Positions 1 through 64,000 of a DNA stretch of 64,000 nucleotides are shown here, piece by piece. Within the stretch, counting starts at the first letter, position 1, and every line of letters begins with the position of its first letter. The position numbers and the translations under genes were made by a program. Source of the DNA: Dehalococcoidia bacterium. GTDB lineage: Bacteria > Chloroflexota > Dehalococcoidia > DSTF01 > WHTK01. The notes under the pieces are model-generated. The model ran no database searches. It was not told the DNA's origin and saw nothing but the letters and a program-made list of their open reading frames with translations. Location of the stretch: the NCBI GenBank assembly GCA_965225815.1, contig CBDDBP010000006.1, positions 2,956 through 66,955 of the forward strand, written 5' to 3'.

Positions 1-1
1 G

Positions 2-952
2 GCGTACCAGACGGCGGAGCCGGGGCTGACGCCGGCGGGTGTTGAGCTGTTCGATGTTTCGGACCCAGCGGAGCCGAGGTCGATCGGGTTCCTGGACCGG
101 TCGGGGCCGCACTCGCGCGGGTCGCACTGCCTGTGGTTCGTCGACGGCGAGTACATCCATCTTTCCAGTGGCGCGGGGGATATGACGCCACGAAACCAGA
201 AGGACGACCAGTTCTACCAGATCATCGACGTGCGCGACCCGACGAAGCCGACCGAAGTAGGGCGGTGGTGGCTGCCGGGGACGATGGAGGGCGACGCGGC
301 CGAGGCGCCGGAGCGCCACGAGAAGTTCGACGCGGGGTTTCGAACGCACAACACGAACGTGTATCCGGAGCGTCCCGACCGGGCATACGTCGGCTACATC
401 GATGGCGGTGTCGTAATCCTGGACATTTCGGACAAGTCGAACCCGCAGTTAATCAGCCAGCTGGACTACCACCCGCCGGCGACGGGGTTTACGCATACGG
501 TGCTGCCTTTGTTCAGTCAGGAGACGCTGATCGTGAGTGACGAGTCGGTCGCGCAGGGTGGCGAGGATTGGCCGAAGCCGGTTTGGGTTGTCGACATGCA
601 CGACGAGACGCGGCCGATGATCACGGGGACGCTGCCGATCCCGCCGGTGGAGTCGTTCGCGGAGCGCGGCGGTCGCTTCGGGGCGCACAACCTGCACGAG
701 AATCATCCCCTGGCGACGGCGTTGAGATCAGATGCGTTGGTGTACGGGGCGTACTTCAACGCCGGGGTGCGGGTGCACGACGTTTCGAACCCGTGGGCGC
801 CGGTCGAGATGGGTTACTACATCCCGGAGGCGCCGGCGGGGTCGCGGTTCAGCGCGGCGCAAATGAACGACGTGTACGTGGACGAGAACGGGCTAATCTA
901 CGCGATCGAGCGGTTCACGGGCGGGCTGTATATCCTCGAGGGGACGTGGTGA
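2..952 (+). CDS. LVIVD-repeat beta-propeller protein (5' end outside window)
   Basis: Frame of ORF 182..952 stays open back to nt 2 (AYQTAEPGLTPAGVELFDVSDPAEPRSIGF...). Repeated units ELFDVSDPAEP, QIIDVRDPTKP and VILDISDKSNP are typical of LVIVD repeats. Confidence 0.6.
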   Translation, partial: AYQTAEPGLTPAGVELFDVSDPAEPRSIGFLDRSGPHSRGSHCLWFVDGEYIHLSSGAGDMTPRNQKDDQFYQIIDVRDPTKPTEVGRWWLPGTMEGDAAEAPERHEKFDAGFRTHNTNVYPERPDRAYVGYIDGGVVILDISDKSNPQLISQLDYHPPATGFTHTVLPLFSQETLIVSDESVAQGGEDWPKPVWVVDMHDETRPMITGTLPIPPVESFAERGGRFGAHNLHENHPLATALRSDALVYGAYFNAGVRVHDVSNPWAPVEMGYYIPEAPAGSRFSAAQMNDVYVDENGLIYAIERFTGGLYILEGTW

Positions 953-981
953 GCCAGAAGTGATTCGAGAAGGAGCGGACT

Positions 982-1353
982 TTGGCGGCGATGAATCCTG
1001 AGGACGCGACACGGATGGTGGCGGAGGCGATGGAGGCGGGCGATCTCGATGGCGTCGTCGGTCTTTACGAGCCGAATGCCAGCCTGGTGATTGAGCCAGG
1101 CACGACGGTAACGGGCTCAGCAGCGATTCGCGAAGCGATGGCTGACTTCATCGGCTTGAAGCCGAAGCTGACCAGCGAACATCACCTTACGGTGGCGGCG
1201 GACGACCTGGCGTTGGTCTCGACCAACTGGAGCCTTGAGGGGACGGGGCCAGATGGCCAGCCGATGACGATGAGCGCGACGAGCACGGACGTGATGCGAC
1301 GCCAGGCTGACGGGTCGTGGAAGGTAATCATCGACAATCCGTTCGGCGTCTGA
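982..1353 (+). CDS. SnoaL-like / DUF4440 (NTF2-fold) protein
   Basis: 123-aa ORF. TTG start lies 6 nt after AGGAG (971-975). Sequence pattern (DLDGVVGLYEPNASLV...GSWKVIIDNPFG) is typical of the NTF2-like fold. Confidence 0.7.
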   Translation: MAAMNPEDATRMVAEAMEAGDLDGVVGLYEPNASLVIEPGTTVTGSAAIREAMADFIGLKPKLTSEHHLTVAADDLALVSTNWSLEGTGPDGQPMTMSATSTDVMRRQADGSWKVIIDNPFGV

Positions 1354-1417
1354 GTTCGGGCCCCGGCCAGGCGACGTTTCCCTGCAGTCGGTTAGTTCGC
1401 GACGGGGACAGCCGTTG

Positions 1418-2073
1418 CTAGACGGCGGGCTGGTGCTGCGTGAGCTGGATGATGGCTTCCTCGAATTCGTCTGATTTGAAGCCGAAGGGGCCGGGAGCGC
1501 CGCGGTAGGCAATAGTGCCGTCGGCGTCGACGAGATAGAGGCGGTCGGGCTGGGCGTGGTAGGCCTCGTTGACTTCGTTGCTCATCTCCGTCGATCAGGG
1601 TCGGGATGCTGATGTCAATGCCGAGGGTGCAGGCGTGGGCCAGCTCGACGCGATCATCGTAGGTCTTGGGTTGAACGAAGACGATATCCTCCAGGACGTT
1701 GCCCACAGACTGCCACTCGTCTGTTGGATGGGCTTCGCGGATGTAGACGACGTAGAACTCGATGTCGTTGCGGAAGCGTCCGTAAATTTCCTCCAGGTGC
1801 ACGGCCTGGTGACGGAAGGGCGGTCAAGTATAGGAGGCGAAGATCAGTCCGACGGTTTGCCGCGGAGGGCTGAGAGACGGACACGGGCGTCGCCCTCGAG
1901 CGCGGCGAGATCGAAATCGGGCGCGGTGTCGCCGACCTTCGGCGTCGTGGCCTCGCGGCCTCACGCTCCCTGGCGCGGGCCTCCATGGTGCCTTCAGCTT
2001 CAGGAAATGTGGCGATAGCGGAGAGGATTTCGGTTACGAGGCTCTTCTGCTCCGTTTCGGACATCGATTGCAT
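1418..2073 (-). pseudogene. Iodothyronine-deiodinase-like thioredoxin-fold protein with in-frame TGA (Sec candidate) and about 3 frame disruptions
   Basis: Stitching three minus frames gives ...PKVGDTAPDFDLAALEGDARVRLSALRGKP / VGLIFASYT-TGA-PPFRHQAVHLEEIYGRFRNDIEFYVVYIREAHPTDEWQ...IPTLIDG / MSNEVNEAYHAQPDRLYLVDADGTIAYRGAPGPFGF.... The TGA is at 1824-1826. Frame changes lie near 1949-1952, 1854-1855 and 1588-1589. Confidence 0.55.
1793..1809 (-). promoter_or_regulatory. Possible SECIS-like hairpin downstream of UGA
   Basis: mRNA CCAGG-CCGUGCA-CCUGG starts 15 nt 3' of the UGA at 1826-1824. It has a 5-bp stem and a loop containing GU. Confidence 0.3.
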
Positions 2074-2108
2074 CTTCTCGTAGACAAGGTTCTGGTAATG
2101 GTCGAGCG

Positions 2109-3134
2109 TTACTCGCAGAGCTCACGGTGGATGCGCAGCAGGTCCGGGATCGTGGCGGGATCACGTCGGCCGAAGCCGCACTCGGTGGCGATGTCGTAGT
2201 CGGTGATGTACCTGTCGGCGGCATGCATGCGCTTTCGGCCGCCCTCTACGCCGTCGGTGTAGTGGACGAGGCCGAGGATGAGCTTCGTCGTGGAAGGCCG
2301 CTTGAGAGCCTTGAGAGGCTGGAAGTAAGGCTCATCAGAGCGTTCTCGGGGGACCGCCATGTGCACATAGTCGATGTTGCGGTTGGAGCCGGCGGCGATG
2401 CCGTTGGCGAAGGCGACGGAGGTTCCGAGGTCGCGCGGCTCGACGATGTGCTGGTGACCAGGGTCGCCGTAGCAGAGGTGGATACCAAGCTCGACAGCCG
2501 ATTCGACGGCGTTACAGAGGCCGACGACGCGTCGTAAGGAGCCCTCGATGAGGTCTGGATATGGAAGCGAAATGCCGCCATCGGCGCCGACAATCTCATA
2601 GCAGACATCGAACTGGATGCAGAGCTGGTCGGCGGGAATTTCGTCCTGGATGCGCCGTACGTCGCGCAGGATGCCAGCCTCGAGAGCGGGCTCGACATCT
2701 AGCTGAGCAGAGGGTATTACGAATCCGCAGACCAGTGCCACGGGGGTCGGAATCGAGATCTGGAAACGGGTGCCGTCGGCGATGCGCCCTTCGGCGACGA
2801 GGCCCTTGAACACCTCGTAGGACGCGATCGCCTCGGCGGCGTAGCCGAACTCACCGAGATCTATCGACTTCGGGTCTACGCCATCCCTGATTCGGTAGAA
2901 GGGGCGCTGAATGGTGTCGTTGAAGCCAGGTAGCCGGACGTCTTGCAGCTCCATCTCGAGGTCGGGTGATCGGTCGAAGGTCTGCTGCTGCCAGCGGATC
3001 CAGTAGCCTCGGGCGCCGGTTTCGCCGTCTGGGAGTCTGGCGCAGGAGTCGCCAAGGATGTCGGAGACGGTTTCGAAGACGGCGCGTGAGTCGGTGAGGC
3101 CGACGCTGCCGACGAGGTGAGCCTGACGTTTCAT
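2109..3134 (-). CDS. UROD/MetE-like superfamily protein (cobalamin-independent methionine synthase C-terminal-like)
   Basis: 341-aa ORF with AGGAGG upstream of the ATG. Putative Zn-ligand motifs IHLCYGD and ATECGFG resemble MetE-type barrels. Confidence 0.6.
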   Translation of the reverse strand: MKRQAHLVGSVGLTDSRAVFETVSDILGDSCARLPDGETGARGYWIRWQQQTFDRSPDLEMELQDVRLPGFNDTIQRPFYRIRDGVDPKSIDLGEFGYAAEAIASYEVFKGLVAEGRIADGTRFQISIPTPVALVCGFVIPSAQLDVEPALEAGILRDVRRIQDEIPADQLCIQFDVCYEIVGADGGISLPYPDLIEGSLRRVVGLCNAVESAVELGIHLCYGDPGHQHIVEPRDLGTSVAFANGIAAGSNRNIDYVHMAVPRERSDEPYFQPLKALKRPSTTKLILGLVHYTDGVEGGRKRMHAADRYITDYDIATECGFGRRDPATIPDLLRIHRELCE

Positions 3135-3197
3135 GGTGTCCTCCTGGGGTCGCGGCCATTGTCGGGCTGATTCTACAGGCGGGGCGATGAGCAGGCG

Positions 3198-3440
3198 TTA
3201 GTGGAGGGGACAGACGCCGACCAGGGTGTGCTTCCAGCCGGCGACGTCGGAATTGGCGGAGGCGGTGTTGAAGCCCGGCTGCTGGGCGGCAGCTTCGGCG
3301 GCGTAGACCTCGTCGGAGACAGCCCAGGCACCGAGGTAGATGAACAGGGCGAAGACGAAGGGCAGGAAGAGGGCGGCAATAAAGGCGATGAAGCCGGTGC
3401 TGACCTGGAAGGGTTCGGGCTGGCTCTGATAGTCGTACAT
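3198..3440 (-). CDS. Small membrane protein (1 TM), hypothetical
   Basis: 80-aa ORF starting 14 nt downstream of the MFS stop. It has a hydrophobic helix GFIAFIAALFLPFVFALFIYLGAW. I recognise no homology. Confidence 0.4.
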   Translation of the reverse strand: MYDYQSQPEPFQVSTGFIAFIAALFLPFVFALFIYLGAWAVSDEVYAAEAAAQQPGFNTASANSDVAGWKHTLVGVCPLH

Positions 3441-3453
3441 GAGAGGTTCCGGG

Positions 3454-4716
3454 TCAGGCCGGCTGGGCTTCCAGCGCAGGGCCGTGGCCGTAGACGCGGC
3501 GGCCGGTGACGGCGAAGAGGCTGACGAGCATGATGGCGACGAAGAGCAGGCCCTCCCAGAAGAGGATGTTGGCGGCGCCGAACTGGTCGGCGAGGGAGCC
3601 GTTGAAGAGGTTGACGCTGGCCATCATGCCGCCGAGCGCAACGGTGTTGATGCTCGCGACGCGGCCACGGTACTCGTCGGCGGCAGTGGCCTGAGTGACG
3701 GCCTGGGTCATGGTCATGAACGCGGCCTGGGCGCCACCCATCAACGCGGCAGCGAAGATCGCAAGCCAGAGCACGGACGTCAGGGCGAGGATGGTCTGAC
3801 CAAGCCCGCTGAGGAGGCCTGTGAGGATGAGGACGTTGCCACGCGCCTTCGAGGTCTGGATGCCGGAGATGAAGATGCTGGCGATGAGTGCGCCGCCACC
3901 GACGCCGGCCAGCAAGGGGCCGAAACCTCCCTCGGAAACGCCTAGGCTGTTGTTGGCAAAGCCGGGCAGGAGCGATTCGAAGGCCATCGTGAGGCCGCAG
4001 TGGAAGATCGCCAGCAGGATCATGAAGCGGATGACGGGCATGCTGTAGACGTAGGCAACGCCGCCCGCGAAGCTCGCGAAGAAGCCTTCTGGGATCTTAT
4101 TCGGATCGGGACGCTTGGGCGTCAGCTTCATGATCTGGACGAGGCCGATGACGTAGAAGACGGTGCAGAGCAGGAAGGCTGACGCGGAGCCGAAGACGAG
4201 CAGCAAGGGCGTGACGATGCCGGGCCCGATGAGCCGGGAGCCGTGCTGCGTCGAAGCGTTGAGCGACAAGGCGTTTAGGAGCTTCTCGCGCGGGACGAGG
4301 GTGGCGGCCAGCGCTTGAGATGTGGGGAGCTGAGTCGCGCGGGCGATGCCGTTGACGACGGCGAGAGCGACGATCATCCAGACGTCGAGGACGCCAAAGA
4401 GGGCACCGAAGAAGAGCGCCACGTTTTGCAGCGCATTGAGTCCATAGCTAGCGGCGAGGATGTTGCGGCGGTCCATGCGGTCGGCGAGGACACCGACGAT
4501 GGGCGGGACGATGAACAGCGGGGCCATGGCGGCGAAGGTGGTGGCGCCAACCCAGGCGGAGGAGTTGGTCTGGCTGAAGACGAGCTCGCCGCGGGCGACG
4601 ATGAGGCCCCAGGCGGCGGCCTGGGCGAAGGCGTTGGCGGACCACATGGTGCGGAACTCAGGGTATTCGAGCGCGGCACCGTAGCGGCCGAGGAATTTCT
4701 TGGCTGTTGCATTCAC
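3454..4716 (-). CDS. MFS transporter (EntS/MFS_3-like)
   Basis: 420 aa with about 12 predicted TM segments. The motif GVLADRMDRRNIL is typical of the MFS loop 2-3. Confidence 0.9.
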   Translation of the reverse strand: MNATAKKFLGRYGAALEYPEFRTMWSANAFAQAAAWGLIVARGELVFSQTNSSAWVGATTFAAMAPLFIVPPIVGVLADRMDRRNILAASYGLNALQNVALFFGALFGVLDVWMIVALAVVNGIARATQLPTSQALAATLVPREKLLNALSLNASTQHGSRLIGPGIVTPLLLVFGSASAFLLCTVFYVIGLVQIMKLTPKRPDPNKIPEGFFASFAGGVAYVYSMPVIRFMILLAIFHCGLTMAFESLLPGFANNSLGVSEGGFGPLLAGVGGGALIASIFISGIQTSKARGNVLILTGLLSGLGQTILALTSVLWLAIFAAALMGGAQAAFMTMTQAVTQATAADEYRGRVASINTVALGGMMASVNLFNGSLADQFGAANILFWEGLLFVAIMLVSLFAVTGRRVYGHGPALEAQPA

Positions 4717-4762
4717 GTTAGCGTAAAAGTTACACGGTCGGACATGTGGGCTTCAAGCATAA

Positions 4763-5340
4763 CTGAAGCCGGGGACACCCCGCACCCCACTGAAGGCGGC
4801 GCCGAGGGCGTCTGGGTATAGGTCACGCCGGGGCGTTGAGGGCTTCGCGACCTGCACCCTTTCCTGGCGGGCGGGCTTGTGCGCTACGCCCTCTATTTAA
4901 CCTAGACCTGAGGGGAGACCCCTCAGACTCCCCCCGCAGGGGCTGCGCCCCTACTGACCCTGCTTGGATCGAGTAACGACAACATTCCAAAGTGAACGAC
5001 GGGGCGTTGAGGGATTTGCGACCTGCGCCCCTCCTGTCGGGCGGGCTTGTGCGCTTCGCCCTCTATTTAACCTAGACCTGAGGGGAGACCCCTCAGACTC
5101 CCCCCGCATGGGCTGCGCTCCCGCCATCCCTGGTGGCGCCGAGTCTGACGGAGTCGGTGGTGGACTTCGTTGGGGCGTTGACGGCTGCACTACCTGCGCC
5201 CCTCCTGCCGGGCGGGCTTGTGCGCTTCGCTTCCATGAGACGGTTCATCCGAAGGGAGATCCCTCGGGCTCCGCGCGCATGGGCCCTTCGGCGGAGCTCA
5301 GGATGCACTTCGCCCACGCTACCCTGCTTCTGATCGCTGA
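4763..5340. repeat. REP-like element cluster: one a-type hairpin plus 3 tandem units of 171 bp
   Basis: The string ggggcgttga starts at 4830, 5001 and 5172, giving a 171-bp period. Each unit carries gggcgggcttgtgcgcttcgcc and a perfect hairpin (ctgaggggagacccctcag at 4908-4926 and 5078-5096; ccgaagggagatccctcgg at 5249-5267). Confidence 0.85.
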
Positions 5341-5481
5341 GACCGAAGCTCCGACCCAGATCCGGAAGGCGGGCCACAGTGGGCTTGGAATGAACGAGGA
5401 GTTTTCGTCTAGATTCTCGGTGACCCTCAGGTCAAACTGACGCGGATCTTCAGCGGCCGATTTTTGGAAGGACGAACGACT

Positions 5482-6243
5482 ATGAAGCGACCCAACGTGC
5501 TGACGACGGGCGGCCTGTCTCACGAGGCGCGGCAAGCGCTGCTTGAGACGATAGAGCGGCGTACGGAGTTGCCCCTCCTGCTGCTCTCGATTGTCATGAT
5601 CCCGCTGCTGCTCGGGCCGTTCTTGTGGGAGATGTCGGCTACGGAAGAAGCGACGTTCTTCAGCCTCGACACGATGATCTGGGCGCTGTTTGCGGTCGAC
5701 TTGGGTACAAAGGTCCTCGTCGCTCCGGACCGTCTGGGCTATCTGCGGAGCCACTGGCTGGACGTACTCGTGGTTGCTGTTCCGTTCGCAAGGCCACTGA
5801 GGGTCGCGCGGATTTTGCTCTTCGGATCTCGCGCGATTGCCGGCGCGAAGCGGTTCGTTCAGCTTGATTTTCTGTTGGTTTATGCACTCGGATTGATCGT
5901 GATTTGCGCCACGCTTGTGACGGCCCTGGAGTCGGGGACTGACTCGACTATCGAAACGTTCCCGGACGCCCTCTGGTGGGCGGTGGTCACGATCACCACG
6001 GTCGGCTACGGCGACGTCGTGCCGCAGACGGCGGAGGGGAAAGCGATAGGAATGGTGCTGATGCTCGGGGGAATCGGGATCTTTGGAGCGCTTACGGCGA
6101 ATCTGGCATCCCTCTTCGTCCGAAGCGATTCGTCACTGCCTACTCTCGACCAAGGGCTCCAGGAGCAACTCCAGGCCCTGCACCAGGAGCTTGGTCTGCT
6201 GAGAGAGGAACTATCGGCGGCAGGCCGGACTCAAACGGAGTGA
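5482..6243 (+). CDS. Voltage-gated potassium channel (ion transport protein)
   Basis: Selectivity filter TTVGYGD. S4-like segment ARPLRVARILLFGSR. GGAAGGA lies 9 nt upstream of the ATG at 5482, so the track start 5464 (TTG) is less likely. Confidence 0.9.
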   Translation: MKRPNVLTTGGLSHEARQALLETIERRTELPLLLLSIVMIPLLLGPFLWEMSATEEATFFSLDTMIWALFAVDLGTKVLVAPDRLGYLRSHWLDVLVVAVPFARPLRVARILLFGSRAIAGAKRFVQLDFLLVYALGLIVICATLVTALESGTDSTIETFPDALWWAVVTITTVGYGDVVPQTAEGKAIGMVLMLGGIGIFGALTANLASLFVRSDSSLPTLDQGLQEQLQALHQELGLLREELSAAGRTQTE

Positions 6244-6281
6244 CATTCGCCAGGGATGGTGGGAGCTGATCGGGCAGGACT

Positions 6282-7055
6282 TTAACCGGAGGCGGAAGCG
6301 CAGAAGTCGAGGATGAGGTTGTTCCAAACGGTGGGTTGCTCCCAGTAGGCGCTGTGGCCGGAGCCCGTGATGACCTGGAACTGGGCGCCGGGGATGGCGT
6401 CGGCGAGCGCCTGCATGACGGGCGGTGGGGCGTGGACGTCTTCGTCGGCGGCGATGATGAGGGTTGGGACGATGATCCCGGCGATGCGGCCGAGCGTCAT
6501 CGGCTGACGGTGCTTTTGGCGGGCGCCGTCCGGTTTGTAGCCGGAGGCCTCCATTTCGAGAAAGCGCGCGACGCCTTCAGGGTTTGAGGCGCGATAGGTG
6601 GTACCAAGCTCCTTCTCGACGGTCGGCCAGGAGGCCAGGTCGGGTGGGGCGTGAGCGGCACGCAGGGCAGCGTATTCGGGGTCGATAAGGCCGCCAAAGC
6701 TGGTCGAGAGGACGAAGCCGCGCAGCATCTCGGGGTGGTCGACGGCGAATTCGAGCGCGCCGAAGCCACCGTAGGCGGTGCCGACGAGGAAGAAGGGCTG
6801 CAGGCCGAGTTCGGCGGCGAGCGCGAGCAGATCTTCGGAGATCGAGCTTTCGGTGGCGTGGCCTTCGGCCGGGCTGTGGCCGAAGCCGCGCAGGTCGTAG
6901 GTGACGACACGGTAGCCAGCGGCGGAGAAGGCCGGGACCTGCTCCGTCCAGCAGTCGGAGGTGCCGGCGGCGGCGTGGATGAGGACGAAGGGCGGGCCGG
7001 AGCCGCCGTGGTCAGTGAGGAAGATTTCGGCGTTGTTGATGGTGAGGTAGGGCAT
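6282..7055 (-). CDS. Alpha/beta hydrolase fold protein (nucleophile position is Ala)
   Basis: 257 aa with the HAAAGTSDCW...YDLRGFGHS pattern. The nucleophile elbow reads G-T-A-Y-G-G rather than G-x-S-x-G. Confidence 0.8.
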   Translation of the reverse strand: MPYLTINNAEIFLTDHGGSGPPFVLIHAAAGTSDCWTEQVPAFSAAGYRVVTYDLRGFGHSPAEGHATESSISEDLLALAAELGLQPFFLVGTAYGGFGALEFAVDHPEMLRGFVLSTSFGGLIDPEYAALRAAHAPPDLASWPTVEKELGTTYRASNPEGVARFLEMEASGYKPDGARQKHRQPMTLGRIAGIIVPTLIIAADEDVHAPPPVMQALADAIPGAQFQVITGSGHSAYWEQPTVWNNLILDFCASASG

Positions 7056-7080
7056 CGAGGGAAGTATAGCGGGCGAATTA

Positions 7081-7275
7081 TTGAAGCCAGGGATACCCCG
7101 GACCCCACGGAAGGGGCGACTTTAGCGTTGGGTGTGGCTAACGCCGGGGCGGGCAGGCTTTCACCTCTCCCCCGCTGGCGCGCGCCCCAAGGCTGTGGAC
7201 GTTGCCGGGTTGATGGCCAGTCGTGGCGAGGCGGAGGGTGCAGGGCTTTGGTCCTTCGCGCGGCTCAGGATGACA
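7081..7275. repeat. REP-like elements (a-type hairpin, d-like and e-type repeats)
   Basis: ttgaagccagggataccccggaccccacgg at 7081-7110. gggctttggtccttcgcgcggctcaggatgac at 7243-7274 recurs at 9141-9172 and 13761-13790. Confidence 0.75.
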
Positions 7276-7387
7276 GGGGACGCTGAGGATGACAGATGTG
7301 CGCTCGTGATGGCGATGAGCGGCCCTGAGGGTTGCGGGGCGGGAGTATTCTGGCCGTGTGGCCGATATGCAGCCGAGGAGGCGTGAC

Positions 7388-8473
7388 GTGACGATTGCCC
7401 TTTCACACGGCGGACCGACGATTTACGAGTCGGGGACGCGATCTGAGGATGTTTTGGTTGGGACGGCTCGTGGGGTGGTGCGCCTGGCGCGGCAAGGGGC
7501 GGGCTGGAAGGCGACGGAAACGACGCTGGAGGGCAAGCACATCGGCGCGCTGCTGATCGAGCCGACGAGCGGGAAGATCTTCGCGGGGTCGTACAAGGAC
7601 GGGTCGGTGGACGTGAGCGAGGACGGCGGGCACACGTGGCGCGCCTCCGATGCGGGTCTAACCGAGTCGAACGTCTACAGCCTGGAGTCGACGACTATTG
7701 ATGGTCGCGTCCGGCTGTTCTGCGGCACCGAGCCGGCGAAGCTGTTCGTCAGCGACGACCTGGGGGCGACGTGGACCGAGCGCCCGTCGTTGCGGTCGGT
7801 GCCGACGGTGGAGAAGTGGTACTTCCCGGGGCCGCCGCACGTGGCGCACGCCAAGCACGTGAGCTTCGACCCTCTCGACGAGAAGACGGTCTACGTCAGC
7901 ATCGAGGTTGGCGGCCTGCTGCGGAGCCGCGACGGCGGCGATACGTTCGAGGACATCCCGGGGATGTTCGAGGACGTGCACCGGCTGGTGATCAACCCGA
8001 AGCAGCCGAATCAGTGGTATGTCTCGGGCGGCGCCGGCCTTTGGCTGAGCGATGACAGCGGACAGACGTGGGAGAACACGACGGACGGTGAGCACGAAAT
8101 CGGTGCGTACCCGGACCAGTTGGTGTATCACCCGGTCAAGCCGGAGTTGATGTTCGTGGCGGCGGCGAAGGACACGCCGAACAAGTGGCGCGAGACGCAC
8201 AACGCGGGCGCCCGCATCGCTCGAAGTACGGATGCGGGGCGGACGTGGCAGGTGCTGACGGGCGGACTGCCGGACCGCATGCAGGGCAACGTCGAGGCGA
8301 TGTGCCTTGAGGCGGTGGGCGGCGGGTGCACTTTGTTCGCGGCGACGACCTCAGGTGAGGTTTTCGTGAGCGATGACAGCGGCGATTCGTGGTCGTTGGC
8401 GGTGGGTGACCTGGCGCCGATCTCGAAGGGTGGGCATTTCGTTCCGTTGATGGCGGGGGCCAGCGCGGGATAA
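7388..8473 (+). CDS. BNR/Asp-box repeat beta-propeller protein (sialidase/Ycf48-like fold)
   Basis: Several S-x-D-x-G-x-T-W boxes (SEDGGHTW, SDDLGATW, SRDGGDTF, SDDSGQTW, STDAGRTW, SDDSGDSW). GTG at 7388 lies 6 nt after GAGGAGG (7375-7381). Confidence 0.8.
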   Translation: MTIALSHGGPTIYESGTRSEDVLVGTARGVVRLARQGAGWKATETTLEGKHIGALLIEPTSGKIFAGSYKDGSVDVSEDGGHTWRASDAGLTESNVYSLESTTIDGRVRLFCGTEPAKLFVSDDLGATWTERPSLRSVPTVEKWYFPGPPHVAHAKHVSFDPLDEKTVYVSIEVGGLLRSRDGGDTFEDIPGMFEDVHRLVINPKQPNQWYVSGGAGLWLSDDSGQTWENTTDGEHEIGAYPDQLVYHPVKPELMFVAAAKDTPNKWRETHNAGARIARSTDAGRTWQVLTGGLPDRMQGNVEAMCLEAVGGGCTLFAATTSGEVFVSDDSGDSWSLAVGDLAPISKGGHFVPLMAGASAG

Positions 8474-8692
8474 TTAAAGCCGCCGGGGCATAGTTGAAGC
8501 CGGGGATACCCCGGACCCAACTGAAGGCGGCGCCTGGAGCGTGGGGCGTGGGCTTACGCCGGGGCGTTGATGGCGGCGCGTCCTGCAGCGTGGGCGAACT
8601 CTGCAGGTTGAAACCTGCAGCTTCGCTGACATGACGTTGAATACGAGGTGGTGACGGTCCGGCTTGGCGTCGGACTGCGTTGCGGTGTTGGC

Positions 8693-8718
8693 GGACGGAG
8701 CTGAAGCTTCGTCCCTAC
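8693..8718 (-). repeat. REP (GTAG + palindrome) copy 1
   Basis: Top strand reads ggacggagctgaagcttcgtcc+ctac. Minus strand reads GTAG-GGACGAAGCTTCAGCTCCGTCC. Confidence 0.8.
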
Positions 8719-8887
8719 GTTGTCTTTGCTGCGCTCTTCGTCGGGCGGGCTTGTGCGCTTCGCCTCAAATGAAACGATTCATTCCGCGGGTGTCCCCTCG
8801 GGCTCCCCGCGTATGGGCTGCGCCCCCACTACGCCTGCCAGCGTTATTCGAGGTTGGGGCAGCCGTGGACTGCGTTGGGGTGTTGGC

Positions 8888-8913
8888 GGACGGAGCTGAA
8901 GCTTCGTCCCTAC
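8888..8913 (-). repeat. REP copy 2
   Basis: Identical 26-mer to copy 1. Confidence 0.8.
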
Positions 8914-9191
8914 GTTGGCCTTGCTGCGCTCTTCGTGACGGGCGGGCTTGTGCGCTTCGCCTTCTATTCAACGTAGATCTGCGGGGAGACCCCTCAGACT
9001 CCCCCCGCAGGGGGGCTGCACCCCTATCGACCCGCTGAGGTTGGCCTCACTCGGTGTTCTTGCTTGTGAGCTTTTTTTGAGGGTAGGGCAGTTGAGATTC
9101 GGGTGATGCGGAACTGCATGGCAGCCTCGCCACCGTTAAAGGGCTTTGGTCCTTCGCGCGGCTCAGGACGACGAGTTGGGTGTGCTTCGGG

Positions 9192-10181
9192 TTAGAGGGC
9201 TTTGGCGGCGAGGACTTTGACGTCGGCTTCGGGGCGGGCGCCGTAGTGGGAGATGACTTCGGCGGCCATGATGCCGCCGAGCTGGCCGCTGGTGGCGAGG
9301 TCGTGGCCGTGGGTGTAGGCGTAGAGGAAGCCGGCGGCGTAGGCGTCGCCGGCGCCGGTGGTGTCGACGACTTTGACGCCTTTTTCGGCGTCGATGACGT
9401 GCATTTCGTCGCCGTTGACGATGACGGAGCCTTTTTCGCTGCGCGTGAGGGCTGAGATTTCGGCGTGGCCGCGGACGTGCTGCAGGGCCTCGTCGAAGCT
9501 ATCGACCTGGTACAGCGAGAGGATTTCGGTTTCGTTGGCGAAGAGGATGTCGACGTGGTTGTCGATCAGCTCGATGAATTCGTCGCGGAAGCGGTCGACG
9601 CAGAAGGCGTCGGAGGTGGTGAAGGCGACTTTGACGCCGGACTCCTGGGCTTTGATGGCGGCGTTGCGCATGGCCTCTTTGGCGCGCGGCTGGTCCCAGA
9701 GATAGCCTTCGAGGTAGAGGACCTTCGAGCCGGTGATGTAGTCGAGGTTGACGTCGTCCGGCGTGAGCTGCGTGGTGGCGCCGAGGAAGGTCTGCATGGT
9801 GCGCTGGGCGTCCGGCGTGACAAAGATGAGGCAGCGTGCGGTGGAGAGTCCCTCGGTGAGCGGCGCGGTGTCGTAGGTGACGCCGACGGCGCGAATGTCG
9901 TGGGTGAAGACGTCGCCGAGCTGGTCATCGGCGACTTTTCCGATGTAGGCGGTGCGGCCGCCGAGGGCGGCGATGCCGGCGATGGTGTTGGCGGCGGAGC
10001 CGCCGGAGGATTCGACGCCGGGGCCCATGAGCTTGTAGAGGCGTTCGGCGTCGGTGGCGTCGATGAGGGACATGGCGCCCTTGGCGAGGTTGTGCTCGGT
10101 GAGGAGGGCGTCGTTAGCCTGGGCGAGGACGTCGACGATGGCGTTACCGATGGCGGTGACGTCGAAGCGCTTTTGATTCAT
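9192..10181 (-). CDS. PfkB-family carbohydrate/adenosine kinase
   Basis: 329 aa. N-terminal AIGNAIVDV, the GG motif SSGGSAANT and the C-terminal motif DTTGAGDAYAAGFL. Confidence 0.85.
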   Translation of the reverse strand: MNQKRFDVTAIGNAIVDVLAQANDALLTEHNLAKGAMSLIDATDAERLYKLMGPGVESSGGSAANTIAGIAALGGRTAYIGKVADDQLGDVFTHDIRAVGVTYDTAPLTEGLSTARCLIFVTPDAQRTMQTFLGATTQLTPDDVNLDYITGSKVLYLEGYLWDQPRAKEAMRNAAIKAQESGVKVAFTTSDAFCVDRFRDEFIELIDNHVDILFANETEILSLYQVDSFDEALQHVRGHAEISALTRSEKGSVIVNGDEMHVIDAEKGVKVVDTTGAGDAYAAGFLYAYTHGHDLATSGQLGGIMAAEVISHYGARPEADVKVLAAKAL

Positions 10182-10213
10182 GGGATGGGGCCTCGTGTTC
10201 TAGAAGGGTGGGC

Positions 10214-10239
10214 GGACGGAGCTGAAGCTTCGTCCCTAC
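10214..10239 (-). repeat. REP copy 3
   Basis: Same 26-mer as copies 1 and 2. Confidence 0.8.
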
Positions 10240-10270
10240 GGGCGTGTGGGCTCGGGTTTAGATTGTGGCG

Positions 10271-10403
10271 GCGCCTGCTGATGCGATGTCTTGATAACTA
10301 AAGCCGGGGATACCCCGGACCCCACTAAAGACGAGATAACGGCGCGTTGCCGGATCATGGCATGCGATCTAGATCGCAGACGCGCCTGCTGATGCGATGT
10401 CTT
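10271..10403. repeat. a-type hairpin element flanked by a 22-bp exact direct repeat
   Basis: gcgcctgctgatgcgatgtctt occurs at 10271-10292 and 10382-10403. These flank 89 bp containing taaagccggggataccccggaccccac. Confidence 0.8.
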
Positions 10404-10767
10404 CGTCTTCCTGGGAGGTGGCGCCGGATGCGCCGATGGCGCCGATGACGCCGGTGCTGTCGGTGAGGGGGACGGCGCCCTGGCGGGGGACGAAGCGTCG
10501 GCCGCTGAGCTGGTTGGCGATGGCGTGGTAGGCGGGCGAGGCGTCGGCGGCCATCGTTTCGAGCTGGCCGGAGGTGCGGCCGGTGAAGGCGGCGCCGGTG
10601 GCTTTGCCCTCGGCGATGGCGGCGGTGTAGGCGGGGACGTTGCCGAAGCGCTCGAAGAGGACCATGGCGCCGGTGATGTCGACGATGGCGACGCAGACGG
10701 GCTTACCGAGCTTGGTGGCGGCTTCGCCGGCGGCGGCCATCGCTTTCTTTGCGGTGTCTTTGTCCAT
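10369..10767 (-). CDS. GlcG/HbpS-like heme-binding protein (DUF336)
   Basis: Sequence MDKDTAKKAMAAAGEAATKLGKPVCVAIVD...GAIGASGATSQEDEDIA. GAGGAGG lies upstream of the ATG at 10767. Confidence 0.85.
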   Translation of the reverse strand: MDKDTAKKAMAAAGEAATKLGKPVCVAIVDITGAMVLFERFGNVPAYTAAIAEGKATGAAFTGRTSGQLETMAADASPAYHAIANQLSGRRFVPRQGAVPLTDSTGVIGAIGASGATSQEDEDIASAGASAI

Positions 10768-10924
10768 GGGGTGATCCTCCTCGGAGTTCTCGTTTGTCCG
10801 CTCAGTGCCGGTGGGGTTGCGAAGCAATGATAGCGCAGGAGGGCGAGGGCCAACGGCGACAGCGTGTCCGCCTGAACTGCGTATGCGATAAAATCATCGA
10901 ATTAGGGTTTGGCTAGGAGGCACA

Positions 10925-11397
10925 ATGAACGATTTTAGCGCGGCTGCCTTTAGAGATCTGATCCGCTTGCTGGAGCAAGCCCAACTGGGGTGGGTTGTGG
11001 AGGAGGTTCAAGAGACCATCTCAGAAGGTCAGTTAATGGCGAAGGTGGACGAGCCACGGACGGGAGGCTTTTCTCTGGTGGACGTTTCATCTGACGTTGG
11101 GAGCTTAGCCAGCAGAGGTCTAACGACTCAGCCATTACGTCTGATGAGCAACTTGGACTACTGATTGACGCAGTCCGACGAGTTTCATTGGATGTCCGTA
11201 TGGTCGTGGACGCGACTAGAGAAATCCTTCAAGGCGAGGCTCGCGAATCGGATATTCAACCGTTGGTCTATTTCGTCCAACCTGGTCAGGAGGTGTCTCC
11301 CGAGACCCTGTTATTTGGGGATCAGAGCTCAAGTGCCGCATTTGCAGAGGCGTCGACGCAACTGGTCGAACTTTTGGAAGAGCAACGGCGAGCATGA
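10925..11397 (+). CDS. Hypothetical protein (about 157 aa if one frame change at GGG 11099-11101 is bridged), first gene of the low-GC cassette
   Basis: AGGAGG at 10915-10920 and ATG at 10925. The frame of ORF 11188..11397 is open back to 11095 and reads like protein (SDEQLGLLIDAVRRVSLDV). I recognise no family. Confidence 0.45.
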
Positions 11398-12065
11398 ATC
11401 AGGTTGTACAAGGCGAGATCCGCCGATTGACCGGCATCGCGATTGATCCGAAGCTAAGTTCTCAGATTAAGCTCTGGGACCTATACGAGGCTTACCTATT
11501 TTCAGTTATCGTCAGGTCGGCCCGACGTCAGTCTGCTGACGTTGATTACGTGACGGCCAGCGGTTCGCAAGCGCAACACTTCGTGTTTCGCACTAGTCCC
11601 GGTCAAATTTATTCTCGTAATCCCGAATACACCCACGCGGTCTTGCGATTTCAGAATCGCCCTCCTCTTGAGGTTCATGTGGGAATCATGGTGCAAGGAA
11701 CCTCTCGTGTTACCCATGAATGCGATGTTGCTGTGCTCTATCAATCTGAGGCGGACTATTGCCGCACGAATCAGACTGTTCCGCGCAATACAGAACTTCT
11801 CCTAACGATTGAAGCGAAGTATCTGACTTCCCATCTGGGTATAGGCTTGGGTCGGAATTTCTTGGGCCTCCTTTCCGACTTGGGAGCCGGGGGAGAGAAC
11901 TCTTCGCTTGTAGCAAATGTACCTGGCCCAAATGTTGAGAGACTTCTCGCGTCAAAGTCAAAAGAGTGGTTTACCGAGACTCTTCCGAATACTCGGCGCC
12001 TCACGCTTCTCGAAAGCCACATTGAGCAGGTTTTCCTTAATTTTCAACGTGGGGCCAGACGCTAG
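11394..12065 (+). CDS. PD-(D/E)xK-type nuclease-fold protein (predicted)
   Basis: ATGA overlap with the upstream ORF. Motif order is E (DLYEAYLF), D (THECDVAVLY), then E-x-K (LLTIEAKY). G+C is low relative to the flanks. Confidence 0.55.
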   Translation: MNQVVQGEIRRLTGIAIDPKLSSQIKLWDLYEAYLFSVIVRSARRQSADVDYVTASGSQAQHFVFRTSPGQIYSRNPEYTHAVLRFQNRPPLEVHVGIMVQGTSRVTHECDVAVLYQSEADYCRTNQTVPRNTELLLTIEAKYLTSHLGIGLGRNFLGLLSDLGAGGENSSLVANVPGPNVERLLASKSKEWFTETLPNTRRLTLLESHIEQVFLNFQRGARR

Positions 12066-12155
12066 CGGAGACCTCACCGTGATGCGATTGTGGCAAGGCG
12101 TTCGGCTCGCTAACGTGGGGTGGCCTCGCAACGCCGATGAGTCAGGAGATGAGAC

Positions 12156-13109
12156 GTGACGATTGATATTCATGCGCACTACCACCCGCGGGCATATCTT
12201 GCGGCGGCTTCGAAGGCGATGGGGCGGGAGATCGGGCCGTTTGTGCCGCACCCGGATACGGACGACGCGGAGCACATCGAGACGCGGCTGCGGGAGATGG
12301 CGGAGGCGGGCGTGACGCTGCAGGTGCTGTCGCCGGCGGCGGGCCGGGCGCCGTATGGCGAGGAGGAGTCGACTTCGGTCGAGGCGGCGCGGCTGTGCAA
12401 CGACCTGACGGCGGCGTTCGTGGCGCGCTATCCGGACCGCTTCAAGGCATTCGTGACGCTGCCGCTGCCGCACATCGAGGCGTCGGTTGCGGAGCTAAAG
12501 CGGGCGATGGAGCTACCGGGGATGATCGGGTTGAACCTGCACATCTCGGCGCAGGAACGGTCGGTGGCGGAGGACGACTTCCTGCCGATTTACGAGGAGA
12601 TGAACCGCCGCAAGGGGCTGATCTTCTACCACCCGTGCGGCAACGGGATCTGCTCGCCGATGATCATGGACTGGGGCCTGGGTGGGGCGATGGGCACGTC
12701 TTTGGAGGACGCGGCGATCGTGGCGCACCTGATCAAGAAGCAGATAGCTTGGAAGTTTCCTGACATCAAGATTGTAGTGCCGCACCTGGGTGGGCCGATC
12801 GCGATGCTGCTGGACCGTCTGAACAATCAGTACTCGATGAAGGCGCTGGGGCTGCCGGAGCCGCCGAAGGACACGGCGCGACGCTTCTACTACGACACGG
12901 TGGGGCACGCGTCGCACGCGGCGCTGACCTGCGCGGTGATGGCGTACGGGGCGGACCACGTGCTGGTGGGGAGTGACTACCCGGTGCTGCATTCGTGGGA
13001 GACATACGAGCGGACGATCAACTGGCCGCGCGACGTTGACCTGCCAGCGGGGGCGGTGGAGCAGATCATGGAGAAGACGGTGCTTACGGTTTTGGGGGAT
13101 CGAGTCTGA
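12156..13109 (+). CDS. Amidohydrolase_2 (ACMSD-like) family hydrolase/decarboxylase
   Basis: Sequence starts IDIHAHYHP and ends ...VLVGSDYPV. GTG start follows AGGAG. Confidence 0.9.
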   Translation: MTIDIHAHYHPRAYLAAASKAMGREIGPFVPHPDTDDAEHIETRLREMAEAGVTLQVLSPAAGRAPYGEEESTSVEAARLCNDLTAAFVARYPDRFKAFVTLPLPHIEASVAELKRAMELPGMIGLNLHISAQERSVAEDDFLPIYEEMNRRKGLIFYHPCGNGICSPMIMDWGLGGAMGTSLEDAAIVAHLIKKQIAWKFPDIKIVVPHLGGPIAMLLDRLNNQYSMKALGLPEPPKDTARRFYYDTVGHASHAALTCAVMAYGADHVLVGSDYPVLHSWETYERTINWPRDVDLPAGAVEQIMEKTVLTVLGDRV

Positions 13110-13384
13110 CAGCCGCGCTAGCCCGGGGTTAAAGCTTTAGGCGCCTTTCTTCGTGTTGCGGGGAGAGGCGCTTTGTTGGTGGCGGTTGTGGAAGTGAGAC
13201 GGGGCGTTGAAGGCTTCGCGACCTTCGCCCTTCCTGGCGGGCGGGCTTGTGCGCTTCGCGTACTAAGAAGGGATTCATTCCGAGGGGACACCCCTCGGGC
13301 TCCCCGCGCATGGGCTGCGCCCCCGCTACCCCTGCTGGTGTTATTCGAGGGTGGGGCGGTCGTGGACTGGGTTTGGGTGTTGGC

Positions 13385-13410
13385 GGACGGAGCTGAAGCT
13401 TCGTCTCTAC
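13385..13410 (-). repeat. REP copy 4
   Basis: ggacggagctgaagcttcgtct+ctac, with 1 mismatch in the stem. Confidence 0.75.
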
Positions 13411-13582
13411 GTTGGCGTTGCTGCGCTCTTCGTGGCGGGGTGGGGTGGGCGCTTCGCCTACTAAGAAGGGATTCATTCCGAGGGGACACCCCTCGTGCTC
13501 CCCGCGTATGGGCTGCGCCCCCGCTACCCTTGCTGGCGTTATTCGAGGTTGGGGCGGCCGTGGACTGGGTTGGGGTGTTGGC

Positions 13583-13608
13583 GGACGGAGCTGAAGCTTC
13601 GTCTCTAC
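13583..13608 (-). repeat. REP copy 5
   Basis: Same sequence as copy 4. Confidence 0.75.
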
Positions 13609-13829
13609 GTTGGCGTTGCTGCGCTCTTCGTGGCGGGCGGGGTTGTGTTGCGCCTCTTAAGAAGGGATTCATTTCGAAAGGCCTCCTGTCCGGCTGGCCG
13701 GTTTGGCTTCGACGAGAGCTGGGGTCGAAAGCGGAGGAGACAACCAGACGCAGCGTTTTGATCCTTCGCGGGGCTCAGGATGACAGTGAGGGTGGCCGAA
13801 ACCGGATTCTCGATGGGGACAGACGAGGC

Positions 13830-14186
13830 TTATGGCGTGGGGATGGTCAGGGTGTCGCCGGGCTGGATGAGGTCCGGGTTGGTGATGTCGTTGGCGGCGG
13901 CGAGAGCTTCGACGGTGACGCCGAACTGGGTGGCGATGACGCCAAGGCTGTCGCCGGCTTGAATGACGTACTCCCGCGCGGACTGCACTTCTTGAGTCGG
14001 CGCTGGGATTGAAGTTGCCGAGAGAAGCGGCTGCGTGGGGGCGATCTGGGGCGGCAATGTGGCCGTGGCTTCCGGGGCGTCTATGCCGCCGCTACAGGCA
14101 GCGAGCAGCAACGTGAGGAGGCTCGCGATGGCGAGCAGTGGGCCTTTATGTCCAAGAATTCGCAATCTGAAGAAGATGACTGTCAT
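13830..14186 (-). CDS. LysM-domain lipoprotein
   Basis: Signal peptide with lipobox LLLAAC. The C-terminal LysM domain reads YVIQAGDSLGVIATQFGVTVEALAAANDITNPDLIQPGDTLTIP. Confidence 0.8.
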   Translation of the reverse strand: MTVIFFRLRILGHKGPLLAIASLLTLLLAACSGGIDAPEATATLPPQIAPTQPLLSATSIPAPTQEVQSAREYVIQAGDSLGVIATQFGVTVEALAAANDITNPDLIQPGDTLTIPTP

Positions 14187-14258
14187 GGCGAGAATCCTAT
14201 GCCCGCATCGGCCCGTTATCAAGGGCTAACATCGACGCTTCGCAAACTTTGATGAGAG

Positions 14259-14633
14259 CTAGGCTAGCTCGTCATCGTCGGTGAGGGGTTCGCCCTCTAT
14301 GGCGGTCTTGAGGTTCGAGAGGGCGATGGTGAGCGTCATCTCAAGGTTGCGGCGGTAGTGCCCGAAGGTGGCGACCTGATACATGGCATAGCGCCAGCTC
14401 AAGGCTTCGGCGAGAATCGCGACTTCAGTATGTTCGGGGTGCGGTTCGATGCTGTAGGTGAGACGGCAGGGCATGCCACCGAGATCGACGAGCAGGGAGA
14501 AGGTACGGGGCCAGGCTGAGGACTCGACGTCGAAGACCTCGGAGTCGCCCCCAGAGAGATCGTGCCAGAGGACGTCCCAGATCGTCTCAGGGTCGGCGTT
14601 GATCGCGAATGCGCGTTCTATGGGAGCAGCCAC
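14259..14633 (-). CDS. SRPBCC (START/Bet v1-like) family protein
   Basis: GTG at 14633 gives VAAPIERAFAINADPETIWDVLW.... It lies downstream of the AraC stop, and the track fused the two as a single 445-aa ORF. Confidence 0.6.
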   Translation of the reverse strand: MAAPIERAFAINADPETIWDVLWHDLSGGDSEVFDVESSAWPRTFSLLVDLGGMPCRLTYSIEPHPEHTEVAILAEALSWRYAMYQVATFGHYRRNLEMTLTIALSNLKTAIEGEPLTDDDELA

Positions 14634-14667
14634 TATTGAACTGTAGCAGTCCGAGGCTCCGGCGGGG

Positions 14668-15596
14668 CTAAACGATGCGTGCTTTGCGGAAGGCCGCGGG
14701 CGAGATGCGGGAGTGCTCCTTAAAGGCCTGAGAAAAGTGACTGCGGCTGGTGAAGCCGACACGCCGGGCGATCTGATCGAGGCTGTAGTCTCGTTGGCCT
14801 GATGCAGGATATGGGCGGCGCGGCGGAGCCGGAGGTCGTGGAGGAAGTGCATCGGCCCGGAGCCGAACGCGGCGTTGAAGCGCTCGGCGAAGACGGTGCG
14901 ACTCATGGCCGACGTATCGGCGAGCGAAGCGACCGTGTGCGGCGCTTCGGGGCGGTTGAGCATCGCGTCGAGGGCGGGAGCGAGCGTGGGGTCCTGCAAG
15001 GCTGAGAGCCAGGTCAGGGGTTGATCTTCCTGAGCGGAGAGATGACGCATGAGGTAGACGAGGCACTGGCTCATGAGGGCCTGGGTCAGGGGTCCGCTGC
15101 CGGCCGACGGGCTGCGCTGCTCGGCAAGCAGGCTTTCGAAGGCAGTGCGAGCCTGAGGATAGGCCGACAAGTCGGCGACCAGAACCTCGTCGAGGTGGTG
15201 AAAGAGGCTGAGAGAGTCGCCGTAGGTCACGTTGATCAGGCCGCAGGCAACCTGGAGGTCAGGGGAGTCGCCGGGGCCAGCCGTGAAGACGTGGACCTGG
15301 CCCTCAGGCAGCATCGCGGCGTCGATCTGGACGAGCGAGGAGATTTCGGGGCCGCACTCGAGGCTGTGTTTGACGTTCCTGGGGATGACTGCGAGCCAGG
15401 AGGGGCCGATGGCAAAGGCCTCGTCGCGAGAGTTTCGCAGCGTGCCCTGGCCTTCCAGGACGAAGTGCAGCAGAACCTCCGGGGGGCCGGGCAGGTTTAG
15501 ACGCCAGCCCGTGTTCACGAGGCAGATGGCGAAGGGTTCGACCTGAATAGTGACGTTTGCCAGGAGTTGGTCAAGGAGCACGTCACTATTCTGCAC
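14668..15596 (-). CDS. AraC-family transcriptional regulator (cupin N-domain), one frame disruption near 14790
   Basis: The first HTH (HTVASLADTSAMSRTVFAERFNAAFGSGPMHFLHDLRLRRAAHIL) is in one frame. The second HTH (DYSLDQIARRVGFTSRSHFSQAFKEHSRISPAAFRKA) is in another frame and ends at 14668. Confidence 0.7.
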
Positions 15597-15733
15597 GCTT
15601 GGAGGAGGCCGGTGAAAGGCCTTGCTCGCCGCTGAATCTACGGACGCATCGGCACGCGGTGCGAACCATTCCGCACATTGTTAGTCCCATGCTGGCTTCA
15701 AACCAGAGGTTAGCCAAGAAAGGACGAAACAGC

Positions 15734-16378
15734 ATGGACTTCAACGCCAAGGACACGGCAATCGTTATTACGGACCCGCAGAACGACTTCCTGAGCCCGG
15801 AGGGCGTCACGTGGGGACTCGTCGGCGCGAGTGTGGAAGCGAACGGGACGGTAGGCCACATCGAAGCGCTGCTGAAGACGGCGAAGGACAAGGGCTACGA
15901 CGTGTTCATCTCGCCGCACTACTACTACCCGACGGACAAGGGCTGGCAGTTCGGCGGCACGGTCGAGAACCTGATGCACGAGATCGACATGTTCGACCGC
16001 AAGGGCGCGCTCACGACCGAGGGATTCCAAGGCTCGGGCGCGGACTGGTTGGAGCAGTACAAGCCGTACATTAATGACGGGAAGACGATTGTAGCGAGCC
16101 CGCACAAGATGTACGGGCCGGAGAGCAACGACCTGGTGCTGCAGCTGCACAAGCGCGGCAAGTCGAAAGTGATCCTAGCGGGGATGTCGGCGAACCTTTG
16201 TACGGAAGCTCACATGAGAGAACTGCTGGAGCAGGGGTTCGAGGTCGCCGTGGTTGCGGACGCGACCGCCGCGGCGAACCACGAGGAGCTGGGCGATGGC
16301 TACGCGACCGCGCTGACGAACTTCCGGTATATGGCGAACGAGGTTACGGACACCGACAAGGTGGTCGCCGCACTGTAG
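15734..16378 (+). CDS. Isochorismatase-family cysteine hydrolase
   Basis: Sequence AIVITDPQNDF...ILAGMSANLCTEAHMR. ATG at 15734 follows AAGGA. Confidence 0.9.
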   Translation: MDFNAKDTAIVITDPQNDFLSPEGVTWGLVGASVEANGTVGHIEALLKTAKDKGYDVFISPHYYYPTDKGWQFGGTVENLMHEIDMFDRKGALTTEGFQGSGADWLEQYKPYINDGKTIVASPHKMYGPESNDLVLQLHKRGKSKVILAGMSANLCTEAHMRELLEQGFEVAVVADATAAANHEELGDGYATALTNFRYMANEVTDTDKVVAAL

Positions 16379-16404
16379 GTACTGCAGCGCGGGAGAGATT
16401 TGGG

Positions 16405-16433
16405 GAGCCGGGACGCCGCATGCGTCCCGGCTC
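16405..16433 (+). terminator. Rho-independent terminator
   Basis: GAGCCGGGACGC-cgcat-GCGTCCCGGCTC followed by TTTCGTG, 27 nt after the stop codon. Confidence 0.7.
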
Positions 16434-16465
16434 TTTCGTGTAGAAGGCGCATCACCCCCGCTGCC

Positions 16466-16499
16466 GCGATCCCCTCTCCGCGCACGGAGAGGGGATCGC
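16466..16499. repeat. d-type hairpin repeat (14-bp perfect stem)
   Basis: GCGATCCCCTCTCC-gcgcac-GGAGAGGGGATCGC. A related copy, cacccccgctgctgcgcgcccctctccgtgcgcgcagagggg, lies at 16983-17026. Confidence 0.7.
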
Positions 16500-16536
16500 G
16501 GATGATGACGGATTCCCTGGCGAAGCGGGGCGTCGT

Positions 16537-16845
16537 CTAGCCGAGCACTTCGGTGGCGCAGCGGGAGGCGTTCACGCCGTTGGGCCAGCCGGCGTAGAAG
16601 GTGACGTGGGTAATCATCTCCGCGAGCTCGTCTTTGGTGACGCCGTTCTCGACGGCGCGGACGAGGTGTCCCTTGAGCTCGTCGGTGCGGTAGAGGGCGG
16701 TGAGGACGGCGCAGGTGATCAGGCTACGGTCGCGCTTGGAGAGCTCGGGACGCTCCCAGATGTCGCCGAAGAGGACGCTGTCACGGAGTTCACCGAGCTT
16801 GGGGACAAAGGCGTAGTTGCCGGCGGGACGTGGTGGGATTGTCAT
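16537..16845 (-). CDS. Carboxymuconolactone decarboxylase (CMD/AhpD-like) family protein
   Basis: 102 aa. Sequence RDRSLITCAVLTALYRTDELKGHLVRAVENGVTKDELAEMITHVTFYAGWP. Confidence 0.85.
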   Translation of the reverse strand: MTIPPRPAGNYAFVPKLGELRDSVLFGDIWERPELSKRDRSLITCAVLTALYRTDELKGHLVRAVENGVTKDELAEMITHVTFYAGWPNGVNASRCATEVLG

Positions 16846-17062
16846 TTCGAGTTGTCTCCTTGGGCTAAAGCGGGGCGTTGGCTGGGGCGATTGTAGCGGG
16901 AGTTGGTGATGGCTTCTGCAGGTTGAGACCTGCTTTGGGTGGTAACCGTGAGGGGCTTGAGGCGATGGTGGGTGACGGTCACCTCACCCCCGCTGCTGCG
17001 CGCCCCTCTCCGTGCGCGCAGAGGGGCTGTGGACGACGGTGGGCCTAGATCTGGACTGGCCC

Positions 17063-17379
17063 AGCGGGCTGATGAAGAGGGCGCGAGAATGCGAAGATGG
17101 GGTCGCTGTGGACCGCACTGAAGGGTGAACACGGTGGGCAGATTGAGCAGATTCGAGGAGACTGAGATGAAGGTTGGGGTTATTGGAGTCGGGCTGGTTT
17201 GAAAGATGGGGCACGCCAGACCCGGTTGAAGTGCTGATAGCAGGCCGGGTGTAGCGACAAAGGAGGTTGAGATGAAGGTTGGGTTTATCGGACTCGGGCT
17301 AGTTTGAAGATGGGGATACGCCATGCCCCGCTGAAGCGTGTTGACGGCGGGTCGTTGGTAGCTGACAGAGGAGATTGAG
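17063..17379 (+). repeat. Tandem 105-108 bp units duplicating the SD plus first 11 codons of the downstream gene, joined to an a-type hairpin
   Basis: SD+ATG occurs at 17167, 17272 and 17380 (the real start). The mini-ORFs are MKVGVIGVGLV* (17167-17202) and MKVGFIGLGLV* (17272-17307). A degenerate fourth unit lies near 17063. Confidence 0.85.
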
Positions 17380-18309
17380 ATGAAGGTTGGGTTTATTGGG
17401 CTGGGGACGATGGGCGGAGGGATGTCGATGAACATCCGACACGCCGAGCACGACATGACGGTGTTCGACATCAACAAGGACGCGGCGAAGCGTCAATTGG
17501 ACGCGGGCTGCGATTGGGCGGACTCACCGAGAGTCGTGGCGGAGGCGTCGGAGATCGTGTTCACGTCGTTGCCGGGACCGCCGGAGGTTGAGGCGGTCGC
17601 GCTGGGGCCGGGCGGGCTGCTCGAGGGGATGAAGCCGGGGTCGGTGTGGTGCGACCTGTCGACGAACTCGCCGACGCTGATGCGGCGATTGCACGGCATC
17701 TTCGCCGAGAAGGGGATCCACGTTTTCGATACGCCGGTGAGCGGTGGTCCGGTGGGCGCAAACTCGGGTCGTCTGGCGATCTGGGTCGGCGGTGATGAGG
17801 ACGTGTTCAACGAGCACAAGCACGTGCTGGACGCGATGGGCGACCAGGTGAAGTACATTGGGCCGATCGGCGCGGGATCGATCGCGAAGCTGGTGCACAA
17901 CTGCGCCGGATACGCGGTTCAGGCGGCGCTGGCGGAGGTGTTCACGATGGGCGTGAAGGCCGGCGTGGAGCCCCTATCGCTGTGGGACGCGATCCGGCAG
18001 GGCGCCGGCGGGCGACGCCGCACCTTCGACAGCCTTTCGGGCCCATTCATGCAGAACAAGTTCGACCCGCCTTCTTTCCAGCTGCGACTGGCGCATAAGG
18101 ACGTGAAGCTGGCGACCGAGCTGGCGAAAGAGGTGGGCGTGCCGATGCGTCTGTCGAACATGGCGCTTGAAGAGATGACGGAGGCGATGAACCGGGGCTG
18201 GGGCGGCCGCGATTCACGGGTGGCGATGGTGCTGCAGAAGGAGCGCGCCGGCGTGGAAATCGAGGTCTCGGAGGAAGCGATTCAGGCGCTACTGGCGGAG
18301 AATCCTTAA
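17380..18309 (+). CDS. NAD(P)-dependent 3-hydroxyisobutyrate/6-phosphogluconate dehydrogenase-like oxidoreductase
   Basis: MKVGFIGLGTMGGGMS Rossmann motif. 309 aa. Confidence 0.9.
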   Translation: MKVGFIGLGTMGGGMSMNIRHAEHDMTVFDINKDAAKRQLDAGCDWADSPRVVAEASEIVFTSLPGPPEVEAVALGPGGLLEGMKPGSVWCDLSTNSPTLMRRLHGIFAEKGIHVFDTPVSGGPVGANSGRLAIWVGGDEDVFNEHKHVLDAMGDQVKYIGPIGAGSIAKLVHNCAGYAVQAALAEVFTMGVKAGVEPLSLWDAIRQGAGGRRRTFDSLSGPFMQNKFDPPSFQLRLAHKDVKLATELAKEVGVPMRLSNMALEEMTEAMNRGWGGRDSRVAMVLQKERAGVEIEVSEEAIQALLAENP

Positions 18310-18575
18310 AGCCGGGGCTGGATAACTAAAGCCGGGGCTCTGCCCCGAGACCCCACTAAAAGGCGGCGCCAGGGGCGTTTGGCGTGGCTGGATAAGTAAA
18401 GCCGGGGCTCTGCCCCGAGACCCGACTGAAGGCGGCGTTTAAGGCGTCGGGCGTAGCTGGATAAGTAAAGCCGGGGCTCTGCCCCGTGACCCCACTGAAG
18501 GCGGCGTCTAAGGTGTCGGGCGTAGCTGGATAAGTAAAGCCGGGGCTTGGCCTCGAGAACCTGAGGTGAGCGACG
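18307..18575 (+). repeat. Tandem repeat, 69-70 bp period, about 3.5 units of an a-type hairpin element
   Basis: taaagccgggg starts at 18307, 18327, 18397, 18466 and 18535. The first TAA is the stop codon of the upstream gene. Confidence 0.9.
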
Positions 18576-18777
18576 AAGAGATGGCGAAGCGGCGGAAGCG
18601 GCCACGGGAGTTTGGAGCGACGAACGTGAGGGGGATCCTCGGCGTCTATCAGCAGACGGCGCGGGCCGGTGCACCTCGGCGCCAATATGGAGTAGATAAG
18701 AGGTAGACAGAGCTCAGGCAGAGGTTTAGGGCGATTGGTGGACTGCGTTGAGGTGCGGATAGAAGACGAGGCGCTGC

Positions 18778-18803
18778 GGACCGAGCTGAAGCTCCGTCCC
18801 TAC
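18778..18803 (-). repeat. REP copy 6 (variant)
   Basis: ggaccgagctgaagctccgtcc+ctac. The two changes are compensatory and keep the stem paired. Confidence 0.75.
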
Positions 18804-18847
18804 GAGGTGCTCGTCTTTGTTCGCTTGAATCCTGACGGGAGAGAATC

Positions 18848-19813
18848 ATGACGATTGCAGGCAAGCAAGTGATCGCACTTGAGGAGCACTACTACGACGC
18901 AGCGCTGGTCGAGACGTATTCGATCGTCCTTGGCGGCGGCGGTGAGTCGGAGGTGCGAAAGCGACTGGATGACGTAGGTGAGCTGCGGCTGCGGGAGATG
19001 GACGAGGCGGGGATCGACGTGCAGGTGTTGTCGCACGGCGCGCCATCGACGCAGCGACTGTCGGGCGACGAAGCGGTGACGATGGCGCACGGCGTGAACG
19101 ACCGGCTGGCGGCGCTAGTGGCGGCCCATCCAACGCGATTCGCGGGCTTCGCGGCGCTGCCGACGGCTGAACCGGCGGCGGCGGCGGACGAGCTGGAGCG
19201 CAGCGTGACGCAGCTGGGCTTCAAAGGTGCGATGGTGCATGGCTTGACGAACGGTGTGTTCTTCGACGACGAGCGATTCTGGCCGATTCTGGAACGAGCG
19301 GAGTCGTTAGATGTCCCGATCTACCTGCACCCGGCGGTACCGGAGCGGACGGTGGTTGATACGTACTATCGCGACTACCTGTCGAAGTATCCGGGACTGC
19401 TGACGGCGGCGTGGGGTTTCACGGTGGAGACGGCGACGCAGGCGGTGCGGATGACGCTGAGCGGCGCGTTCGAGCGGTTCCCGAACCTGAAGCTGATCAT
19501 CGGACACATGGGCGAGGGCCTGCCGTTCTTGCTGTGGCGGATCGACATGGCGCTGCGACGTCCGGGTAACGCGCCGATCGATTTTCGGGAGCAGTTCTCA
19601 GAGCACTTCTGGATCACGACGAGCGGTAACTTTTCGACGCCAGCGCTGGTATGCAGCATGCTCGAGCTGGGGATCGACCGGATCCTGTACTCGGTGGACT
19701 ATCCGTATGTGGAGAACCCGCCGGGGACGGAGTGGATGGAGTCTTTGCAGATCTCTTCGGAGGACCGGGAGAAGATGCTGAGCGGGAACGCGAAGCGACT
19801 GCTCAAGATGTAA
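18848..19813 (+). CDS. Amidohydrolase_2 family non-oxidative decarboxylase (LigW/gamma-resorcylate decarboxylase-like)
   Basis: Sequence VIALEEHYY...IIGHMGEGLPF...YSVDYPYV. Confidence 0.85.
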   Translation: MTIAGKQVIALEEHYYDAALVETYSIVLGGGGESEVRKRLDDVGELRLREMDEAGIDVQVLSHGAPSTQRLSGDEAVTMAHGVNDRLAALVAAHPTRFAGFAALPTAEPAAAADELERSVTQLGFKGAMVHGLTNGVFFDDERFWPILERAESLDVPIYLHPAVPERTVVDTYYRDYLSKYPGLLTAAWGFTVETATQAVRMTLSGAFERFPNLKLIIGHMGEGLPFLLWRIDMALRRPGNAPIDFREQFSEHFWITTSGNFSTPALVCSMLELGIDRILYSVDYPYVENPPGTEWMESLQISSEDREKMLSGNAKRLLKM

Positions 19814-19908
19814 CAGCCTTTTCGAGTGAACGACGGCATCTTGCGGTGGACGTTGCGGGTCTGTGAAGGAAGACAGGGGCGCGGCGTGTGGCCCTTTCAC
19901 GTGGCGGG

Positions 19909-20766
19909 CTAGGGGAGGGGGGCGATGACGACGTTGCAGCGGCTGGCGGTTGGGCCGCAGATGATTTCGAAGGCGGCGCGGGAGACGTCGAGATGGTTTC
20001 CGACGCAGCCAGGGCAGGAGTCCTGGCGGACGCCGATGATGCAGCTCGTGACGATACCGGTGGCGGCGTCGATGCCGCAAACGCCGAGCTGGGTGCCGCA
20101 AGGCCAGTCCTCGTAGCGGTCCGGGCTGACGGCGATGATCGTGACGTTTTCGGGGTCGTAAACACCGTAGCCGTTGCAGCCCAAAGGTAGGCCTTCGAAG
20201 AAGTCGGCGTAGTACGTCACTTCGCCGAAGAGAAGGCCGGGGTCGATAGGCACCGGAGTTGGGGAGAGGGTCGGCGTTGGCGGTACGGGAGTGGGGGGAA
20301 TTGGTGTGGCTGTTGGCGGGACCAGCGTTGGCGTCGGCTGTGGCGGCGTGGGAGTAGGGGGTACGGGCGTGGAGGTTGGTGGAACCGAGGTTGGTGTCGG
20401 CGGTACGGGTGTTGGCGGCGGTTGGGTCGGTGTCGGGGGCAACGGAGTCGCGGTCGGCGGTTCGACGGCGGCGTTGAGCGATTGGGGTGTTTCGGTGGAT
20501 TCGAGGGTTGGCGTCGGCGTAGGCTCCGCGGTGGCGGTGGTAGTGGGCGATGCGGTAGCTGAGGGCGTGGCGGTGACATCCGCGAGGGCGCGGTTCTGCT
20601 GAGAGCGAGCGCCGACGAGGGAGCTGCCGACTACATCAGCCGAAACGCTCTGGGGCGAATCCGACGGGCCATCGCCCGGCAAGGCGAAACTGGCCGCCAT
20701 GTAGCCAGCGGTAGACATCGCCGTGAAGGCGATGAGGGCGAGGAGGAGGGCCTTGGGCAGGGTCAC
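19909..20766 (-). CDS. Secreted protein with Pro/Thr-rich linker and RlpA-like double-psi beta-barrel C-domain
   Basis: N-terminal TM/signal segment, then a PT-rich linker of about 100 aa (PTPTQPPPTPVPPTPT...), then a Cys-rich C-domain YYADFFEGLPLGCNGYG...HLDVSRAAF. Confidence 0.65.
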   Translation of the reverse strand: MTLPKALLLALIAFTAMSTAGYMAASFALPGDGPSDSPQSVSADVVGSSLVGARSQQNRALADVTATPSATASPTTTATAEPTPTPTLESTETPQSLNAAVEPPTATPLPPTPTQPPPTPVPPTPTSVPPTSTPVPPTPTPPQPTPTLVPPTATPIPPTPVPPTPTLSPTPVPIDPGLLFGEVTYYADFFEGLPLGCNGYGVYDPENVTIIAVSPDRYEDWPCGTQLGVCGIDAATGIVTSCIIGVRQDSCPGCVGNHLDVSRAAFEIICGPTASRCNVVIAPLP

Positions 20767-20851
20767 CGGAGGCCTCGTTTACGTAACGGCACGACAGACA
20801 TGATAGCAAGCCTGGCCAGCCCTCTATACTGGGCGTCGTCAGGAGGAGCCC

Positions 20852-21388
20852 ATGACTGCGAACTGGAACGACGTGCCGGCAGCGATGCCGAAGGACCCGG
20901 ATTATGCGATGCCGCCGCGGGACGACGGCCGCCAGGGGCCGTATTTCATGGCTGAGGTGACGCTACAGGAAGACCATCTCAAGACGGGAACCGTGGGTGG
21001 TTTCGCGGTGCGTTGTGACGAAGGCGCGCGGTTGGGCGGCACGGACACGGCGCCGTCGCCCCTCAGCTACTTCACGATCGCCGTCGGGTTTTGACTGGCG
21101 ACGCAGCTCGTGCAGGTTGCACGGGGTCTAAAAATCGAATTTCGCAACGTGAATATCAAGGTTCACGGTCTGTTCTCTCGGGAAGGCTCCGTCTTGGGCG
21201 GCGACATTGAGTCCTTCGCGGATTCGCTCACGACGGAGCTGTCGTTGGACAGTGACGAGCCGCCGGAGCGAGTGACGCAGTTGGTGAAGCTGGCCGAGGC
21301 GAGCTGCTACACGATGGCGGCGCTTCGCAAGCCGACGCCGGTAGAGCTGCAGGTTACGGTGAACGGCGAGCGCTTCGAACTGGAGTAG
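20852..21388 (+). CDS. OsmC/Ohr-family peroxiredoxin-like protein with in-frame UGA (candidate selenoprotein)
   Basis: ORFs 20852..21094 and 21110..21388 share a frame. The TGA at 21092-21094 occupies the first conserved Cys position (SPLSYFTIAVGF-U-LATQLV). The second conserved Cys is present (AEASCYTMAAL). Confidence 0.7.
21107..21125 (+). promoter_or_regulatory. SECIS-like stem-loop
   Basis: CUCGUGCA-GGU-UGCACGGG has an 8-bp stem including one G-U pair. It starts 15 nt after the UGA and has a GGU apex. Confidence 0.5.
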
Positions 21389-21416
21389 CGGGCCTAACCC
21401 TAGAGGGAGCCACGGG

Positions 21417-22199
21417 ATGATCTGGTGCCGATTTGAGATTGATGGCGCGGCGCGATACGGGATCCTGGAGGGCGAGACGGTTGCGGAGGTGGATGGCAGT
21501 CCGTTCGGCGAATACAAGCTGACGGGACGCCGTCACGACCTGGCGTCCATCAAGCTGATGGTTCCGGTGGTGCCTTCGACGTTCTACTGCGCCGGGATTA
21601 ACTATCGCGATCACGTTCGAAGGATGGCGGCGATGCGCGGCGTGGAGCCGGTGTTTCCGAGCCAGGCAGACATCGGCTATCGGGCGAACAACGCCCTGAT
21701 CGCGCACGGCGAGACGATTGTCATTCCGAAGGACGCGTCGGAGCAGGTGCAGTACGAAGGTGAGCTGGTGGCCGTCTTCGGCAAGACGGTGCGCAACGTA
21801 TCGCAGGAAGAGGCGCTGGACTGCGTCATGGGCTGGACGATCGGCAACGACGTCAGCGAGCGGGTCTGGCAGGCGAACGACCGCACCTTCTGGCGCAGCA
21901 AGAACACGGACACGTTCAAGCCGATGGGGCCGTGGATCGTGACGGACGTCGAGCTGGAGGGAATGCGGACACAGGTGAGGATCAATGACCGGCTGGTCGA
22001 GGACTTCGACACCAGCGACATGATCTTTTCGGCGGCCTTGTTCATTTCCGAGGTGTCGAAGTACAACACGATTTATCCCGGCGACGTGATGTGGCTGGGG
22101 ACAGACGGGGTGCCGGAGAACATCAAGCACGGCGATATGGTGAGCATCGAGATTACGGGCATCGGGACGCTGAGCAACCCGGTGGTGCGCGAAGGCTAG
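21417..22199 (+). CDS. Fumarylacetoacetate hydrolase (FAH) family protein
   Basis: Motifs FYCAGINYRDH, YEGELVAVFGK and GDVMWLGTDG. Confidence 0.9.
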   Translation: MIWCRFEIDGAARYGILEGETVAEVDGSPFGEYKLTGRRHDLASIKLMVPVVPSTFYCAGINYRDHVRRMAAMRGVEPVFPSQADIGYRANNALIAHGETIVIPKDASEQVQYEGELVAVFGKTVRNVSQEEALDCVMGWTIGNDVSERVWQANDRTFWRSKNTDTFKPMGPWIVTDVELEGMRTQVRINDRLVEDFDTSDMIFSAALFISEVSKYNTIYPGDVMWLGTDGVPENIKHGDMVSIEITGIGTLSNPVVREG

Positions 22200-22231
22200 A
22201 TATCGTTTTCGAAGACTAAGAGGGGTTTGGC

Positions 22232-23188
22232 ATGAAAGCAGCGAGGCTTGTAGGCCCACGGCAGTTCGAGTTTCAGGACGCGGCGATGCCGTCGATCAAG
22301 GACGGCGAGGTGCTGGTGCGGATGAAGCATCTATCCGTGTGCGGCAGCGACCTGCGGACGTATGACCGCACACTGCCGGAGGAGGACTATCCGCTGGCGG
22401 TGGGGGCGCCGTGCCACGAGTGCGTGGGCGAGATCGTGGAGAGCCACGACCCGAGGTTCCGTCCAGGAGAGACGGTGATCGCGCTGGCGGGCGGCCTGCT
22501 GGAGTACGCGGCGGTGCCGGTACACGAGATCGTCAAGCTGAAGGACGGCGTTGACCCGGCGCTGGCGGTGCTGTGCCAGCCGGCGGGGACGGTGCTGTAT
22601 TCGTGCCAGCAGATCGGGACGATCCTGGGGCAGCGAGTCGTCGTCATCGGGCAAGGGCCAATCGGGCTGAACTTCACGGACCTTCTGGTGCGCGGTGGCG
22701 CGTTGCAGGTGATCGTGGCGGACCGGCACGACTATCGCCTGGAGCACTCGAAGCGGCTGGGCGCGACGCACACGATCAACGTGACGAAGGAGGACCTGCT
22801 GGAGCGAGTGCGCGAGATCACGGGCGGCGAGTTGGCCGACATCGCGGTTGAGGCTTGCGGCCGGCCGGAGGCGTTCAACCAGATGTTCCAGTCGCTGCGG
22901 ATGAGTGGCACGGCGATCCTGTTCGGCATGCAGCACGACTTCGAGGGGCCGCTGCCACTGGACTGGGAGCGCATGTACGAACGAACTCCGCGCATGATCA
23001 CGACGAGCAGCGCGCGTTCCGGCGAACGAGCGAAGACGGTGGCCGCCGTGGTCGAGCTGGTGTCGCGGGGACAGATGGACTTGTCTTATCAGGCGACGCA
23101 CCGCCTGGGGTTCGACGACGTGAGCAAGGCTTTCGAGATGTACAGCGGGAAGGTCGACAACTCGTTGAAGATCATCATGGACCTCTAG
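22232..23188 (+). CDS. Zn-dependent medium-chain alcohol dehydrogenase
   Basis: Motifs SVCGSDLRTY and GAPCHECVGE, plus the NAD motif VVVIGQGPIG. Confidence 0.9.
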   Translation: MKAARLVGPRQFEFQDAAMPSIKDGEVLVRMKHLSVCGSDLRTYDRTLPEEDYPLAVGAPCHECVGEIVESHDPRFRPGETVIALAGGLLEYAAVPVHEIVKLKDGVDPALAVLCQPAGTVLYSCQQIGTILGQRVVVIGQGPIGLNFTDLLVRGGALQVIVADRHDYRLEHSKRLGATHTINVTKEDLLERVREITGGELADIAVEACGRPEAFNQMFQSLRMSGTAILFGMQHDFEGPLPLDWERMYERTPRMITTSSARSGERAKTVAAVVELVSRGQMDLSYQATHRLGFDDVSKAFEMYSGKVDNSLKIIMDL

Positions 23189-23231
23189 ACGGTCCACATG
23201 CTGTAGCCCCGCGAAGAGGCAGGAGGTTCAC

Positions 23232-24218
23232 ATGGCGGCCAAAGAGAAAGTTACGAGTCGATTCCAGAAATCGCTGAAGGACAAAAAGCTGCTGCTGATG
23301 CCGGGCGGTTTTAGCCCGATCGCGGCGCGCATGGTGCAGGAAGCCGGGTTGGAGTCGTTCTTCCTGGCGGGCTCGCAGACAGCGGCGTACGTGTACGGGC
23401 TGCCGGACGTCGGTTTCATGGGCCGCGAGGAGATGGCGCAGGTGGCGCAGCGCGTGACGGCGGCGTGCGACATCCCGATCTTCGTCGACTCCGACACGGG
23501 CTACGGGAACGCGCTGAACGTGTATCACGCGGTTCAGGGCTACATACGGGTCGGCGCGGCCGGGCTACACATTGAGGACCAGGAGTTTCCGAAGCGGTCC
23601 GGCACGGGCGCGGGGCGAAAGTGCATTTCGCAAGCCGAGGCGATCGGGAAATACAAGGCGGCGATGGCGGCGAAGGTGGAGCTAGACGCCGACTTCGTGA
23701 TCTGCGCGCGCTGCGACTTGATCGGCGCCGAAAACGGGTCGTTCGAGGAGTCGGTTGAGCGCTGCATCGCTTACGTCGAGGAGGCGCACGTCGACCTGAT
23801 CTGGCTGAACAACGTGCAGACGATCGAAGAGGTGCGAATCGCGGCAGAAAAGATACCGGGTGCGGTGATCCCGCACTTCGGCGGGCCACCACCGGCGCCG
23901 ACGCTGCAGCAACTGGAGGACATGGGCGTGGCGGCCTGCATATTCCCGGGCATGACGTCTTCGATGGGCCTGCAAGCGACGTGGGACCTGCTGAACGAGC
24001 TGAAGCGGCGCGGCCAGGCGGCGCTGGACGACCGACCAGCACCGACGCAGAGCAAGTGGGGCCGGGTGCGCTTCGATACGTTCGCGGCGTTCAGTCATGA
24101 CGACATAACGCGACTCGAGGGCGAGTTTCTGCCGACGGAGCAGCAGCGAGACTACGACAGCACGTTTGGACACTACGCTCCGCCTTCAAACCGAGGGCTA
24201 GAATGCGGCAACGGATAA
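23232..24218 (+). CDS. Isocitrate lyase/PEP mutase superfamily protein
   Basis: Motifs IPIFVDSDTGYGN and GLHIEDQEFPKRSG. The loop lacks the Cys-His of the K-R-C-G-H signature. Confidence 0.8.
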   Translation: MAAKEKVTSRFQKSLKDKKLLLMPGGFSPIAARMVQEAGLESFFLAGSQTAAYVYGLPDVGFMGREEMAQVAQRVTAACDIPIFVDSDTGYGNALNVYHAVQGYIRVGAAGLHIEDQEFPKRSGTGAGRKCISQAEAIGKYKAAMAAKVELDADFVICARCDLIGAENGSFEESVERCIAYVEEAHVDLIWLNNVQTIEEVRIAAEKIPGAVIPHFGGPPPAPTLQQLEDMGVAACIFPGMTSSMGLQATWDLLNELKRRGQAALDDRPAPTQSKWGRVRFDTFAAFSHDDITRLEGEFLPTEQQRDYDSTFGHYAPPSNRGLECGNG

Positions 24219-24239
24219 GCAAGACAGAGGGAGTAGGCA

Positions 24240-25190
24240 ATGGCTGATGCGATCGGCGAAGGACGCTTCAAGTATGAAACGGAAGAGGGCTGGGGCAAGT
24301 TTCCGGAAGGGTACGAGTTCCCCGACGCTTCCGGCGTAACGGTTGACTCGAAGGACAACGTCTACGTGTTGAACCGGGGGCCACACCCGGTCATCGTCCT
24401 GGACAAGGATGGTAACTTCGTGCGGTCGTGGGGCGAAGGGCAGTTCGACCAGCGGGCGCACGGTATTCACGCCAGCCCGGACGACTTCATCTGGACGGTG
24501 AACGACAACCAGCACTGCATCAAGAAGTACACGCCCGAGGGCGAACTGGTGGTGACGATCGGCATCGAGGGGCAAGAGGCGGAGAAGTGGAGCGGCAAAC
24601 CGTTCAACCTCCCGACCAACATGGCGATCTCGCCGAACACGGGCGACATTTACGTCACGGACGGCTACGGCAACAGCCGGGTGCACCGCTATACGTCTGA
24701 AGGCAAGCACATCGTGTCGTGGGGCGCGCCGGGCGTCGATCCGGGCGAGTTCCAGGTGCCGCACAACGTGGTGATCGACGAGAACGAGGACGTCTTCGTG
24801 ACGGACCGGGAGAACTACCGGCTGCAGGTCTTCGACAGCACCGGCAACCTGAAGGCGATCTGGCAGAACATCTACCGGCCGCAGGCGCTGTGCATGGACA
24901 AGGAGGGGACGATCTACATCGGCGAGCAGCTGATGGAGAACGAGCTGTTCGACTACGGCAAGGTGGGTCACCGGCTGAACGCGTACAGCAAGGACGGCAC
25001 GCGGCTGGCGCACATCGGCGACCCGATGATCGGGGATGGGCCGACGCAGTTCATCGCGCCGCACGGCTTTGGCGTCGACAGTCAGGGCAACCTGTACGTG
25101 GGCGAGGTGTCGTTCACGGTGTACGGCCGGCGCCTGGAGCCGCAGCAAACGTTCCGTTGCTTCCGCAAGCTGCGCCGCTTATCGAGCTAG
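24240..25190 (+). CDS. NHL-repeat six-bladed beta-propeller protein (peptidyl-alpha-hydroxyglycine lyase-like)
   Basis: Repeated units: DNVYVLNRG, GDIYVTDGYGNSRVHRY, EDVFVTDRENYRLQVF, GNLYVGEV. Confidence 0.75.
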   Translation: MADAIGEGRFKYETEEGWGKFPEGYEFPDASGVTVDSKDNVYVLNRGPHPVIVLDKDGNFVRSWGEGQFDQRAHGIHASPDDFIWTVNDNQHCIKKYTPEGELVVTIGIEGQEAEKWSGKPFNLPTNMAISPNTGDIYVTDGYGNSRVHRYTSEGKHIVSWGAPGVDPGEFQVPHNVVIDENEDVFVTDRENYRLQVFDSTGNLKAIWQNIYRPQALCMDKEGTIYIGEQLMENELFDYGKVGHRLNAYSKDGTRLAHIGDPMIGDGPTQFIAPHGFGVDSQGNLYVGEVSFTVYGRRLEPQQTFRCFRKLRRLSS

Positions 25191-25252
25191 GCGGCGCTTC
25201 GCGCCTATAGTGTCCTCGTTAAGCGCCACTGGGCTGAAAGCGAGGGTGAGCT

Positions 25253-25750
25253 GTGCCGATAGAAAAAGGCTGGGAAGGTCGCTTCCTGGAGGACTTTAAG
25301 GTGGGGGCGGTGTACCGCTGCCGCTACGGACGAACCGTGACGGAAGCGGACAATATTCAGTTCACGCTACTGACGAACAATACGAACCAGATCCACTTCA
25401 ATCGCGACTACGGCGAGCGCAGCGGCTTCGGCGGCTGTTTGGTGAATAGCTTGCAGACGATGGCGATCGTGATCGGGATGAGCACGGCGGATGTGAGCGA
25501 GAACGGCGTGGCGCTGGGCTTCGAGGACGTGAAGCTGCCGGCGCCGGTGTTCGCGGGCGATACGTTGTACTCGGAGACCGAGGTCGAGGAAGTGCGCGAG
25601 TCGAAATCGCGGCCGGAACAGGGCATCGTGACGGTGCGGACGCGGGGGTATAACCAGCGCGGCGAGAAGGTGATCGAATTGAGGCGCAGCGTGCTGGTCT
25701 GGAAGCGGGCGCACGCGCCTTCGCTCGACATCTTCCCCGTCGCACCGTAA
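25253..25750 (+). CDS. MaoC-like (R)-specific enoyl-CoA hydratase/dehydratase
   Basis: Hot-dog fold pattern DNIQFTLLTNNTNQIHFN...GDTLYSETEV. GTG start. Confidence 0.8.
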   Translation: MPIEKGWEGRFLEDFKVGAVYRCRYGRTVTEADNIQFTLLTNNTNQIHFNRDYGERSGFGGCLVNSLQTMAIVIGMSTADVSENGVALGFEDVKLPAPVFAGDTLYSETEVEEVRESKSRPEQGIVTVRTRGYNQRGEKVIELRRSVLVWKRAHAPSLDIFPVAP

Positions 25751-25763
25751 GGGGCGTCAGGTC

Positions 25764-26930
25764 ATGGATCTCAGCAGCAGCGAAGAGCAACGAGCGATCC
25801 GTGCCGGCGTGCGCGAGTTGTGCAAAGCGTTCCCGGGCGAGTACTGGCGCGAGACCGATGCCAATCAGCGCTATCCGGAGGAGTTCGTCCGGGCGCTGAC
25901 GGAAGCGGGCTGGCTGGCGGCGCTTATCCCATCCGAGTACGGCGGGGCCGGTCTTAGCCTTTCCGACGCCTGCATCATTCCGGAGGAAATCAACCGCAGC
26001 GGCGGCCTGGCAGCCGTTGCGCATGCCCAGATGTACATCATGGGTACGTTGCTACGGCACGGCAGCGATGAGCAGAAACGCCGCTATTTGCCGGCTATCG
26101 CCAGTGGCGAGTTGCGCCTTCAGGCGTTCGGCGTCACGGAGCCGGACGCGGGATCGGAAACGACGCGAATCAAGACCTTCGCTCGCAAGTCAGGCGACAC
26201 GTATGTGGTCAACGGACAGAAGGTGTTCATTTCGCGCGCCCAGCACTCGGACCTCATGCTGCTCCTGGCCCGTACCACGCCGTATGAGGAGTTGAGCGAC
26301 AAGACGCGCGGCCTGAGCGTCTTCCTCGTCGACCTGCGCGAGGCGCTCGCCAACAAGCAGGTCGAGATTACGCCTCTCGACATGATGATCAACCACCACA
26401 CGACGCAGATATTCATCGACGACCTGGAAGTGCCGGCGGCGAACCTGGTCGGCCAGGAGGGCGAGGGGTTCCGCCATATCATCGACGGCTGGAACGCGGA
26501 GCGCATTCTGATTGCCTCTCAATCGGTGGGTGATGGGCAGTGGTTCATCGAAAAGGCCGCGCGCTACGCTTCGGAGCGTGTCGTCTTCGACCGGCCGATC
26601 GGGGCGAACCAGGGCGTGCAGCATCCGATCGCGCAGGCCTACGCGAACGTCGAAGCGGCGGCGCTGATGCGCGACAAGGCGGCGGGACTGTTCGACGCGG
26701 GGGAGAGCTGCGGCGCGGAGGCGAACATGGCGAAGCTTTTGGCGAGCCAGGCGGCCTGGGCGGCGGCGAACGCCTGCATGGACACGCACGGCGGCTACGG
26801 CTTCGCGAGGGAGTACGACGTGGAGCGCAAGTTCCGCGAGACGCGGTTGTATATCACGGCGCCGGTGAGCAACAACATGGTGCTGAACTTCGTGGGGCAG
26901 AACGTGCTGGGGATGCCGCGTAGCTACTAG
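25764..26930 (+). CDS. Acyl-CoA dehydrogenase
   Basis: 388 aa. Motifs GVTEPDAGSE, QKVFISRA and YITAPVSNNMVLNF. Confidence 0.9.
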   Translation: MDLSSSEEQRAIRAGVRELCKAFPGEYWRETDANQRYPEEFVRALTEAGWLAALIPSEYGGAGLSLSDACIIPEEINRSGGLAAVAHAQMYIMGTLLRHGSDEQKRRYLPAIASGELRLQAFGVTEPDAGSETTRIKTFARKSGDTYVVNGQKVFISRAQHSDLMLLLARTTPYEELSDKTRGLSVFLVDLREALANKQVEITPLDMMINHHTTQIFIDDLEVPAANLVGQEGEGFRHIIDGWNAERILIASQSVGDGQWFIEKAARYASERVVFDRPIGANQGVQHPIAQAYANVEAAALMRDKAAGLFDAGESCGAEANMAKLLASQAAWAAANACMDTHGGYGFAREYDVERKFRETRLYITAPVSNNMVLNFVGQNVLGMPRSY

Positions 26931-27012
26931 TAAAGCCGGGGGAACCCCGGACCCCCCTGAAGGCGGCGCCGAGTGCGTTGGGCGTGGCTTCGCGGGGCGT
27001 TTGGTGCGTTGC

Positions 27013-27038
27013 GGACGGAGCTGAAGCTTCGTCCCTAC
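27013..27038 (-). repeat. REP copy 7
   Basis: Consensus 26-mer. Confidence 0.8.
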
Positions 27039-27119
27039 GAGGCGGTTTTGCCTCGCGTGACGTTCCCGGAGGCGGTGGCGGACTGCGGTGGGGTTGTAGT
27101 TGGGCGTTTGGTGCGTTGC

Positions 27120-27145
27120 GGACGGAGCTGAAGCTTCGTCCCTAC
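27120..27145 (-). repeat. REP copy 8
   Basis: Consensus 26-mer. Confidence 0.8.
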
Positions 27146-27310
27146 GAGGTGCTCGTGCCTCGCGTGGCGTTCCCGAAGGCGGTGGCGGGAGTCGTGGCGA
27201 GGATGCGCACATGCGGCTGACGCTGCGGTATGGTTGGGGTCGACCTCGTGTCGAAGAGCGTCCTGGGAAGATTGATAACCGGGGCTCGGCGCAGGATGGA
27301 GGATGCAGGC

Positions 27311-28063
27311 ATGGGTAGGCTGGATGGCAAGGTGGCGCTGATCAGCGGCGGAGCCAAGGGGCAGGGCGCCTGCGAGGCGCGGATGTTCAGCGCTGAGGGC
27401 GCGAAGGTGGTTTTCGGCGATATTCTGGACGACCTGGGCAGTGCGGTTGAGGCGGATCTGCGCGGCAGCGGTGCCGAGGTGACGTACGTGCACCTGGACG
27501 TGACTAAAGAATCCGATTGGCAGAACGCAATCGAAGTGGCGGAGCGGCAGTACGGCCGGCTCAATGTACTGGTGAACAATGCGGGGATCCTGCTATACGG
27601 CGGGATCGAGGAGACGAGCGAAGCAGACTGGGACCGGATCATGTCGGTCAACGTCAAAGGTGTGTTCCTCGGCACGAAGGCGGCGCTGCCGGCGCTGCGG
27701 CGCGCGGGCGGCGGTTCGATCGTGAATATTTCTTCGACGGCTGGACTGGTGGGAAGCGCGGTATCGTCGGCGTACGCTTCGACGAAGGGGGCGGTGCGGC
27801 TGTTCACGAAGTCGACGGCGGTGCAGCACGTGGGAGACAACATCCGCTGCAACTCGATACATCCGGGGCCGATCGAGACGGACATGATCGCCGAGATGCA
27901 GGCGGACGAGGCGGGCTGGCAGACGCGTTTGCGTAACCTGCCGATGGGCCGCGCCGGCAAGCCGGAGGAGGTGGCTTACGGCGTCATCTTCCTAGCGTCT
28001 GATGAGTCTTCCTACATTACGGGCAGTGAACTGGTGATTGATGGTGGGACCACGGCGCAGTAG
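27311..28063 (+). CDS. Short-chain dehydrogenase/reductase (SDR)
   Basis: Motifs GKVALISGGAKGQG, NNAG and YASTKGAV. ATG at 27311 follows GGAGGA. Confidence 0.9.
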   Translation: MGRLDGKVALISGGAKGQGACEARMFSAEGAKVVFGDILDDLGSAVEADLRGSGAEVTYVHLDVTKESDWQNAIEVAERQYGRLNVLVNNAGILLYGGIEETSEADWDRIMSVNVKGVFLGTKAALPALRRAGGGSIVNISSTAGLVGSAVSSAYASTKGAVRLFTKSTAVQHVGDNIRCNSIHPGPIETDMIAEMQADEAGWQTRLRNLPMGRAGKPEEVAYGVIFLASDESSYITGSELVIDGGTTAQ

Positions 28064-28087
28064 CCTGGCGACCCAAGGAGGAGAGAA

Positions 28088-28591
28088 ATGGCAGACAAGC
28101 TAGAGCAATTCGCGGCGGAATGCAGCAATGCGCTGAAGACAGAGCCGGGACCCGCGGGGCGGGAGAAGGTGCGTACAGCGCTTGAATCGGTGCTGAGCGA
28201 CGGCGAGTTCGTCAAGACGTACCTGGGCGATGGCACCGGATCGCGAGATCTGCTGTACGAAGACCCGGACCTCGGGTTCTGCATCTTCGCCCACGCTTAC
28301 GAAGGCGCCAGTCAGTCTTCGCCGCACGATCACGGCTCAGCCTGGGCGATTTACGGCCAGGGAGTCGGCGAGACGGAGATGACGGATTGGGAGCTGGTTG
28401 AGGCAGCGTCGGAAGACAAGCCAGGTAAAGTACGGCCGGCCAAGACCTACGCATTGAAGCCAGGCATGGCCTGCGTTTACAACGAGGGGCAGCTGCATTC
28501 GCCGCGGCGCGAGGACTCGACGCGTCTGATCCGCATCGAGGGACGGAACATGGACGGGGTGAAGCGACTGCGCTACGAGCCCATCGAGTAA
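28088..28591 (+). CDS. Cupin-fold protein (cysteine dioxygenase type I-like)
   Basis: 167 aa with a SSPHDHGSAWAIYGQ metal-binding-like motif. AAGGAGGAG upstream. Confidence 0.55.
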   Translation: MADKLEQFAAECSNALKTEPGPAGREKVRTALESVLSDGEFVKTYLGDGTGSRDLLYEDPDLGFCIFAHAYEGASQSSPHDHGSAWAIYGQGVGETEMTDWELVEAASEDKPGKVRPAKTYALKPGMACVYNEGQLHSPRREDSTRLIRIEGRNMDGVKRLRYEPIE

Positions 28592-28694
28592 GCTCGGCAT
28601 CTAGTCTGATCCGGCACCAAGACGCGACGGCCGGCTAACCCCGGGACGGCTGCGAGCGCCTCTCGCGTGTGTCGTGTAGCGCGGGAGGAGACTT

Positions 28695-29945
28695 CTGTAC
28701 CGAGGCTGGTGGATAGTCGTTACGGCCTACCTGGCGCAGTTCAATGCGACGGGAGCCAGCGGCTGGGTCTTTGGCGTGATGATCCTGCCGATGCAGGACG
28801 ACCTGGGCTGGAGCCGCAGCGCTATCGTCGGTGTGCTGACGGTGGAGCGCCTGGTCGGCGGGGTGTTTGGGGCGTGGCTGGGTCCGCTGGTCGACCGTCA
28901 CGGGACGAGAATCCTGATGACCGGGAGCGCAGTCCTGGCCGGGGTTTGCATGCTGACGCTTTCGCAGGTGCAGGACGCATGGCAGCCGTATGTGATCTGG
29001 GGTTTGTTCGGGCTGGCGCTGCCGGGACTCTCGACGCTGGCGCCGGTGGCGATGGTGTCGGCGTGGTTCGTGCGCAAGCGGGCCGTGGCGATCATGACCT
29101 ACACATTCGGCGGCGCGACGGCCGGCCTGGTGCTGGCGCCGGCGATGGCGGCGGTGGCGAACACCTGGGGTTGGCGAACCGTGTGGGTGCTGATGGGGTG
29201 CTTCCTGCTGGCGGTTGGGCCAGTCGCCTGGACGGTGGTGCGGCGGCGCCCGGAGGACGTGGGCCTGGCGCCGGACGGCGATCCGCCGCGACCGACACCG
29301 GTAGAGACGCGACGCGCTGAGGCCGCAACCGGGCTGCCGGAGCCGGAGTGGACGGCGCGGCAGGTGGTGAGAAGCGCGACGTTCTGGCTGCTGACGGCGG
29401 GATTCACCCTGACGATGCTGCCAGCGTCGTCGATCTTCATCCACATGACGGCTTACGTTCAGAGCAAGGGCTTTTCGCTGGAAGAGGGCGCGGCGGCGGT
29501 CAGCATCTACGGGTTCGGCGCGATGGCGGGACGCTTCGTCTGGGGTTTCACGGTGGGCCGAGCGGGAATTCGCCGGGCGCTGGTGCTGTGGGGACTGCTC
29601 TACGGCACCAGCATCATCATCTACGCGCTGCCGACCTCGATCATCACGATATACGCGGCGACGGTGTTCCTGGGCATTACGGTGGCGGGTTCGTTGCAGT
29701 TCAGGGCGCAGACATTCCCGGATTACTTCGGGCGACATATCGTCGGGACGCTGGTGGGGTATTCGTTCGCGATCGGGACGGTGGCAGCGGCGACTGCACC
29801 GCTACTGGTGGCGTTCGCGTTCGACCTGACGGGGAACTACACGGCGATTTTCATCACGTTCGGGGCGTGTTGCCTCGCGGCCAGCTTCGGCTTCGCGTTA
29901 GCGCGACCCTGGATGTCGGAACAGGCGATAGCGGCGGGTCGATAG
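28695..29945 (+). CDS. MFS transporter (oxalate/formate antiporter-like)
   Basis: The frame is open from 28680 and has no ATG/GTG/TTG before the conserved YRGWWIV. CTG at 28695 lies 5-6 nt after GGGAGGAG. The track ORF begins only at the internal ATG 28776. Confidence 0.8.
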   Translation: MYRGWWIVVTAYLAQFNATGASGWVFGVMILPMQDDLGWSRSAIVGVLTVERLVGGVFGAWLGPLVDRHGTRILMTGSAVLAGVCMLTLSQVQDAWQPYVIWGLFGLALPGLSTLAPVAMVSAWFVRKRAVAIMTYTFGGATAGLVLAPAMAAVANTWGWRTVWVLMGCFLLAVGPVAWTVVRRRPEDVGLAPDGDPPRPTPVETRRAEAATGLPEPEWTARQVVRSATFWLLTAGFTLTMLPASSIFIHMTAYVQSKGFSLEEGAAAVSIYGFGAMAGRFVWGFTVGRAGIRRALVLWGLLYGTSIIIYALPTSIITIYAATVFLGITVAGSLQFRAQTFPDYFGRHIVGTLVGYSFAIGTVAAATAPLLVAFAFDLTGNYTAIFITFGACCLAASFGFALARPWMSEQAIAAGR

Positions 29946-29963
29946 CCTGAAGGCAAGACGAGC

Positions 29964-30377
29964 TTAGACGGGATCGAGGGCGACGACCGGTATCTGACGG
30001 CTGGTCTTGGCGCGATACTCGCCGAAGACGGGAACACGCTGGGCCTGGATGTCGAAGATGCGGTCGCGCTCCTCGCCCTGCAGGACTACGGCCTTAGCCT
30101 CGATGACCTCACCGCCAGCGAGCTCGACCTTGACGTCCGGGTGGGCGACAAGGTTGTGATACCAGTCCGGGTTGGTATCGGCGCCGCCCTTGGAGGCGAA
30201 GATGATCATGCGCTGGCCGTCCTGCTGGAAGGCCAGCGGGTTGATGTAGGCCTTACCGCTTTTGGCGCCGGTGTGGTGGAGGAGCAGCAGAGAGTTACCG
30301 CTGAATTGCTCCACGTTGCCCTTGTTGGCACGGAATTCTTCGATAACTTTGCGGTTCCGGTCGTTGAAGTTGGTCAT
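29964..30377 (-). CDS. DUF385 deazaflavin (F420)-dependent nitroreductase-family protein
   Basis: Sequence NRKVIEEFRANKG...LLLLHHTGAKSGK...GGADTNPDWYHNL. Confidence 0.8.
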   Translation of the reverse strand: MTNFNDRNRKVIEEFRANKGNVEQFSGNSLLLLHHTGAKSGKAYINPLAFQQDGQRMIIFASKGGADTNPDWYHNLVAHPDVKVELAGGEVIEAKAVVLQGEERDRIFDIQAQRVPVFGEYRAKTSRQIPVVALDPV

Positions 30378-30531
30378 GGTTCGCTCCGATGAGATGAGGG
30401 CGTGGCGATTTGATATTGGATCAAGCGTAACTTGGCCGCGAGGCGAATGGAAACCTCGAGTGCCCGGTATGGCGGCTCACATCTAGCCGAAGGACGACTA
30501 AACTAGGGCGAATCAGGTGAGGAGGTCAGAA

Positions 30532-31311
30532 ATGGGCGCGCTGGATCTATTCAAGCTGGATGACAAGGTCGCCATCGTTACGGGTGGGGCGAAGGGCATC
30601 GGGTTGTTTTACTCGGAGGCGCTGGCCGAGGCGGGCGCGCGAGTCGTCATCGCCGATATCGACCCGGAGGCGGTGAGAGAGTCGACGGCACGGCTGTCTG
30701 AGGAACACCCGAGTCAGGTCATGGGTTTGGAGCTGGACGTTTCGAGTCGCGCCAGTATCGAGGCGATGGTGCAGGAAGTCGACGAGCGCTGGGGCAGGCT
30801 GGACGTGCTGGTCAACAATGCGGCATTGTTCTCGGTGATTCCGCCGCGACAGTCGGCTTGGGAGATCCCGGAAGCGGAGTGGGACCAGGTGATGGCGGTG
30901 AACGTGCGCGGCGTCTACGACTGCACGGAAGCGTGCCTGGACCTGATGAAGCGCGAGCCGTACGGGCGCGTGATCAACGTGGCGTCCGGGCTGGCGTTCA
31001 AGGGGTCGGCAAATCTGATTCACTACGCCGCGTCCAAGGGTGCGGTGGTCAACCTGACGCGCAGCATGGCGGCCGACCTGGGGCCGACGAAGATCACGGT
31101 GAACGCGATCGCGCCGGGGGCGACGGACAGCCCGACGGTGCTGGCGCAGCGGGCGGCTCACGGGACGACGGCGCGGCGAGCGCAGCGGATCCTGGACCGG
31201 GAAGAGGTGCCGGAGGACCTGCTGGGCACGCTGGTATACCTTTCGTCTCCGGCGAGCGAGTTCGTCACAGGGCAGACGATTGTAGTCGACGGCGGCAGCT
31301 TCCTGCACTAG
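30532..31311 (+). CDS. SDR family oxidoreductase
   Basis: Motifs KVAIVTGGAKGIG, NNAA and YAASKGAV. GAGGAGG upstream. Confidence 0.9.
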   Translation: MGALDLFKLDDKVAIVTGGAKGIGLFYSEALAEAGARVVIADIDPEAVRESTARLSEEHPSQVMGLELDVSSRASIEAMVQEVDERWGRLDVLVNNAALFSVIPPRQSAWEIPEAEWDQVMAVNVRGVYDCTEACLDLMKREPYGRVINVASGLAFKGSANLIHYAASKGAVVNLTRSMAADLGPTKITVNAIAPGATDSPTVLAQRAAHGTTARRAQRILDREEVPEDLLGTLVYLSSPASEFVTGQTIVVDGGSFLH

Positions 31312-31333
31312 CGGGAAGAGGGAGAGCAAACGC

Positions 31334-32083
31334 ATGAGTCAACGCGATGAGGAGCTGCGGGACCTCGTAATCGGAAACAGAGTGCTGAGTAACGAGGGCA
31401 TTGTCGACGCGTACGGGCACATCAGCGTGCGCAATCCGGACGCGCCGGAGCGCTTCTTCCTGTCGCGGTCGCTGGCGCCAGAGTTCGTCGGACTCGAGGA
31501 CATGATCGAGTTTGGCCTGAATGGAGAGGCGGCGGATGGGGATAGCCGCACGCCGTACCTGGAGCGCTTCATCCACAGCGCGATCTACGCGGCGCGACCG
31601 GATGTGATGTCGGTGGTGCACGCGCACGCCGAGGACGTGCTGCCATTCGGGATTTCGAAGCAGCCACTGCTGCCGGTGATCCACTCCGGAGCTTTCATTG
31701 GCGGCGAGGTGCCGGTTTGGGACATCGCGGAGCAATTTGGTGACGCGACGAACCTGCTGGTGACGAACACGGCCCAAGGTGAGGATCTGGCGAAGCGTTT
31801 GGGGTCGAGCCCAGTCGCCCTGATGCGGGGTCACGGCTTCGCTGCGGCGGCGGCTTCGATCATCGACGTGGTGAGGATGTCGATTTACCTGCCGCGCAAC
31901 GCGAGGGCGTTGATCAGGGGCCTGCAGATGGGGGACGTGAAGCCGCTATCGGCGGGCGAGATCGGCGCGAGGACGTCTGGTACGGGATACCGGCCGAATT
32001 CGCCGGAGACGTGGCGAGCGTGGCAGTACTGGGCGTACCGGGCGGGATGCGGCGACATGCTGCCGGAGCAGCCGGGAGGTTAG
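31334..32083 (+). CDS. Class II aldolase/adducin family protein
   Basis: Motifs GHISVRNP, VVHAHAEDV and LMRGHG. Confidence 0.85.
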   Translation: MSQRDEELRDLVIGNRVLSNEGIVDAYGHISVRNPDAPERFFLSRSLAPEFVGLEDMIEFGLNGEAADGDSRTPYLERFIHSAIYAARPDVMSVVHAHAEDVLPFGISKQPLLPVIHSGAFIGGEVPVWDIAEQFGDATNLLVTNTAQGEDLAKRLGSSPVALMRGHGFAAAAASIIDVVRMSIYLPRNARALIRGLQMGDVKPLSAGEIGARTSGTGYRPNSPETWRAWQYWAYRAGCGDMLPEQPGG

Positions 32084-32086
32084 CGG

Positions 32087-33367
32087 ATGCTGAGCGAACG
32101 CGAAAACGACCTTATCACGCACATTGGCGCTGGGACGCCGATGGGCGAGCTGTACCGGCGGTTCTGGCTGCCCGTGCTGGTGGCGGACGAGCTGCCGACG
32201 CCGGACTGCACGCCGGTGCGGATGACGGTGCTGGGCGAGCGGCTGGTGGCGTTCCGGGACACGGAAGGGCGCGTCGGGGTGTTGGACGAGCGTTGTCCGC
32301 ATCGCATGGCGAGCCTGTTCTGGGGCCGAAACGAGGAAGGCGGGCTGCGCTGCGCCTATCACGGCTGGAAGTATGACGTGGAGGGGCGCTGCCTTGACGT
32401 GCCGAACACGCCGGAGGGGGAGAGCTTTCGCGAGAAAGTGGAGCCGTTCGCGGTGTATCCGGCGGTTGAGATGGGCGGGCTGATCTGGGCCTACATGGGG
32501 CCGCCGGAGCAGAAGCCGGAGGTGCCGGACTACGAACTGAACGCGGTGCCGGCGGCGAACCGTTACATCTCGAAGATATTCATCAACGGGAACTGGATGC
32601 AGGGGCTTGAGGGCGACATCGATTCGAGCCACGTGAGCTTCCTGCACGGCCGAGCCGACAGTGCCGTCGCCGATCTGGCGAAGATGGGCCGGATGAACGC
32701 GACGATGTTCCAGGACAAGGCGCCACGATGGTCGTTCAAGGAGACCGGCTACGGGATCATGCTGGCGGCCCAGCGCACCGGCCCGGCCGACACGCTGTAC
32801 TGGCGGGTTAACCAGTGGCTGATGCCTTCATTCACGATGATCGCGGCAAAGCCTGGGACGCCGATCCATTTCCAGGTACGGGTTCCGGTGGATGACGAGC
32901 ACCAGATCTACTATCGGATCATCTGGCACCCGGAGCGGGCGTTGACGGAGTCGGAGCTGTACGCGGCGAAAGAGTCTGGCGTGAACTTTCCGGAGATCAT
33001 TCCGGGGACGTTCTATCCGCGAGAGAATCGGGAGAACAACTTCCTGATCGACCGGGCGCTGCAGAAGAGCGGCACTTCGTTCACGGGGATCAAGTCGATC
33101 CCGGCGCAGGACTGGGCGATGCAGGAGGACCAGGGCGGGCCGATTACGAATCGCTCGATGGAGCATCTGGTGAGCGCGGACGGCGCGATTATCCAGGTGC
33201 GGCAGCGTTTGCTGAAGGCGCTGCGTGAGCTTCAGGAAGGCAGCGAGCCGTTGGAGCCGGCGGTGGTCGGTGAGGACGGCCGGGTGCGGCCGATCGACAT
33301 CGAGCTGGCGAGCGACGTGGACGTTTGGGACGGCGCGGCAGATTACCTGTACGCGAAGACCTGGTAA
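32087..33367 (+). CDS. Rieske [2Fe-2S] oxygenase alpha subunit (phthalate-family, alpha-only type)
   Basis: Rieske motif CPHRMASLFWGRNEEGGLRCAYHGWKY. Mononuclear Fe motif NWMQGLEGDIDSSHVSFLH. Confidence 0.9.
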   Translation: MLSERENDLITHIGAGTPMGELYRRFWLPVLVADELPTPDCTPVRMTVLGERLVAFRDTEGRVGVLDERCPHRMASLFWGRNEEGGLRCAYHGWKYDVEGRCLDVPNTPEGESFREKVEPFAVYPAVEMGGLIWAYMGPPEQKPEVPDYELNAVPAANRYISKIFINGNWMQGLEGDIDSSHVSFLHGRADSAVADLAKMGRMNATMFQDKAPRWSFKETGYGIMLAAQRTGPADTLYWRVNQWLMPSFTMIAAKPGTPIHFQVRVPVDDEHQIYYRIIWHPERALTESELYAAKESGVNFPEIIPGTFYPRENRENNFLIDRALQKSGTSFTGIKSIPAQDWAMQEDQGGPITNRSMEHLVSADGAIIQVRQRLLKALRELQEGSEPLEPAVVGEDGRVRPIDIELASDVDVWDGAADYLYAKTW

Positions 33368-33379
33368 GAGAGGTTTCGA

Positions 33380-34390
33380 TTGCGAATTGCGTTTCTTGAC
33401 CCGTTGGAGCAGCGGCTGAGCGAGTTCCCGAGCCAGTATCTGGCGGGACATGAGGCGATCGTGGCGCCGGAGGCGGGGAAGCTTCCCGAAGGCTACGAGA
33501 GTGCAGATGCGGCGGTGTGGTCGAACTACCCGGTGGATGCGGCGCTGATCGGTTCGATGCCGAATCTGCGGTTCATGCAGCGCATCGGCCTGACGCGGGC
33601 GAAGGGCGACGCGACGGCGGCGCTGAAGGCGGGCGTGCCGGTGAGCGTACTGCCGTACGGCGTGTCGGACCGGGTGGCGCTGCACACGCTGTCGCTGACG
33701 CTTGCGGTGCTGCGTCGGGTGGTGGACGGGCACCAGGCGGTGCATGAGGGGCTGAACCCGGAGGGACTGCCGGAGACGGAGCAGGTGGGGCCGACGCCGA
33801 CGGTGAACTGGGTGCGCTGGCCGGATGTCGACACGTTGAACGACAAGACGGTCGGGATCATCGGATTCGGGGAGATCGGGGCGTGTTTCGCCCGGATGCT
33901 GCCGCCGTTCAACTGCCGGGTGCTTTACCACAAGCGGACTCGGCTGAGTCCGGAGCATGAGGCTTACTACGGCATCGAGTACGCGGGGCTGGACGAGGCG
34001 CTGTCGCAGAGCGACATCGTGGTCTCATTCGTGCCGTACTCAGAGGACAGCCGGAAGATGCTGGGGGCGCGTGAGTTCGGTCTGATGCGGCCGAGCGCGA
34101 TTTTTATCAACACGGGCCGGGCGAACACGGTGGACGAGGCGGCGATGGTCGACGCGTTGCGGACAAAGCGAATCAGGGCGGCCGGGCTGGACGTGTTCCC
34201 GGTGGAGCCGCTGCCGCTGAGCAGCCCGCTGCTGACGCTGGACAACGTGGTGCTGACGCCACACACGGCGGGCGGCGTCTGGGGCTGGCAGAACACGTTC
34301 GAGCGCCTCGCGGAGAACGTGCGGCGCATCGAGGCGGGGGAGCCGGTGATGTATCCAATGGCGGCGGGCGACCCGGAGCCGTTTGGGTAG
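33380..34390 (+). CDS. D-isomer-specific 2-hydroxyacid dehydrogenase
   Basis: GIIGFGEIGACFARML NAD motif, NTGRAN and LTPHTAG. TTG start. Confidence 0.85.
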   Translation: MRIAFLDPLEQRLSEFPSQYLAGHEAIVAPEAGKLPEGYESADAAVWSNYPVDAALIGSMPNLRFMQRIGLTRAKGDATAALKAGVPVSVLPYGVSDRVALHTLSLTLAVLRRVVDGHQAVHEGLNPEGLPETEQVGPTPTVNWVRWPDVDTLNDKTVGIIGFGEIGACFARMLPPFNCRVLYHKRTRLSPEHEAYYGIEYAGLDEALSQSDIVVSFVPYSEDSRKMLGAREFGLMRPSAIFINTGRANTVDEAAMVDALRTKRIRAAGLDVFPVEPLPLSSPLLTLDNVVLTPHTAGGVWGWQNTFERLAENVRRIEAGEPVMYPMAAGDPEPFG

Positions 34391-34590
34391 AGGGCCTGAG
34401 GCTTGAAGCGCGATCTCTGACCGGGGGTTGAAACCCCCGGCATGGCTGCGGACGAAGTTTTGGCCCGCCGCGACCGAATACTGGAGCATGGACCCGAGGC
34501 CGTACTTCCGAAGGGCCGGCGGCAGGTTAAGGCGACAAGCCGGCAGGATCTTCGCATCCCAATATTGTGCGAAATGACACTCGATCGGAA

Positions 34591-35343
34591 CTAGCGAGGT
34601 GTGGGTATCTCGACCTGGCTGTCGTAGTCGAACATCAGGGATAGCTCGCCCGAGAGATTCGGCCCCTTTAGTGTCAAGATATATTCATACACGCGACCGC
34701 TTTCCGCGCCAACTATGAACTCAGCCTCGCCAGACACATCCCGGTACAGTTCCTTCGTGAATGCCTCGACATCCGGCGGAAGCTCAGCTGCGCTTGCGGA
34801 CCTGCCGATGAAGTCCCCATACGTTGGAAGTTCGACTGCCAACCTGATTGTGCTCTCGCCGCTTCTTTCAGGCCCTTCGAACGTTTTCCCATCCGCCGAA
34901 GCGATCTGAGGTATCTGCGGGACAAACGAAAGAATGGTGCCACGAATCTGGCTTGAGTCAGCCGGGCGCCATTGACCCTCAGTCAGCTGCCACGCCTCAT
35001 CACCGATTAGGACATACTCCAAGTCTTTAGTAACGATATGCCAGGAATCGGGACCCTCAAAGGAGATCAGATACTCCCTTGGGGCGTCCTGGTTCGGAAC
35101 TAACGCTTCATAGGTGAAATTGATCACGTCGATGATTCGAAAGTGTTCGGAAGCGGTTAGCTCAGCGATTTCCAGTTTGCCGGTCGATTGGTCATCCCCT
35201 TCCGAACATGAAACCACAAGGGAGAGCAACGCTAACGCGAAAGGCACTACGCGTCTTACTTGGGCTACTACTACCACGATCCGCTCCAGATCCGCGTCGT
35301 AATCCGAATCGTGGATCACGCTGCTGCCGTCCATGAGGAGCAC
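34591..35343 (-). CDS. Hypothetical lipoprotein (low-GC region); start uncertain
   Basis: Lipobox ALLSLVVSC. G+C is lower than in the flanks. The first 25 or so codons (LLMDGSSVIHDSDYDADLERI) look like a YD-repeat remnant, so a GTG near 35280 may be the true start. Confidence 0.5.
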   Translation of the reverse strand: MLLMDGSSVIHDSDYDADLERIVVVVAQVRRVVPFALALLSLVVSCSEGDDQSTGKLEIAELTASEHFRIIDVINFTYEALVPNQDAPREYLISFEGPDSWHIVTKDLEYVLIGDEAWQLTEGQWRPADSSQIRGTILSFVPQIPQIASADGKTFEGPERSGESTIRLAVELPTYGDFIGRSASAAELPPDVEAFTKELYRDVSGEAEFIVGAESGRVYEYILTLKGPNLSGELSLMFDYDSQVEIPTPR

Positions 35344-35543
35344 CGTCTACGCCGGCCACCCCCCACGTAGAGGTAGGTGCCGGAGCCACCGACGCTGCGG
35401 GCCTCCAGCTTGGCGATGCGGCCCGGGCCGAAGGTGTACTGCGCGTTGCCATCGTCCAATACTTGAGGTATCGACCGGTTGACGTCCCAGGTGAAGGTTG
35501 TCGTGTTGCTGTTGAGGGTGCGCGCGTCATGCGGACGTCGCTG
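35316..35543 (-). pseudogene. RHS/YD-repeat protein fragment
   Basis: The frame reads ARTLNSNTTTFTWDVNRSIPQVLDDGNAQYTFGPGRIAKLEARSVGGSGTYLYVGG. It has no start codon and continues after a frame break as LLMDGSSVIHDSDYDA. Confidence 0.4.
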
Positions 35544-35624
35544 TCAGCGTCAACCTTGGAGGACATAGGGATGGGTAGGCGGCGAGGGGCGAGGAGACGT
35601 CGCGGAAGGTGGGGTCGAGGGAGG
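35470..35624. repeat. Diverged direct repeat, copy II
   Basis: Aligns with 35903-36039. Shared blocks are atcgac.ggtt..cgtcccaggtgaaggttgtcg.gttgctgttgagggtgcgcg and gggtaggcgg.gaggggcgaggagacgtcgcggaaggtgg.gtcgagggagg. Confidence 0.75.
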
Positions 35625-35644
35625 AACCCCTAATTTACGGGCCT

Positions 35645-35827
35645 TTACTCGTCGAGCTTGCCAAAACCACGCAGAAGCATAAGTGTGCCAAAGAGGACGA
35701 TGGGTGTCGTGATTACGACAATGAGGAGCCCAGGCAGGACGTCATCGCCTTCCAGAAGGACGCGCCAGACGTTTACCGCAGTGAATGCGGCTACGACGGA
35801 AATAACGAACTTTTTAGTTGGCCGCAT
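35645..35827 (-). CDS. Possible 60-aa two-TM membrane protein
   Basis: Two hydrophobic helices (FVISVVAAFTAVNVW and LLIVVITTPIVLFGTLMLL). Low-GC insert, no clear SD. Confidence 0.3.
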   Translation of the reverse strand: MRPTKKFVISVVAAFTAVNVWRVLLEGDDVLPGLLIVVITTPIVLFGTLMLLRGFGKLDE

Positions 35828-35896
35828 CAGTTGAAGATCAATGCTAACGGCGGGGTTCCGGTACGAAGGTACCGTTATCCATCGCGTTCGACTACT

Positions 35897-37738
35897 TCAA
35901 TTATCGACTGGTTGGCGTCCCAGGTGAAGGTTGTCGCGTTGCTGTTGAGGGTGCGCGAGGGACGCGAACGTCGTCGTCAGCGGGGTGGGTAGGCGGGCGA
36001 GGGGCGAGGAGACGTCGCGGAAGGTGGCGTCGAGGGAGGTTATGACCTCGACGACGGCGGGTTTGCCGACCTCGACGACGGCGGGTTTGCCAGGCGAGGG
36101 CTTTGTTGACGGTTTGGGTGATGTCGGCGGGGTCTTCGACGCGGAAGGCTTCGCAGCCCATGGCGCGCGTGATCGCGCTGTAGTCGAAGGCGTGGAAGCT
36201 TGAGGCGATGGGGCGGTCGCCCTGGCCGTGGCGCACCCAGCCGAGGGCCGAGTTGTTCAAGACGACGGTGACGATGTTGATACCCTCCTCGATGGCGGTG
36301 AGGAGGCCGTTCAGGGCGATGGCGAAGCCGCCGTCGCCGCAGACGGCGATGACGCCGCGATCGGGGTGAACCAGCTTGGCGGCGAGCGCGGCGGGGACGG
36401 CGTAGCCCATGCCGCCGACGGCGGCGGGCTGGAGGTACTCCATGCTGCCGCGGGTCTGGAAGTGATGCATCATGAACAGCCGATTCTCGCCGGCGTCGCA
36501 GGTGATGATGCAGTCGTCCGGCGCGGCCTTGCCGAGGTCGGCGATGAGGCGCTGGGGCAGGATGGGCCGGGCGGCGGATTCGGACTCAGGGACGTGGAAG
36601 GAAGCTAACTTACGGTGGGCTTCTGTCACTTCCAGGGGTCCGTTGACGCGGCCGGGGAGCTCTGCCTGACGGACGGCGTCGACGAGCTGACCGAGGATTG
36701 CTGTCGCATCGCCGATGAGGGTGTGCTGCACCGGAAAGGACCAGCCGGCGTGGCGCGGCTCGACGTCGATTTGGAGGAAGACCTGTCGCTCGGGGTCGAG
36801 CAGGGCCGGGTTCTCGTTGGCGGTGTCGGTGGGGCCGAGCTTGGTGCCGACGGCGAGGATGAGGTCGGCGTCGGCGATGGTTGCGTTGGCGGCTTCGAGG
36901 CCGAAGTTGCCGAAGACACCGAGGGCAAGGGGATGATTCTCCGGGAAGGTGGCTTTGCCAGATGCCGTGGTGGCGACGGGCGTGCCGAGGAGCTCGGCGA
37001 GCTCGAGCAGTTGCGATTGGGCGGCGCTCATACGGACGCCGTTGCCGGCGACGATAACGGGCTTCGAGGCTCGGGCCAGGGCTTGGACCGCATCTGAGAT
37101 GTCGCCGGGGTCGGCGGTTTCGCGCTGCGAGGGGAGGTAGTGCTCCGTGGCGTAGAGGCGGGGCGTCGTGTCGGGGCCTACGGTGGCCGAGAGTGCAGCG
37201 CTGTGGAAGAGAAGTGCTACGGGGGGCCGGGTTGTCCCGTGGTGGCGTGCTTGAGGGCGAGCTGAGTGCTCTGGACGGCGGAAGCGGCGTCGCGGGCGAC
37301 GAAGACCTCCTTGGTGTAACCACGAATCGTGTCGCGGGCGTCCCAGCTACCGAAGTCGCCGGTGCCAGACTGATAGGGGCCGTGCTGGGTGAAGGGGTGG
37401 CCGTCGCTGAGGTCGGCGATGACGAGCATTGGGCTGCCGGCGAGATAGGCCTCGACGATGCCCATGCCGGAGTTGGTCAGCATGAAGGCGGCCTGACCCA
37501 TGGCGACGGCAGGGCGTCCGGTGAGGCGGCCGTGGGCGTCGGCCATGACGGCGGCGAGACCCTCTTCGCGGGCGAGGACGGTTCGGATGGTCGAGCGGCG
37601 GTCGTAGAGGGCGTCGTAGATCGGGATCGTGCGGCCGCCGGGCATGCCGAAGACGAAATTGACGCCGGCCTCTTCGAGGACCTGGACGATGGCCTGGGGG
37701 ACGGAGACGGTTGCAGTGAGAAGGCGTCTGGCGGTCAT
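35897..37738 (-). pseudogene. Thiamine-diphosphate enzyme (acetolactate synthase/benzoylformate decarboxylase-like), frame-disrupted
   Basis: The N-terminal domain (37217..37738) ends at a G6 run (37221-37226). The middle and PP domains continue in another frame (GDGGFAIALNGL). There is a second frame break at 36089-36093, and a 24-bp tandem duplication at 36044-36091. Confidence 0.6.
35903..36039. repeat. Diverged direct repeat, copy I
   Basis: See copy II. On the minus strand it encodes SLDATFRDVSSPLA and the YD fragment SRTLNSNATTFTWDANQSI. Confidence 0.75.
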
Positions 37739-37832
37739 GAGCTTGCCTCCCGTCCTAGAAGTGGTGGACTTAGTGTGAGGATTCTACCCCGGCCTGAAGG
37801 CCGGGGCATAAGGGGGCGACAACGCCGCGTCG

Positions 37833-39506
37833 CTAGAAGTGATGGGCGTAGCTGCCATCGATGACGACGTCGACGAGGGCGGGGCCTTTGTGGTCGAGGG
37901 CGCGCTTGAGGGCAGGGGCGAGGTCGGCTGGGTTATCGACGCGGTCGGCGGGAATGTCCCAGACGCCGGCCTGCTTCGCGAGGTTGATGACGGGTTCGCC
38001 GAAGTTCATGCCGAGGAAGCCGCTCTTGCGCTCGCTGGCGCCGAGGTAGCGCACCATGCCCTGCTTGAGGATACGGTAGCTGGCGTTGTTGAAGACGACG
38101 TAGGTGACATCGATGTTGTACTTGGCGGCGGTCCAGAGGCCCTGGATGCTGTACATGCTGTCGCCCTCGCGGAGGAGGCCGACGACGGGGCGGTCGGGCA
38201 GGGCCAGCTTGACGCCGAGGGTGCCGGGCAGGGGGAAGCCCAACGAGGCGTTGCCGTCGAAGAAGGAGTTGGGCTGGGTGAGCTCCATGAGCTGGGCGAA
38301 GGGGGCGCGGCCGGAGGTTCCGCCGGCGCCGACGAAGGCGGTATCGGCGGGCACGGCGTCGCGGACCTCGGCCATGAGGCGCATGGGGCTGATGGGGGTG
38401 TTGTCCCACTCCGCTTTGAGTTGTTCTTCCGCCTTCTGACGCATTTCGATGTTCGACTGCGTGATCACGGTGGCGCGCTGCTGGCAGTTGGTGCGCTGAG
38501 CCGGCGTGAGGGCGCGGTCGAGGGCTTCACGGACGTCGCGGGCGGCCCAGGCAGTGTCGGCGAGGACGCTCATGGTGACGGCGTAGTTCTTGGCGAGCTC
38601 CCAGGTATCGACGTCGACCTGGATGAATACGGAGTCGTCGGCGACGGGGCTGCCGCCTTCGTAGAACAACGGCATGAAGGGATTGCTGGTGCCGAAGGCG
38701 AGGACAACGTCGTGACTGGCGAGGGACTCCTTGGCGCCACCGAGGAAGCCGAGCGGGCCAACGTAAAGCGGGTGGTTGGTGGGGAAGTTCCACTGGCGAC
38801 TGGCGGTCTGAGAGACGGCGCAGCCGGCGAGCTCGGCGAGGGCAGCGACGTCGGCGGCGGCGGAGGAGAGCGCCATGTTGTCGCCGCAAAGGATGATCGG
38901 GTTCTCGGCTTCAGCGAGGTAGCGGGCGATGCGAGCGGCGGCGGAGGGATCGGGGCGGCTGGACCAATCGGTGTGGACGGTGGGCGTGATCGGCTCATCG
39001 ACCTCGCCATCGAGGACGTCCTGGGGGAGGCTGAGAACGACGGGGCCCTGCGGCGGCTCGGCGGCGACCTTGAAGGCGCGGCGCATGAGCATGGGGATGT
39101 CCTCGGCGCGGTGGGCTTCGCCAACCCACTTGGTCCAGGGCTCGGCGAAGCGGACGAGATCGGCGTAGAGCAGAGGCTCGGTGGCGGTGTAGCGGGTATC
39201 CTGCTGGCCGACGGTGACGACGAGGGGGGAGCCGTTCTTGCGGGCATTGTAGATCATGCTCATCGCGTTGGCGAGACCGGGGGCGATGTGGACGTTGACG
39301 ACGGCGGGCTTGTGGGTGGCGCGGGCGTAGCCGTCGGCCATGGCGAGAGGGACGGTCTCGTGCAGGCCGAGGACGTATTCGAGCTCGGGGTAGTCCTGCA
39401 GGCCGTCCATGAAGGCGAGCTCGGTGGAGCCCGGGTTGCCGAAGACGTACTTCGTGCCTTCGGCCAGGAGTTGCTGCATTACGGCGTGTTTGCCCAGGAC
39501 TGCCAT
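37833..39506 (-). CDS. Thiamine-diphosphate-dependent enzyme (benzoylformate decarboxylase/ALS large subunit-like)
   Basis: 557 aa, intact. Motifs FGNPGSTE and REGDSMYSIQGLWTAAKYNIDVTYVVFNN. Confidence 0.9.
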   Translation of the reverse strand: MAVLGKHAVMQQLLAEGTKYVFGNPGSTELAFMDGLQDYPELEYVLGLHETVPLAMADGYARATHKPAVVNVHIAPGLANAMSMIYNARKNGSPLVVTVGQQDTRYTATEPLLYADLVRFAEPWTKWVGEAHRAEDIPMLMRRAFKVAAEPPQGPVVLSLPQDVLDGEVDEPITPTVHTDWSSRPDPSAAARIARYLAEAENPIILCGDNMALSSAAADVAALAELAGCAVSQTASRQWNFPTNHPLYVGPLGFLGGAKESLASHDVVLAFGTSNPFMPLFYEGGSPVADDSVFIQVDVDTWELAKNYAVTMSVLADTAWAARDVREALDRALTPAQRTNCQQRATVITQSNIEMRQKAEEQLKAEWDNTPISPMRLMAEVRDAVPADTAFVGAGGTSGRAPFAQLMELTQPNSFFDGNASLGFPLPGTLGVKLALPDRPVVGLLREGDSMYSIQGLWTAAKYNIDVTYVVFNNASYRILKQGMVRYLGASERKSGFLGMNFGEPVINLAKQAGVWDIPADRVDNPADLAPALKRALDHKGPALVDVVIDGSYAHHF

Positions 39507-39554
39507 GAGTTGGTCTCCTCTTCGAATCAGGGACGTTTGGTGGGACGATTATAG

Positions 39555-39710
39555 GCGGGTTGGTGGACTTCGTTGGATCGTCGACGCCTTCGCGTCCGGC
39601 GGTCTTCCTATCGGGCGACCTTGTTCGCTTCGTCTCGATAACCATCCAGTTCGAGGGGACACCCCTCGAGCTCCCCGCGCATGGGCTGCGCCCCCGCTAC
39701 CCGGCTGACG
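39555..39710. repeat. c-type REP-like unit
   Basis: ggtggacttcgttgg...tcgaggggacacccctcga (39651-39669)...ccccgcgcatgggctgcgcccccgctacc, matching the units at 13260-13340. Confidence 0.8.
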
Positions 39711-39765
39711 GATAGCTGAGAGGTGGGTCGCAGGAGATCGTCTCTGTTTAGCAGGCCTCGCGACT

Positions 39766-40401
39766 TTAGGGGCTCACTTTCATGGTGAGCCAGGTGGCGA
39801 TGTGTTGTTCGAGGACGGATTCGGCGCCGCGCCAGAAGTGATCGACTCCGGGGACGATGACGACTTCAGTGGCGTCCTGGGGACGAGCCTGCGCGGCGAG
39901 TAGGAGCTGCTCCGAGGCGCAGACGTGGTCGGCGTCGCCGGTGATGAGAAGCAGGGGGCCGGAGATGGCCTGAAGGATCGAGACTTTGTCAGCGCTGCCG
40001 GTTGGCAATGAGACGAGGGCGGCGGGCAGGGAGTCGTCGTGCGCCGACGCGACTGCCGCCGCGACACCGGCGCCGAAGGAGTAGCCAGTCAACCCGACGC
40101 GATCGATGCCTTCGAGGAATGCGGCGTGAGCGAGCGCGGCCCGGACGTCGTCTTGCTCGCCACATCCTTCATCGTGGGCACCCTGGCTGACGCCGACGCC
40201 ACGGAAGTTGAAGGCGAGGGCTGCGACACCGGCAGCGTTGACGGCGTTGACGATGGCGGTGACGACGTTGTTGCGCATGTCGCCGCCACGCAGGGGATGC
40301 GGGTGGCAGACGACGACCGCGGCCGAGGCGCCGGCGGGCGCGTAGAGAAGGCCTTCGAGTTGAAGGTCGCCGCTCTTGAAGTTGATCGGTTGTGGAGGCA
40401 T
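39766..40401 (-). CDS. Alpha/beta hydrolase (dienelactone hydrolase-like)
   Basis: ATG at 40401 gives MPPQPINFKSGDLQLEG.... Nucleophile elbow GYSFGAG. The track ORF start at 40641 is unlikely. Confidence 0.8.
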   Translation of the reverse strand: MPPQPINFKSGDLQLEGLLYAPAGASAAVVVCHPHPLRGGDMRNNVVTAIVNAVNAAGVAALAFNFRGVGVSQGAHDEGCGEQDDVRAALAHAAFLEGIDRVGLTGYSFGAGVAAAVASAHDDSLPAALVSLPTGSADKVSILQAISGPLLLITGDADHVCASEQLLLAAQARPQDATEVVIVPGVDHFWRGAESVLEQHIATWLTMKVSP

Positions 40402-40579
40402 GACTCTTCCGTTTGCTATGGGCCAGGGACGGTTAAAGACTAGCAGTGATTCTTGGCCACGAGTAGCGGACGAGGCGGCGCACTCGCGGGCGCTTCTTGA
40501 AACCACGCCTTGGCCTGGGCCAGTATTGCCACGAATCGATGACTGTCGCCCCAGAAATCCAGTTTTGGAGGAGTCGAGC

Positions 40580-40939
40580 GTGATTATCCATCCTGACGAC
40601 ATGGCCGAGACTGCGCAGGAACCGCGGCCGTTGGTGCTCAAACGGCTCGTGAATGTCGACGAGCACAGCGAAAAGATCAGCGTGACGTGGGTGCGGATCT
40701 GGGGCCATCACGACCGCGTCGTCAATGACGCCAGCGACCGCGTCTACTACATCGCCAGCGGCTCGGGGCGGTTCCAGGTTGGTGATGGGGCGCCAGAGGC
40801 GGTGACCGAAGGGGACATCGTGCTGATCGACGCGGGTACGCCGTACGAACTCGAAGGCGAGATGACGTACCTGGTGATGAACGGTCCGGCATTCGCGACG
40901 AACTCGGACCGTGTCCTGCCGTCCGTGATGGGGGAATAA
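40580..40939 (+). CDS. Cupin domain protein
   Basis: GTG at 40580 lies 6 nt after GGAGGAG. Beta-barrel pattern YYIASGSGRFQVGD...GDIVLIDAGTPYE. Confidence 0.7.
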   Translation: MIIHPDDMAETAQEPRPLVLKRLVNVDEHSEKISVTWVRIWGHHDRVVNDASDRVYYIASGSGRFQVGDGAPEAVTEGDIVLIDAGTPYELEGEMTYLVMNGPAFATNSDRVLPSVMGE

Positions 40940-40982
40940 TCGTAACGCGCACTGGCTCCTTGATTACGGATGATCGGCCGGC

Positions 40983-42278
40983 ATGATCGATACTCCGGCG
41001 ACCTGGCAGAGCCGCCTGCCGTTCTTTTACGGATGGGCGGTTGTGGCCGTCGCTCTATTCACGACGTTCTTTGGCATCGGCTTGATCTGGTCCGCGAGCA
41101 TTTTCGCGAACTCGATGACGGAGGAGCTGGATTGGAGTAACTCGGCGTTCTTCTTCGCGCTGAGTTTGCGTGGCTGGACGGGAATCGTAATCGCGCCGAT
41201 CGTCGGGCCTTACCTGGATCGTCAGCATGGAATTCGCGCCCTGGCGATCGGCGGTGGGCTGATCAACGTGGCGGCGCTGGTACTGATCAGCCAGGTACAG
41301 GAGGAGTGGCAGTTCGTCCTGCTGTTCGGCGTTGTAGGCGGGGTGGCCCAGGCGTTGCAAATGGGCGCCACGGTGATCATCCCAAAGTGGTTCGTGCGAC
41401 GGCGAGGCATGGCGGTATCGCTGGCTTCGGCCGGCGGCGGACTGGCGGCGCTGACGTTGCCGACGCTTCTCGTCGCTGTCGAGAGCGCGCTGAGCTGGCG
41501 CAGCGGGTGGCTGTTGCTGGCGCTGCTGGCGTTGCTTTTCTCGACCCTCCCGGCGCTGCTGCTGCACCGTCAGCCAGAAGACGTGGGCCTACTGCCGGAT
41601 GGAGACGGCAAGAAGGGCGAGAGTCAATCACAGGCGCCCAGGCGCGAGGAGCCCAGCTTTACGCGAAGTGAGGCGATCCGGACTCCTACGTTCTGGATGC
41701 TGATGGTCGCTGTAGCGTTTGGGGCGCTGGCCGCGAACGGTCTTCCGGCCAACATGACGAACCTGTTCGTCGACCGCGGCCTCGAACTCGACACGGCGGC
41801 GACGGCGCTGGTCTTTTACGGTCTGGCCTCGTTCATGGCGAAGTTCTTCTGGGGCTGGCTGGCGAACAAGTACGAGCTGCGACTCGTGATGCTGTTCTTG
41901 ACGGGTTATGGGATGCTGGCGGTGCCGACGATCTTGCTGATTCCGTCTTCCGTGGGTACGCCGGCCATGGTCTACGGGGCGCTGGTTGGCTTCTACGTTG
42001 GGGCGTACATCCCGCTGCACTTCCTAGTCTGGGCGGCATACTTCGGGCGGGCGCACGTCGGGGCGATCAGCGGGGTGGGACGGCCGTTGGGGGCGATGCT
42101 GCTCGCCGGTGGGCCGTTCGTGATCGCGGCGGCGCGAGACGTTTCGGGGACTTATACGGCCGGCATCCTGATTGCAGCGGCGGGGATTGCGGCGGCGTTC
42201 GCCTGTCTATATTTCGTGCGAACTCCAACCCGGCCGGATCGAATGGCGGAGGCAGAGGAACAACTGACCACGGCTTGA
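40983..42278 (+). CDS. MFS transporter
   Basis: 431 aa, 12 TM, FYGWAVV N-terminus as in the neighbouring MFS paralogues. Confidence 0.9.
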   Translation: MIDTPATWQSRLPFFYGWAVVAVALFTTFFGIGLIWSASIFANSMTEELDWSNSAFFFALSLRGWTGIVIAPIVGPYLDRQHGIRALAIGGGLINVAALVLISQVQEEWQFVLLFGVVGGVAQALQMGATVIIPKWFVRRRGMAVSLASAGGGLAALTLPTLLVAVESALSWRSGWLLLALLALLFSTLPALLLHRQPEDVGLLPDGDGKKGESQSQAPRREEPSFTRSEAIRTPTFWMLMVAVAFGALAANGLPANMTNLFVDRGLELDTAATALVFYGLASFMAKFFWGWLANKYELRLVMLFLTGYGMLAVPTILLIPSSVGTPAMVYGALVGFYVGAYIPLHFLVWAAYFGRAHVGAISGVGRPLGAMLLAGGPFVIAAARDVSGTYTAGILIAAAGIAAAFACLYFVRTPTRPDRMAEAEEQLTTA

Positions 42279-42367
42279 CGGCGCTTGGCTCGAGCCAAGT
42301 TTCACGATTGGGCGAGATGTGCTTCGGGGCGAGGGCGGTTCGGTCCCTGCGCCTCGACTAGGATGGC

Positions 42368-43617
42368 TTGATGAGACGGCGCATTTACTACGGCTGGTGG
42401 ATCCTGGCCGCCTCGATCGTGGGCATGACCGTAGTGAGTGGCCTGGCGGCCTGGTCGCTGGGACTGTACGTGCGCCCCCTGGAGAAAGAGTTCGGCTGGT
42501 CCCGGGCGGAGGTGTCGATCGGGTTTTCGGTGGGGATCCTGGTCAGCGGGCTGGCAGGGCCAGGCATCGGGCGGCTTATCGACCGGTTTGGGCTCGCGCT
42601 TCGGTGATTATCGGCGCCATCCTGGCGGCGCTGACGTTTCAGCTCCTGGCCGCGACCGGTTCGCTCTGGCAGTGGTACGTGTTCTCCGGGATCAATGCGG
42701 CGGCGCGGCAGATGATGTTCTTCATCCCGTTTCAGGCGCTGACGTCGCGGTGGTTTGACCGCAGGCGCGGGGCGGCGCTTAGCCTGCTCGGAATTGGCTT
42801 TTCGCTGGGCGGATTCGTCGTACTTCCGCTGCTGGCTTTCGTGATCGAGCTGACGGGTTGGCGCGGCGGGTTCGTCTTTTCGGGGATCCTCGCGGCGGTG
42901 GTGGTGCTGCCGCTGGCGGTTTTCGTGGTACGAGACGATCCGTCGCCGGAGGAGTGGGACTCATTTGGCGAGGGGAGGGACCGGGAGGGTTCGACGCCGT
43001 CGAATGCGACCAGCATCACGCTATCGGCGGCGATCCGACTGCCGATCTTCTGGGTGCTGGCGTTTGGGCTGATGTTGTTCTTCTACGGCCTGATCGGATG
43101 GACGGTCCACCTGGTGCCGTTCTTTGAGTCGAGGGACATATCGCGGGAGACGGCGGCGCTGCTGGTGTCGGGCGCGTCGGGTGTGGGCATCATCTCGCGT
43201 CTGGGGCTGGGCATATTCGTGGACCGGTTCGAGCGGTTCGAGCGGATGGCGGTCGCCTTGATCGGATTGCTGTCGCTTGGGATGTGCGTACTGCTGCTCG
43301 ATTCCGGCATATCAGGCGTGCTGATTTTCCTGGGCCTGTGGGTAATCGGGACGACAACCGGTGCGATAGCCGAGGCGCTGACGCTGACCCGGGCGTTCGG
43401 CATGACGCACTTCGCGACGATCCTGGGCGCGATCGTGGTGATCGAGACGATGGGCGAGATACTGAGCCCCTCGCTGGCGGGGTTCATCTTCGACACGACG
43501 GGGTCTTACGACTGGGCGCTGGTGATGTATGGCCTCACGTTCCTGGGATCGGCGACGATGTTTGCGATCGCGAGCCGTATGACGTACCCGGTTCGGTTGG
43601 CGCCGTCGGGCGCGTAG
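42368..43617 (+). CDS. MFS transporter, one frame disruption at GGG 42590-42592
   Basis: The N-terminus MMRRRIYYGWWILAAS...GRLIDRFG (ORF 42368..42607) continues as ARASVIIGAILAALTF... in the frame of ORF 42319..43617. Confidence 0.75.
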
Positions 43618-43639
43618 CTAAAGCTTTTTCTGCCGGTCC

Positions 43640-44977
43640 CTAGTCCCCGACTGACGGAATGGCGCCCACGGGCCCGTCCGTGGGCACCTGCGTCGTGCGC
43701 GCGGCGTGCCAGTCGGCCAGGGCTTCGTGCCAGACGACTTCGGCCGGCAGGACGGTAGAGCAGGAGCGGCGCCGGTAGGCTGTCGGGTCTTGAGAGCCGG
43801 GAGGAGGCGTACCGGCCTCGCGGAGCGCTCTGGCGGCGCGGATCAGCTTGCGCCGGGTCATGATGATCATCGTGTCGGTCGTGCCGAGATGCTCCTTATG
43901 CCTGGGGTTGATGGCGCCCATGCCGACGGTCATCGCCACGTCCTGGAGGCGGATGGTGGGGATGCCGGTGAAGTTCATCGTGCGCTGAACCTCGCGGTCC
44001 ATGAGGTAGTCGTTGGCGTCGTCGGCGACGGGCCACCAGTCGGGGAAGGGCTTGCCGCCCTGGGCGGGCTTCATGGGCCCCATGCCGTGCTCCTCGGGGA
44101 GCTTGCGGACGTTCTGGTTGAGGACACGGGGGCCGTCGAAGGCTTTCGTGGGGTGCCAGCGCAGGCCCCAGTGCATCGTGGTGTGGTCGTCGATTGGGGT
44201 GTACATGTGCTGGGGTACGGTGCCGTCCGGGGAGCCCGGGAACATGGTGAATACGGGAAAGAGGTACTGCGTCGTACGCCAGTAGGTGCGGCTGGGACCG
44301 TCCTTACGGCTGGCGCCGTAGTAGATGCCGTAGTCGGTGTCGATGATGTCGAGGTGGGGCGCCTTGTCGGGGTGGTAGACGCCGTAGATGTCGGGCTGAT
44401 CGGCCTCGAGGCGGGCGTGGAGGAGGAAGAGGTGGGAGGTGTCGATGTCACCTTCGAGGGCCTGCATCCAGTTGCATTCATAGATGCCCTTGTACTGGTG
44501 GTGGCGCTGCTCTTCGGGGACGTCGCACCATTCAAAACGGGGTAGGCCAGGAGGAGCGGCCTGGTCGGGACCCATGTAGGCCCAGATGATGCCACCTTGC
44601 TCGGCGGCGGCGTAGGCATTGGCCCTGACCTTGGTCTTGAAATTGCTCTCGGCGGGTTCGGAGGGCATGTCGACGCAGGCGCCGGAGACGTCGTACTTCC
44701 AGCCGTGGTAGACGCAGCGCAGGCCTTCTTCCTCATTGCGGCCGAAGAAGAGCGAGGCGCCGCGGTGGGGGCAGGCTTCGGTAATGAGGCCGACCTCGCC
44801 ACTGGAGGTACGGTAGGCGATCATGTTTTCGCCGAGGAGCCGGACGCGCTGAGGCGGGCCGTCATTCTCGAGCTCCCAGCCGTAGAGGAGGGGCAGCCAG
44901 TAGCGACGCATGAGGTCGCCCATGGGCGTGCCAGGTCCGACGCGGCTAAGGGTTTGGTTGTCTTGGATAGAGAGCAT
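43640..44977 (-). CDS. Rieske [2Fe-2S] oxygenase alpha subunit
   Basis: Motifs CPHRGASLFFGRNEEEGLRCVYHGWKY and CNWMQALEGDIDTSHLFLLH. Confidence 0.9.
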   Translation of the reverse strand: MLSIQDNQTLSRVGPGTPMGDLMRRYWLPLLYGWELENDGPPQRVRLLGENMIAYRTSSGEVGLITEACPHRGASLFFGRNEEEGLRCVYHGWKYDVSGACVDMPSEPAESNFKTKVRANAYAAAEQGGIIWAYMGPDQAAPPGLPRFEWCDVPEEQRHHQYKGIYECNWMQALEGDIDTSHLFLLHARLEADQPDIYGVYHPDKAPHLDIIDTDYGIYYGASRKDGPSRTYWRTTQYLFPVFTMFPGSPDGTVPQHMYTPIDDHTTMHWGLRWHPTKAFDGPRVLNQNVRKLPEEHGMGPMKPAQGGKPFPDWWPVADDANDYLMDREVQRTMNFTGIPTIRLQDVAMTVGMGAINPRHKEHLGTTDTMIIMTRRKLIRAARALREAGTPPPGSQDPTAYRRRSCSTVLPAEVVWHEALADWHAARTTQVPTDGPVGAIPSVGD

Positions 44978-45184
44978 CTGTTACCTCCGCGGGTGATGAG
45001 AGAGATTTTACAGCAGCCTGGCGACGGAATGGAGAACTGGAATACGCGCCGACAGGGCCGGCTGTTGCTAGAATTGGCGCACGCCCGAGCCTGAGCCGTT
45101 GATCGGCAGGCGACGGGACGACTGATCTGGGTAGCGCGCCTGGCTTCGGTTCAATGAAGCGGACGCAGGACAGGACTAAACATA

Positions 45185-46198
45185 ATGAACGAACAGAAGG
45201 TCCGAGTGGCATTCATTGGCGCCGGCAAGCAGGCGAACTGGCGTCACTATCCGTCTGTGGTGAGCCAGCCGGACGTTGAGCTGGCAGCGCTGTGCGACTG
45301 GGATTCAGGCAAGGCGGCAGAGACGGCGGAGCGCTGGGGCGTGCCGAAAACCTACGACAACTACCAGAAGATGCTGGAGGAGGTCGATCCGCAGGCGGTT
45401 TACATCATCATGGGTCCAGACGCGATCCAGGAGCCTTTGACCTACGCTCTGCGACAGGGGCGCAACGTGTTCCTGGAGAAGCCGCCCGGACTGACACTGA
45501 ATCAGTTGAAGATGTTTGCCTACCACGCGGAGCAGAACGGCTGCATCAGCATGGTCGGGTGCCAACGCCGCTTTGTGCCCGCGATGACCGCGCTGAAGGC
45601 GAGGGTGGAGGAGCGCGGACCGATCCACGCCGTTGCGGTTGCGAACCTGAAATCGACGCGGGATTTCGACCGGCCGGCTTCGATGGGGGTCTTGGACCAG
45701 CTGACTTCAGACGGGATGCACGCCGTAGACAACCTGAGGTGGCTGGCCGGAGGCGAAGTCGAGAGCGTGGCGAGTCATGTCCAGACGCTGTATGCGCCGG
45801 GGCCGGTGGCCAACGCGGTCTTCGCACAGGTGACGTTTTCTTCCGGGGCGGTGGGACACCTGCAGTACGACCTCGTCTCGGGCGGATCACCGATGACGGA
45901 AGGGGCGACGGCGCCAGCGATCTTCCGATCTGAGATCCACGGACGAAACATCAGCGCCTACGTGGACGCAGAGCGAGACAGCTACATCGTCGCGGACAGC
46001 CAGGACCGCGAAGTCTTCGAATCCAAGGAGTTCGGGCTGCCATTTGGTGACACGTACAACTATTGGCTGGGCTTCTGGCACGAGAGCCGGGAGTTCATCG
46101 ATTGCGTGAAGCAAGGACGGCAACCGTCGAGCCACCTCGGCGACATGGTCAAAACGTGGGATCTGATTGAGCAGATCTACACATCAGCGAAGTCGTAA
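45185..46198 (+). CDS. Gfo/Idh/MocA family oxidoreductase
   Basis: N-terminal Rossmann RVAFIGAGKQANW, plus the EKPP motif (FLEKPPG). Confidence 0.85.
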   Translation: MNEQKVRVAFIGAGKQANWRHYPSVVSQPDVELAALCDWDSGKAAETAERWGVPKTYDNYQKMLEEVDPQAVYIIMGPDAIQEPLTYALRQGRNVFLEKPPGLTLNQLKMFAYHAEQNGCISMVGCQRRFVPAMTALKARVEERGPIHAVAVANLKSTRDFDRPASMGVLDQLTSDGMHAVDNLRWLAGGEVESVASHVQTLYAPGPVANAVFAQVTFSSGAVGHLQYDLVSGGSPMTEGATAPAIFRSEIHGRNISAYVDAERDSYIVADSQDREVFESKEFGLPFGDTYNYWLGFWHESREFIDCVKQGRQPSSHLGDMVKTWDLIEQIYTSAKS

Positions 46199-46216
46199 CG
46201 AGAGAAGGGATAGACG

Positions 46217-46765
46217 ATGCCGAGAATCGAACCGATATCCGACAAATCGCAGGTAGCGCCGGAGCACCAGGGCGTGGCGGACGCCGTACTTGAGACCTTC
46301 GGGGCTTTGCGCGGACCGCACAGCATCCTGCTGCACAGCCCGGCGATGGACAAACCGGCACTGGAGTTGGGCAACTACTTCCGGTACAACTCGGTGGTTA
46401 AATCGCCGGAGAAAGAGCTGGCGATCATCACGGGCGTGCGGGAGAAGGACAGCCTCTACATCTGGGCAGCACAGGTGGCGGCGGGCCGACGCGGCGGTCT
46501 TCGCGAAGAGGCGATCGCGGTGATCAAGGAGAAGCGCGATGTTTCAGAACTGGAGCCGTCCGAGGCGGAAATCGTGACCTACGTGCGCCAGTTGTTCCGC
46601 AACAATCGGGTGGATCAGGCGACGTACGATGCGTTGGTGAACCGTTACGGCGTGCAGTGGTTGGTCGAGATGACGACTATTGTTGGTTACTACGGGATGC
46701 TGGGGGGCGTGGTTAACGCTTTCGAGCTGCCAGCAGCGGCGGATGGAGACGTGCTGCCCGTCTAG
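46217..46765 (+). CDS. Carboxymuconolactone decarboxylase family protein
   Basis: 182 aa with the two-repeat CMD pattern (ELAIITGVREKDSLYIWAAQV...). Confidence 0.75.
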   Translation: MPRIEPISDKSQVAPEHQGVADAVLETFGALRGPHSILLHSPAMDKPALELGNYFRYNSVVKSPEKELAIITGVREKDSLYIWAAQVAAGRRGGLREEAIAVIKEKRDVSELEPSEAEIVTYVRQLFRNNRVDQATYDALVNRYGVQWLVEMTTIVGYYGMLGGVVNAFELPAAADGDVLPV

Positions 46766-46792
46766 TAGATCACCGAACGTCAGGTGATAAGG

Positions 46793-46832
46793 AAAAGGAA
46801 CCGCCTCTCTACGTAGAGAGGCGGTTCCTTTT
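46793..46832. terminator. Bidirectional rho-independent terminator
   Basis: AAAA-GGAACCGCCTCTCTAC/GTAGAGAGGCGGTTCC-TTTT, a perfect 16-bp palindrome between convergent genes. Confidence 0.85.
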
Positions 46833-46887
46833 CTAGTTAAGTCCTGCTTTGCCGGCCTACACGAGTGCGGCCGACCGGTTGGCAGTG

Positions 46888-48258
46888 CTACGAGATGACC
46901 GGCTCGAAGAGCTCTTCGGGCTGGTGCTCGATGAAGGCTGCCTGGAGGCTTTCGGTGGCCTTACGCCAGTCAACGGACCGAGGCAGGATGACGCCACCAG
47001 AGCGGTAGTGGTAGATCGTCGGGTCGTCGACGCCGGGCGGCAGCGTGCCGTTGTCGGCCAGCGCTTTCGCTGCCTTGATGAGGCAGCGGCGGGTGCGTAT
47101 GACCATCGCGTCGCTGGTGCCGAGGTGCTCGGCGGTACGTTCGGAGATGGTACCCATGCTCTCGGTGATGGCCTGGTCCTGAGTGTGAATGCCGGCGATT
47201 CCGGTGTAACTGGTGCTGTTGCTCTGAGCCTCGCGGTCGATCTGGTAGTCGTTCGCGCGGTTCTGAGTGAGGTGGAACTTGCCGGTCCAGTGGGACTCGT
47301 CCGGCAGGTACTGGAAGCCGGGCCGCTGACGCACGGGATTTGAGGCGTCGGCGCCCTTCTTCGCGGCTTCGGCGTCGCCCTGGCCGGCGCTGGCGTTATT
47401 GAAGGCGAGCGTGCTGGGCACGGCGAAGCTCCAGAACATCATGTGGTCGTCGTCGATCGGGACCCAGGCGCGAACCAGGATCTGCTGACCGAGCAATCCG
47501 GTGGGGATCATGGTGTAGAAGGGGAAGAGGAAGTGGGCGACGCGCCAGTAGTAGGTGTCCGCTTCGGCGGGCCGGTAGGTGCCGTAGGAGGTACCGAACT
47601 CGGTGTCGACTACGTCATAGCGGGGCGCCTTGTCGGCGATAGTGTAGTAGTCGAAGGACTTGGGCCTGGCTTTCTCGAGCGTGTTTGCTCCGAGGTGGAG
47701 GAAGGCGAGGTGGCTGGTGTCGATGTCGCCTTCGAGACCCTGGACCCAGTTGCAGTCGCGCAGGGCCTTTTCTACCTGGATGCCCTTCTCAGGAACCATG
47801 TTGGGCTCGATGTCCGGCAGCGGCGGCAGGTCGTTTCGGCTGCGGGTGCCCATGTAGGCCCAGACGACGCCATTGCGCTCGTGGGTGGGGTAGGCGTGGG
47901 CGCGAACCTTGCCCTTGAAGTTGGACTCGGCGGGTTCGGACGGCATGTCGACACAGTCGCCCGCGACGTCGTACTTCCAGCCGTGGTAGACGCAGCGCAG
48001 GCCTTCCTCTTCGTTGCGGCCGAAGAAGAGAGACGCGCCACGGTGGGGGCAGGCATCCGCTACGAGGCCAACGTCGCCGCTGGTGGTGCGGAAGCCTATG
48101 AGATTTTCGCTGAGGATTCGGACGCGCTGAGGAGGAGAGTCGGGGGCTGCCAGCTCGCTGGACATGAAAACGGGAATCCAGTATTGGCGAATGACGTCGC
48201 CCATGGGCGTCCCGGGTCCGACGCGGCAGAGAATGTCATTGTCTTGCTTGCTTAACAT
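46888..48258 (-). CDS. Rieske [2Fe-2S] oxygenase alpha subunit
   Basis: Motifs CPHRGASLFFGRNEEEGLRCVYHGWKY and CNWVQGLEGDIDTSHLAFLH. The second ATG (48258) is preceded by GGAGG. Confidence 0.9.
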   Translation of the reverse strand: MLSKQDNDILCRVGPGTPMGDVIRQYWIPVFMSSELAAPDSPPQRVRILSENLIGFRTTSGDVGLVADACPHRGASLFFGRNEEEGLRCVYHGWKYDVAGDCVDMPSEPAESNFKGKVRAHAYPTHERNGVVWAYMGTRSRNDLPPLPDIEPNMVPEKGIQVEKALRDCNWVQGLEGDIDTSHLAFLHLGANTLEKARPKSFDYYTIADKAPRYDVVDTEFGTSYGTYRPAEADTYYWRVAHFLFPFYTMIPTGLLGQQILVRAWVPIDDDHMMFWSFAVPSTLAFNNASAGQGDAEAAKKGADASNPVRQRPGFQYLPDESHWTGKFHLTQNRANDYQIDREAQSNSTSYTGIAGIHTQDQAITESMGTISERTAEHLGTSDAMVIRTRRCLIKAAKALADNGTLPPGVDDPTIYHYRSGGVILPRSVDWRKATESLQAAFIEHQPEELFEPVIS

Positions 48259-48423
48259 TCCGACCTCCATACGATTGGCTTCACATTGGCATAGATTCTA
48301 CTGCAATTGGCGGCAGGTTGCTTAGTCAACTTAAGGGATCGAAGGGATTACTGGGCGCGAACCGGACTCGGCTTGAGTCCTATAATCCTGTAACACAGTT
48401 AGCGCAGCGGTAGGAGGGGTCTC

Positions 48424-49329
48424 GTGACAGTCGAAGGCAAGGTGGTTCTGATTACAGGCGCCGCCCGGGGTATGGGGCGCGAGATGACGCGCGCATTCCT
48501 GGATGCGGGAGCGAAGGTGGTTGCGACGGACCTGTCGTGGATACCGACGGGTGTTTCGAACGACGACTACGATTTCCGGGCCGAAATCGAAGGCAACGAG
48601 AACGTGGTGCTGGGTGTCATGGACGTGACGCTGCAGTCGCACGTCGACGCGATTTACAACAAAACGATCGAGAAATTCGGCACGGTCGATGTGATCATCG
48701 CCAACGGTGGAACCCGGCAGCGTGATCTCTATCTGGACACGCACGGGACCATAAACGTGCTGGATACCGACGTCAGCGAGTGGGAGAAGATGTTCGGGAC
48801 GCACGTTTTCGGCAACCTGCGCGTGATCAAGAAGTTCGCGCAGCCGATGCTGGAGAAGGGGCGTGGCAGCATTGTGACCGTGGCTTCGAGCCAGGTGCTG
48901 AACGCCCACGGCGCGGGACAGGGCGAGGCCTCGGGCTACGGTTTGAGCCGGGAGGGCTCTTACCAGCCGGCGAAGCTGGCGATGTGCTCGATGACGACGT
49001 ACCTGGCGCAGGAGCTGAAGGGGGCAGGCATCGCGGCGAACGTGCTGCTGCCGGGACACACGGCGACGACGGGATCCGACGAGCAGGAGAAGGTACGCAA
49101 CGAAATCCGGGCGAGCAGCGGGCAGGCGCGGCCGAACTGGGTGCCGCGCCGGGTACGCGCCGACAACGTGGTGCCGTTGGCGCTGTTCCTGGCGGACCAG
49201 GACGCGAGCGGTGTGACGGGCCAGTGGGTCAGCGCGATGGGCTACAACGAGGAACAGGGCCTGGGCGGCTTCGAGACCTGGGGTTACGAGGCCGACATTG
49301 CGTCGGCGAAGGCAGCCGGGGCTCTTTAG
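48424..49329 (+). CDS. SDR family oxidoreductase
   Basis: Motif KVVLITGAARGMG. GTG follows GGAGG. Confidence 0.85.
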   Translation: MTVEGKVVLITGAARGMGREMTRAFLDAGAKVVATDLSWIPTGVSNDDYDFRAEIEGNENVVLGVMDVTLQSHVDAIYNKTIEKFGTVDVIIANGGTRQRDLYLDTHGTINVLDTDVSEWEKMFGTHVFGNLRVIKKFAQPMLEKGRGSIVTVASSQVLNAHGAGQGEASGYGLSREGSYQPAKLAMCSMTTYLAQELKGAGIAANVLLPGHTATTGSDEQEKVRNEIRASSGQARPNWVPRRVRADNVVPLALFLADQDASGVTGQWVSAMGYNEEQGLGGFETWGYEADIASAKAAGAL

Positions 49330-49335
49330 GGGGTT

Positions 49336-49872
49336 TTAGCCTGCCGGATCGGTGCCCGCGACTGAGAGGCGCACCTTGTCGAGGAGGCGGCGCAGCTCGA
49401 CCTGCTCAGAGGCGTTGAGTTGGCTGCAAGATGTCTGCATGAAATCGACCACCGCGGGTACGAGCCGTGCGGCCTTCTCGCTACCTTCCTGGGTTAGACG
49501 GGCGTGAACTACCCTTCGGTCGGTTGGGCTGACGACGCGCTTGACCCAACCTTCGGTGACGAGGCCGTCGATGAGCTGGGTGACGTTGGGGCCTGAGACG
49601 CTCAACACCTGCGCCAGCTCGCTCTGGGCGATGGCGTTGTCTGGGCTGAGGTAGAGGGTTCGAACAATGGTGTACCTGGGGCGGGTGAGATCGAATCCGA
49701 GGTTTTGAATCGCGGCCTCGATGCCACGCGTGAGGAGGGCGGCCGTGCTGGTAACAGCGAGATGAGCCGCCAGCGCTTCAACGTCGGCATCAGGGAACGC
49801 CCGCCTGTAGCTATCGAGCGTCCTTGTGGCCATCGGGGTCGGGAGTTGTTCGACACCGGCAGATTCATTCAT
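49336..49872 (-). CDS. MarR-family transcriptional regulator
   Basis: Winged-HTH SELAQVLSVSGPNVTQLIDGLVTEGWVKRVVSPTDRRV. ATG at 49872 lies 11 nt after GGAG. Confidence 0.85.
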   Translation of the reverse strand: MNESAGVEQLPTPMATRTLDSYRRAFPDADVEALAAHLAVTSTAALLTRGIEAAIQNLGFDLTRPRYTIVRTLYLSPDNAIAQSELAQVLSVSGPNVTQLIDGLVTEGWVKRVVSPTDRRVVHARLTQEGSEKAARLVPAVVDFMQTSCSQLNASEQVELRRLLDKVRLSVAGTDPAG

Positions 49873-49930
49873 CGCGTCCAAGGCTCCTTCGATTCCAATT
49901 CTGATTGTAAGGGATTAGTCTCAAGGCTTC

Positions 49931-49958
49931 TTGACAGCATAGGCGGAACGCTTATGAT
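49931..49958 (+). promoter_or_regulatory. Sigma-70-like promoter for the HpaB-family gene
   Basis: TTGACA (49931-49936), 16-nt spacer, TATGAT (49953-49958). The palindrome TTAAG-cat-CTTAA lies just downstream (about 49969-49981) and is a possible MarR operator. Confidence 0.45.
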
Positions 49959-50002
49959 AACCGCAATAATTAAGCATCTTAAGTAATGTGAGATTCTAAG
50001 CT

Positions 50003-51544
50003 ATGACAACAAATGAATCTGTAGAGACCTCTACGCCGGGAACAAACGGAACCAACGGTAAAGTTGCCGCGCTTGGGCCGGGCGCCATGACGGGTGCTCG
50101 CTACATTGAGAGCCTGCGCGACGGGCGCGAGGTGTGGCTGGACGGCAAGCGTATTGACGACGTCACGACGCATCCAGCGTTCCGGGACATGATCAAGTCG
50201 CTTGCTGACGTCTACGACCAGCAGAACAACGAATACCGCGACGAGATGACGTATGTCGATCCGGAAAGCGGCGTGAGGACGAGTCTTTCGTGGCTGCTCG
50301 CGACAAACTTTGAAGAATCGGCCTTGAAGCGCGTCAACAGCAAGTTGTGGAACAAACTGACCTGGGGCCAGCTGGGCCGCAGCCCTGACATCCTGGCGCC
50401 GTTCATCACCAACATGGTGCCGCGTCGTCACCAGTTCTCAGAGTTCAAGAACGACCACTGCGACTTCGGCGAGAACATCATCAACTACTACCGCTACTGC
50501 CGGGATAACGACCTGTTCCTGACACACGCCCTGGGCGACCCGCAGGTCGACCGCAGCACGCAGCCTCAAAACGAACGCCGGGCGACGCCGGAGGACGAAG
50601 AGATCGCACTGCACGTGGTGGAGGAGACGGCGGAGGGCGTCATCGTCAGCGGCGGCAAGCAGCTTTCGACGGCGGCGGTGCACAGCCACGAGACTTACGT
50701 TTCGCTTTCCGCGACGTTCTTTGCGCGCAACGACCCGCGCTTCGTGCTGGCTTTCTCGATTCCGACAAACTCCAAAGGGTTGAAGATCCTGGCGCGGGAG
50801 CCGGTGGGCCGCTGGTTCGGAAGCTGGGGGCACCCGCTACAGGGATTGGACGAGCAGGACTGCATGCTGTTCTTTGACCGCGTGCTGGTGCCCTGGGACC
50901 GGCTCTTCTTCCTATATGACTCACCTAGCCGGGTGTTTACAGCGGCGGGTCCAGGCGGCGCCACAGCCAACTTTGCGGGTTGGGCAAACCTGGAGCGCGC
51001 GCTGTTCCGCTATCGTTTGATGACGGCCGTGGCAACGATGATCACGGAGGCTATCGGTGTCAACGAGTACCGCGAGGTGAACTCGAAGCTGGGCGAGATG
51101 GCTACGAACTGCGAAATGTTGCATTTGGCGATGGACGGCCTGGAGCATTCAGGTAAGCGTTTCGGAACGCCGGCCGGGCCGATCGGCATCTGGATGGCCC
51201 AGACGACCTGGCGGATGACGGAACTGCTGCGTGAGCTGTGTGGCTCGGGTATCGTGATGCAGCCGAGTGAGAATGACCTGGCGAGTCCGGAGCTGCGGCC
51301 CTTCCTGGAGCAGTTCATGCGCGGCAAAGGCGTGGATGTTGAGTACAAGTCACGGCTGTTCCGCCTGGCGCATGACCTGGCGATGTCGTCCTTCGGCATG
51401 CGGCAGGACATCTACGAGTACTGGCACGGCGGCGACCCAAGCCGAAACCGGATTAACCTGCTGCGTGGTTACGACCAGTCAGACGTCATCGAGCAGATCA
51501 AGGAGATGATCTCGAAGCCGTTGGCGCACGGCGAGGTCGAGTAG
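50003..51544 (+). CDS. 4-hydroxyphenylacetate 3-monooxygenase oxygenase component (HpaB) family flavin monooxygenase
   Basis: 513 aa. N-terminal pattern MTGARYIESLRDGREVWLDGKRIDDVTTHPAF. Confidence 0.85.
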   Translation: MTTNESVETSTPGTNGTNGKVAALGPGAMTGARYIESLRDGREVWLDGKRIDDVTTHPAFRDMIKSLADVYDQQNNEYRDEMTYVDPESGVRTSLSWLLATNFEESALKRVNSKLWNKLTWGQLGRSPDILAPFITNMVPRRHQFSEFKNDHCDFGENIINYYRYCRDNDLFLTHALGDPQVDRSTQPQNERRATPEDEEIALHVVEETAEGVIVSGGKQLSTAAVHSHETYVSLSATFFARNDPRFVLAFSIPTNSKGLKILAREPVGRWFGSWGHPLQGLDEQDCMLFFDRVLVPWDRLFFLYDSPSRVFTAAGPGGATANFAGWANLERALFRYRLMTAVATMITEAIGVNEYREVNSKLGEMATNCEMLHLAMDGLEHSGKRFGTPAGPIGIWMAQTTWRMTELLRELCGSGIVMQPSENDLASPELRPFLEQFMRGKGVDVEYKSRLFRLAHDLAMSSFGMRQDIYEYWHGGDPSRNRINLLRGYDQSDVIEQIKEMISKPLAHGEVE

Positions 51545-51565
51545 AACAAGCACTCCGCGACTGAG

Positions 51566-51596
51566 AAAACAGCTCCTCGTTACGAGGAGCTGTTTT
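51566..51596. terminator. Rho-independent terminator between convergent genes
   Basis: AAAA-CAGCTCCTCG-tta-CGAGGAGCTG-TTTTT. Confidence 0.85.
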
Positions 51597-51677
51597 TGTT
51601 TGAGGGAATCGGAGAGCAGTCGGTGCGCGCTCTGAGATCGAGGCCTCGAGATGCCCAGTGCGAGGGGCTGAATCTGG

Positions 51678-54557
51678 TTAGAGGGGCTCTTCAAGGACGA
51701 GTAGCTGGTCGCTCTGGACGTCCTGGAGGCTCTGTACGGCGCCGGTCGGCCAGAAGACCTCTACAAGGTCGATGCTATCGGCGTCGCCGAGGCCGAAATG
51801 GACTGGGATGAGCGACTGCGACATGTGGCCCTGGGCGAGTCCGACTTGCTGGACCATGGTGACTCCATCGACGGTGACCTCTACACGGGCACCGGCCGCG
51901 AGCATGCCACGCTCGCCAGTGGTGGGCTGGACCTGGAGCCAGTGGCTGTCCGCACGGTTGGTGTTGACGAAGAGGCGAGAGATACCGGGCGTGCCGGTCA
52001 TTGAGCCCATGTTGACGACGTAGATATCGAGCGCACCGTCGCCATTGAAGTCAGCTACGACGACTTCGCGTCCGGTGCCCGGATCGTCGGTGCCGGTGGC
52101 GGGAGACACGTCTGCGAAGGTGCCATCGCCTTTATTGACGAAGAGTGCGTTGGGTTGATTCGGCAGGTGGGAGCACGGGTCGCTGTCGATCTGGCCGTTG
52201 GTCATATAGAGGTCAAGCCAGCCATCGTTATCGAAGTCAGCGAAGGTGGCGCCCCAGCCTACAGACTGGCTAACTGCACCGTTTTCGGGGATGTCGCCGC
52301 GACCAGTGCCGGTTATTTCGGTGATGTTCTCGAAGACGCCAGCCTTGTTCTCGAAGAAGCTGCTGGCACCGATGTCGGTGACGTAGAAGTCGAGGTCTTT
52401 GTCGTTGTCGTAGTCGCCGGCGGCGAGGCCCATGCCGAACATGAGACGGTTGTTGATGCTAGTGGTCTCGGTGATATCCGTGAAGTTCCAGTCGCCGCCT
52501 TCAGACGGGCCGTCGTTGCGCCAGATGACGTTTGGGTAGAGCTCGTAACCGTAGTCGTTGATGATGAAGATATCGAGGTCGCCATCATTGTCGTAGTCGA
52601 CGAAGGCGGGCTTGAACCCGGCGCCTTCGATCTTGTTCGGGTATCCCTGTCCATCGCCGAGCAGGGAGGTGGCGTCCTGGAAGGTGCCGTCGCCAGCGTT
52701 GCGGTAGAGCTTTAGGGAGCGCACGCCGCCATCGAAGTCGCGAGGTTCATAGGCGTAGTCGTGCGAGTCACTGATGGTGACACCTCTCGGGATCTCCGGA
52801 TTGGCGTAGAACTCGTCGGTACGACACTTGCGGAGGAGGACAATGGCAGTGGTGTTTTCGATGGTGAAGAGGGGCCCCACCGCGTCCAGGTGCCGGACGA
52901 TGAGGAGGTCAAGCAGACCGTCCTGGTCGAAGTCGCCCCAGGTGACGCCGGTGGTGCGATAGCCGGGTCCCGGGTCGGCCACGCCGGCGGCGTTGGTGAC
53001 GTCTGAGAAGGTCTCGTCGCCATTGTTACGGAAGAGCTTGCTACTGCCGTAATTGGCGACGTAGAGGTCGGCGAAGCCATCGTTGTCGAAGTCGCCCCAG
53101 GCGACGCCGTGTCCCCTGCCTTCGGGGTCCAAAACGCCGGCCTGAACCGCGACGTCAGTGAACCTGCCCTGGCCATCGTTGCGGTAGAGGGCGTTGTTGC
53201 CGGCGGAATTGCTGACGTAGAGGTCGATCGAGCCGTCGTTGTTGAAGTCGGCTGCCGCGGCGCCGCCACCGAGGTTGAAGAAGTTCTCGTCGCGGGTATG
53301 CTCAAACGCAACGCCGGCCTCGGCGGCGACTTCGCGGAAGGTCGGCGGTTCGCGACCGAGGCTGCGTCGTGCATCAGCCACGTCGAGGCCGGTCGGGGCA
53401 TTGAGCTGCACGTTATCAGAGCCAGGCCAGAACAAGGCACCGAGGACGAGGACGGCGAGGCCGCCGGCGACGCCGAGGCCCCAGGTTGCAGTAGCAAAGG
53501 TGGCTATGGCGCGCCGCGGGAGGAACTTGGCGAGACCCCAGAACGTGACGGGGCCTCCAGCAGCGACGGTGAAGAGGAGGGTGGCCGCCGGCGCGGTACC
53601 CATGCCGAGGATGAGGAGGACGGCGACGAGGGGAATCTCGAAGAGCAGCGGGACGTTGACGAGAATGCCGAAGGTCGCGGCGATGATGACGCCCTGGACG
53701 TCGTTACCCAGGTAGGTGGAGACGACGGACTCGTCGAGCAGCTGGATGGCGAGTCCGCTGACAAAGCCGGCGGCGATCATGATCGGCCAGAGTCGGAGTT
53801 GGTAGCTGATAGAAGATCGGGCCCAATCGCGGAAGGCTTCGCGCATGGACACCTTCCAGGTGTGCGCGTTTGGATCAGCGAAGGCATCGACGGGTGATTC
53901 TGGTGCTTCCGGCTCAGGCTCGTTGCTCTGTCCGACAGCCAGGGCAACGATACGTCCAAGGAGCATGGCGCCAATGAAGGCGAGGACGATTCGACTGAGG
54001 CCGAGGGCGGGGGCGAATACGACGAGGACCATGCCGATGGCGAGGAAGTTCATTGTGGCGGAGGACTGAACGGCGGCGATGGCACCTTCGATGCCGCCAC
54101 CGCGGCGATGAATCGACGCCGAGATCGGGACGATACAGGCGGCGCAGAGGTTCATCACGGGCCCGATCGCCATGCCTTTGACGGTGCGCTGGAATCCGGT
54201 GCCACCGAACATGAGGCCGGATGTGCCGGGCGGGAAGAAGAAGGCTTCCATCATTCCGGCGACGAGGAAGGCGAAGGTCATGCCGATGGCGACGGCTTCG
54301 ACGTAGGTCAGGGAGAAGTCGAGGACGCGCTCGAGGAAGGGCTCTGTAGGGTCCTTTTCGATGCAGAAACCCTGGAAGCACTGAATCGTCTGGCCAGTGA
54401 CGGCGTCGACGTCGCCGTCGATGGTGTCGATCTTGGGGAAGCGGTTGAAGGCGAAGAAGAGGGCGAGGAGAGTTACGAACAGGAGAAGACCAACGACGCG
54501 CTTCTTGCCGATGCCGGTGGATAGAACTTCGACGACGCGATTCTCAGAAGAGTTCAC
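51678..54557 (-). CDS. Fusion protein: N-terminal multi-pass permease (ArsP_1/PF03773-like) plus C-terminal FG-GAP/VCBS repeats with ASPIC/UnbV domain (CRTAC1 family)
   Basis: 959 aa. Residues 1 to about 390 are hydrophobic, with NLCAACIVP. At least seven D-x-D/N-x-D-G repeats follow (DFNNDGSIDLYVSN ... ADFNGDGALDIYVVN). The UnbV-like C-terminus reads HWLQVQP...LVEVFWPTG. GTG start. Confidence 0.85.
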   Translation of the reverse strand: MNSSENRVVEVLSTGIGKKRVVGLLLFVTLLALFFAFNRFPKIDTIDGDVDAVTGQTIQCFQGFCIEKDPTEPFLERVLDFSLTYVEAVAIGMTFAFLVAGMMEAFFFPPGTSGLMFGGTGFQRTVKGMAIGPVMNLCAACIVPISASIHRRGGGIEGAIAAVQSSATMNFLAIGMVLVVFAPALGLSRIVLAFIGAMLLGRIVALAVGQSNEPEPEAPESPVDAFADPNAHTWKVSMREAFRDWARSSISYQLRLWPIMIAAGFVSGLAIQLLDESVVSTYLGNDVQGVIIAATFGILVNVPLLFEIPLVAVLLILGMGTAPAATLLFTVAAGGPVTFWGLAKFLPRRAIATFATATWGLGVAGGLAVLVLGALFWPGSDNVQLNAPTGLDVADARRSLGREPPTFREVAAEAGVAFEHTRDENFFNLGGGAAAADFNNDGSIDLYVSNSAGNNALYRNDGQGRFTDVAVQAGVLDPEGRGHGVAWGDFDNDGFADLYVANYGSSKLFRNNGDETFSDVTNAAGVADPGPGYRTTGVTWGDFDQDGLLDLLIVRHLDAVGPLFTIENTTAIVLLRKCRTDEFYANPEIPRGVTISDSHDYAYEPRDFDGGVRSLKLYRNAGDGTFQDATSLLGDGQGYPNKIEGAGFKPAFVDYDNDGDLDIFIINDYGYELYPNVIWRNDGPSEGGDWNFTDITETTSINNRLMFGMGLAAGDYDNDKDLDFYVTDIGASSFFENKAGVFENITEITGTGRGDIPENGAVSQSVGWGATFADFDNDGWLDLYMTNGQIDSDPCSHLPNQPNALFVNKGDGTFADVSPATGTDDPGTGREVVVADFNGDGALDIYVVNMGSMTGTPGISRLFVNTNRADSHWLQVQPTTGERGMLAAGARVEVTVDGVTMVQQVGLAQGHMSQSLIPVHFGLGDADSIDLVEVFWPTGAVQSLQDVQSDQLLVLEEPL

Positions 54558-54688
54558 GATTTAAAGATACGCCGCCGGAGTCTACTTGCAAGATCGTCCT
54601 CTCCGGCTCGGGGAGGCAGGAGGAACCAGAGGAGCAAGAGCCCGACGAAGACTGCTACCGGAATGACGTAATCGAGCGATGGGAGCAC
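54554..54688 (-). CDS. Possible 44-aa single-TM peptide translationally coupled to the permease-CRTAC1 gene
   Basis: GTG at 54688 lies 8 nt after AAGGA. TM segment VIPVAVFVGLLLLWFLL. Its TGA overlaps the downstream GTG (GTGA). Confidence 0.35.
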   Translation of the reverse strand: MLPSLDYVIPVAVFVGLLLLWFLLPPRAGEDDLASRLRRRIFKS

Positions 54689-54742
54689 TGCTGGCGTCCT
54701 TGTGGGTGGTATCGGCGGAGTTGAGGATGCTGACTTGAGACA

Positions 54743-54774
54743 AAAGGGCCGCGGATTTGTTCCGCGGCCCTTTT
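54743..54774 (-). terminator. Rho-independent terminator of SBP-1
   Basis: AAAA-GGGCCGCGGA-tttgt-TCCGCGGCCC-TTTT. Confidence 0.8.
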
Positions 54775-54800
54775 GCTGAATCCGGTTTGGTGCGTAGGCC

Positions 54801-56672
54801 TTAAGCGAAGGGCTTCTGAGTCTTGTCCAACCAGATCTGGTATTTCCGCCAGACAACGGCGGCGCTGTTCCAGACGCCGAGGTTCTTGACCGCGGGCCAG
54901 GCGAGCGCGAAAGCGCTGGCCGTACCAGGCTCGTTGAGGCTCCACATCTTACCGGCGAGGTGGCGCTGAGCCTCGATCGCCAACTCCCGAGCGGCGTTGG
55001 TGTCGGTCTCGAACTTGGCCTTATTGAGGATCTCGATCACGACGGGGTCGCCCGTCTTGCCGGTGCCGCCGCCCTCGGAGTAGCCGTGGAAGGTGACGCC
55101 GGAGGCCGGGTGGTGCTCGGCGACGAGGGCGCTGATCGGGGAGATGGTGCTGGTGATACCACCGGTGACGGAGTGGTAACCCATGCCTTCGAAAACACCG
55201 GAGGCGTCGCGGTCGAGCGGGATGTAGCCCTGGGTGTAGTCCTCGTAGCCGTTGTCAATGACGGTGAGGCCGATCTGCTGGAGGTAGAAGAAGAAGGGCT
55301 CGACGACGTTGCCGCGGTCGAACTGGGGGGCGTTGGGGTAGCCGAACTTGACCTCGAAGCCGTCGGGGTAGCCGGCGGCGGTGAGGAGCTTTTTGGCCTC
55401 GTCCGGGTTGAACTGGAGGTTCTTGGCGTTCTCGCCGAACTCGCTGCTCTGGGGGTCGAGCCAGAAGCCGCCACCGAAGAAGGAGTCGCGGTAGGCGAGG
55501 TGGGAGTTATGGTAGCTCTCGACGGGCAGGCCGGCCGCGGCGAACTCCTCGGAGTTGTAGGTGACATCGATGCTGAGGTCGCGGTCGAAGGACATGGAGA
55601 TTGCGCGGCGGACGCGCTCGTCGAAGTAGGGGACATTCTCGCCCTGGGTGCCGAAGGTCATGACCGACGCGGCGGGCCTGGTCTCCTGCTGCCGGAGCAG
55701 GAGGTCGGGCCTGTCCTTCTTGAGCGTGAGGATGTCCGTGGCGCGGGCGATGTTGGTGTTGTCGCGGGCGTAGTGGACGGCACCGGCCTCAAGCTGGGCA
55801 TTGCGGGTGGCGTACTCGGGCAGGATGGGAAGGTGGATGGAGTCGATGAGCGCGTGATCCTGGTCCCAGTACTCCGGGTTGCGCGTCACGGTGAAGTCGA
55901 CGGAGTTTTCGTGCTGCGAGACGAAGAAGGGACCGGTGCCGATGACGGCCTGGCGCGGGTCGTAGGCGCCGCCCGCTTCCTTGGGGTACATGAGCATCTG
56001 CCCGGTGACGCTACCGAAGGAAGCGAACCAGTTGGCGGCGTAGGCCAGGGGCTCGCTCAGCGGGACGACGACCGTCATTGAGTCGGGCGCGGTGGGCGTG
56101 CCGGCGAAGCCGCCGCCAGAAGTGGCGTTCCAAACCAAGGGCGACAACGGAGCCAGCTCCTGGTGGTGCCCGAGGCTCCAGAGGACGTCCTCAGAGTCCA
56201 CTTCGCGTCCGTTGACTGGGTCAATGTTGTGCCACTTGGCACCGGGACGGATCTTGAAGGTGATCTGGTCCGGAGTGGCCTCCCATGACTCGGCGACGGC
56301 GCCGGTGAGTGCGTAGGCGGAGGCCTCGAGGTGGCCAGGCACCTCGGTGAGCAGGGTGTTCATCGTCTCGCCGATGAGGGTGTTGAGGTTGGCCTGCGGG
56401 TTGACCGGGTCAGTGCTACGGGGCTCGGCGGTCATGAAGTCGACGAGCTCGCCGCCGCGCACCGCCTGTGAGTAGGTGTCTTCGATCGTCGTCAGGAGGC
56501 CGCTGGCAGTCGCTCCGCCACCGGTTGAGCCGCCGCCAGTGGTGCCGCCCGTCGTGCCACCGTCATCGTCGTCGCCGCCGCAGGCAGCGAGGAAGGCGGC
56601 GGCAGCGGCCGTGGCGCCACCGACTTTGAGTGCGCGCCTTCGGCTAACGCGGTTGCTTAGTGTTTTGTTCCA
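54801..56672. repeat. Perfect 1872-bp duplication, copy 1
   Basis: All six-frame ORFs here are identical to those offset by +4634, and the spot-checked nucleotide lines are identical. Confidence 0.85.
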
Positions 56673-56687
56673 GTAGGAGCTTTCCAT
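54801..56687 (-). CDS. ABC transporter substrate-binding protein, family 5 (peptide/opine/nickel type), Tat signal plus lipobox
   Basis: RVSRRRALKVGGATAAAAAFLAACGG followed by an SBP_bac_5-like body. 628 aa. Confidence 0.9.
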   Translation of the reverse strand: MESSYWNKTLSNRVSRRRALKVGGATAAAAAFLAACGGDDDDGGTTGGTTGGGSTGGGATASGLLTTIEDTYSQAVRGGELVDFMTAEPRSTDPVNPQANLNTLIGETMNTLLTEVPGHLEASAYALTGAVAESWEATPDQITFKIRPGAKWHNIDPVNGREVDSEDVLWSLGHHQELAPLSPLVWNATSGGGFAGTPTAPDSMTVVVPLSEPLAYAANWFASFGSVTGQMLMYPKEAGGAYDPRQAVIGTGPFFVSQHENSVDFTVTRNPEYWDQDHALIDSIHLPILPEYATRNAQLEAGAVHYARDNTNIARATDILTLKKDRPDLLLRQQETRPAASVMTFGTQGENVPYFDERVRRAISMSFDRDLSIDVTYNSEEFAAAGLPVESYHNSHLAYRDSFFGGGFWLDPQSSEFGENAKNLQFNPDEAKKLLTAAGYPDGFEVKFGYPNAPQFDRGNVVEPFFFYLQQIGLTVIDNGYEDYTQGYIPLDRDASGVFEGMGYHSVTGGITSTISPISALVAEHHPASGVTFHGYSEGGGTGKTGDPVVIEILNKAKFETDTNAARELAIEAQRHLAGKMWSLNEPGTASAFALAWPAVKNLGVWNSAAVVWRKYQIWLDKTQKPFA

Positions 56688-56743
56688 ACGTCTAGAACCC
56701 CTTTGGTTGATTGTTTTCCAGGCCCTAGCCTGGACTCTACGTG

Positions 56744-56773
56744 ATTATGACCAGATTTGAAGTCTTATGGCTA
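56744..56773 (-). promoter_or_regulatory. Candidate promoter of SBP-1
   Basis: Minus strand reads TAGCCA-18 nt-CATAAT. Both hexamers and the spacing are conserved upstream of SBP-2. Confidence 0.35.
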
Positions 56774-57043
56774 GTCCAGTAAGTGTTGCCGGAGGACAGT
56801 GCGTCATCCTGGCGATTGGAGCCTCCTTCCGTCCCGTTCGTTTGAGAGGCGATCGACCTCACTCTTATTACGGTCGTGGGGCCTATTTCGATCTACAAGA
56901 AGCGTGGTTTTCGGAGACGGCAGGTCAGCCACCGAGATGGGTAACGCGTGGAACAGAAATCGCCGGATCTGGTGAGTTTTGTTCTAGCACTGCCGTTGTA
57001 TCGGGCCAGTCCTAGAACGTTCCACGTAGCTGATTGACAAGAA

Positions 57044-57071
57044 AGAGGCCGTGGAATCATCCACGGCCTCT
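57044..57071 (-). terminator. Rho-independent terminator of SBP-2
   Basis: AGAGGCCGTGGA-atca-TCCACGGCCTCT followed by a T-rich tract on the minus strand. Confidence 0.8.
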
Positions 57072-57093
57072 TGTAAGTTACGGTGTGGTCAGG

Positions 57094-59013
57094 TTAGGCA
57101 AACGGAGCCAGATCCTGGTCGAGCCAGATCTGGTACTTCTCCCACATTGCCGCTGCGCTGCTCCAAACAGTAAAGTTCTTGACGGCGGGCCAGGCCAGGG
57201 TGTAGGTACTGGCGGAGCCGGGCTCCGTCATGCTCCACATCTTGCCTGCGAGGTGGCGCTGAGCCTCATGGGCGAGGGCCCTGCGGGCGTCGACATCGGT
57301 CTCGACCTTTGCCTTGTCGAGGATTTCGATGAGGACCGGGTCGCCTGTCTTGCCGGTGCCACCGCCCTCGGAGTAGCCGTGGAAGGTGACGCCAGAGGCG
57401 GGCAGGTGCTCGGCGACGAGAGCGCTGATCGGTGAGATGGTGCTGGGAATGCCGCCGGTGACGGAGTGATAACCCATGCCTTCGAAGACACCGGATGCAT
57501 CGCGGTCGAGGGGAATGTAGCCCTGGGTGTAGTCCTCGTAGCCGTTGTCGACGACGGTGAGGCCGAGCTGTTGGAGGTAGAAGAAGAAGGGCTCGACGAT
57601 GTTGCCGCGGTCGAACTGGGCGGCGTTGGGGTAGCCGAACTTGACCTCAAAGCCGTCGGGGTAGCCGGCGGCGGCGAGGAGCTTCTTGGCTTCCGGTAGG
57701 TTGAATTGGAAGAACTTGGCGTTTTCGCCGAAGCTGCTGTCCTGAGGGTCGAGCCACCAACCGCCGCCACGGAAAGCGTCACGGCCAGCAAGGTGCGAGT
57801 TCCAGAAGCTCTCGACCGGCAGGCCGGCTTCCTTAAACTCCTCCACGTTGGCACGCACATCGATGTCGAGGTCGCGGTCGAAGGCCATGGAGATAGCCTG
57901 GCGAACACGCTCGTCAAAGTAGGGGACGTTGGTTCCCTGGGTGCCGAAGGTCATGACAGAGCTGTTGATTCTGGTCTCCGCGACGTAGAGCTGAAGGTCG
58001 TCGACGTCCTTCTTAAGGGTGAGGAGGTCGGTAGGGCGGACGATGTCGTTGCCAGGACGTCCGAAGTGTACCGCTCCGGCGCGGAGCTGAGTCTGACGGG
58101 CGGCGTACTCGGGCAGGATCGGCATGTGGATCGAGTCCACCAGTGCGAAGTCCTGGTCCCAGTACTCCGGGTTACGCGTCAGAGTGAAGTCGACGGAGGG
58201 CTCGTGTTGGGAAATGTAGAAGGGGCCGGTGCCGATTACACCCTGTCGCGGATCGAACACGTCGGGATCGGCGGCTTCCTTGGGGTACATGAGGATCTGG
58301 CCGGTCACGCTACCGAAGGCGGCGAACCAGTTGGGGGCGTAGGCGAGGGGCACGGTCAGCGGCACGACGACGGTCTGGGCATCGGGTGCGCTGGCCGTGC
58401 GGGCGAAGCCGCCGCCGGATGTCTCCTCCCAGACCAGGGGCGACAAGGGTGCAAGCTCCTGGTGGTGCGAGAAGCTCCAGAGAACGTCCTCTGAGTCCAC
58501 TTCGCGGCCGTTGACGGGGGCGATGTTGTGCCACTTGGTACCTGGTCGGATCTTGAAGGTGATCTGGTCCGGAGTGGCCTCCCACGACTCGGCGACGGCG
58601 CCGGTGAGCTCGTAGCCGGACAGCGCGAGATGGCCGGGCTTCTCGACGAGGAGCGTCTGCATGGTCTCGGCGATGATGTTGTTGAGGCCGGCCTGGGGGT
58701 TGACCGGGTCGGTGCTGCGGGGCTCGGCGGTCATGAAGTCTACGAGTTGGCCACCACGCTTGGCCTGAGAAAAGGTGTCTTCAGCGGGCGTTATGAGACC
58801 ACTTGTGGTCGCTCCGCCTCCGCCGCCACCGGTTGAGCCGCCACCGGTGGTCCCACCAGTGCTGCCGCCCGTCGTGCCACCATCACCACCATCGTCGTCG
58901 CCGCCACAGGCAGCGAGGAAGGCGGCGGCAGCAGCCGTGGCGCCACCGACTTTGAGTGCGCGCCTTCGGCTAACGCGGTTTCTCAGTGTTTTGTTCCAGT
59001 AGGAGCTTTCCAT
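57094..59013 (-). CDS. ABC transporter substrate-binding protein, family 5, Tat-lipoprotein (diverged paralogue)
   Basis: 639 aa. Same architecture and collinear with SBP-1 and SBP-3. Confidence 0.9.
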   Translation of the reverse strand: MESSYWNKTLRNRVSRRRALKVGGATAAAAAFLAACGGDDDGGDGGTTGGSTGGTTGGGSTGGGGGGATTSGLITPAEDTFSQAKRGGQLVDFMTAEPRSTDPVNPQAGLNNIIAETMQTLLVEKPGHLALSGYELTGAVAESWEATPDQITFKIRPGTKWHNIAPVNGREVDSEDVLWSFSHHQELAPLSPLVWEETSGGGFARTASAPDAQTVVVPLTVPLAYAPNWFAAFGSVTGQILMYPKEAADPDVFDPRQGVIGTGPFYISQHEPSVDFTLTRNPEYWDQDFALVDSIHMPILPEYAARQTQLRAGAVHFGRPGNDIVRPTDLLTLKKDVDDLQLYVAETRINSSVMTFGTQGTNVPYFDERVRQAISMAFDRDLDIDVRANVEEFKEAGLPVESFWNSHLAGRDAFRGGGWWLDPQDSSFGENAKFFQFNLPEAKKLLAAAGYPDGFEVKFGYPNAAQFDRGNIVEPFFFYLQQLGLTVVDNGYEDYTQGYIPLDRDASGVFEGMGYHSVTGGIPSTISPISALVAEHLPASGVTFHGYSEGGGTGKTGDPVLIEILDKAKVETDVDARRALAHEAQRHLAGKMWSMTEPGSASTYTLAWPAVKNFTVWSSAAAMWEKYQIWLDQDLAPFA

Positions 59014-59069
59014 GTATACAGCACCCCTTCGGTTGCTTGCTCTTCAGGTCCTCGCCTGGATTTTGCGTG

Positions 59070-59099
59070 ATTATGACCTGTTTTGTAGCCTTTTGGCTA
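59070..59099 (-). promoter_or_regulatory. Candidate promoter of SBP-2
   Basis: Minus strand reads TAGCCA-18 nt-CATAAT. Confidence 0.35.
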
Positions 59100-59378
59100 G
59101 TCTAAATTTAATGCTGGAGGACCGTACCTCCTCCTGGCGTCTCAAAGCCTCCTTCCGCCCCTATCAATTCAGAGGAGATCGAGTTCATTCTTATTACGGT
59201 CTAGGAGGCCATTTCGATCTATGGGAGGCGCGGTTTTCGGCGACGCCAAGCCAGTTGTTAGCCGCGATGGAGTATTCAAGAGGAACCAGTGGAGCATTGC
59301 TCGCCCGATGTGGAGAGTTCGTTTTAGGACTGCGTTGCCCCCGAGCCATCTCAAGTCACTCGCGGGGTGAATTCACAG

Positions 59379-59411
59379 AAAAGGGGCCGTGGATAATTTC
59401 CACGGCCCCTT
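59379..59411 (-). terminator. Rho-independent terminator of SBP-3
   Basis: GGGGCCGTGGA-taattt-CCACGGCCCC with TTTTCT on the minus strand. Confidence 0.8.
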
Positions 59412-59434
59412 GCCCAGATAGGTTGCGGTGACGG

Positions 59435-61306
59435 TTAAGCGAAGGGCTTCTGAGTCTTGTCCAACCAGATCTGGTATTTCCGCCAGACAACGGCGGCGCT
59501 GTTCCAGACGCCGAGGTTCTTGACCGCGGGCCAGGCGAGCGCGAAAGCGCTGGCCGTACCAGGCTCGTTGAGGCTCCACATCTTACCGGCGAGGTGGCGC
59601 TGAGCCTCGATCGCCAACTCCCGAGCGGCGTTGGTGTCGGTCTCGAACTTGGCCTTATTGAGGATCTCGATCACGACGGGGTCGCCCGTCTTGCCGGTGC
59701 CGCCGCCCTCGGAGTAGCCGTGGAAGGTGACGCCGGAGGCCGGGTGGTGCTCGGCGACGAGGGCGCTGATCGGGGAGATGGTGCTGGTGATACCACCGGT
59801 GACGGAGTGGTAACCCATGCCTTCGAAAACACCGGAGGCGTCGCGGTCGAGCGGGATGTAGCCCTGGGTGTAGTCCTCGTAGCCGTTGTCAATGACGGTG
59901 AGGCCGATCTGCTGGAGGTAGAAGAAGAAGGGCTCGACGACGTTGCCGCGGTCGAACTGGGGGGCGTTGGGGTAGCCGAACTTGACCTCGAAGCCGTCGG
60001 GGTAGCCGGCGGCGGTGAGGAGCTTTTTGGCCTCGTCCGGGTTGAACTGGAGGTTCTTGGCGTTCTCGCCGAACTCGCTGCTCTGGGGGTCGAGCCAGAA
60101 GCCGCCACCGAAGAAGGAGTCGCGGTAGGCGAGGTGGGAGTTATGGTAGCTCTCGACGGGCAGGCCGGCCGCGGCGAACTCCTCGGAGTTGTAGGTGACA
60201 TCGATGCTGAGGTCGCGGTCGAAGGACATGGAGATTGCGCGGCGGACGCGCTCGTCGAAGTAGGGGACATTCTCGCCCTGGGTGCCGAAGGTCATGACCG
60301 ACGCGGCGGGCCTGGTCTCCTGCTGCCGGAGCAGGAGGTCGGGCCTGTCCTTCTTGAGCGTGAGGATGTCCGTGGCGCGGGCGATGTTGGTGTTGTCGCG
60401 GGCGTAGTGGACGGCACCGGCCTCAAGCTGGGCATTGCGGGTGGCGTACTCGGGCAGGATGGGAAGGTGGATGGAGTCGATGAGCGCGTGATCCTGGTCC
60501 CAGTACTCCGGGTTGCGCGTCACGGTGAAGTCGACGGAGTTTTCGTGCTGCGAGACGAAGAAGGGACCGGTGCCGATGACGGCCTGGCGCGGGTCGTAGG
60601 CGCCGCCCGCTTCCTTGGGGTACATGAGCATCTGCCCGGTGACGCTACCGAAGGAAGCGAACCAGTTGGCGGCGTAGGCCAGGGGCTCGCTCAGCGGGAC
60701 GACGACCGTCATTGAGTCGGGCGCGGTGGGCGTGCCGGCGAAGCCGCCGCCAGAAGTGGCGTTCCAAACCAAGGGCGACAACGGAGCCAGCTCCTGGTGG
60801 TGCCCGAGGCTCCAGAGGACGTCCTCAGAGTCCACTTCGCGTCCGTTGACTGGGTCAATGTTGTGCCACTTGGCACCGGGACGGATCTTGAAGGTGATCT
60901 GGTCCGGAGTGGCCTCCCATGACTCGGCGACGGCGCCGGTGAGTGCGTAGGCGGAGGCCTCGAGGTGGCCAGGCACCTCGGTGAGCAGGGTGTTCATCGT
61001 CTCGCCGATGAGGGTGTTGAGGTTGGCCTGCGGGTTGACCGGGTCAGTGCTACGGGGCTCGGCGGTCATGAAGTCGACGAGCTCGCCGCCGCGCACCGCC
61101 TGTGAGTAGGTGTCTTCGATCGTCGTCAGGAGGCCGCTGGCAGTCGCTCCGCCACCGGTTGAGCCGCCGCCAGTGGTGCCGCCCGTCGTGCCACCGTCAT
61201 CGTCGTCGCCGCCGCAGGCAGCGAGGAAGGCGGCGGCAGCGGCCGTGGCGCCACCGACTTTGAGTGCGCGCCTTCGGCTAACGCGGTTGCTTAGTGTTTT
61301 GTTCCA
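59435..61306. repeat. Perfect 1872-bp duplication, copy 2
   Basis: See copy 1. Identity begins at the stop codon and ends 15 nt before the start codon. Confidence 0.85.
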
Positions 61307-61321
61307 ATAGGAGTTTTCCAC
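59435..61321 (-). CDS. ABC transporter substrate-binding protein, family 5, Tat-lipoprotein (near-identical copy of SBP-1)
   Basis: GTG at 61321 gives VENSYWNK..., the same length as SBP-1. GAAGGG lies 9 nt upstream, matching the SD spacing of the paralogues. The track extension to 61456 is unlikely. Confidence 0.85.
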   Translation of the reverse strand: MENSYWNKTLSNRVSRRRALKVGGATAAAAAFLAACGGDDDDGGTTGGTTGGGSTGGGATASGLLTTIEDTYSQAVRGGELVDFMTAEPRSTDPVNPQANLNTLIGETMNTLLTEVPGHLEASAYALTGAVAESWEATPDQITFKIRPGAKWHNIDPVNGREVDSEDVLWSLGHHQELAPLSPLVWNATSGGGFAGTPTAPDSMTVVVPLSEPLAYAANWFASFGSVTGQMLMYPKEAGGAYDPRQAVIGTGPFFVSQHENSVDFTVTRNPEYWDQDHALIDSIHLPILPEYATRNAQLEAGAVHYARDNTNIARATDILTLKKDRPDLLLRQQETRPAASVMTFGTQGENVPYFDERVRRAISMSFDRDLSIDVTYNSEEFAAAGLPVESYHNSHLAYRDSFFGGGFWLDPQSSEFGENAKNLQFNPDEAKKLLTAAGYPDGFEVKFGYPNAPQFDRGNVVEPFFFYLQQIGLTVIDNGYEDYTQGYIPLDRDASGVFEGMGYHSVTGGITSTISPISALVAEHHPASGVTFHGYSEGGGTGKTGDPVVIEILNKAKFETDTNAARELAIEAQRHLAGKMWSLNEPGTASAFALAWPAVKNLGVWNSAAVVWRKYQIWLDKTQKPFA

Positions 61322-61534
61322 GTGCTGCATCCCTTCTTGTGTGGTATTCCAGGCTCCGCCCCGGGTTTCTCCGAACCGCCGTGTGGTGGTCCGGAGTCCT
61401 GTTGGAGTGAGGGGGCCGGCCGACGGGACGAGTCCAAACCTCTTCCTATCGGCCATTGAGGCCCACCTCGACCTAGTCTCTAATGCCTCCTTAAACGCCG
61501 CCCGTTGAAGAGACGGCGATAGTCTAACAGAAGG

Positions 61535-62977
61535 TTAGCCGCCAGCGCCACCGCCGCCACCGACTGCTTCGATTGGCTCTGTCGGTGCGATGTAGGATAG
61601 CGGTTTCATTTCCCAGGCGACGGGTGTGTTGGGTCCTTTGCGGTACGCCTCGGTTTCCTTCACCCAGTCTGCGCCCTTGGGCAAGATGACTGTCGCGGGA
61701 CGCACGGTGTCCAGGCTTGCGTTCTCAACGTTGGGCGGGAGCACACCTTCATCGCGGAAGGTCTTGACTGCCTTGATGACCTGACGACGGACGGCGATAC
61801 ACATGATGTCGAGGGAGCCGAGGTGCTCGCGCGAGCGGTCGTAAATACGCTCGCCGAACTCGTTCTGCATGAGCTCGGTCATGGCGCGGTCCTGGAGGTT
61901 ACCAATGGCCGGTACGCCTGAGACCATTTGAGTCCGTTCCACCTCGTAATCGCGAGAGTAGTCGTTAAGGCGATTGGCCTTTGTCATGAAGTACGTTCGT
62001 GGGTCGCTGGTTCGATCTATGAAGCCGATTTCGGACTCCAAGGGCGTTGGCTTCGCATTGTCGGGGTCATACATTTGCTCTGTGAGGCTACCGCGCTGAG
62101 TGATCAGCATGGCCCAGTTGTCGTCCAGCGGGACGAAGGAGCGTAGTGAAGGACCGTTGGCGCCGGTGATCATCGTGTGGAAGGGGAAGATGAACTGGTT
62201 GATGCGGTGCCATTCGTAGGGTGTTTCGTCACCGCTGTGGCGCTCGTTGAACTCGTCGTCCCAATTACGGCGGGCCGAGTAGAAGACACCGTAGTCGGTG
62301 AGGCGAACGTCGAGCCGGGGCATCTTGTCGCTCCAGACGGCGAAGAAGAGGCCAGGCTTGGAGCCTTCTTTGGGCTTTTCGTCGAAGAGACGATAGCGGA
62401 AGGAATCGAGGCGGGAGTGGAGGTAATCGAGGTGGTTGGAGTCGGTGTCGCCCTCGAGGTTTTGGAACCAGTTGGCCTCTTCCATCATGATGGCGGGCGG
62501 CGCGACGTTCTCCGGCGGCAGAGTGTTGATCTCGAACTCGGGGAAGGGCGGAGGAACTTCGCGCGGCCCCATGTAGATCCAGACCATGTGGTTGACGTCG
62601 CGGGCCGGGTAGGCACGAACGCGAACCTTGCTCTTGAAGTTGGACTCAGCCGGTTCGGACGGCATATCGATGCAGGCACCGGTTGTGTCGTATTTCCAGC
62701 CGTGATAGACGCAGCGTAGGCCGGCTTCTTCGTTGCGACCGAAGAAGAGAGAAGCGCCACGGTGGGGGCAGGACTCAACGAAACATCCAACGTCGCCGTT
62801 GGTGTCGCGGAACATGACGAGGTTCTCGCCGAGGAGACGCATGCGCTTGGGTGGGGAGTCGGGCTCCGCGAATTCGGCAGAAGGCAGCGCGGGTACCCAG
62901 TACTCACGCATGAGGTTGCCGAGCGGGGTGCCTGGACCAACCCTGGTTAGAAGTTCGTTGTCCTGTTTGTTAAGCAT
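61535..62977 (-). CDS. Rieske [2Fe-2S] oxygenase alpha subunit
   Basis: Motifs CPHRGASLFFGRNEEAGLRCVYHGWKY and NWFQNLEGDTDSNHLDYLH. Gly-rich C-terminal tail. Confidence 0.9.
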   Translation of the reverse strand: MLNKQDNELLTRVGPGTPLGNLMREYWVPALPSAEFAEPDSPPKRMRLLGENLVMFRDTNGDVGCFVESCPHRGASLFFGRNEEAGLRCVYHGWKYDTTGACIDMPSEPAESNFKSKVRVRAYPARDVNHMVWIYMGPREVPPPFPEFEINTLPPENVAPPAIMMEEANWFQNLEGDTDSNHLDYLHSRLDSFRYRLFDEKPKEGSKPGLFFAVWSDKMPRLDVRLTDYGVFYSARRNWDDEFNERHSGDETPYEWHRINQFIFPFHTMITGANGPSLRSFVPLDDNWAMLITQRGSLTEQMYDPDNAKPTPLESEIGFIDRTSDPRTYFMTKANRLNDYSRDYEVERTQMVSGVPAIGNLQDRAMTELMQNEFGERIYDRSREHLGSLDIMCIAVRRQVIKAVKTFRDEGVLPPNVENASLDTVRPATVILPKGADWVKETEAYRKGPNTPVAWEMKPLSYIAPTEPIEAVGGGGGAGG

Positions 62978-63034
62978 TTGGGTCCTTACTCCAGTTTGAA
63001 ATCTTCAGAACGGTTTGTCGCCGATCTAACACAC

Positions 63035-64000
63035 CTAGGTTATCTGCGTAAGCTCACCGAGCTTGCTGACGAGAGCCTTGGCCTTGACGCTGGCGATGGC
63101 TTCCTCGCGAGTGGGGCCGTAGGCAATTTCGCGGCGGTAGCAATAGGCCTCGGGGTGCCAAGGCTCAGAAGGCTCGACGCCATCGGCGAGCGCCCTGGCG
63201 GTTTTGAGGAGCCGTTGGCGGACGTGAATGATCATGTAGTCGTAGCTGGTCAGATGCTCGCGCCAGCGATGGGCGATGGGGCCCCACTGGTCTTCCATCA
63301 TCGCGATGTCCTGCAACGGGAAGGTGCGGATGCCGGTGTAGTTCTCTCTGCGTTGCATGTTGCGGTCAATGTTGTAGCTGTTGTGGACGTTATCGACCGG
63401 GATGACGGTGCCAGGAATGAGCTGAGGGAAGTACCAGTCGTTGTTGCGGTACTCGTCTAGGTCCTCCTGGGGGATGGCGTCGTAGCTCCAGCGCAGGCGG
63501 AAGAACATGAGGCTCTTGTTGTCGATCGGGACGCGCATGTTGCTGCTGTAGGTATTGGGACCGGCGATGCCGGCGGTGCAGAAGATCGGCAGCATGACCG
63601 TGACCGCAAGGTTGGCCTGCCATTTGCCGGGCTCTTCCTCGAATGCGCCGATGGAGACAACGCCGGAATCGGTCTCTTCGATCTCCGCGACGGGCTTCTG
63701 GATGACGCGACGGTTGCCGACGATGCGGGGGAAGGCGTCTGTGGCAGCCTCGCGATCGGCGGGCGCCATGGGGTTGCCGGTGCGGCGGTTGGGGTCTAGC
63801 GGGCTGGGAATAGTGGCGTCTTCAAGCTTGCTGTGGAGGAAGCGGGCGTGGCTGGGGTCGTAGTCACCCTCCATAGCCTGCAGGTAGTTGCATTCGAGGC
63901 GGAACTTGCGAACGTAGCGGTTTTCCTTGGGGAGCTTGAGCCAGTCGAACTCCGGGAAGGGAGGCTGCTTGTCCTTGGGGCCCATGTAGGCCCAGATCAG
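63035..64000 (-). CDS. Rieske oxygenase alpha subunit, catalytic domain (N-terminus outside window)
   Basis: The frame is open to nt 64000 (LIWAYMGPKDKQPPFPEF, collinear with the paralogues). Fe motif CNYLQAMEGDYDPSHARFLH. Confidence 0.85.
   Translation of the reverse strand: MIWAYMGPKDKQPPFPEFDWLKLPKENRYVRKFRLECNYLQAMEGDYDPSHARFLHSKLEDATIPSPLDPNRRTGNPMAPADREAATDAFPRIVGNRRVIQKPVAEIEETDSGVVSIGAFEEEPGKWQANLAVTVMLPIFCTAGIAGPNTYSSNMRVPIDNKSLMFFRLRWSYDAIPQEDLDEYRNNDWYFPQLIPGTVIPVDNVHNSYNIDRNMQRRENYTGIRTFPLQDIAMMEDQWGPIAHRWREHLTSYDYMIIHVRQRLLKTARALADGVEPSEPWHPEAYCYRREIAYGPTREEAIASVKAKALVSKLGELTQIT

Follow-up and report, generated by a model that had tools for sequence, protein, structure and literature searches.

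Results

The deiodinase-like remnant

The window, which is the whole 64-kb stretch of DNA analyzed here, carries on its minus strand a gene remnant (2106 to 1418) that can be read as one protein only with three frame switches (Table 1). In three-frame translation of this strand, the first segment (frame from 2109) reads ...YQNLVYEKMQSMSETEQ...EREAA and corresponds to the N-terminal helical part, ...YQNLVYEKMQSMSETEQKSLVTEILSAIATFPEAEGTMEARAREREAA. The second segment (frame from 2110) reads TTPKVGDTAPDFDLAALEGDARVRLSALRGKP, and the third (frame from 2108) reads VGLIFASYT, the TGA, and then PPFRHQAVHLEEIYGRFRNDIEFYVVYIREAHPTDEW...IPTLID. The fourth segment returns to the frame from 2110 with MSNEVNEAYHAQPDRLYLVDADGTIAYRGAPGPFGF...QPAV, its peptide being MSNEVNEAYHAQPDRLYLVDADGTIAYRGAPGPFGFKSDEFEEAIIQLTQHQPAV, and ends at the stop codon. 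A preliminary description made from the window alone had placed the N- and C-terminal parts in other frames, and the peptides that it quoted were recovered by this translation.

When the four segments were joined and Cys was placed at the TGA, the stitched protein matched the PF00837 (T4_deiodinase) profile at 88.5 bits (E = 5.5e-25; cut-off, 27 bits), with the match spanning profile positions 74-230 of 237. The best match among solved structures was the mouse Dio3 catalytic domain (4TR3, E = 7.3e-21), in an alignment that covers residues 48-204 of the stitched protein. Weaker matches to AhpC/TSA (PF00578, E = 2.8e-10) and Redoxin (PF08534, E = 3.4e-07) fell in the same region. Judged from these scores, the likeness of the stitched protein to the deiodinase family is far above chance, in agreement with the first assignment of the locus as a deiodinase-like redoxin.

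In the alignment to 4TR3, ASYT-[TGA]-PPF of the window lies opposite GSCT-C-PPF, i.e. the Sec170Cys active site, and in a second alignment (A1) the TGA lies opposite the Cys of the Cys-form homologue P0016. The TGA had been proposed to occupy the Sec/Cys position, with an offset from the catalytic residue as the case that would speak against it; neither alignment contains such an offset. After the second beta-strand, VYIREAHPTDEW of the window lies opposite IYIEEAHPSDGW of Dio3, which is the E-A-H-P-x-D-x-W block, and alignment A1 shows no variation at residues E136, A137, H138, and W143.

Table 1. Positions of the deiodinase-like remnant, its lesions and signals, and the OsmC-like gene in the window
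Feature	Position	Strand	Basis or remark
Probable deiodinase-like selenoprotein pseudogene, whole remnant (parts: four frame segments, TGA codon, SECIS-like hairpin, and stop codon at 1420-1418)	1418..2106	-	Three-frame translation, PF00837, orthologue alignments
Junction of ~108-nt deletion	2106..2108	-	Alignments to L001 and L086
Frame disruption 1: CC versus CCC in L086, 1-nt deletion	1957..1958	-	Orthologue alignments
Frame disruption 2: CC versus CCC/CCA, 1-nt deletion	1854..1855	-	Pro codon of RGKPVG
GCC (Ala) for the otherwise invariant Gly of FGS[YF]T-U-PPF	1836..1838	-	83-copy comparison
TGA, catalytic Sec position in (F)ASYT-U-PPF	1824..1826	-	P0016 and 4TR3 alignments
Hairpin CCAGG(1809-1805)-CCGUGCA-CCUGG(1797-1793)	1793..1809	-	Starts 15 nt after UGA
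Frame disruption 3: GG versus G, 1-nt insertion	1588..1589	-	Between ...TLID and (E)MSNEV...
OsmC-like gene with in-frame TGA (21092-21094), motif U-L-A-T	20852..21388	+	PF02566, E = 5.5e-12

Syntenic orthologues and lesions of the window copy

A protein search returned 717 homologues. The closest fragment, P0001, sits on a 3.2-Mb circular Dehalococcoidia MAG (OZ240228.1), and the gene order common to this genome and the window is an MFS gene (420 aa), an 80-aa gene, a 341-aa gene, and then the gene under study. The orthologue in the OZ240228.1 genome is 240 codons long and lies in one frame with TGA as the sole interruption; it reads MINVDELIKGVPTEYQNRVYEKMQSMSE...GLIFGSYT, the TGA, and then PPFRHQAVRLEE...QPAV. 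Both syntenic orthologues from related Dehalococcoidia, L001/L002/L003 and L086, read straight through except at the TGA. The neighborhood of L086, ion channel and hydrolase genes included, is nearer to that of the window than is the neighborhood in the P0001 genome. The preliminary description had proposed that related orthologues be compared for U versus C at this site, and the same in-frame TGA was found in L001/L003 and L086.

The lesions of the window copy were placed by nucleotide alignment of the window to L001 and L086, and the one-base gap at 1957-1958 was found in the L001 alignment as well as in that of L086. Of the sites suggested beforehand, 1854-1855 and 1588-1589 were recovered exactly; the remaining switch had been put at 1949-1952, a few bases off the position given by the orthologues (1957-1958), because this site is not resolvable without a reference. 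All three lesions stand in number, and the alignments added a fourth that had been missed, a 5' deletion of ~108 nt. Lost with it are the orthologous ATG and the rest of the first ~12 codons (MINVDELIKGVP), as well as the intergenic region, so that the remnant abuts the stop codon (2111-2109) of the upstream 341-aa gene and picks up at orthologue residue ~13. With three disruptions and the orthologous start gone, the remnant has no uninterrupted frame with a start codon, and it was therefore filed as a probable pseudogene of the family and not as a working member.

Downstream, the gap between the deiodinase-like gene and a SnoaL-like gene is 64 nt in the window (1354-1417) and ~2 kb in L001 (6385-8391), where it holds two ORFs (83 and 184 aa); L086 instead has MetE-like ORFs. 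This downstream flank appears to be rearranged among the relatives.

Recurrence of the lesions in independent assemblies and runs

The preliminary description left two alternatives for the frame switches, a decaying selenoprotein gene and a gene that is intact in the organism and was damaged by homopolymer errors. Under the second alternative, the switches would be artifacts of long-read data, introduced at homopolymers or during assembly. It draws on the location of all three indels in short one-base runs (CC, CC, and GG) and on contig names (ctg..._6x_l, for example), from which the source would seem to be a metagenome assembled from long reads. The one-base runs at the indels are just 2 bases long, however, and the same three indels and the ~108-nt deletion are present in L082, L083, and L084, each of which comes from its own ENA assembly. 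Over 1300-2200, L083 does not differ from the window, L084 differs by one base in the neighboring gene, and L082 differs by one base inside the remnant. The exact 341-aa neighbor of the window was found in three separate ENA assemblies (contigs of 137 kb, 513 kb, and 3.49 Mb) and also in one Logan assembly.

Public runs of several studies, under several host labels, contain the indels too when assembled from k-mers. An index search found the stretch in >20 public runs, the labels of which name eight organisms and eight studies, and Logan assembled contigs of 11 public runs were placed on the window. Seven runs (X1, X3, X4, X6, X7, X8, and X12) span all three indel sites without a gap across the whole 1 kb; depths in the gapless runs reach 64-85x, and the matching runs come from at least 6 studies. 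Run X14 covers sites 1957-1958 and 1588-1589, and X16 and X20 cover 1588-1589 only. All independent contigs that span 1957-1958 have the window state at this site, and the three indels, for which a check against raw reads had been proposed at the outset, were found in assembled contigs of independent runs and assemblies, with the proviso that Logan contigs drop rare variants, so that a minority intact allele in the population could go unseen. In X14, the window-identical contig has the extra G at 1588-1589, and a divergent (87%) relative in the same run is without it. X10 likewise matches without a gap, but among the matches listed for it, 1844-1855 is seen only in contigs of relatives. A single synonymous G>A at 1836 (+ strand) occurs in X8 and likewise in X10. 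In raw reads of the Illumina Hi-C run X23, coverage of the locus was zero at the sampled depth.

The flanking sequence has no sign of the errors that the second alternative would need. The adjacent upstream neighbors of 341, 80, and 420 aa keep the lengths that they have in L001/L002, there are no frame errors in the flanking genes (including neighbors of 1-1.3 kb), five neighbors are 79-92% identical in protein to the relative, and the rest of the window is tightly filled with long ORFs of normal codon bias. A high general indel rate of the assembly was ruled out by the intact neighboring genes together with the agreeing independent assemblies. Moreover, a 108-nt deletion, a Gly>Ala replacement, and excess divergence are not error signatures. 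Based on the agreeing assemblies and runs, the 2-base runs, the intact flanks, and the packed window, the homopolymer-error explanation was rejected, and we consider an intact gene behind these switches very improbable. The lesions common to independent contigs and runs, at positions intact in the orthologues, instead point to the decaying selenoprotein gene.

As a separate observation on the distribution of this DNA, near-identical sequence to window positions 1300-2300 was present among runs X1-X20, with 94-98% of sampled words found in 13 runs. With eight organisms named in the labels and eight studies as sources, these runs suggest that the bacterium is widespread and probably lives in association with a host.

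The catalytic TGA across the family

TGA occupies the catalytic codon in 83/83 copies from the best 79 genome loci. These 79 loci belong to Dehalococcoidia/SAR202, other Chloroflexota, Binatia, Myxococcota, delta- and alphaproteobacteria, and one Burkholderiales bacterium. Many of the public proteins (P0001-P0120) are fragments of 120-135 aa that begin after the UGA; they start just past this codon because gene callers stop at the Sec codon. Two full-length JGI entries, P0005 and P0009, have Trp at the site, and both are TGA translated under genetic code 4 (L089 and L090).

These data bear on the idea that the TGA of the window never encoded Sec and is a fifth inactivating mutation (TGC/TGT>TGA) in a redoxin gene of the Cys type. 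Cys does occur at this position in more distant members (P0016 and others, FGSYTCPPF), and a 2008 ocean survey counted 22 Sec and 21 Cys sequences in the family (PMC2398784). Against this origin, the frame is open except for the TGA in the two syntenic orthologues and in every close paralogue, the codon is TGA in every one of the 83 copies across several phyla, the entries with Trp that were checked are TGA read with another code, and a covarying hairpin follows the TGA. We therefore give next to no credence to a Cys-type ancestor and treat the TGA as an inherited, putative Sec codon.

A search for conserved gene neighbors across the 79 loci (tblastn with the neighbors of the window copy, and flanking-ORF clustering) found none beyond the closest relative, and genomic context therefore gives no clue to function.

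The SECIS-like hairpin

The preliminary description had noticed a CCAGG-CCGUGCA-CCUGG hairpin 15 nt past the TGA; it was found at that place, and it proved to be conserved and covarying in the family. In the intact orthologues, the structure is a 6-bp stem, CCAGGC/GCCUGG, with loop CGUGC, 15 nt past the UGA. For a covariation test, we used an ungapped alignment of 25 distinct sequences of one structural class. In this alignment, 92.7% of the cells are paired; shifting the 3' partner by 1-3 columns lowers this to 23-52%. Both sides change at 3/6 stem pairs, with a GC<->UG exchange at one of them, and a CG<->AU exchange at one pair is found in nine alphaproteobacterial sequences, in which the 3' change gives a synonymous Leu codon. 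In other clades, the hairpin occurs in a slightly different register.

The window is the sole sequence that breaks the closing C-G pair, by a G>A change at 1798 that also replaces Arg with His. The predicted hairpin energy is -7.0 kcal/mol in the window and -10.7 kcal/mol in the intact form, so that the broken pair costs 3.7 kcal/mol. The window hairpin still forms a stem-loop soon after the UGA with a G in the apical loop, which are the features of a bacterial SECIS; an Rfam scan of the 64-kb window gave no match at all, and hence none to a curated SECIS model. The overlap with conserved coding sequence inflates conservation but yields no compensatory pairs. The hairpin is read as the putative SECIS element of the family, partly eroded in the window.

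Decay beyond the frameshifts

At the active-site residue that precedes S[YF]T, Gly is found in 83/83 copies from the best 79 genome loci, and Ala (FASYT) is found in the window alone. With three paralogous copies as an outgroup, the window has 26 replacements of its own, compared with 6 for L001 (binomial p = 5e-4), a count that could be partly inflated by gene conversion of L001 with its own paralogues. The other intact orthologue, L086, gives the same picture, and gene conversion in L001 therefore does not explain it: the identity to paralogue L004b is 69.6% for the window and ~79.5% for both intact orthologues, and the intact orthologues are 86% identical to each other, compared with 79-82% for the window to either. 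The MFS gene, by contrast, puts the window nearest to L086. By these comparisons, constraint appears to be relaxed on the window copy, with amino-acid change faster than in the intact orthologues. The 79-82% identity to the orthologues is within the range of the neighboring genes, and the inactivation may thus be fairly recent. In L082 (ena:ERZ25071132 ctg815622), the sole difference from the window in 900 nt is TGA>TGG, at window position 1824.

This pattern of change also weighs on the proposal of ongoing expression, in which ribosomes would make programmed frameshifts (twice by -1 and once by +1) and insert Sec, or in which the fragments would function separately. Such expression would account for the retention of the TGA and a weakened hairpin and for the fact that all four segments are open in their own frames. 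A slippery heptamer is, however, absent at every junction when the sequence is read by eye, intact orthologues are read without any shift, the deletion has removed the start codon along with the upstream region, the invariant active-site Gly is lost, the Sec codon has become TGG in the strain variant L082, and the replacement rate is accelerated in the window copy. In addition, we know of no gene of ~690 nt with three programmed shifts. Programmed frameshifting was discarded on the lack of slippery sites, the shift-free orthologues, and the deleted start, and continued expression of any of these kinds has in our estimate a negligible chance of being correct. From the lesions described above, we infer that no product is made from the remnant.

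Selenocysteine use and paralogues

The preliminary description had reported a second gene in the window with UGA at a Cys position, in an OsmC-like protein, and this gene was found (Table 1). Open frames of 80 and 97 codons lie on either side of its TGA in one frame, followed, 15 nt past the TGA, by the start of an 8-bp hairpin that has GGU as its loop. The OsmC-like gene looks like an intact selenoprotein gene, which suggests that this genome still uses selenocysteine. Its product (UxxT) has a fold unrelated to that of the deiodinase-like protein and is the product of an unrelated gene; it appears intact, in contrast to the broken deiodinase-like copy. Within the window, a tRNA scan of the 64 kb found no tRNA and hence no tRNA-Sec, Pfam scans of 50 ORFs and the OsmC-like gene found no SelA, SelB, or SelD domain, and tblastn found no deiodinase-like paralogue.

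In related Dehalococcoidia, two intact deiodinase-like Sec genes lie in tandem at another locus (L004, 4097-5726; L091/L092, 2665-4153). A third copy in L004 (~9870-10574) no longer follows the family beyond ...EAHPTE (~150 residues) and stops prematurely, being frameshifted or rearranged. The copies in related genomes comprise one by itself at the syntenic position, the two in tandem, and additional truncated ones. A separate contig in runs X1, X3, and X6, which also contain the genome of the window, branches off at 1854-1855 of the remnant, and its 30-nt continuation past the aligned part is an exact match to the paralogue of the related genomes. In this Dehalococcoidia clade, the family exists in multiple copies, and these are turning over.

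Discussion

The locus is very probably a fixed pseudogene that derives, in an uncultured member of the Dehalococcoidia (Chloroflexota), from a gene for a bacterial deiodinase-like selenoprotein. Intact members of the family are thioredoxin-fold proteins of ~240 aa with a catalytic Sec, specified by the UGA in FGSYT-U-PPF; recoding of this UGA presumably relies on a small SECIS hairpin within the coding sequence, the start of which lies 13-18 nt downstream. In the lineage of the window, the syntenic copy would have been inactivated by the ~108-nt deletion, two 1-nt deletions, and one 1-nt insertion. The Gly->Ala change, the broken closing pair of the SECIS, the excess replacements, and, in one strain, TGA>TGG would then represent drift since inactivation. 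Loss of the copy would have been tolerated because related genomes carry further intact paralogues, as this genome probably does too. What is seen is most probably the loss of a redundant copy in a lineage still using selenocysteine. There is nothing new here in mechanism or family; it is ordinary gene decay in a known multi-copy family. Because the disruptions are genuine, the locus should be annotated as a pseudogene, with no "repair" of its frame.

Deiodinase-like and OsmC-like (UxxT) selenoproteins were both introduced in 2005 with the Sargasso Sea selenoproteome by Zhang, Fomenko and Gladyshev, who suggested a redox role for the bacterial deiodinase-like proteins, since one would not expect thyroid hormones in bacteria or as substrates of the bacterial homologues (PMC1088965). 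Later reviews list the deiodinase-like family with the motif UxxC (PMC9312934, PMC13188914), whereas the clade of the window has U-P-P-F, as do animal deiodinases. With the bacterial deiodinase-like selenoproteins, which come from marine and other environmental bacteria and have a presumed redox function, the window copy shares the PF00837 domain, the catalytic UGA, and a downstream SECIS with a G in the apical loop; it differs from the working members in its lost start, three frameshifts, Gly>Ala change, and weakened SECIS. A literature search joining Dehalococcoidia, selenocysteine, and sponge found nothing.

The features shared with animal deiodinases (Dio3, 4TR3/4TR4; Dio2, 9H48) are the thioredoxin-fold core, FGSxT-U-PPF, and the YI.EAHP.D.W block. 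Animal deiodinases use a SECIS in the 3'-UTR, whereas the hairpin of the window lies inside the coding sequence just after the UGA; an animal-type membrane anchor is not evident in the window protein, and the identity is only moderate. In AhpC/TSA and Redoxin proteins, the active residue is likewise at the N terminus of the first helix. The deiodinase model nevertheless outscores the AhpC/TSA-Redoxin type (88.5 versus 40.6 bits), and the window motif is T-U-P-P-F, in contrast to the peroxiredoxin motif PxxxTxxC.

As for the role of the intact family, we infer a Sec-dependent redox or dehalogenating enzyme. A more specific and rather improbable proposal is that the family is a set of putative, fast-turnover Sec-dependent reductive dehalogenases acting on halogenated phenolic metabolites of a host or the environment, with the pseudogene as a snapshot of copy loss. 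The proposal was made because near-identical sequence occurs under many organism labels and because there are several copies per related genome, all with Sec.

The survey of the family has a practical side, in that fragment entries and code-4 Trp translations, which are systematic in public protein sets, hide a family that is Sec-encoded in all 83 copies checked. Furthermore, a probable pseudogene that keeps its UGA and most of its SECIS beside intact orthologues is a small natural control for the speed at which recoding signals decay after translation has ceased.

Other features of the window

A thiamine-pyrophosphate enzyme appears to be split over two ORFs in different frames on the minus strand (35901-37031 and 37217-37738), with the N domain in one and the M and C domains in the other. 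It adjoins an intact 557-aa paralogue (37833-39506), and one copy of a duplicated gene may here have become a second pseudogene. Further pseudogenes were suspected in gaps of the ORF map, and this was set aside, as most of the gaps examined hold intergenic repeat families. These are short (45-200 nt), GC-rich families with palindromic cores and 3-9 copies each, almost all in intergenic ORF-map gaps (4766-5300, 8497-9045, 13187-13676, 18290-18566, 26933-27156, and 39561-39702), and they look like REP or MITE-like elements.

Three genes for family-5 solute-binding proteins lie in tandem (54801-56776 and 59435-61410 on the minus strand, and 57094-59102). The first two of these share long stretches of 100% identity, pointing to duplication or gene conversion in the very recent past, and the third copy (57094-59102) is 75-88% identical. 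The window also contains four genes for Rieske/LigXa-type oxygenases (32087-33367, 43640-44977, 46888-48270, and 61535-62977), accompanied by an HpaB-like hydroxylase, an amidohydrolase_2, an FAA hydrolase, and several SDR genes, and the region is rich in genes with a predicted role in the breakdown of aromatic compounds.

Follow-up and report, generated by a model that had tools for sequence, protein, structure and literature searches.

The 64-kb stretch of DNA that we analysed (64,000 nucleotides, hereafter the window) very probably carries, as judged from sequence comparisons, a genuine selenocysteine (Sec)-encoding gene for an OsmC-like selenoprotein of 178 residues (20852..21388) in the genome of a soil Chloroflexota bacterium with Dehalococcoidia-like affinities. 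The gene consists of a single reading frame, its joined product belongs to the OsmC family, the in-frame UGA falls in an alignment column that is occupied by either Sec or Cys, and the codon is followed by a hairpin that is conserved and covaries among the homologues. The family, the position of the Sec residue, the redox motif and the type of SECIS element are all already known and curated, and our result is an annotation fix rather than a discovery. Public gene calls present the gene as two “hypothetical” fragments, and the correction also applies to more than 100 fragmented homologues. Joining the fragments restores a redox enzyme to the gene inventories of soil Chloroflexota, and recognition of the gene as one for a selenoprotein would flag the source genome as a Sec decoder.

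A Single Reading Frame Interrupted by UGA

Two open reading frames (ORFs) in the mechanically generated list, 20852..21094 (80 aa) and 21110..21388 (92 aa), share one frame and are separated by the TGA at 21092-21094 and five sense codons (L-A-T-Q-L). That the two ORFs represent one frame split in this manner was a claim of the initial annotation, and it is confirmed by both the sequence and its translation: the frame extends from the ATG at 20852 to the TAG at 21386-21388, and the TGA at 21092-21094 is its sole interruption. The second conserved Cys, which had been described as intact, is indeed present as Cys152, encoded by the TGC at 21305-21307. Gene callers cut the gene into pieces of 80 aa and 79-92 aa, and the orthologues are cut alike. 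The features of the gene are the following:

20841..20848, plus strand, Shine-Dalgarno-like sequence AGGAGGAG, separated by 3 nt from the downstream ATG at 20852
20852..21388, plus strand, single coding sequence for a predicted OsmC-related selenoprotein (NF041052 / PF02566), 178 codons plus the TAG stop
21092..21094, plus strand, UGA codon 81, predicted to be read as selenocysteine; opens the U-L-A-T (UxxT) redox motif
21101..21103, plus strand, Thr84 codon ACG, the T of the UxxT motif
21107..21125, plus strand, candidate bacterial SECIS-type hairpin within the coding sequence, with the stem at 21107-21114/21118-21125 and the apical loop GGU at 21115-21117
21305..21307, plus strand, Cys152 codon TGC, second conserved (resolving-type) Cys, aligned to the Cys in the VCPY motif of Ohr

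The sequence AGGAGGAG is a strong Shine-Dalgarno (SD) motif and the sole ribosome-binding site for the whole gene. Directly upstream, in divergent orientation, is an ORF for 285 aa (19909..20766, minus strand), whose product contains long repeats of Pro and Thr (PTPTPV...) and is rich in Cys in its C-terminal part; no Pfam match is on record for it.

Family Membership of the Joined Product

For searches against protein families, codon 81 of the joined 178-aa product was represented by a Cys placeholder. The Pfam OsmC model PF02566 has a match that spans the TGA, from residue 63 to residue 166 (46.4 bits against a cut-off of 27.5, E = 5.5e-12), which bears out the OsmC architecture previously suggested for the joined product. 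When the halves were compared individually with the same model, the N-terminal half had no match and the C-terminal half reached 21.5 bits, below the cut-off. The curated NCBIfam model NF041052, “OsmC-related (seleno)protein,” also called OsmC_like_Se, gave 151.3 bits (cut-off 95, E = 1.7e-44) with a match to positions 6-144 of the 144 in the profile. With the NCBIfam Ohr equivalog, the joined product obtained a score of 24 bits as compared to a cut-off of 240.

The OsmC-like protein (COG1765, PF02566) with the redox motif UxxT belongs to the 15 selenoprotein families that a 2005 study of the Sargasso Sea was the first to report (PMC1088965). It was first described by Zhang, Fomenko and Gladyshev from marine plankton with 3 sequences (PMC1088965), and the family is still catalogued in reviews from 2022 and 2026. 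The motif in the window, F-U-L-A-T, fits the published UxxT (PMC1088965), and by its sequence we assign the gene to this already described and curated family of OsmC-related selenoproteins. The gene resembles the family of 2005 in its domain, the position of Sec, the UxxT motif, the presence of Cys in the non-Sec homologues and, just 3' of the UGA, a SECIS hairpin whose small apical loop contains a G. It differs in that it stems from a soil-type Chloroflexota genome rather than from marine plankton, that Sec forms far exceed Cys forms (114 to 9) among the loci retrieved here, and that some metagenome-assembled genomes (MAGs) contain two Sec paralogues. These differences concern distribution, not kind.

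The UGA Codon Occupies a Conserved Sec/Cys Column

Relatives of the protein were drawn from a collection of 5.8 billion proteins, after which one genome per species and the JGI metagenomes were scanned. With one exception, the 20 best-scoring relatives (57-64% identical; the 19 are P0001-P0018 and P0020) consist of the C-terminal half only, with lengths of 97-103 aa. The full-length relatives (P0019, P0021-P0028), mostly of 167-171 aa and one of 208 aa, are 38-41% identical and have a Cys at the UGA column. Both C81 and C152 are invariant in the alignment of the Cys homologues (alignment A1; P0019-P0028), and the residues aligned with U81 and C152 in the solved structures 3cje (OsmC-like) and 3eer (Ohr) are the two Cys of each. 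The Cys/Sec column that was to be expected at residue 81 was thereby found in the homologue alignment, as an invariant Cys in the full-length homologues.

The DNA around the truncated relatives displayed the same arrangement every time: an upstream ORF, a TGA, 15 nt and then the called ORF. In these relatives, protein conservation is about 60-65% before the TGA as well as after it (…APSPLGYFTVAVGF, the TGA and then LATQLVQVAR…). The scans of the genomes, one per species, and of the JGI metagenomes added 109 loci, and over all loci the 123 homologous sites are TGA in 114 cases, TGC in 7 and TGT in 2. The TGA is conserved down to about 37% protein identity, and L010, L011 and L012, which are separate public assemblies for the source organism, all have it as well.

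A few of the homologous loci have features of their own. One metagenomic orthologue (L087, around position 1223) contains a second in-frame TGA nine codons past the Sec codon (…FATQIVQVA, TGA, VFH…) and a weakened stem, GCAUGA, and is possibly a decaying copy or the result of a read error. Each of the closest MAGs was seen to contain a pair of Sec OsmC-like paralogues with a mutual identity of about 43%, in one case on the same contig (L013 and L017, CAVYAY010000003.1) and in the other within the same MAG (L014 and L019, DASTLN01). Each of these paralogues has its own, differently sequenced SECIS hairpin; the window has one copy of the gene.

A Conserved and Covarying Hairpin Downstream of the UGA

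The hairpin CUCGUGCA-GGU-UGCACGGG at 21107-21125 is present in both the minimum free energy (MFE) and the centroid fold. It has a perfectly paired stem of 8 bp, which starts 12 nt past the UGA, and a loop that starts 20 nt past the UGA; alternatively, it can be read as a stem of 7 bp with the loop AGGUU. The element overlaps codons L86-R91. The initial annotation had placed it fifteen nt after the UGA; the hairpin and its coordinates hold, but the distance is 12 nt when measured from the last base of the UGA, and 15 nt when counted from its U.

Of all 1734 TGA triplets in the window, 19 (1.1%) are followed at this distance by a hairpin that has 8 bp or more and a G in its loop. The folding energy of the 65-nt region was not unusual for its GC content when compared to shuffled sequences (z = 0.19), and the significance of the hairpin is due to comparative evidence and not to its folding energy. 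Searches against Rfam, of the whole window at the gathering threshold and of 21040-21220 at E-values up to 10, identified nothing relevant; the single match, a chance hit to a plant-virus pseudoknot on the other strand, was rejected.

A hairpin of 4-10 bp with a loop that starts 19-21 nt past the UGA is present in every one of the 82 distinct UGA sequences. The apical loop in these homologues almost always contains G or GU (GGU, AGGUG, GUA, GUC and GGCU, among others). Sequence L059 has a stem mismatch that defeats the simple hairpin scan, and its MFE fold gives the same hairpin. No hairpin was observed at the corresponding place in the 9 sequences with a Cys codon, and the 37-nt segment folds with a mean MFE of -11.8 kcal/mol in the UGA forms versus -3.8 kcal/mol in the Cys forms. 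The difference can be followed in close pairs of Sec and Cys forms within the Anaerolineae-type subfamily, where LISHLSQVAAKRK with UGA has the hairpin UGUCGCA-GGU-UGCGGCA, whereas LISHITQVANKKK with UGC or UGU has none.

The stems vary by subfamily while the pairing is kept, as in CUCGUGC/GCACGAG, UUGCGGG/CCCGCAG, UGCCCG/CGGGCA, CUCGCUC/GAGCGAG, UGUCGCA/UGCGGCA and CUGACGCG/CGCGUCAG. In an alignment of 48 sequences, six of the seven stem pairs have compensatory changes on both sides, and the covariation score is 0.409, as compared to 0.133 ± 0.018 for shuffled alignments (none of 500 reached 0.409) and at most 0.148 for slid registers; four sequences that MAFFT had put out of structural register were counted as unpaired. 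Furthermore, the codons in the stem are near-invariant at synonymous sites in 33 distinct orthologues with an identical peptide context (Ala GCA in 33/33, Gln CAG in 33/33 and Val GTG in 32/33), whereas flanking four-fold degenerate codons, including those for Ala, vary freely in the same orthologues. Where positions in the stem region vary, they either belong to the loop (GTG/GTT) or leave the pairing intact (CGA/CGG opposite U). The SECIS candidate put forward in the initial annotation is in this way strengthened: the hairpin goes with each of the UGA forms and with none of the Cys forms, and six of seven pairs covary. The comparative set, with 82 UGA forms that have a covarying hairpin and 9 Cys forms that do not, provides a clean natural experiment on the rules for bacterial SECIS elements, and it brings no new principle.

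Comparison With the fdhF SECIS Element of E. coli

The resemblance to the SECIS element of the E. coli fdhF gene was already noted in the initial annotation. We compared a 46-nt fdhF element (TGACACGGCCCATCGGTTGCAGGTCTGCACC...) to E. coli genomes, in 5419 of 5426 of which it had 100% identity to fdhF, and both the apex given in that annotation and the likeness proved correct. The apex in fdhF is UGCA-GGUC-UGCA, with a loop 18 nt past the UGA, and the apex in the window is GUGCA-GGU-UGCAC, with a loop 20 nt past the UGA. Both elements are part of the coding sequence and follow the UGA immediately on its 3' side, and the two have the apex UGCAGGU...UGCA in common. The distances are also similar, with a stem at about 11 nt and a loop at about 18 nt from the UGA in elements of the fdhF type, and at 12 and 20 nt in the window.

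There are also differences. A bulged U in the upper stem of the fdhF element is a contact for SelB, and this bulged U is absent from the window's hairpin, whose loop counts three or five nucleotides, depending on the reading of the stem, as compared to four in fdhF. Other subfamilies of the OsmC-like genes differ from fdhF in the stem (GCCCG/CGGGC, GCGGG/CCCGC and CGCUC/GAGCG). Variant SECIS elements are usual in bacteria outside the enterobacteria. By analogy with fdhF, we interpret the hairpin in the window as a variant bacterial SECIS and a candidate SelB-binding element.

Genetic Code and Alternative Explanations

One alternative is that the UGA is read through without Sec-tRNA(Sec), either by near-cognate decoding as Trp or Cys or after a lineage-wide reassignment of the codon, and that the hairpin acts without SelB. 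We regard this as very unlikely. In its favor, the Sec machinery was not found in the 64-kb window and 870 kb of related loci. ARAGORN identified no tRNA-Sec in the window, where it identified no tRNA at all, or in 55 related loci; tblastn searches with SelA, SelB and SelD from E. coli had no match in the window and 121 loci (870 kb); and no sel genes were recorded in Pfam scans of 30 window proteins or among the pre-annotated window proteins. Furthermore, the window makes unusually little use of TGA as a stop. The GC content is 63.5%, and the robust coding-like ORFs (n = 47) end with TAA in 21 cases, TAG in 21 and TGA in 5, which makes TGA the rarest stop codon.

On the other hand, TGA is the termination codon of five credible genes:

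982..1353, 3454..4716 (minus strand), 5464..6243, 12156..13109 and 40983..42278, TGA-terminated genes with lengths typical of their families

These encode a SnoaL-like protein, two MFS proteins, an ion-channel protein and an Amidohydro_2 protein. The in-frame extensions past the TGA are short in four of them (3 to 30 codons), and the extension of 3454..4716 is long but does not look like coding sequence; none of the five has a SECIS-like hairpin. No other TGA in the window lies in frame with a coding signal on both sides, and the remaining candidates resemble antisense frames of real genes. Nor did relaxed scans of gene termini, or inspection of the CMD-family gene at 16537..16845, yield any further in-frame TGA candidate window-wide. 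Because five genes end with TGA and no other TGA interrupts a coding frame, UGA is a stop codon in the window and the site in the OsmC-like gene is a local exception. This upholds the view that the gene represents local recoding and not a changed genetic code, with the qualification that TGA had been called an ordinary stop in many genes: an ordinary stop it is, but in five of the 47 robust ORFs rather than in many. Read-through without Sec is also at odds with the main stop codon of the closest MAG, which is TGA (15 TGA, 5 TAA and 7 TAG in two of its loci, L013 and L017), with the location of the site at a redox Cys position and with the curation of the family as selenoproteins.

The depletion of UGA as a stop could in principle reflect a shift in the termination balance of the lineage, for example through a reduced dependence on RF2, that would favor efficient decoding of UGA as Sec or constitute an early stage in the reassignment of the codon, but we consider such a shift very unlikely, and the depletion may equally be a local or sampling effect. 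If the shift were true, the OsmC-like gene would be one visible beneficiary.

The TGA might also be a nonsense mutation, a lesion in a pseudogene or a sequencing or assembly error in an ordinary OsmC gene of the Cys type. Gene callers do stop at the TGA, and frameshift-like splits are seen in other genes of the source assembly, but an identical TGA is present in three assemblies of the organism and at 114 of 123 homologous sites, in many samples and phyla, which excludes both sequencing error and pseudogenization. Both halves are moreover under purifying selection, and the covarying hairpin is tied to the TGA. This explanation is effectively refuted by conservation, and we give it next to no credence. 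It is just as hard to believe that the locus encodes two small proteins, of 80 aa and of about 92 aa from the GTG at 21110, that form a split OsmC fold with the hairpin serving in translational coupling or attenuation: both ORFs exist mechanically and the C-terminal half alone gives its weak OsmC match of 21.5 bits, but the GTG has no SD-like motif before it (the preceding sequence is TTTGACTGGCGACGCAGCTC) and falls within the stem of the hairpin, the LATQL segment between the TGA and the GTG is conserved as protein and is preceded by a column that is Cys in the full-length homologues, the cut would sever the active-site helix and remove the catalytic residue, and several subfamilies have no start codon at the corresponding place.

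Proposed Decoding and Putative Redox Chemistry

In the reading that we favor, a Sec-encoding gene, the ribosome would start at the ATG at 20852 and encounter the UGA at 21092, where the hairpin at 21107-21125, located 12 nt downstream and with a G in its loop, would recruit SelB-GTP-Sec-tRNA(Sec). Delivery of this complex at UGA is the established mode of Sec decoding in bacteria. Sec would then be inserted at codon 81 and translation would run on to the TAG at 21386. The source organism is accordingly predicted to possess sel machinery, and the occurrence of Sec-decoding organisms among Chloroflexi is documented, as are unusual forms of tRNA-Sec in that group, including one with an 8/4 acceptor/T-stem.

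In the protein, Sec81 in the UxxT motif would stand in for the first Cys, at the peroxidatic position, of the OsmC/Ohr fold. By homology with Ohr and OsmC, Sec81 may attack a peroxide or another oxidant, after which Cys152 would resolve the intermediate into a selenenylsulfide that could be reduced by a thiol donor. The reaction would be a thiol- or selenol-dependent redox process, and the reduction of hydroperoxides, as the putative substrates, is the most plausible. The peroxidase cycle of Sec81 and Cys152, which we infer by analogy, is the weakest step of the proposal.

The protein resembles the Ohr, OsmC and YhfA thiol peroxidases in its fold family and in having two conserved redox residues at equal positions. 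The two Cys of Ohr, one in helix alpha-1 and the other in the VCPY motif, correspond in the alignment to 3eer to Sec81 and to C152 in A-S-C-Y-T, with the difference that the first residue is Cys in the Ohr type and Sec here. The best solved relative is 3cje, an “OsmC-like protein” from structural genomics (E = 1.8e-07), in which both Cys align with U81 and C152; it is, however, a Cys form with low identity and no assigned function. An N-terminal extension of about 30 residues (MPKDPxYxxPPRD) distinguishes the protein from the Cys homologues of about 169 aa, in which it is missing.

In Ohr, the catalytic Glu is situated 10 residues before the peroxidatic Cys, in an NPE motif. The corresponding residue here is Leu71, in SPL rather than NPE, and it is invariant in the alignment of the Cys homologues. 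Arginines are present at R54 and R60, and the alignments to the PDB structures begin after the N-terminal beta-sheet region that holds the catalytic Arg of Ohr. An Arg and a Glu are neighbors of the peroxidatic Cys in Ohr, whereas the YhfA/COG1765 branch is without both and is biochemically uncharacterized (PMC8945050). It is this branch that the protein resembles in having Leu71 in place of Glu. Since the Glu is missing, the score to the Ohr equivalog is low and the protein is YhfA/COG1765-like, we file the gene under the family of OsmC-related selenoproteins and not under Ohr or OsmC proper; the candidate assignment to Ohr was rejected for lack of the catalytic Glu and the score of 24 against 240 bits. 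Likewise, because Leu71 replaces the catalytic Glu of Ohr, the peroxidase chemistry is only an analogy, and a function as peroxidase is best regarded as putative. The location of the UGA at the “peroxidatic Cys position,” as initially described, is correct insofar as the column is an invariant Cys that aligns with the Cys of 3cje and 3eer, but the term “peroxidatic” applies by homology only, given the change from Glu to Leu71.

Organism and Genomic Context

The region of the OsmC-like gene is identical to a part of a 3.49-Mb contig (ENA ERZ28763718 ctg125285; 3,490,112 bp; L010). The nearest genomes are Chloroflexota MAGs, namely “uncultured Chloroflexia” MFD04944.bin.2.8 with 90% identity and Dehalococcoidia bacterium SMAG_U2898 with 87% identity. 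More distant Sec forms were identified in other Chloroflexota, in an Entotheonellaceae MAG and in a Thermodesulfobacteriota MAG. The gene neighborhoods differ among the orthologues. In two Dehalococcoidia MAGs, a tRNA-Cys(GCA) gene is located about 200-300 nt upstream of the Sec-OsmC-like gene (L023 9751..9826 and L024 9715..9790), a proximity that is probably coincidental.

In four of the related loci (L004-L007), the gene beside the OsmC-like orthologue belongs to the UGSC family (PF24696) and is split into 102 and 461 aa. In L004, where the gene is located at 4506..6230 on the minus strand, the split is at an in-frame TGA in H-U-G-G-C-T, which corresponds to the UxxC position of another catalogued selenoprotein family. 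Judging from this motif, the gene is probably another mis-split selenoprotein gene, and together with the record of Sec users among Chloroflexi it lends indirect support to the predicted sel machinery.

In the window, the OsmC-like gene is located in a region for the catabolism of aromatic compounds and organic acids, with amidohydrolases, FAH, ADH, PEP mutase/ICL, MaoC, ACAD, five Rieske/LigXa oxygenases and HpaB. The five LigXa_C-type oxygenase genes are located at 32087..33367, 43640..44977 (minus strand), 46888..48270 (minus strand), 61535..62977 (minus strand) and 63035..63985 (minus strand); four of them have a Rieske domain, and 63035..63985 matched LigXa_C only. They are accompanied by HpaB (50003..51544), two Amidohydro_2 genes, FAH, MaoC, ACAD, SDRs, a MarR regulator and MFS transporters. 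The LigXa_C genes, HpaB and their companions constitute a dense catabolic island for aromatic or lignin-derived compounds.

A gene for a thiamine-pyrophosphate enzyme in the window is split into 37217..37738 (minus strand; TPP_enzyme_N, 173 aa) and 35901..37031 (minus strand; TPP_M and TPP_C, 376 aa). The halves are in different frames with a gap of about 185 nt, and a frameshift, a pseudogene or an error of long-read assembly accounts for the split. Three tandem paralogues of SBP_bac_5 solute-binding proteins are all encoded on the minus strand (54801..56687, 57094..59013 and 59435..61456), and the first and third have an identical stretch in common, with identical antisense peptides at 54967 and 59601.

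The contig L010 and the window are identical over the OsmC-like gene and differ elsewhere, roughly at window positions 12000-13400 and 28776..29945, with an offset that shifts by about 259 nt close to the first Amidohydro_2 gene. One MFS gene is split into 180 and 228 aa in L010 and is intact, with 389 aa, in the window. These differences suggest that the two are different polishing or assembly versions.
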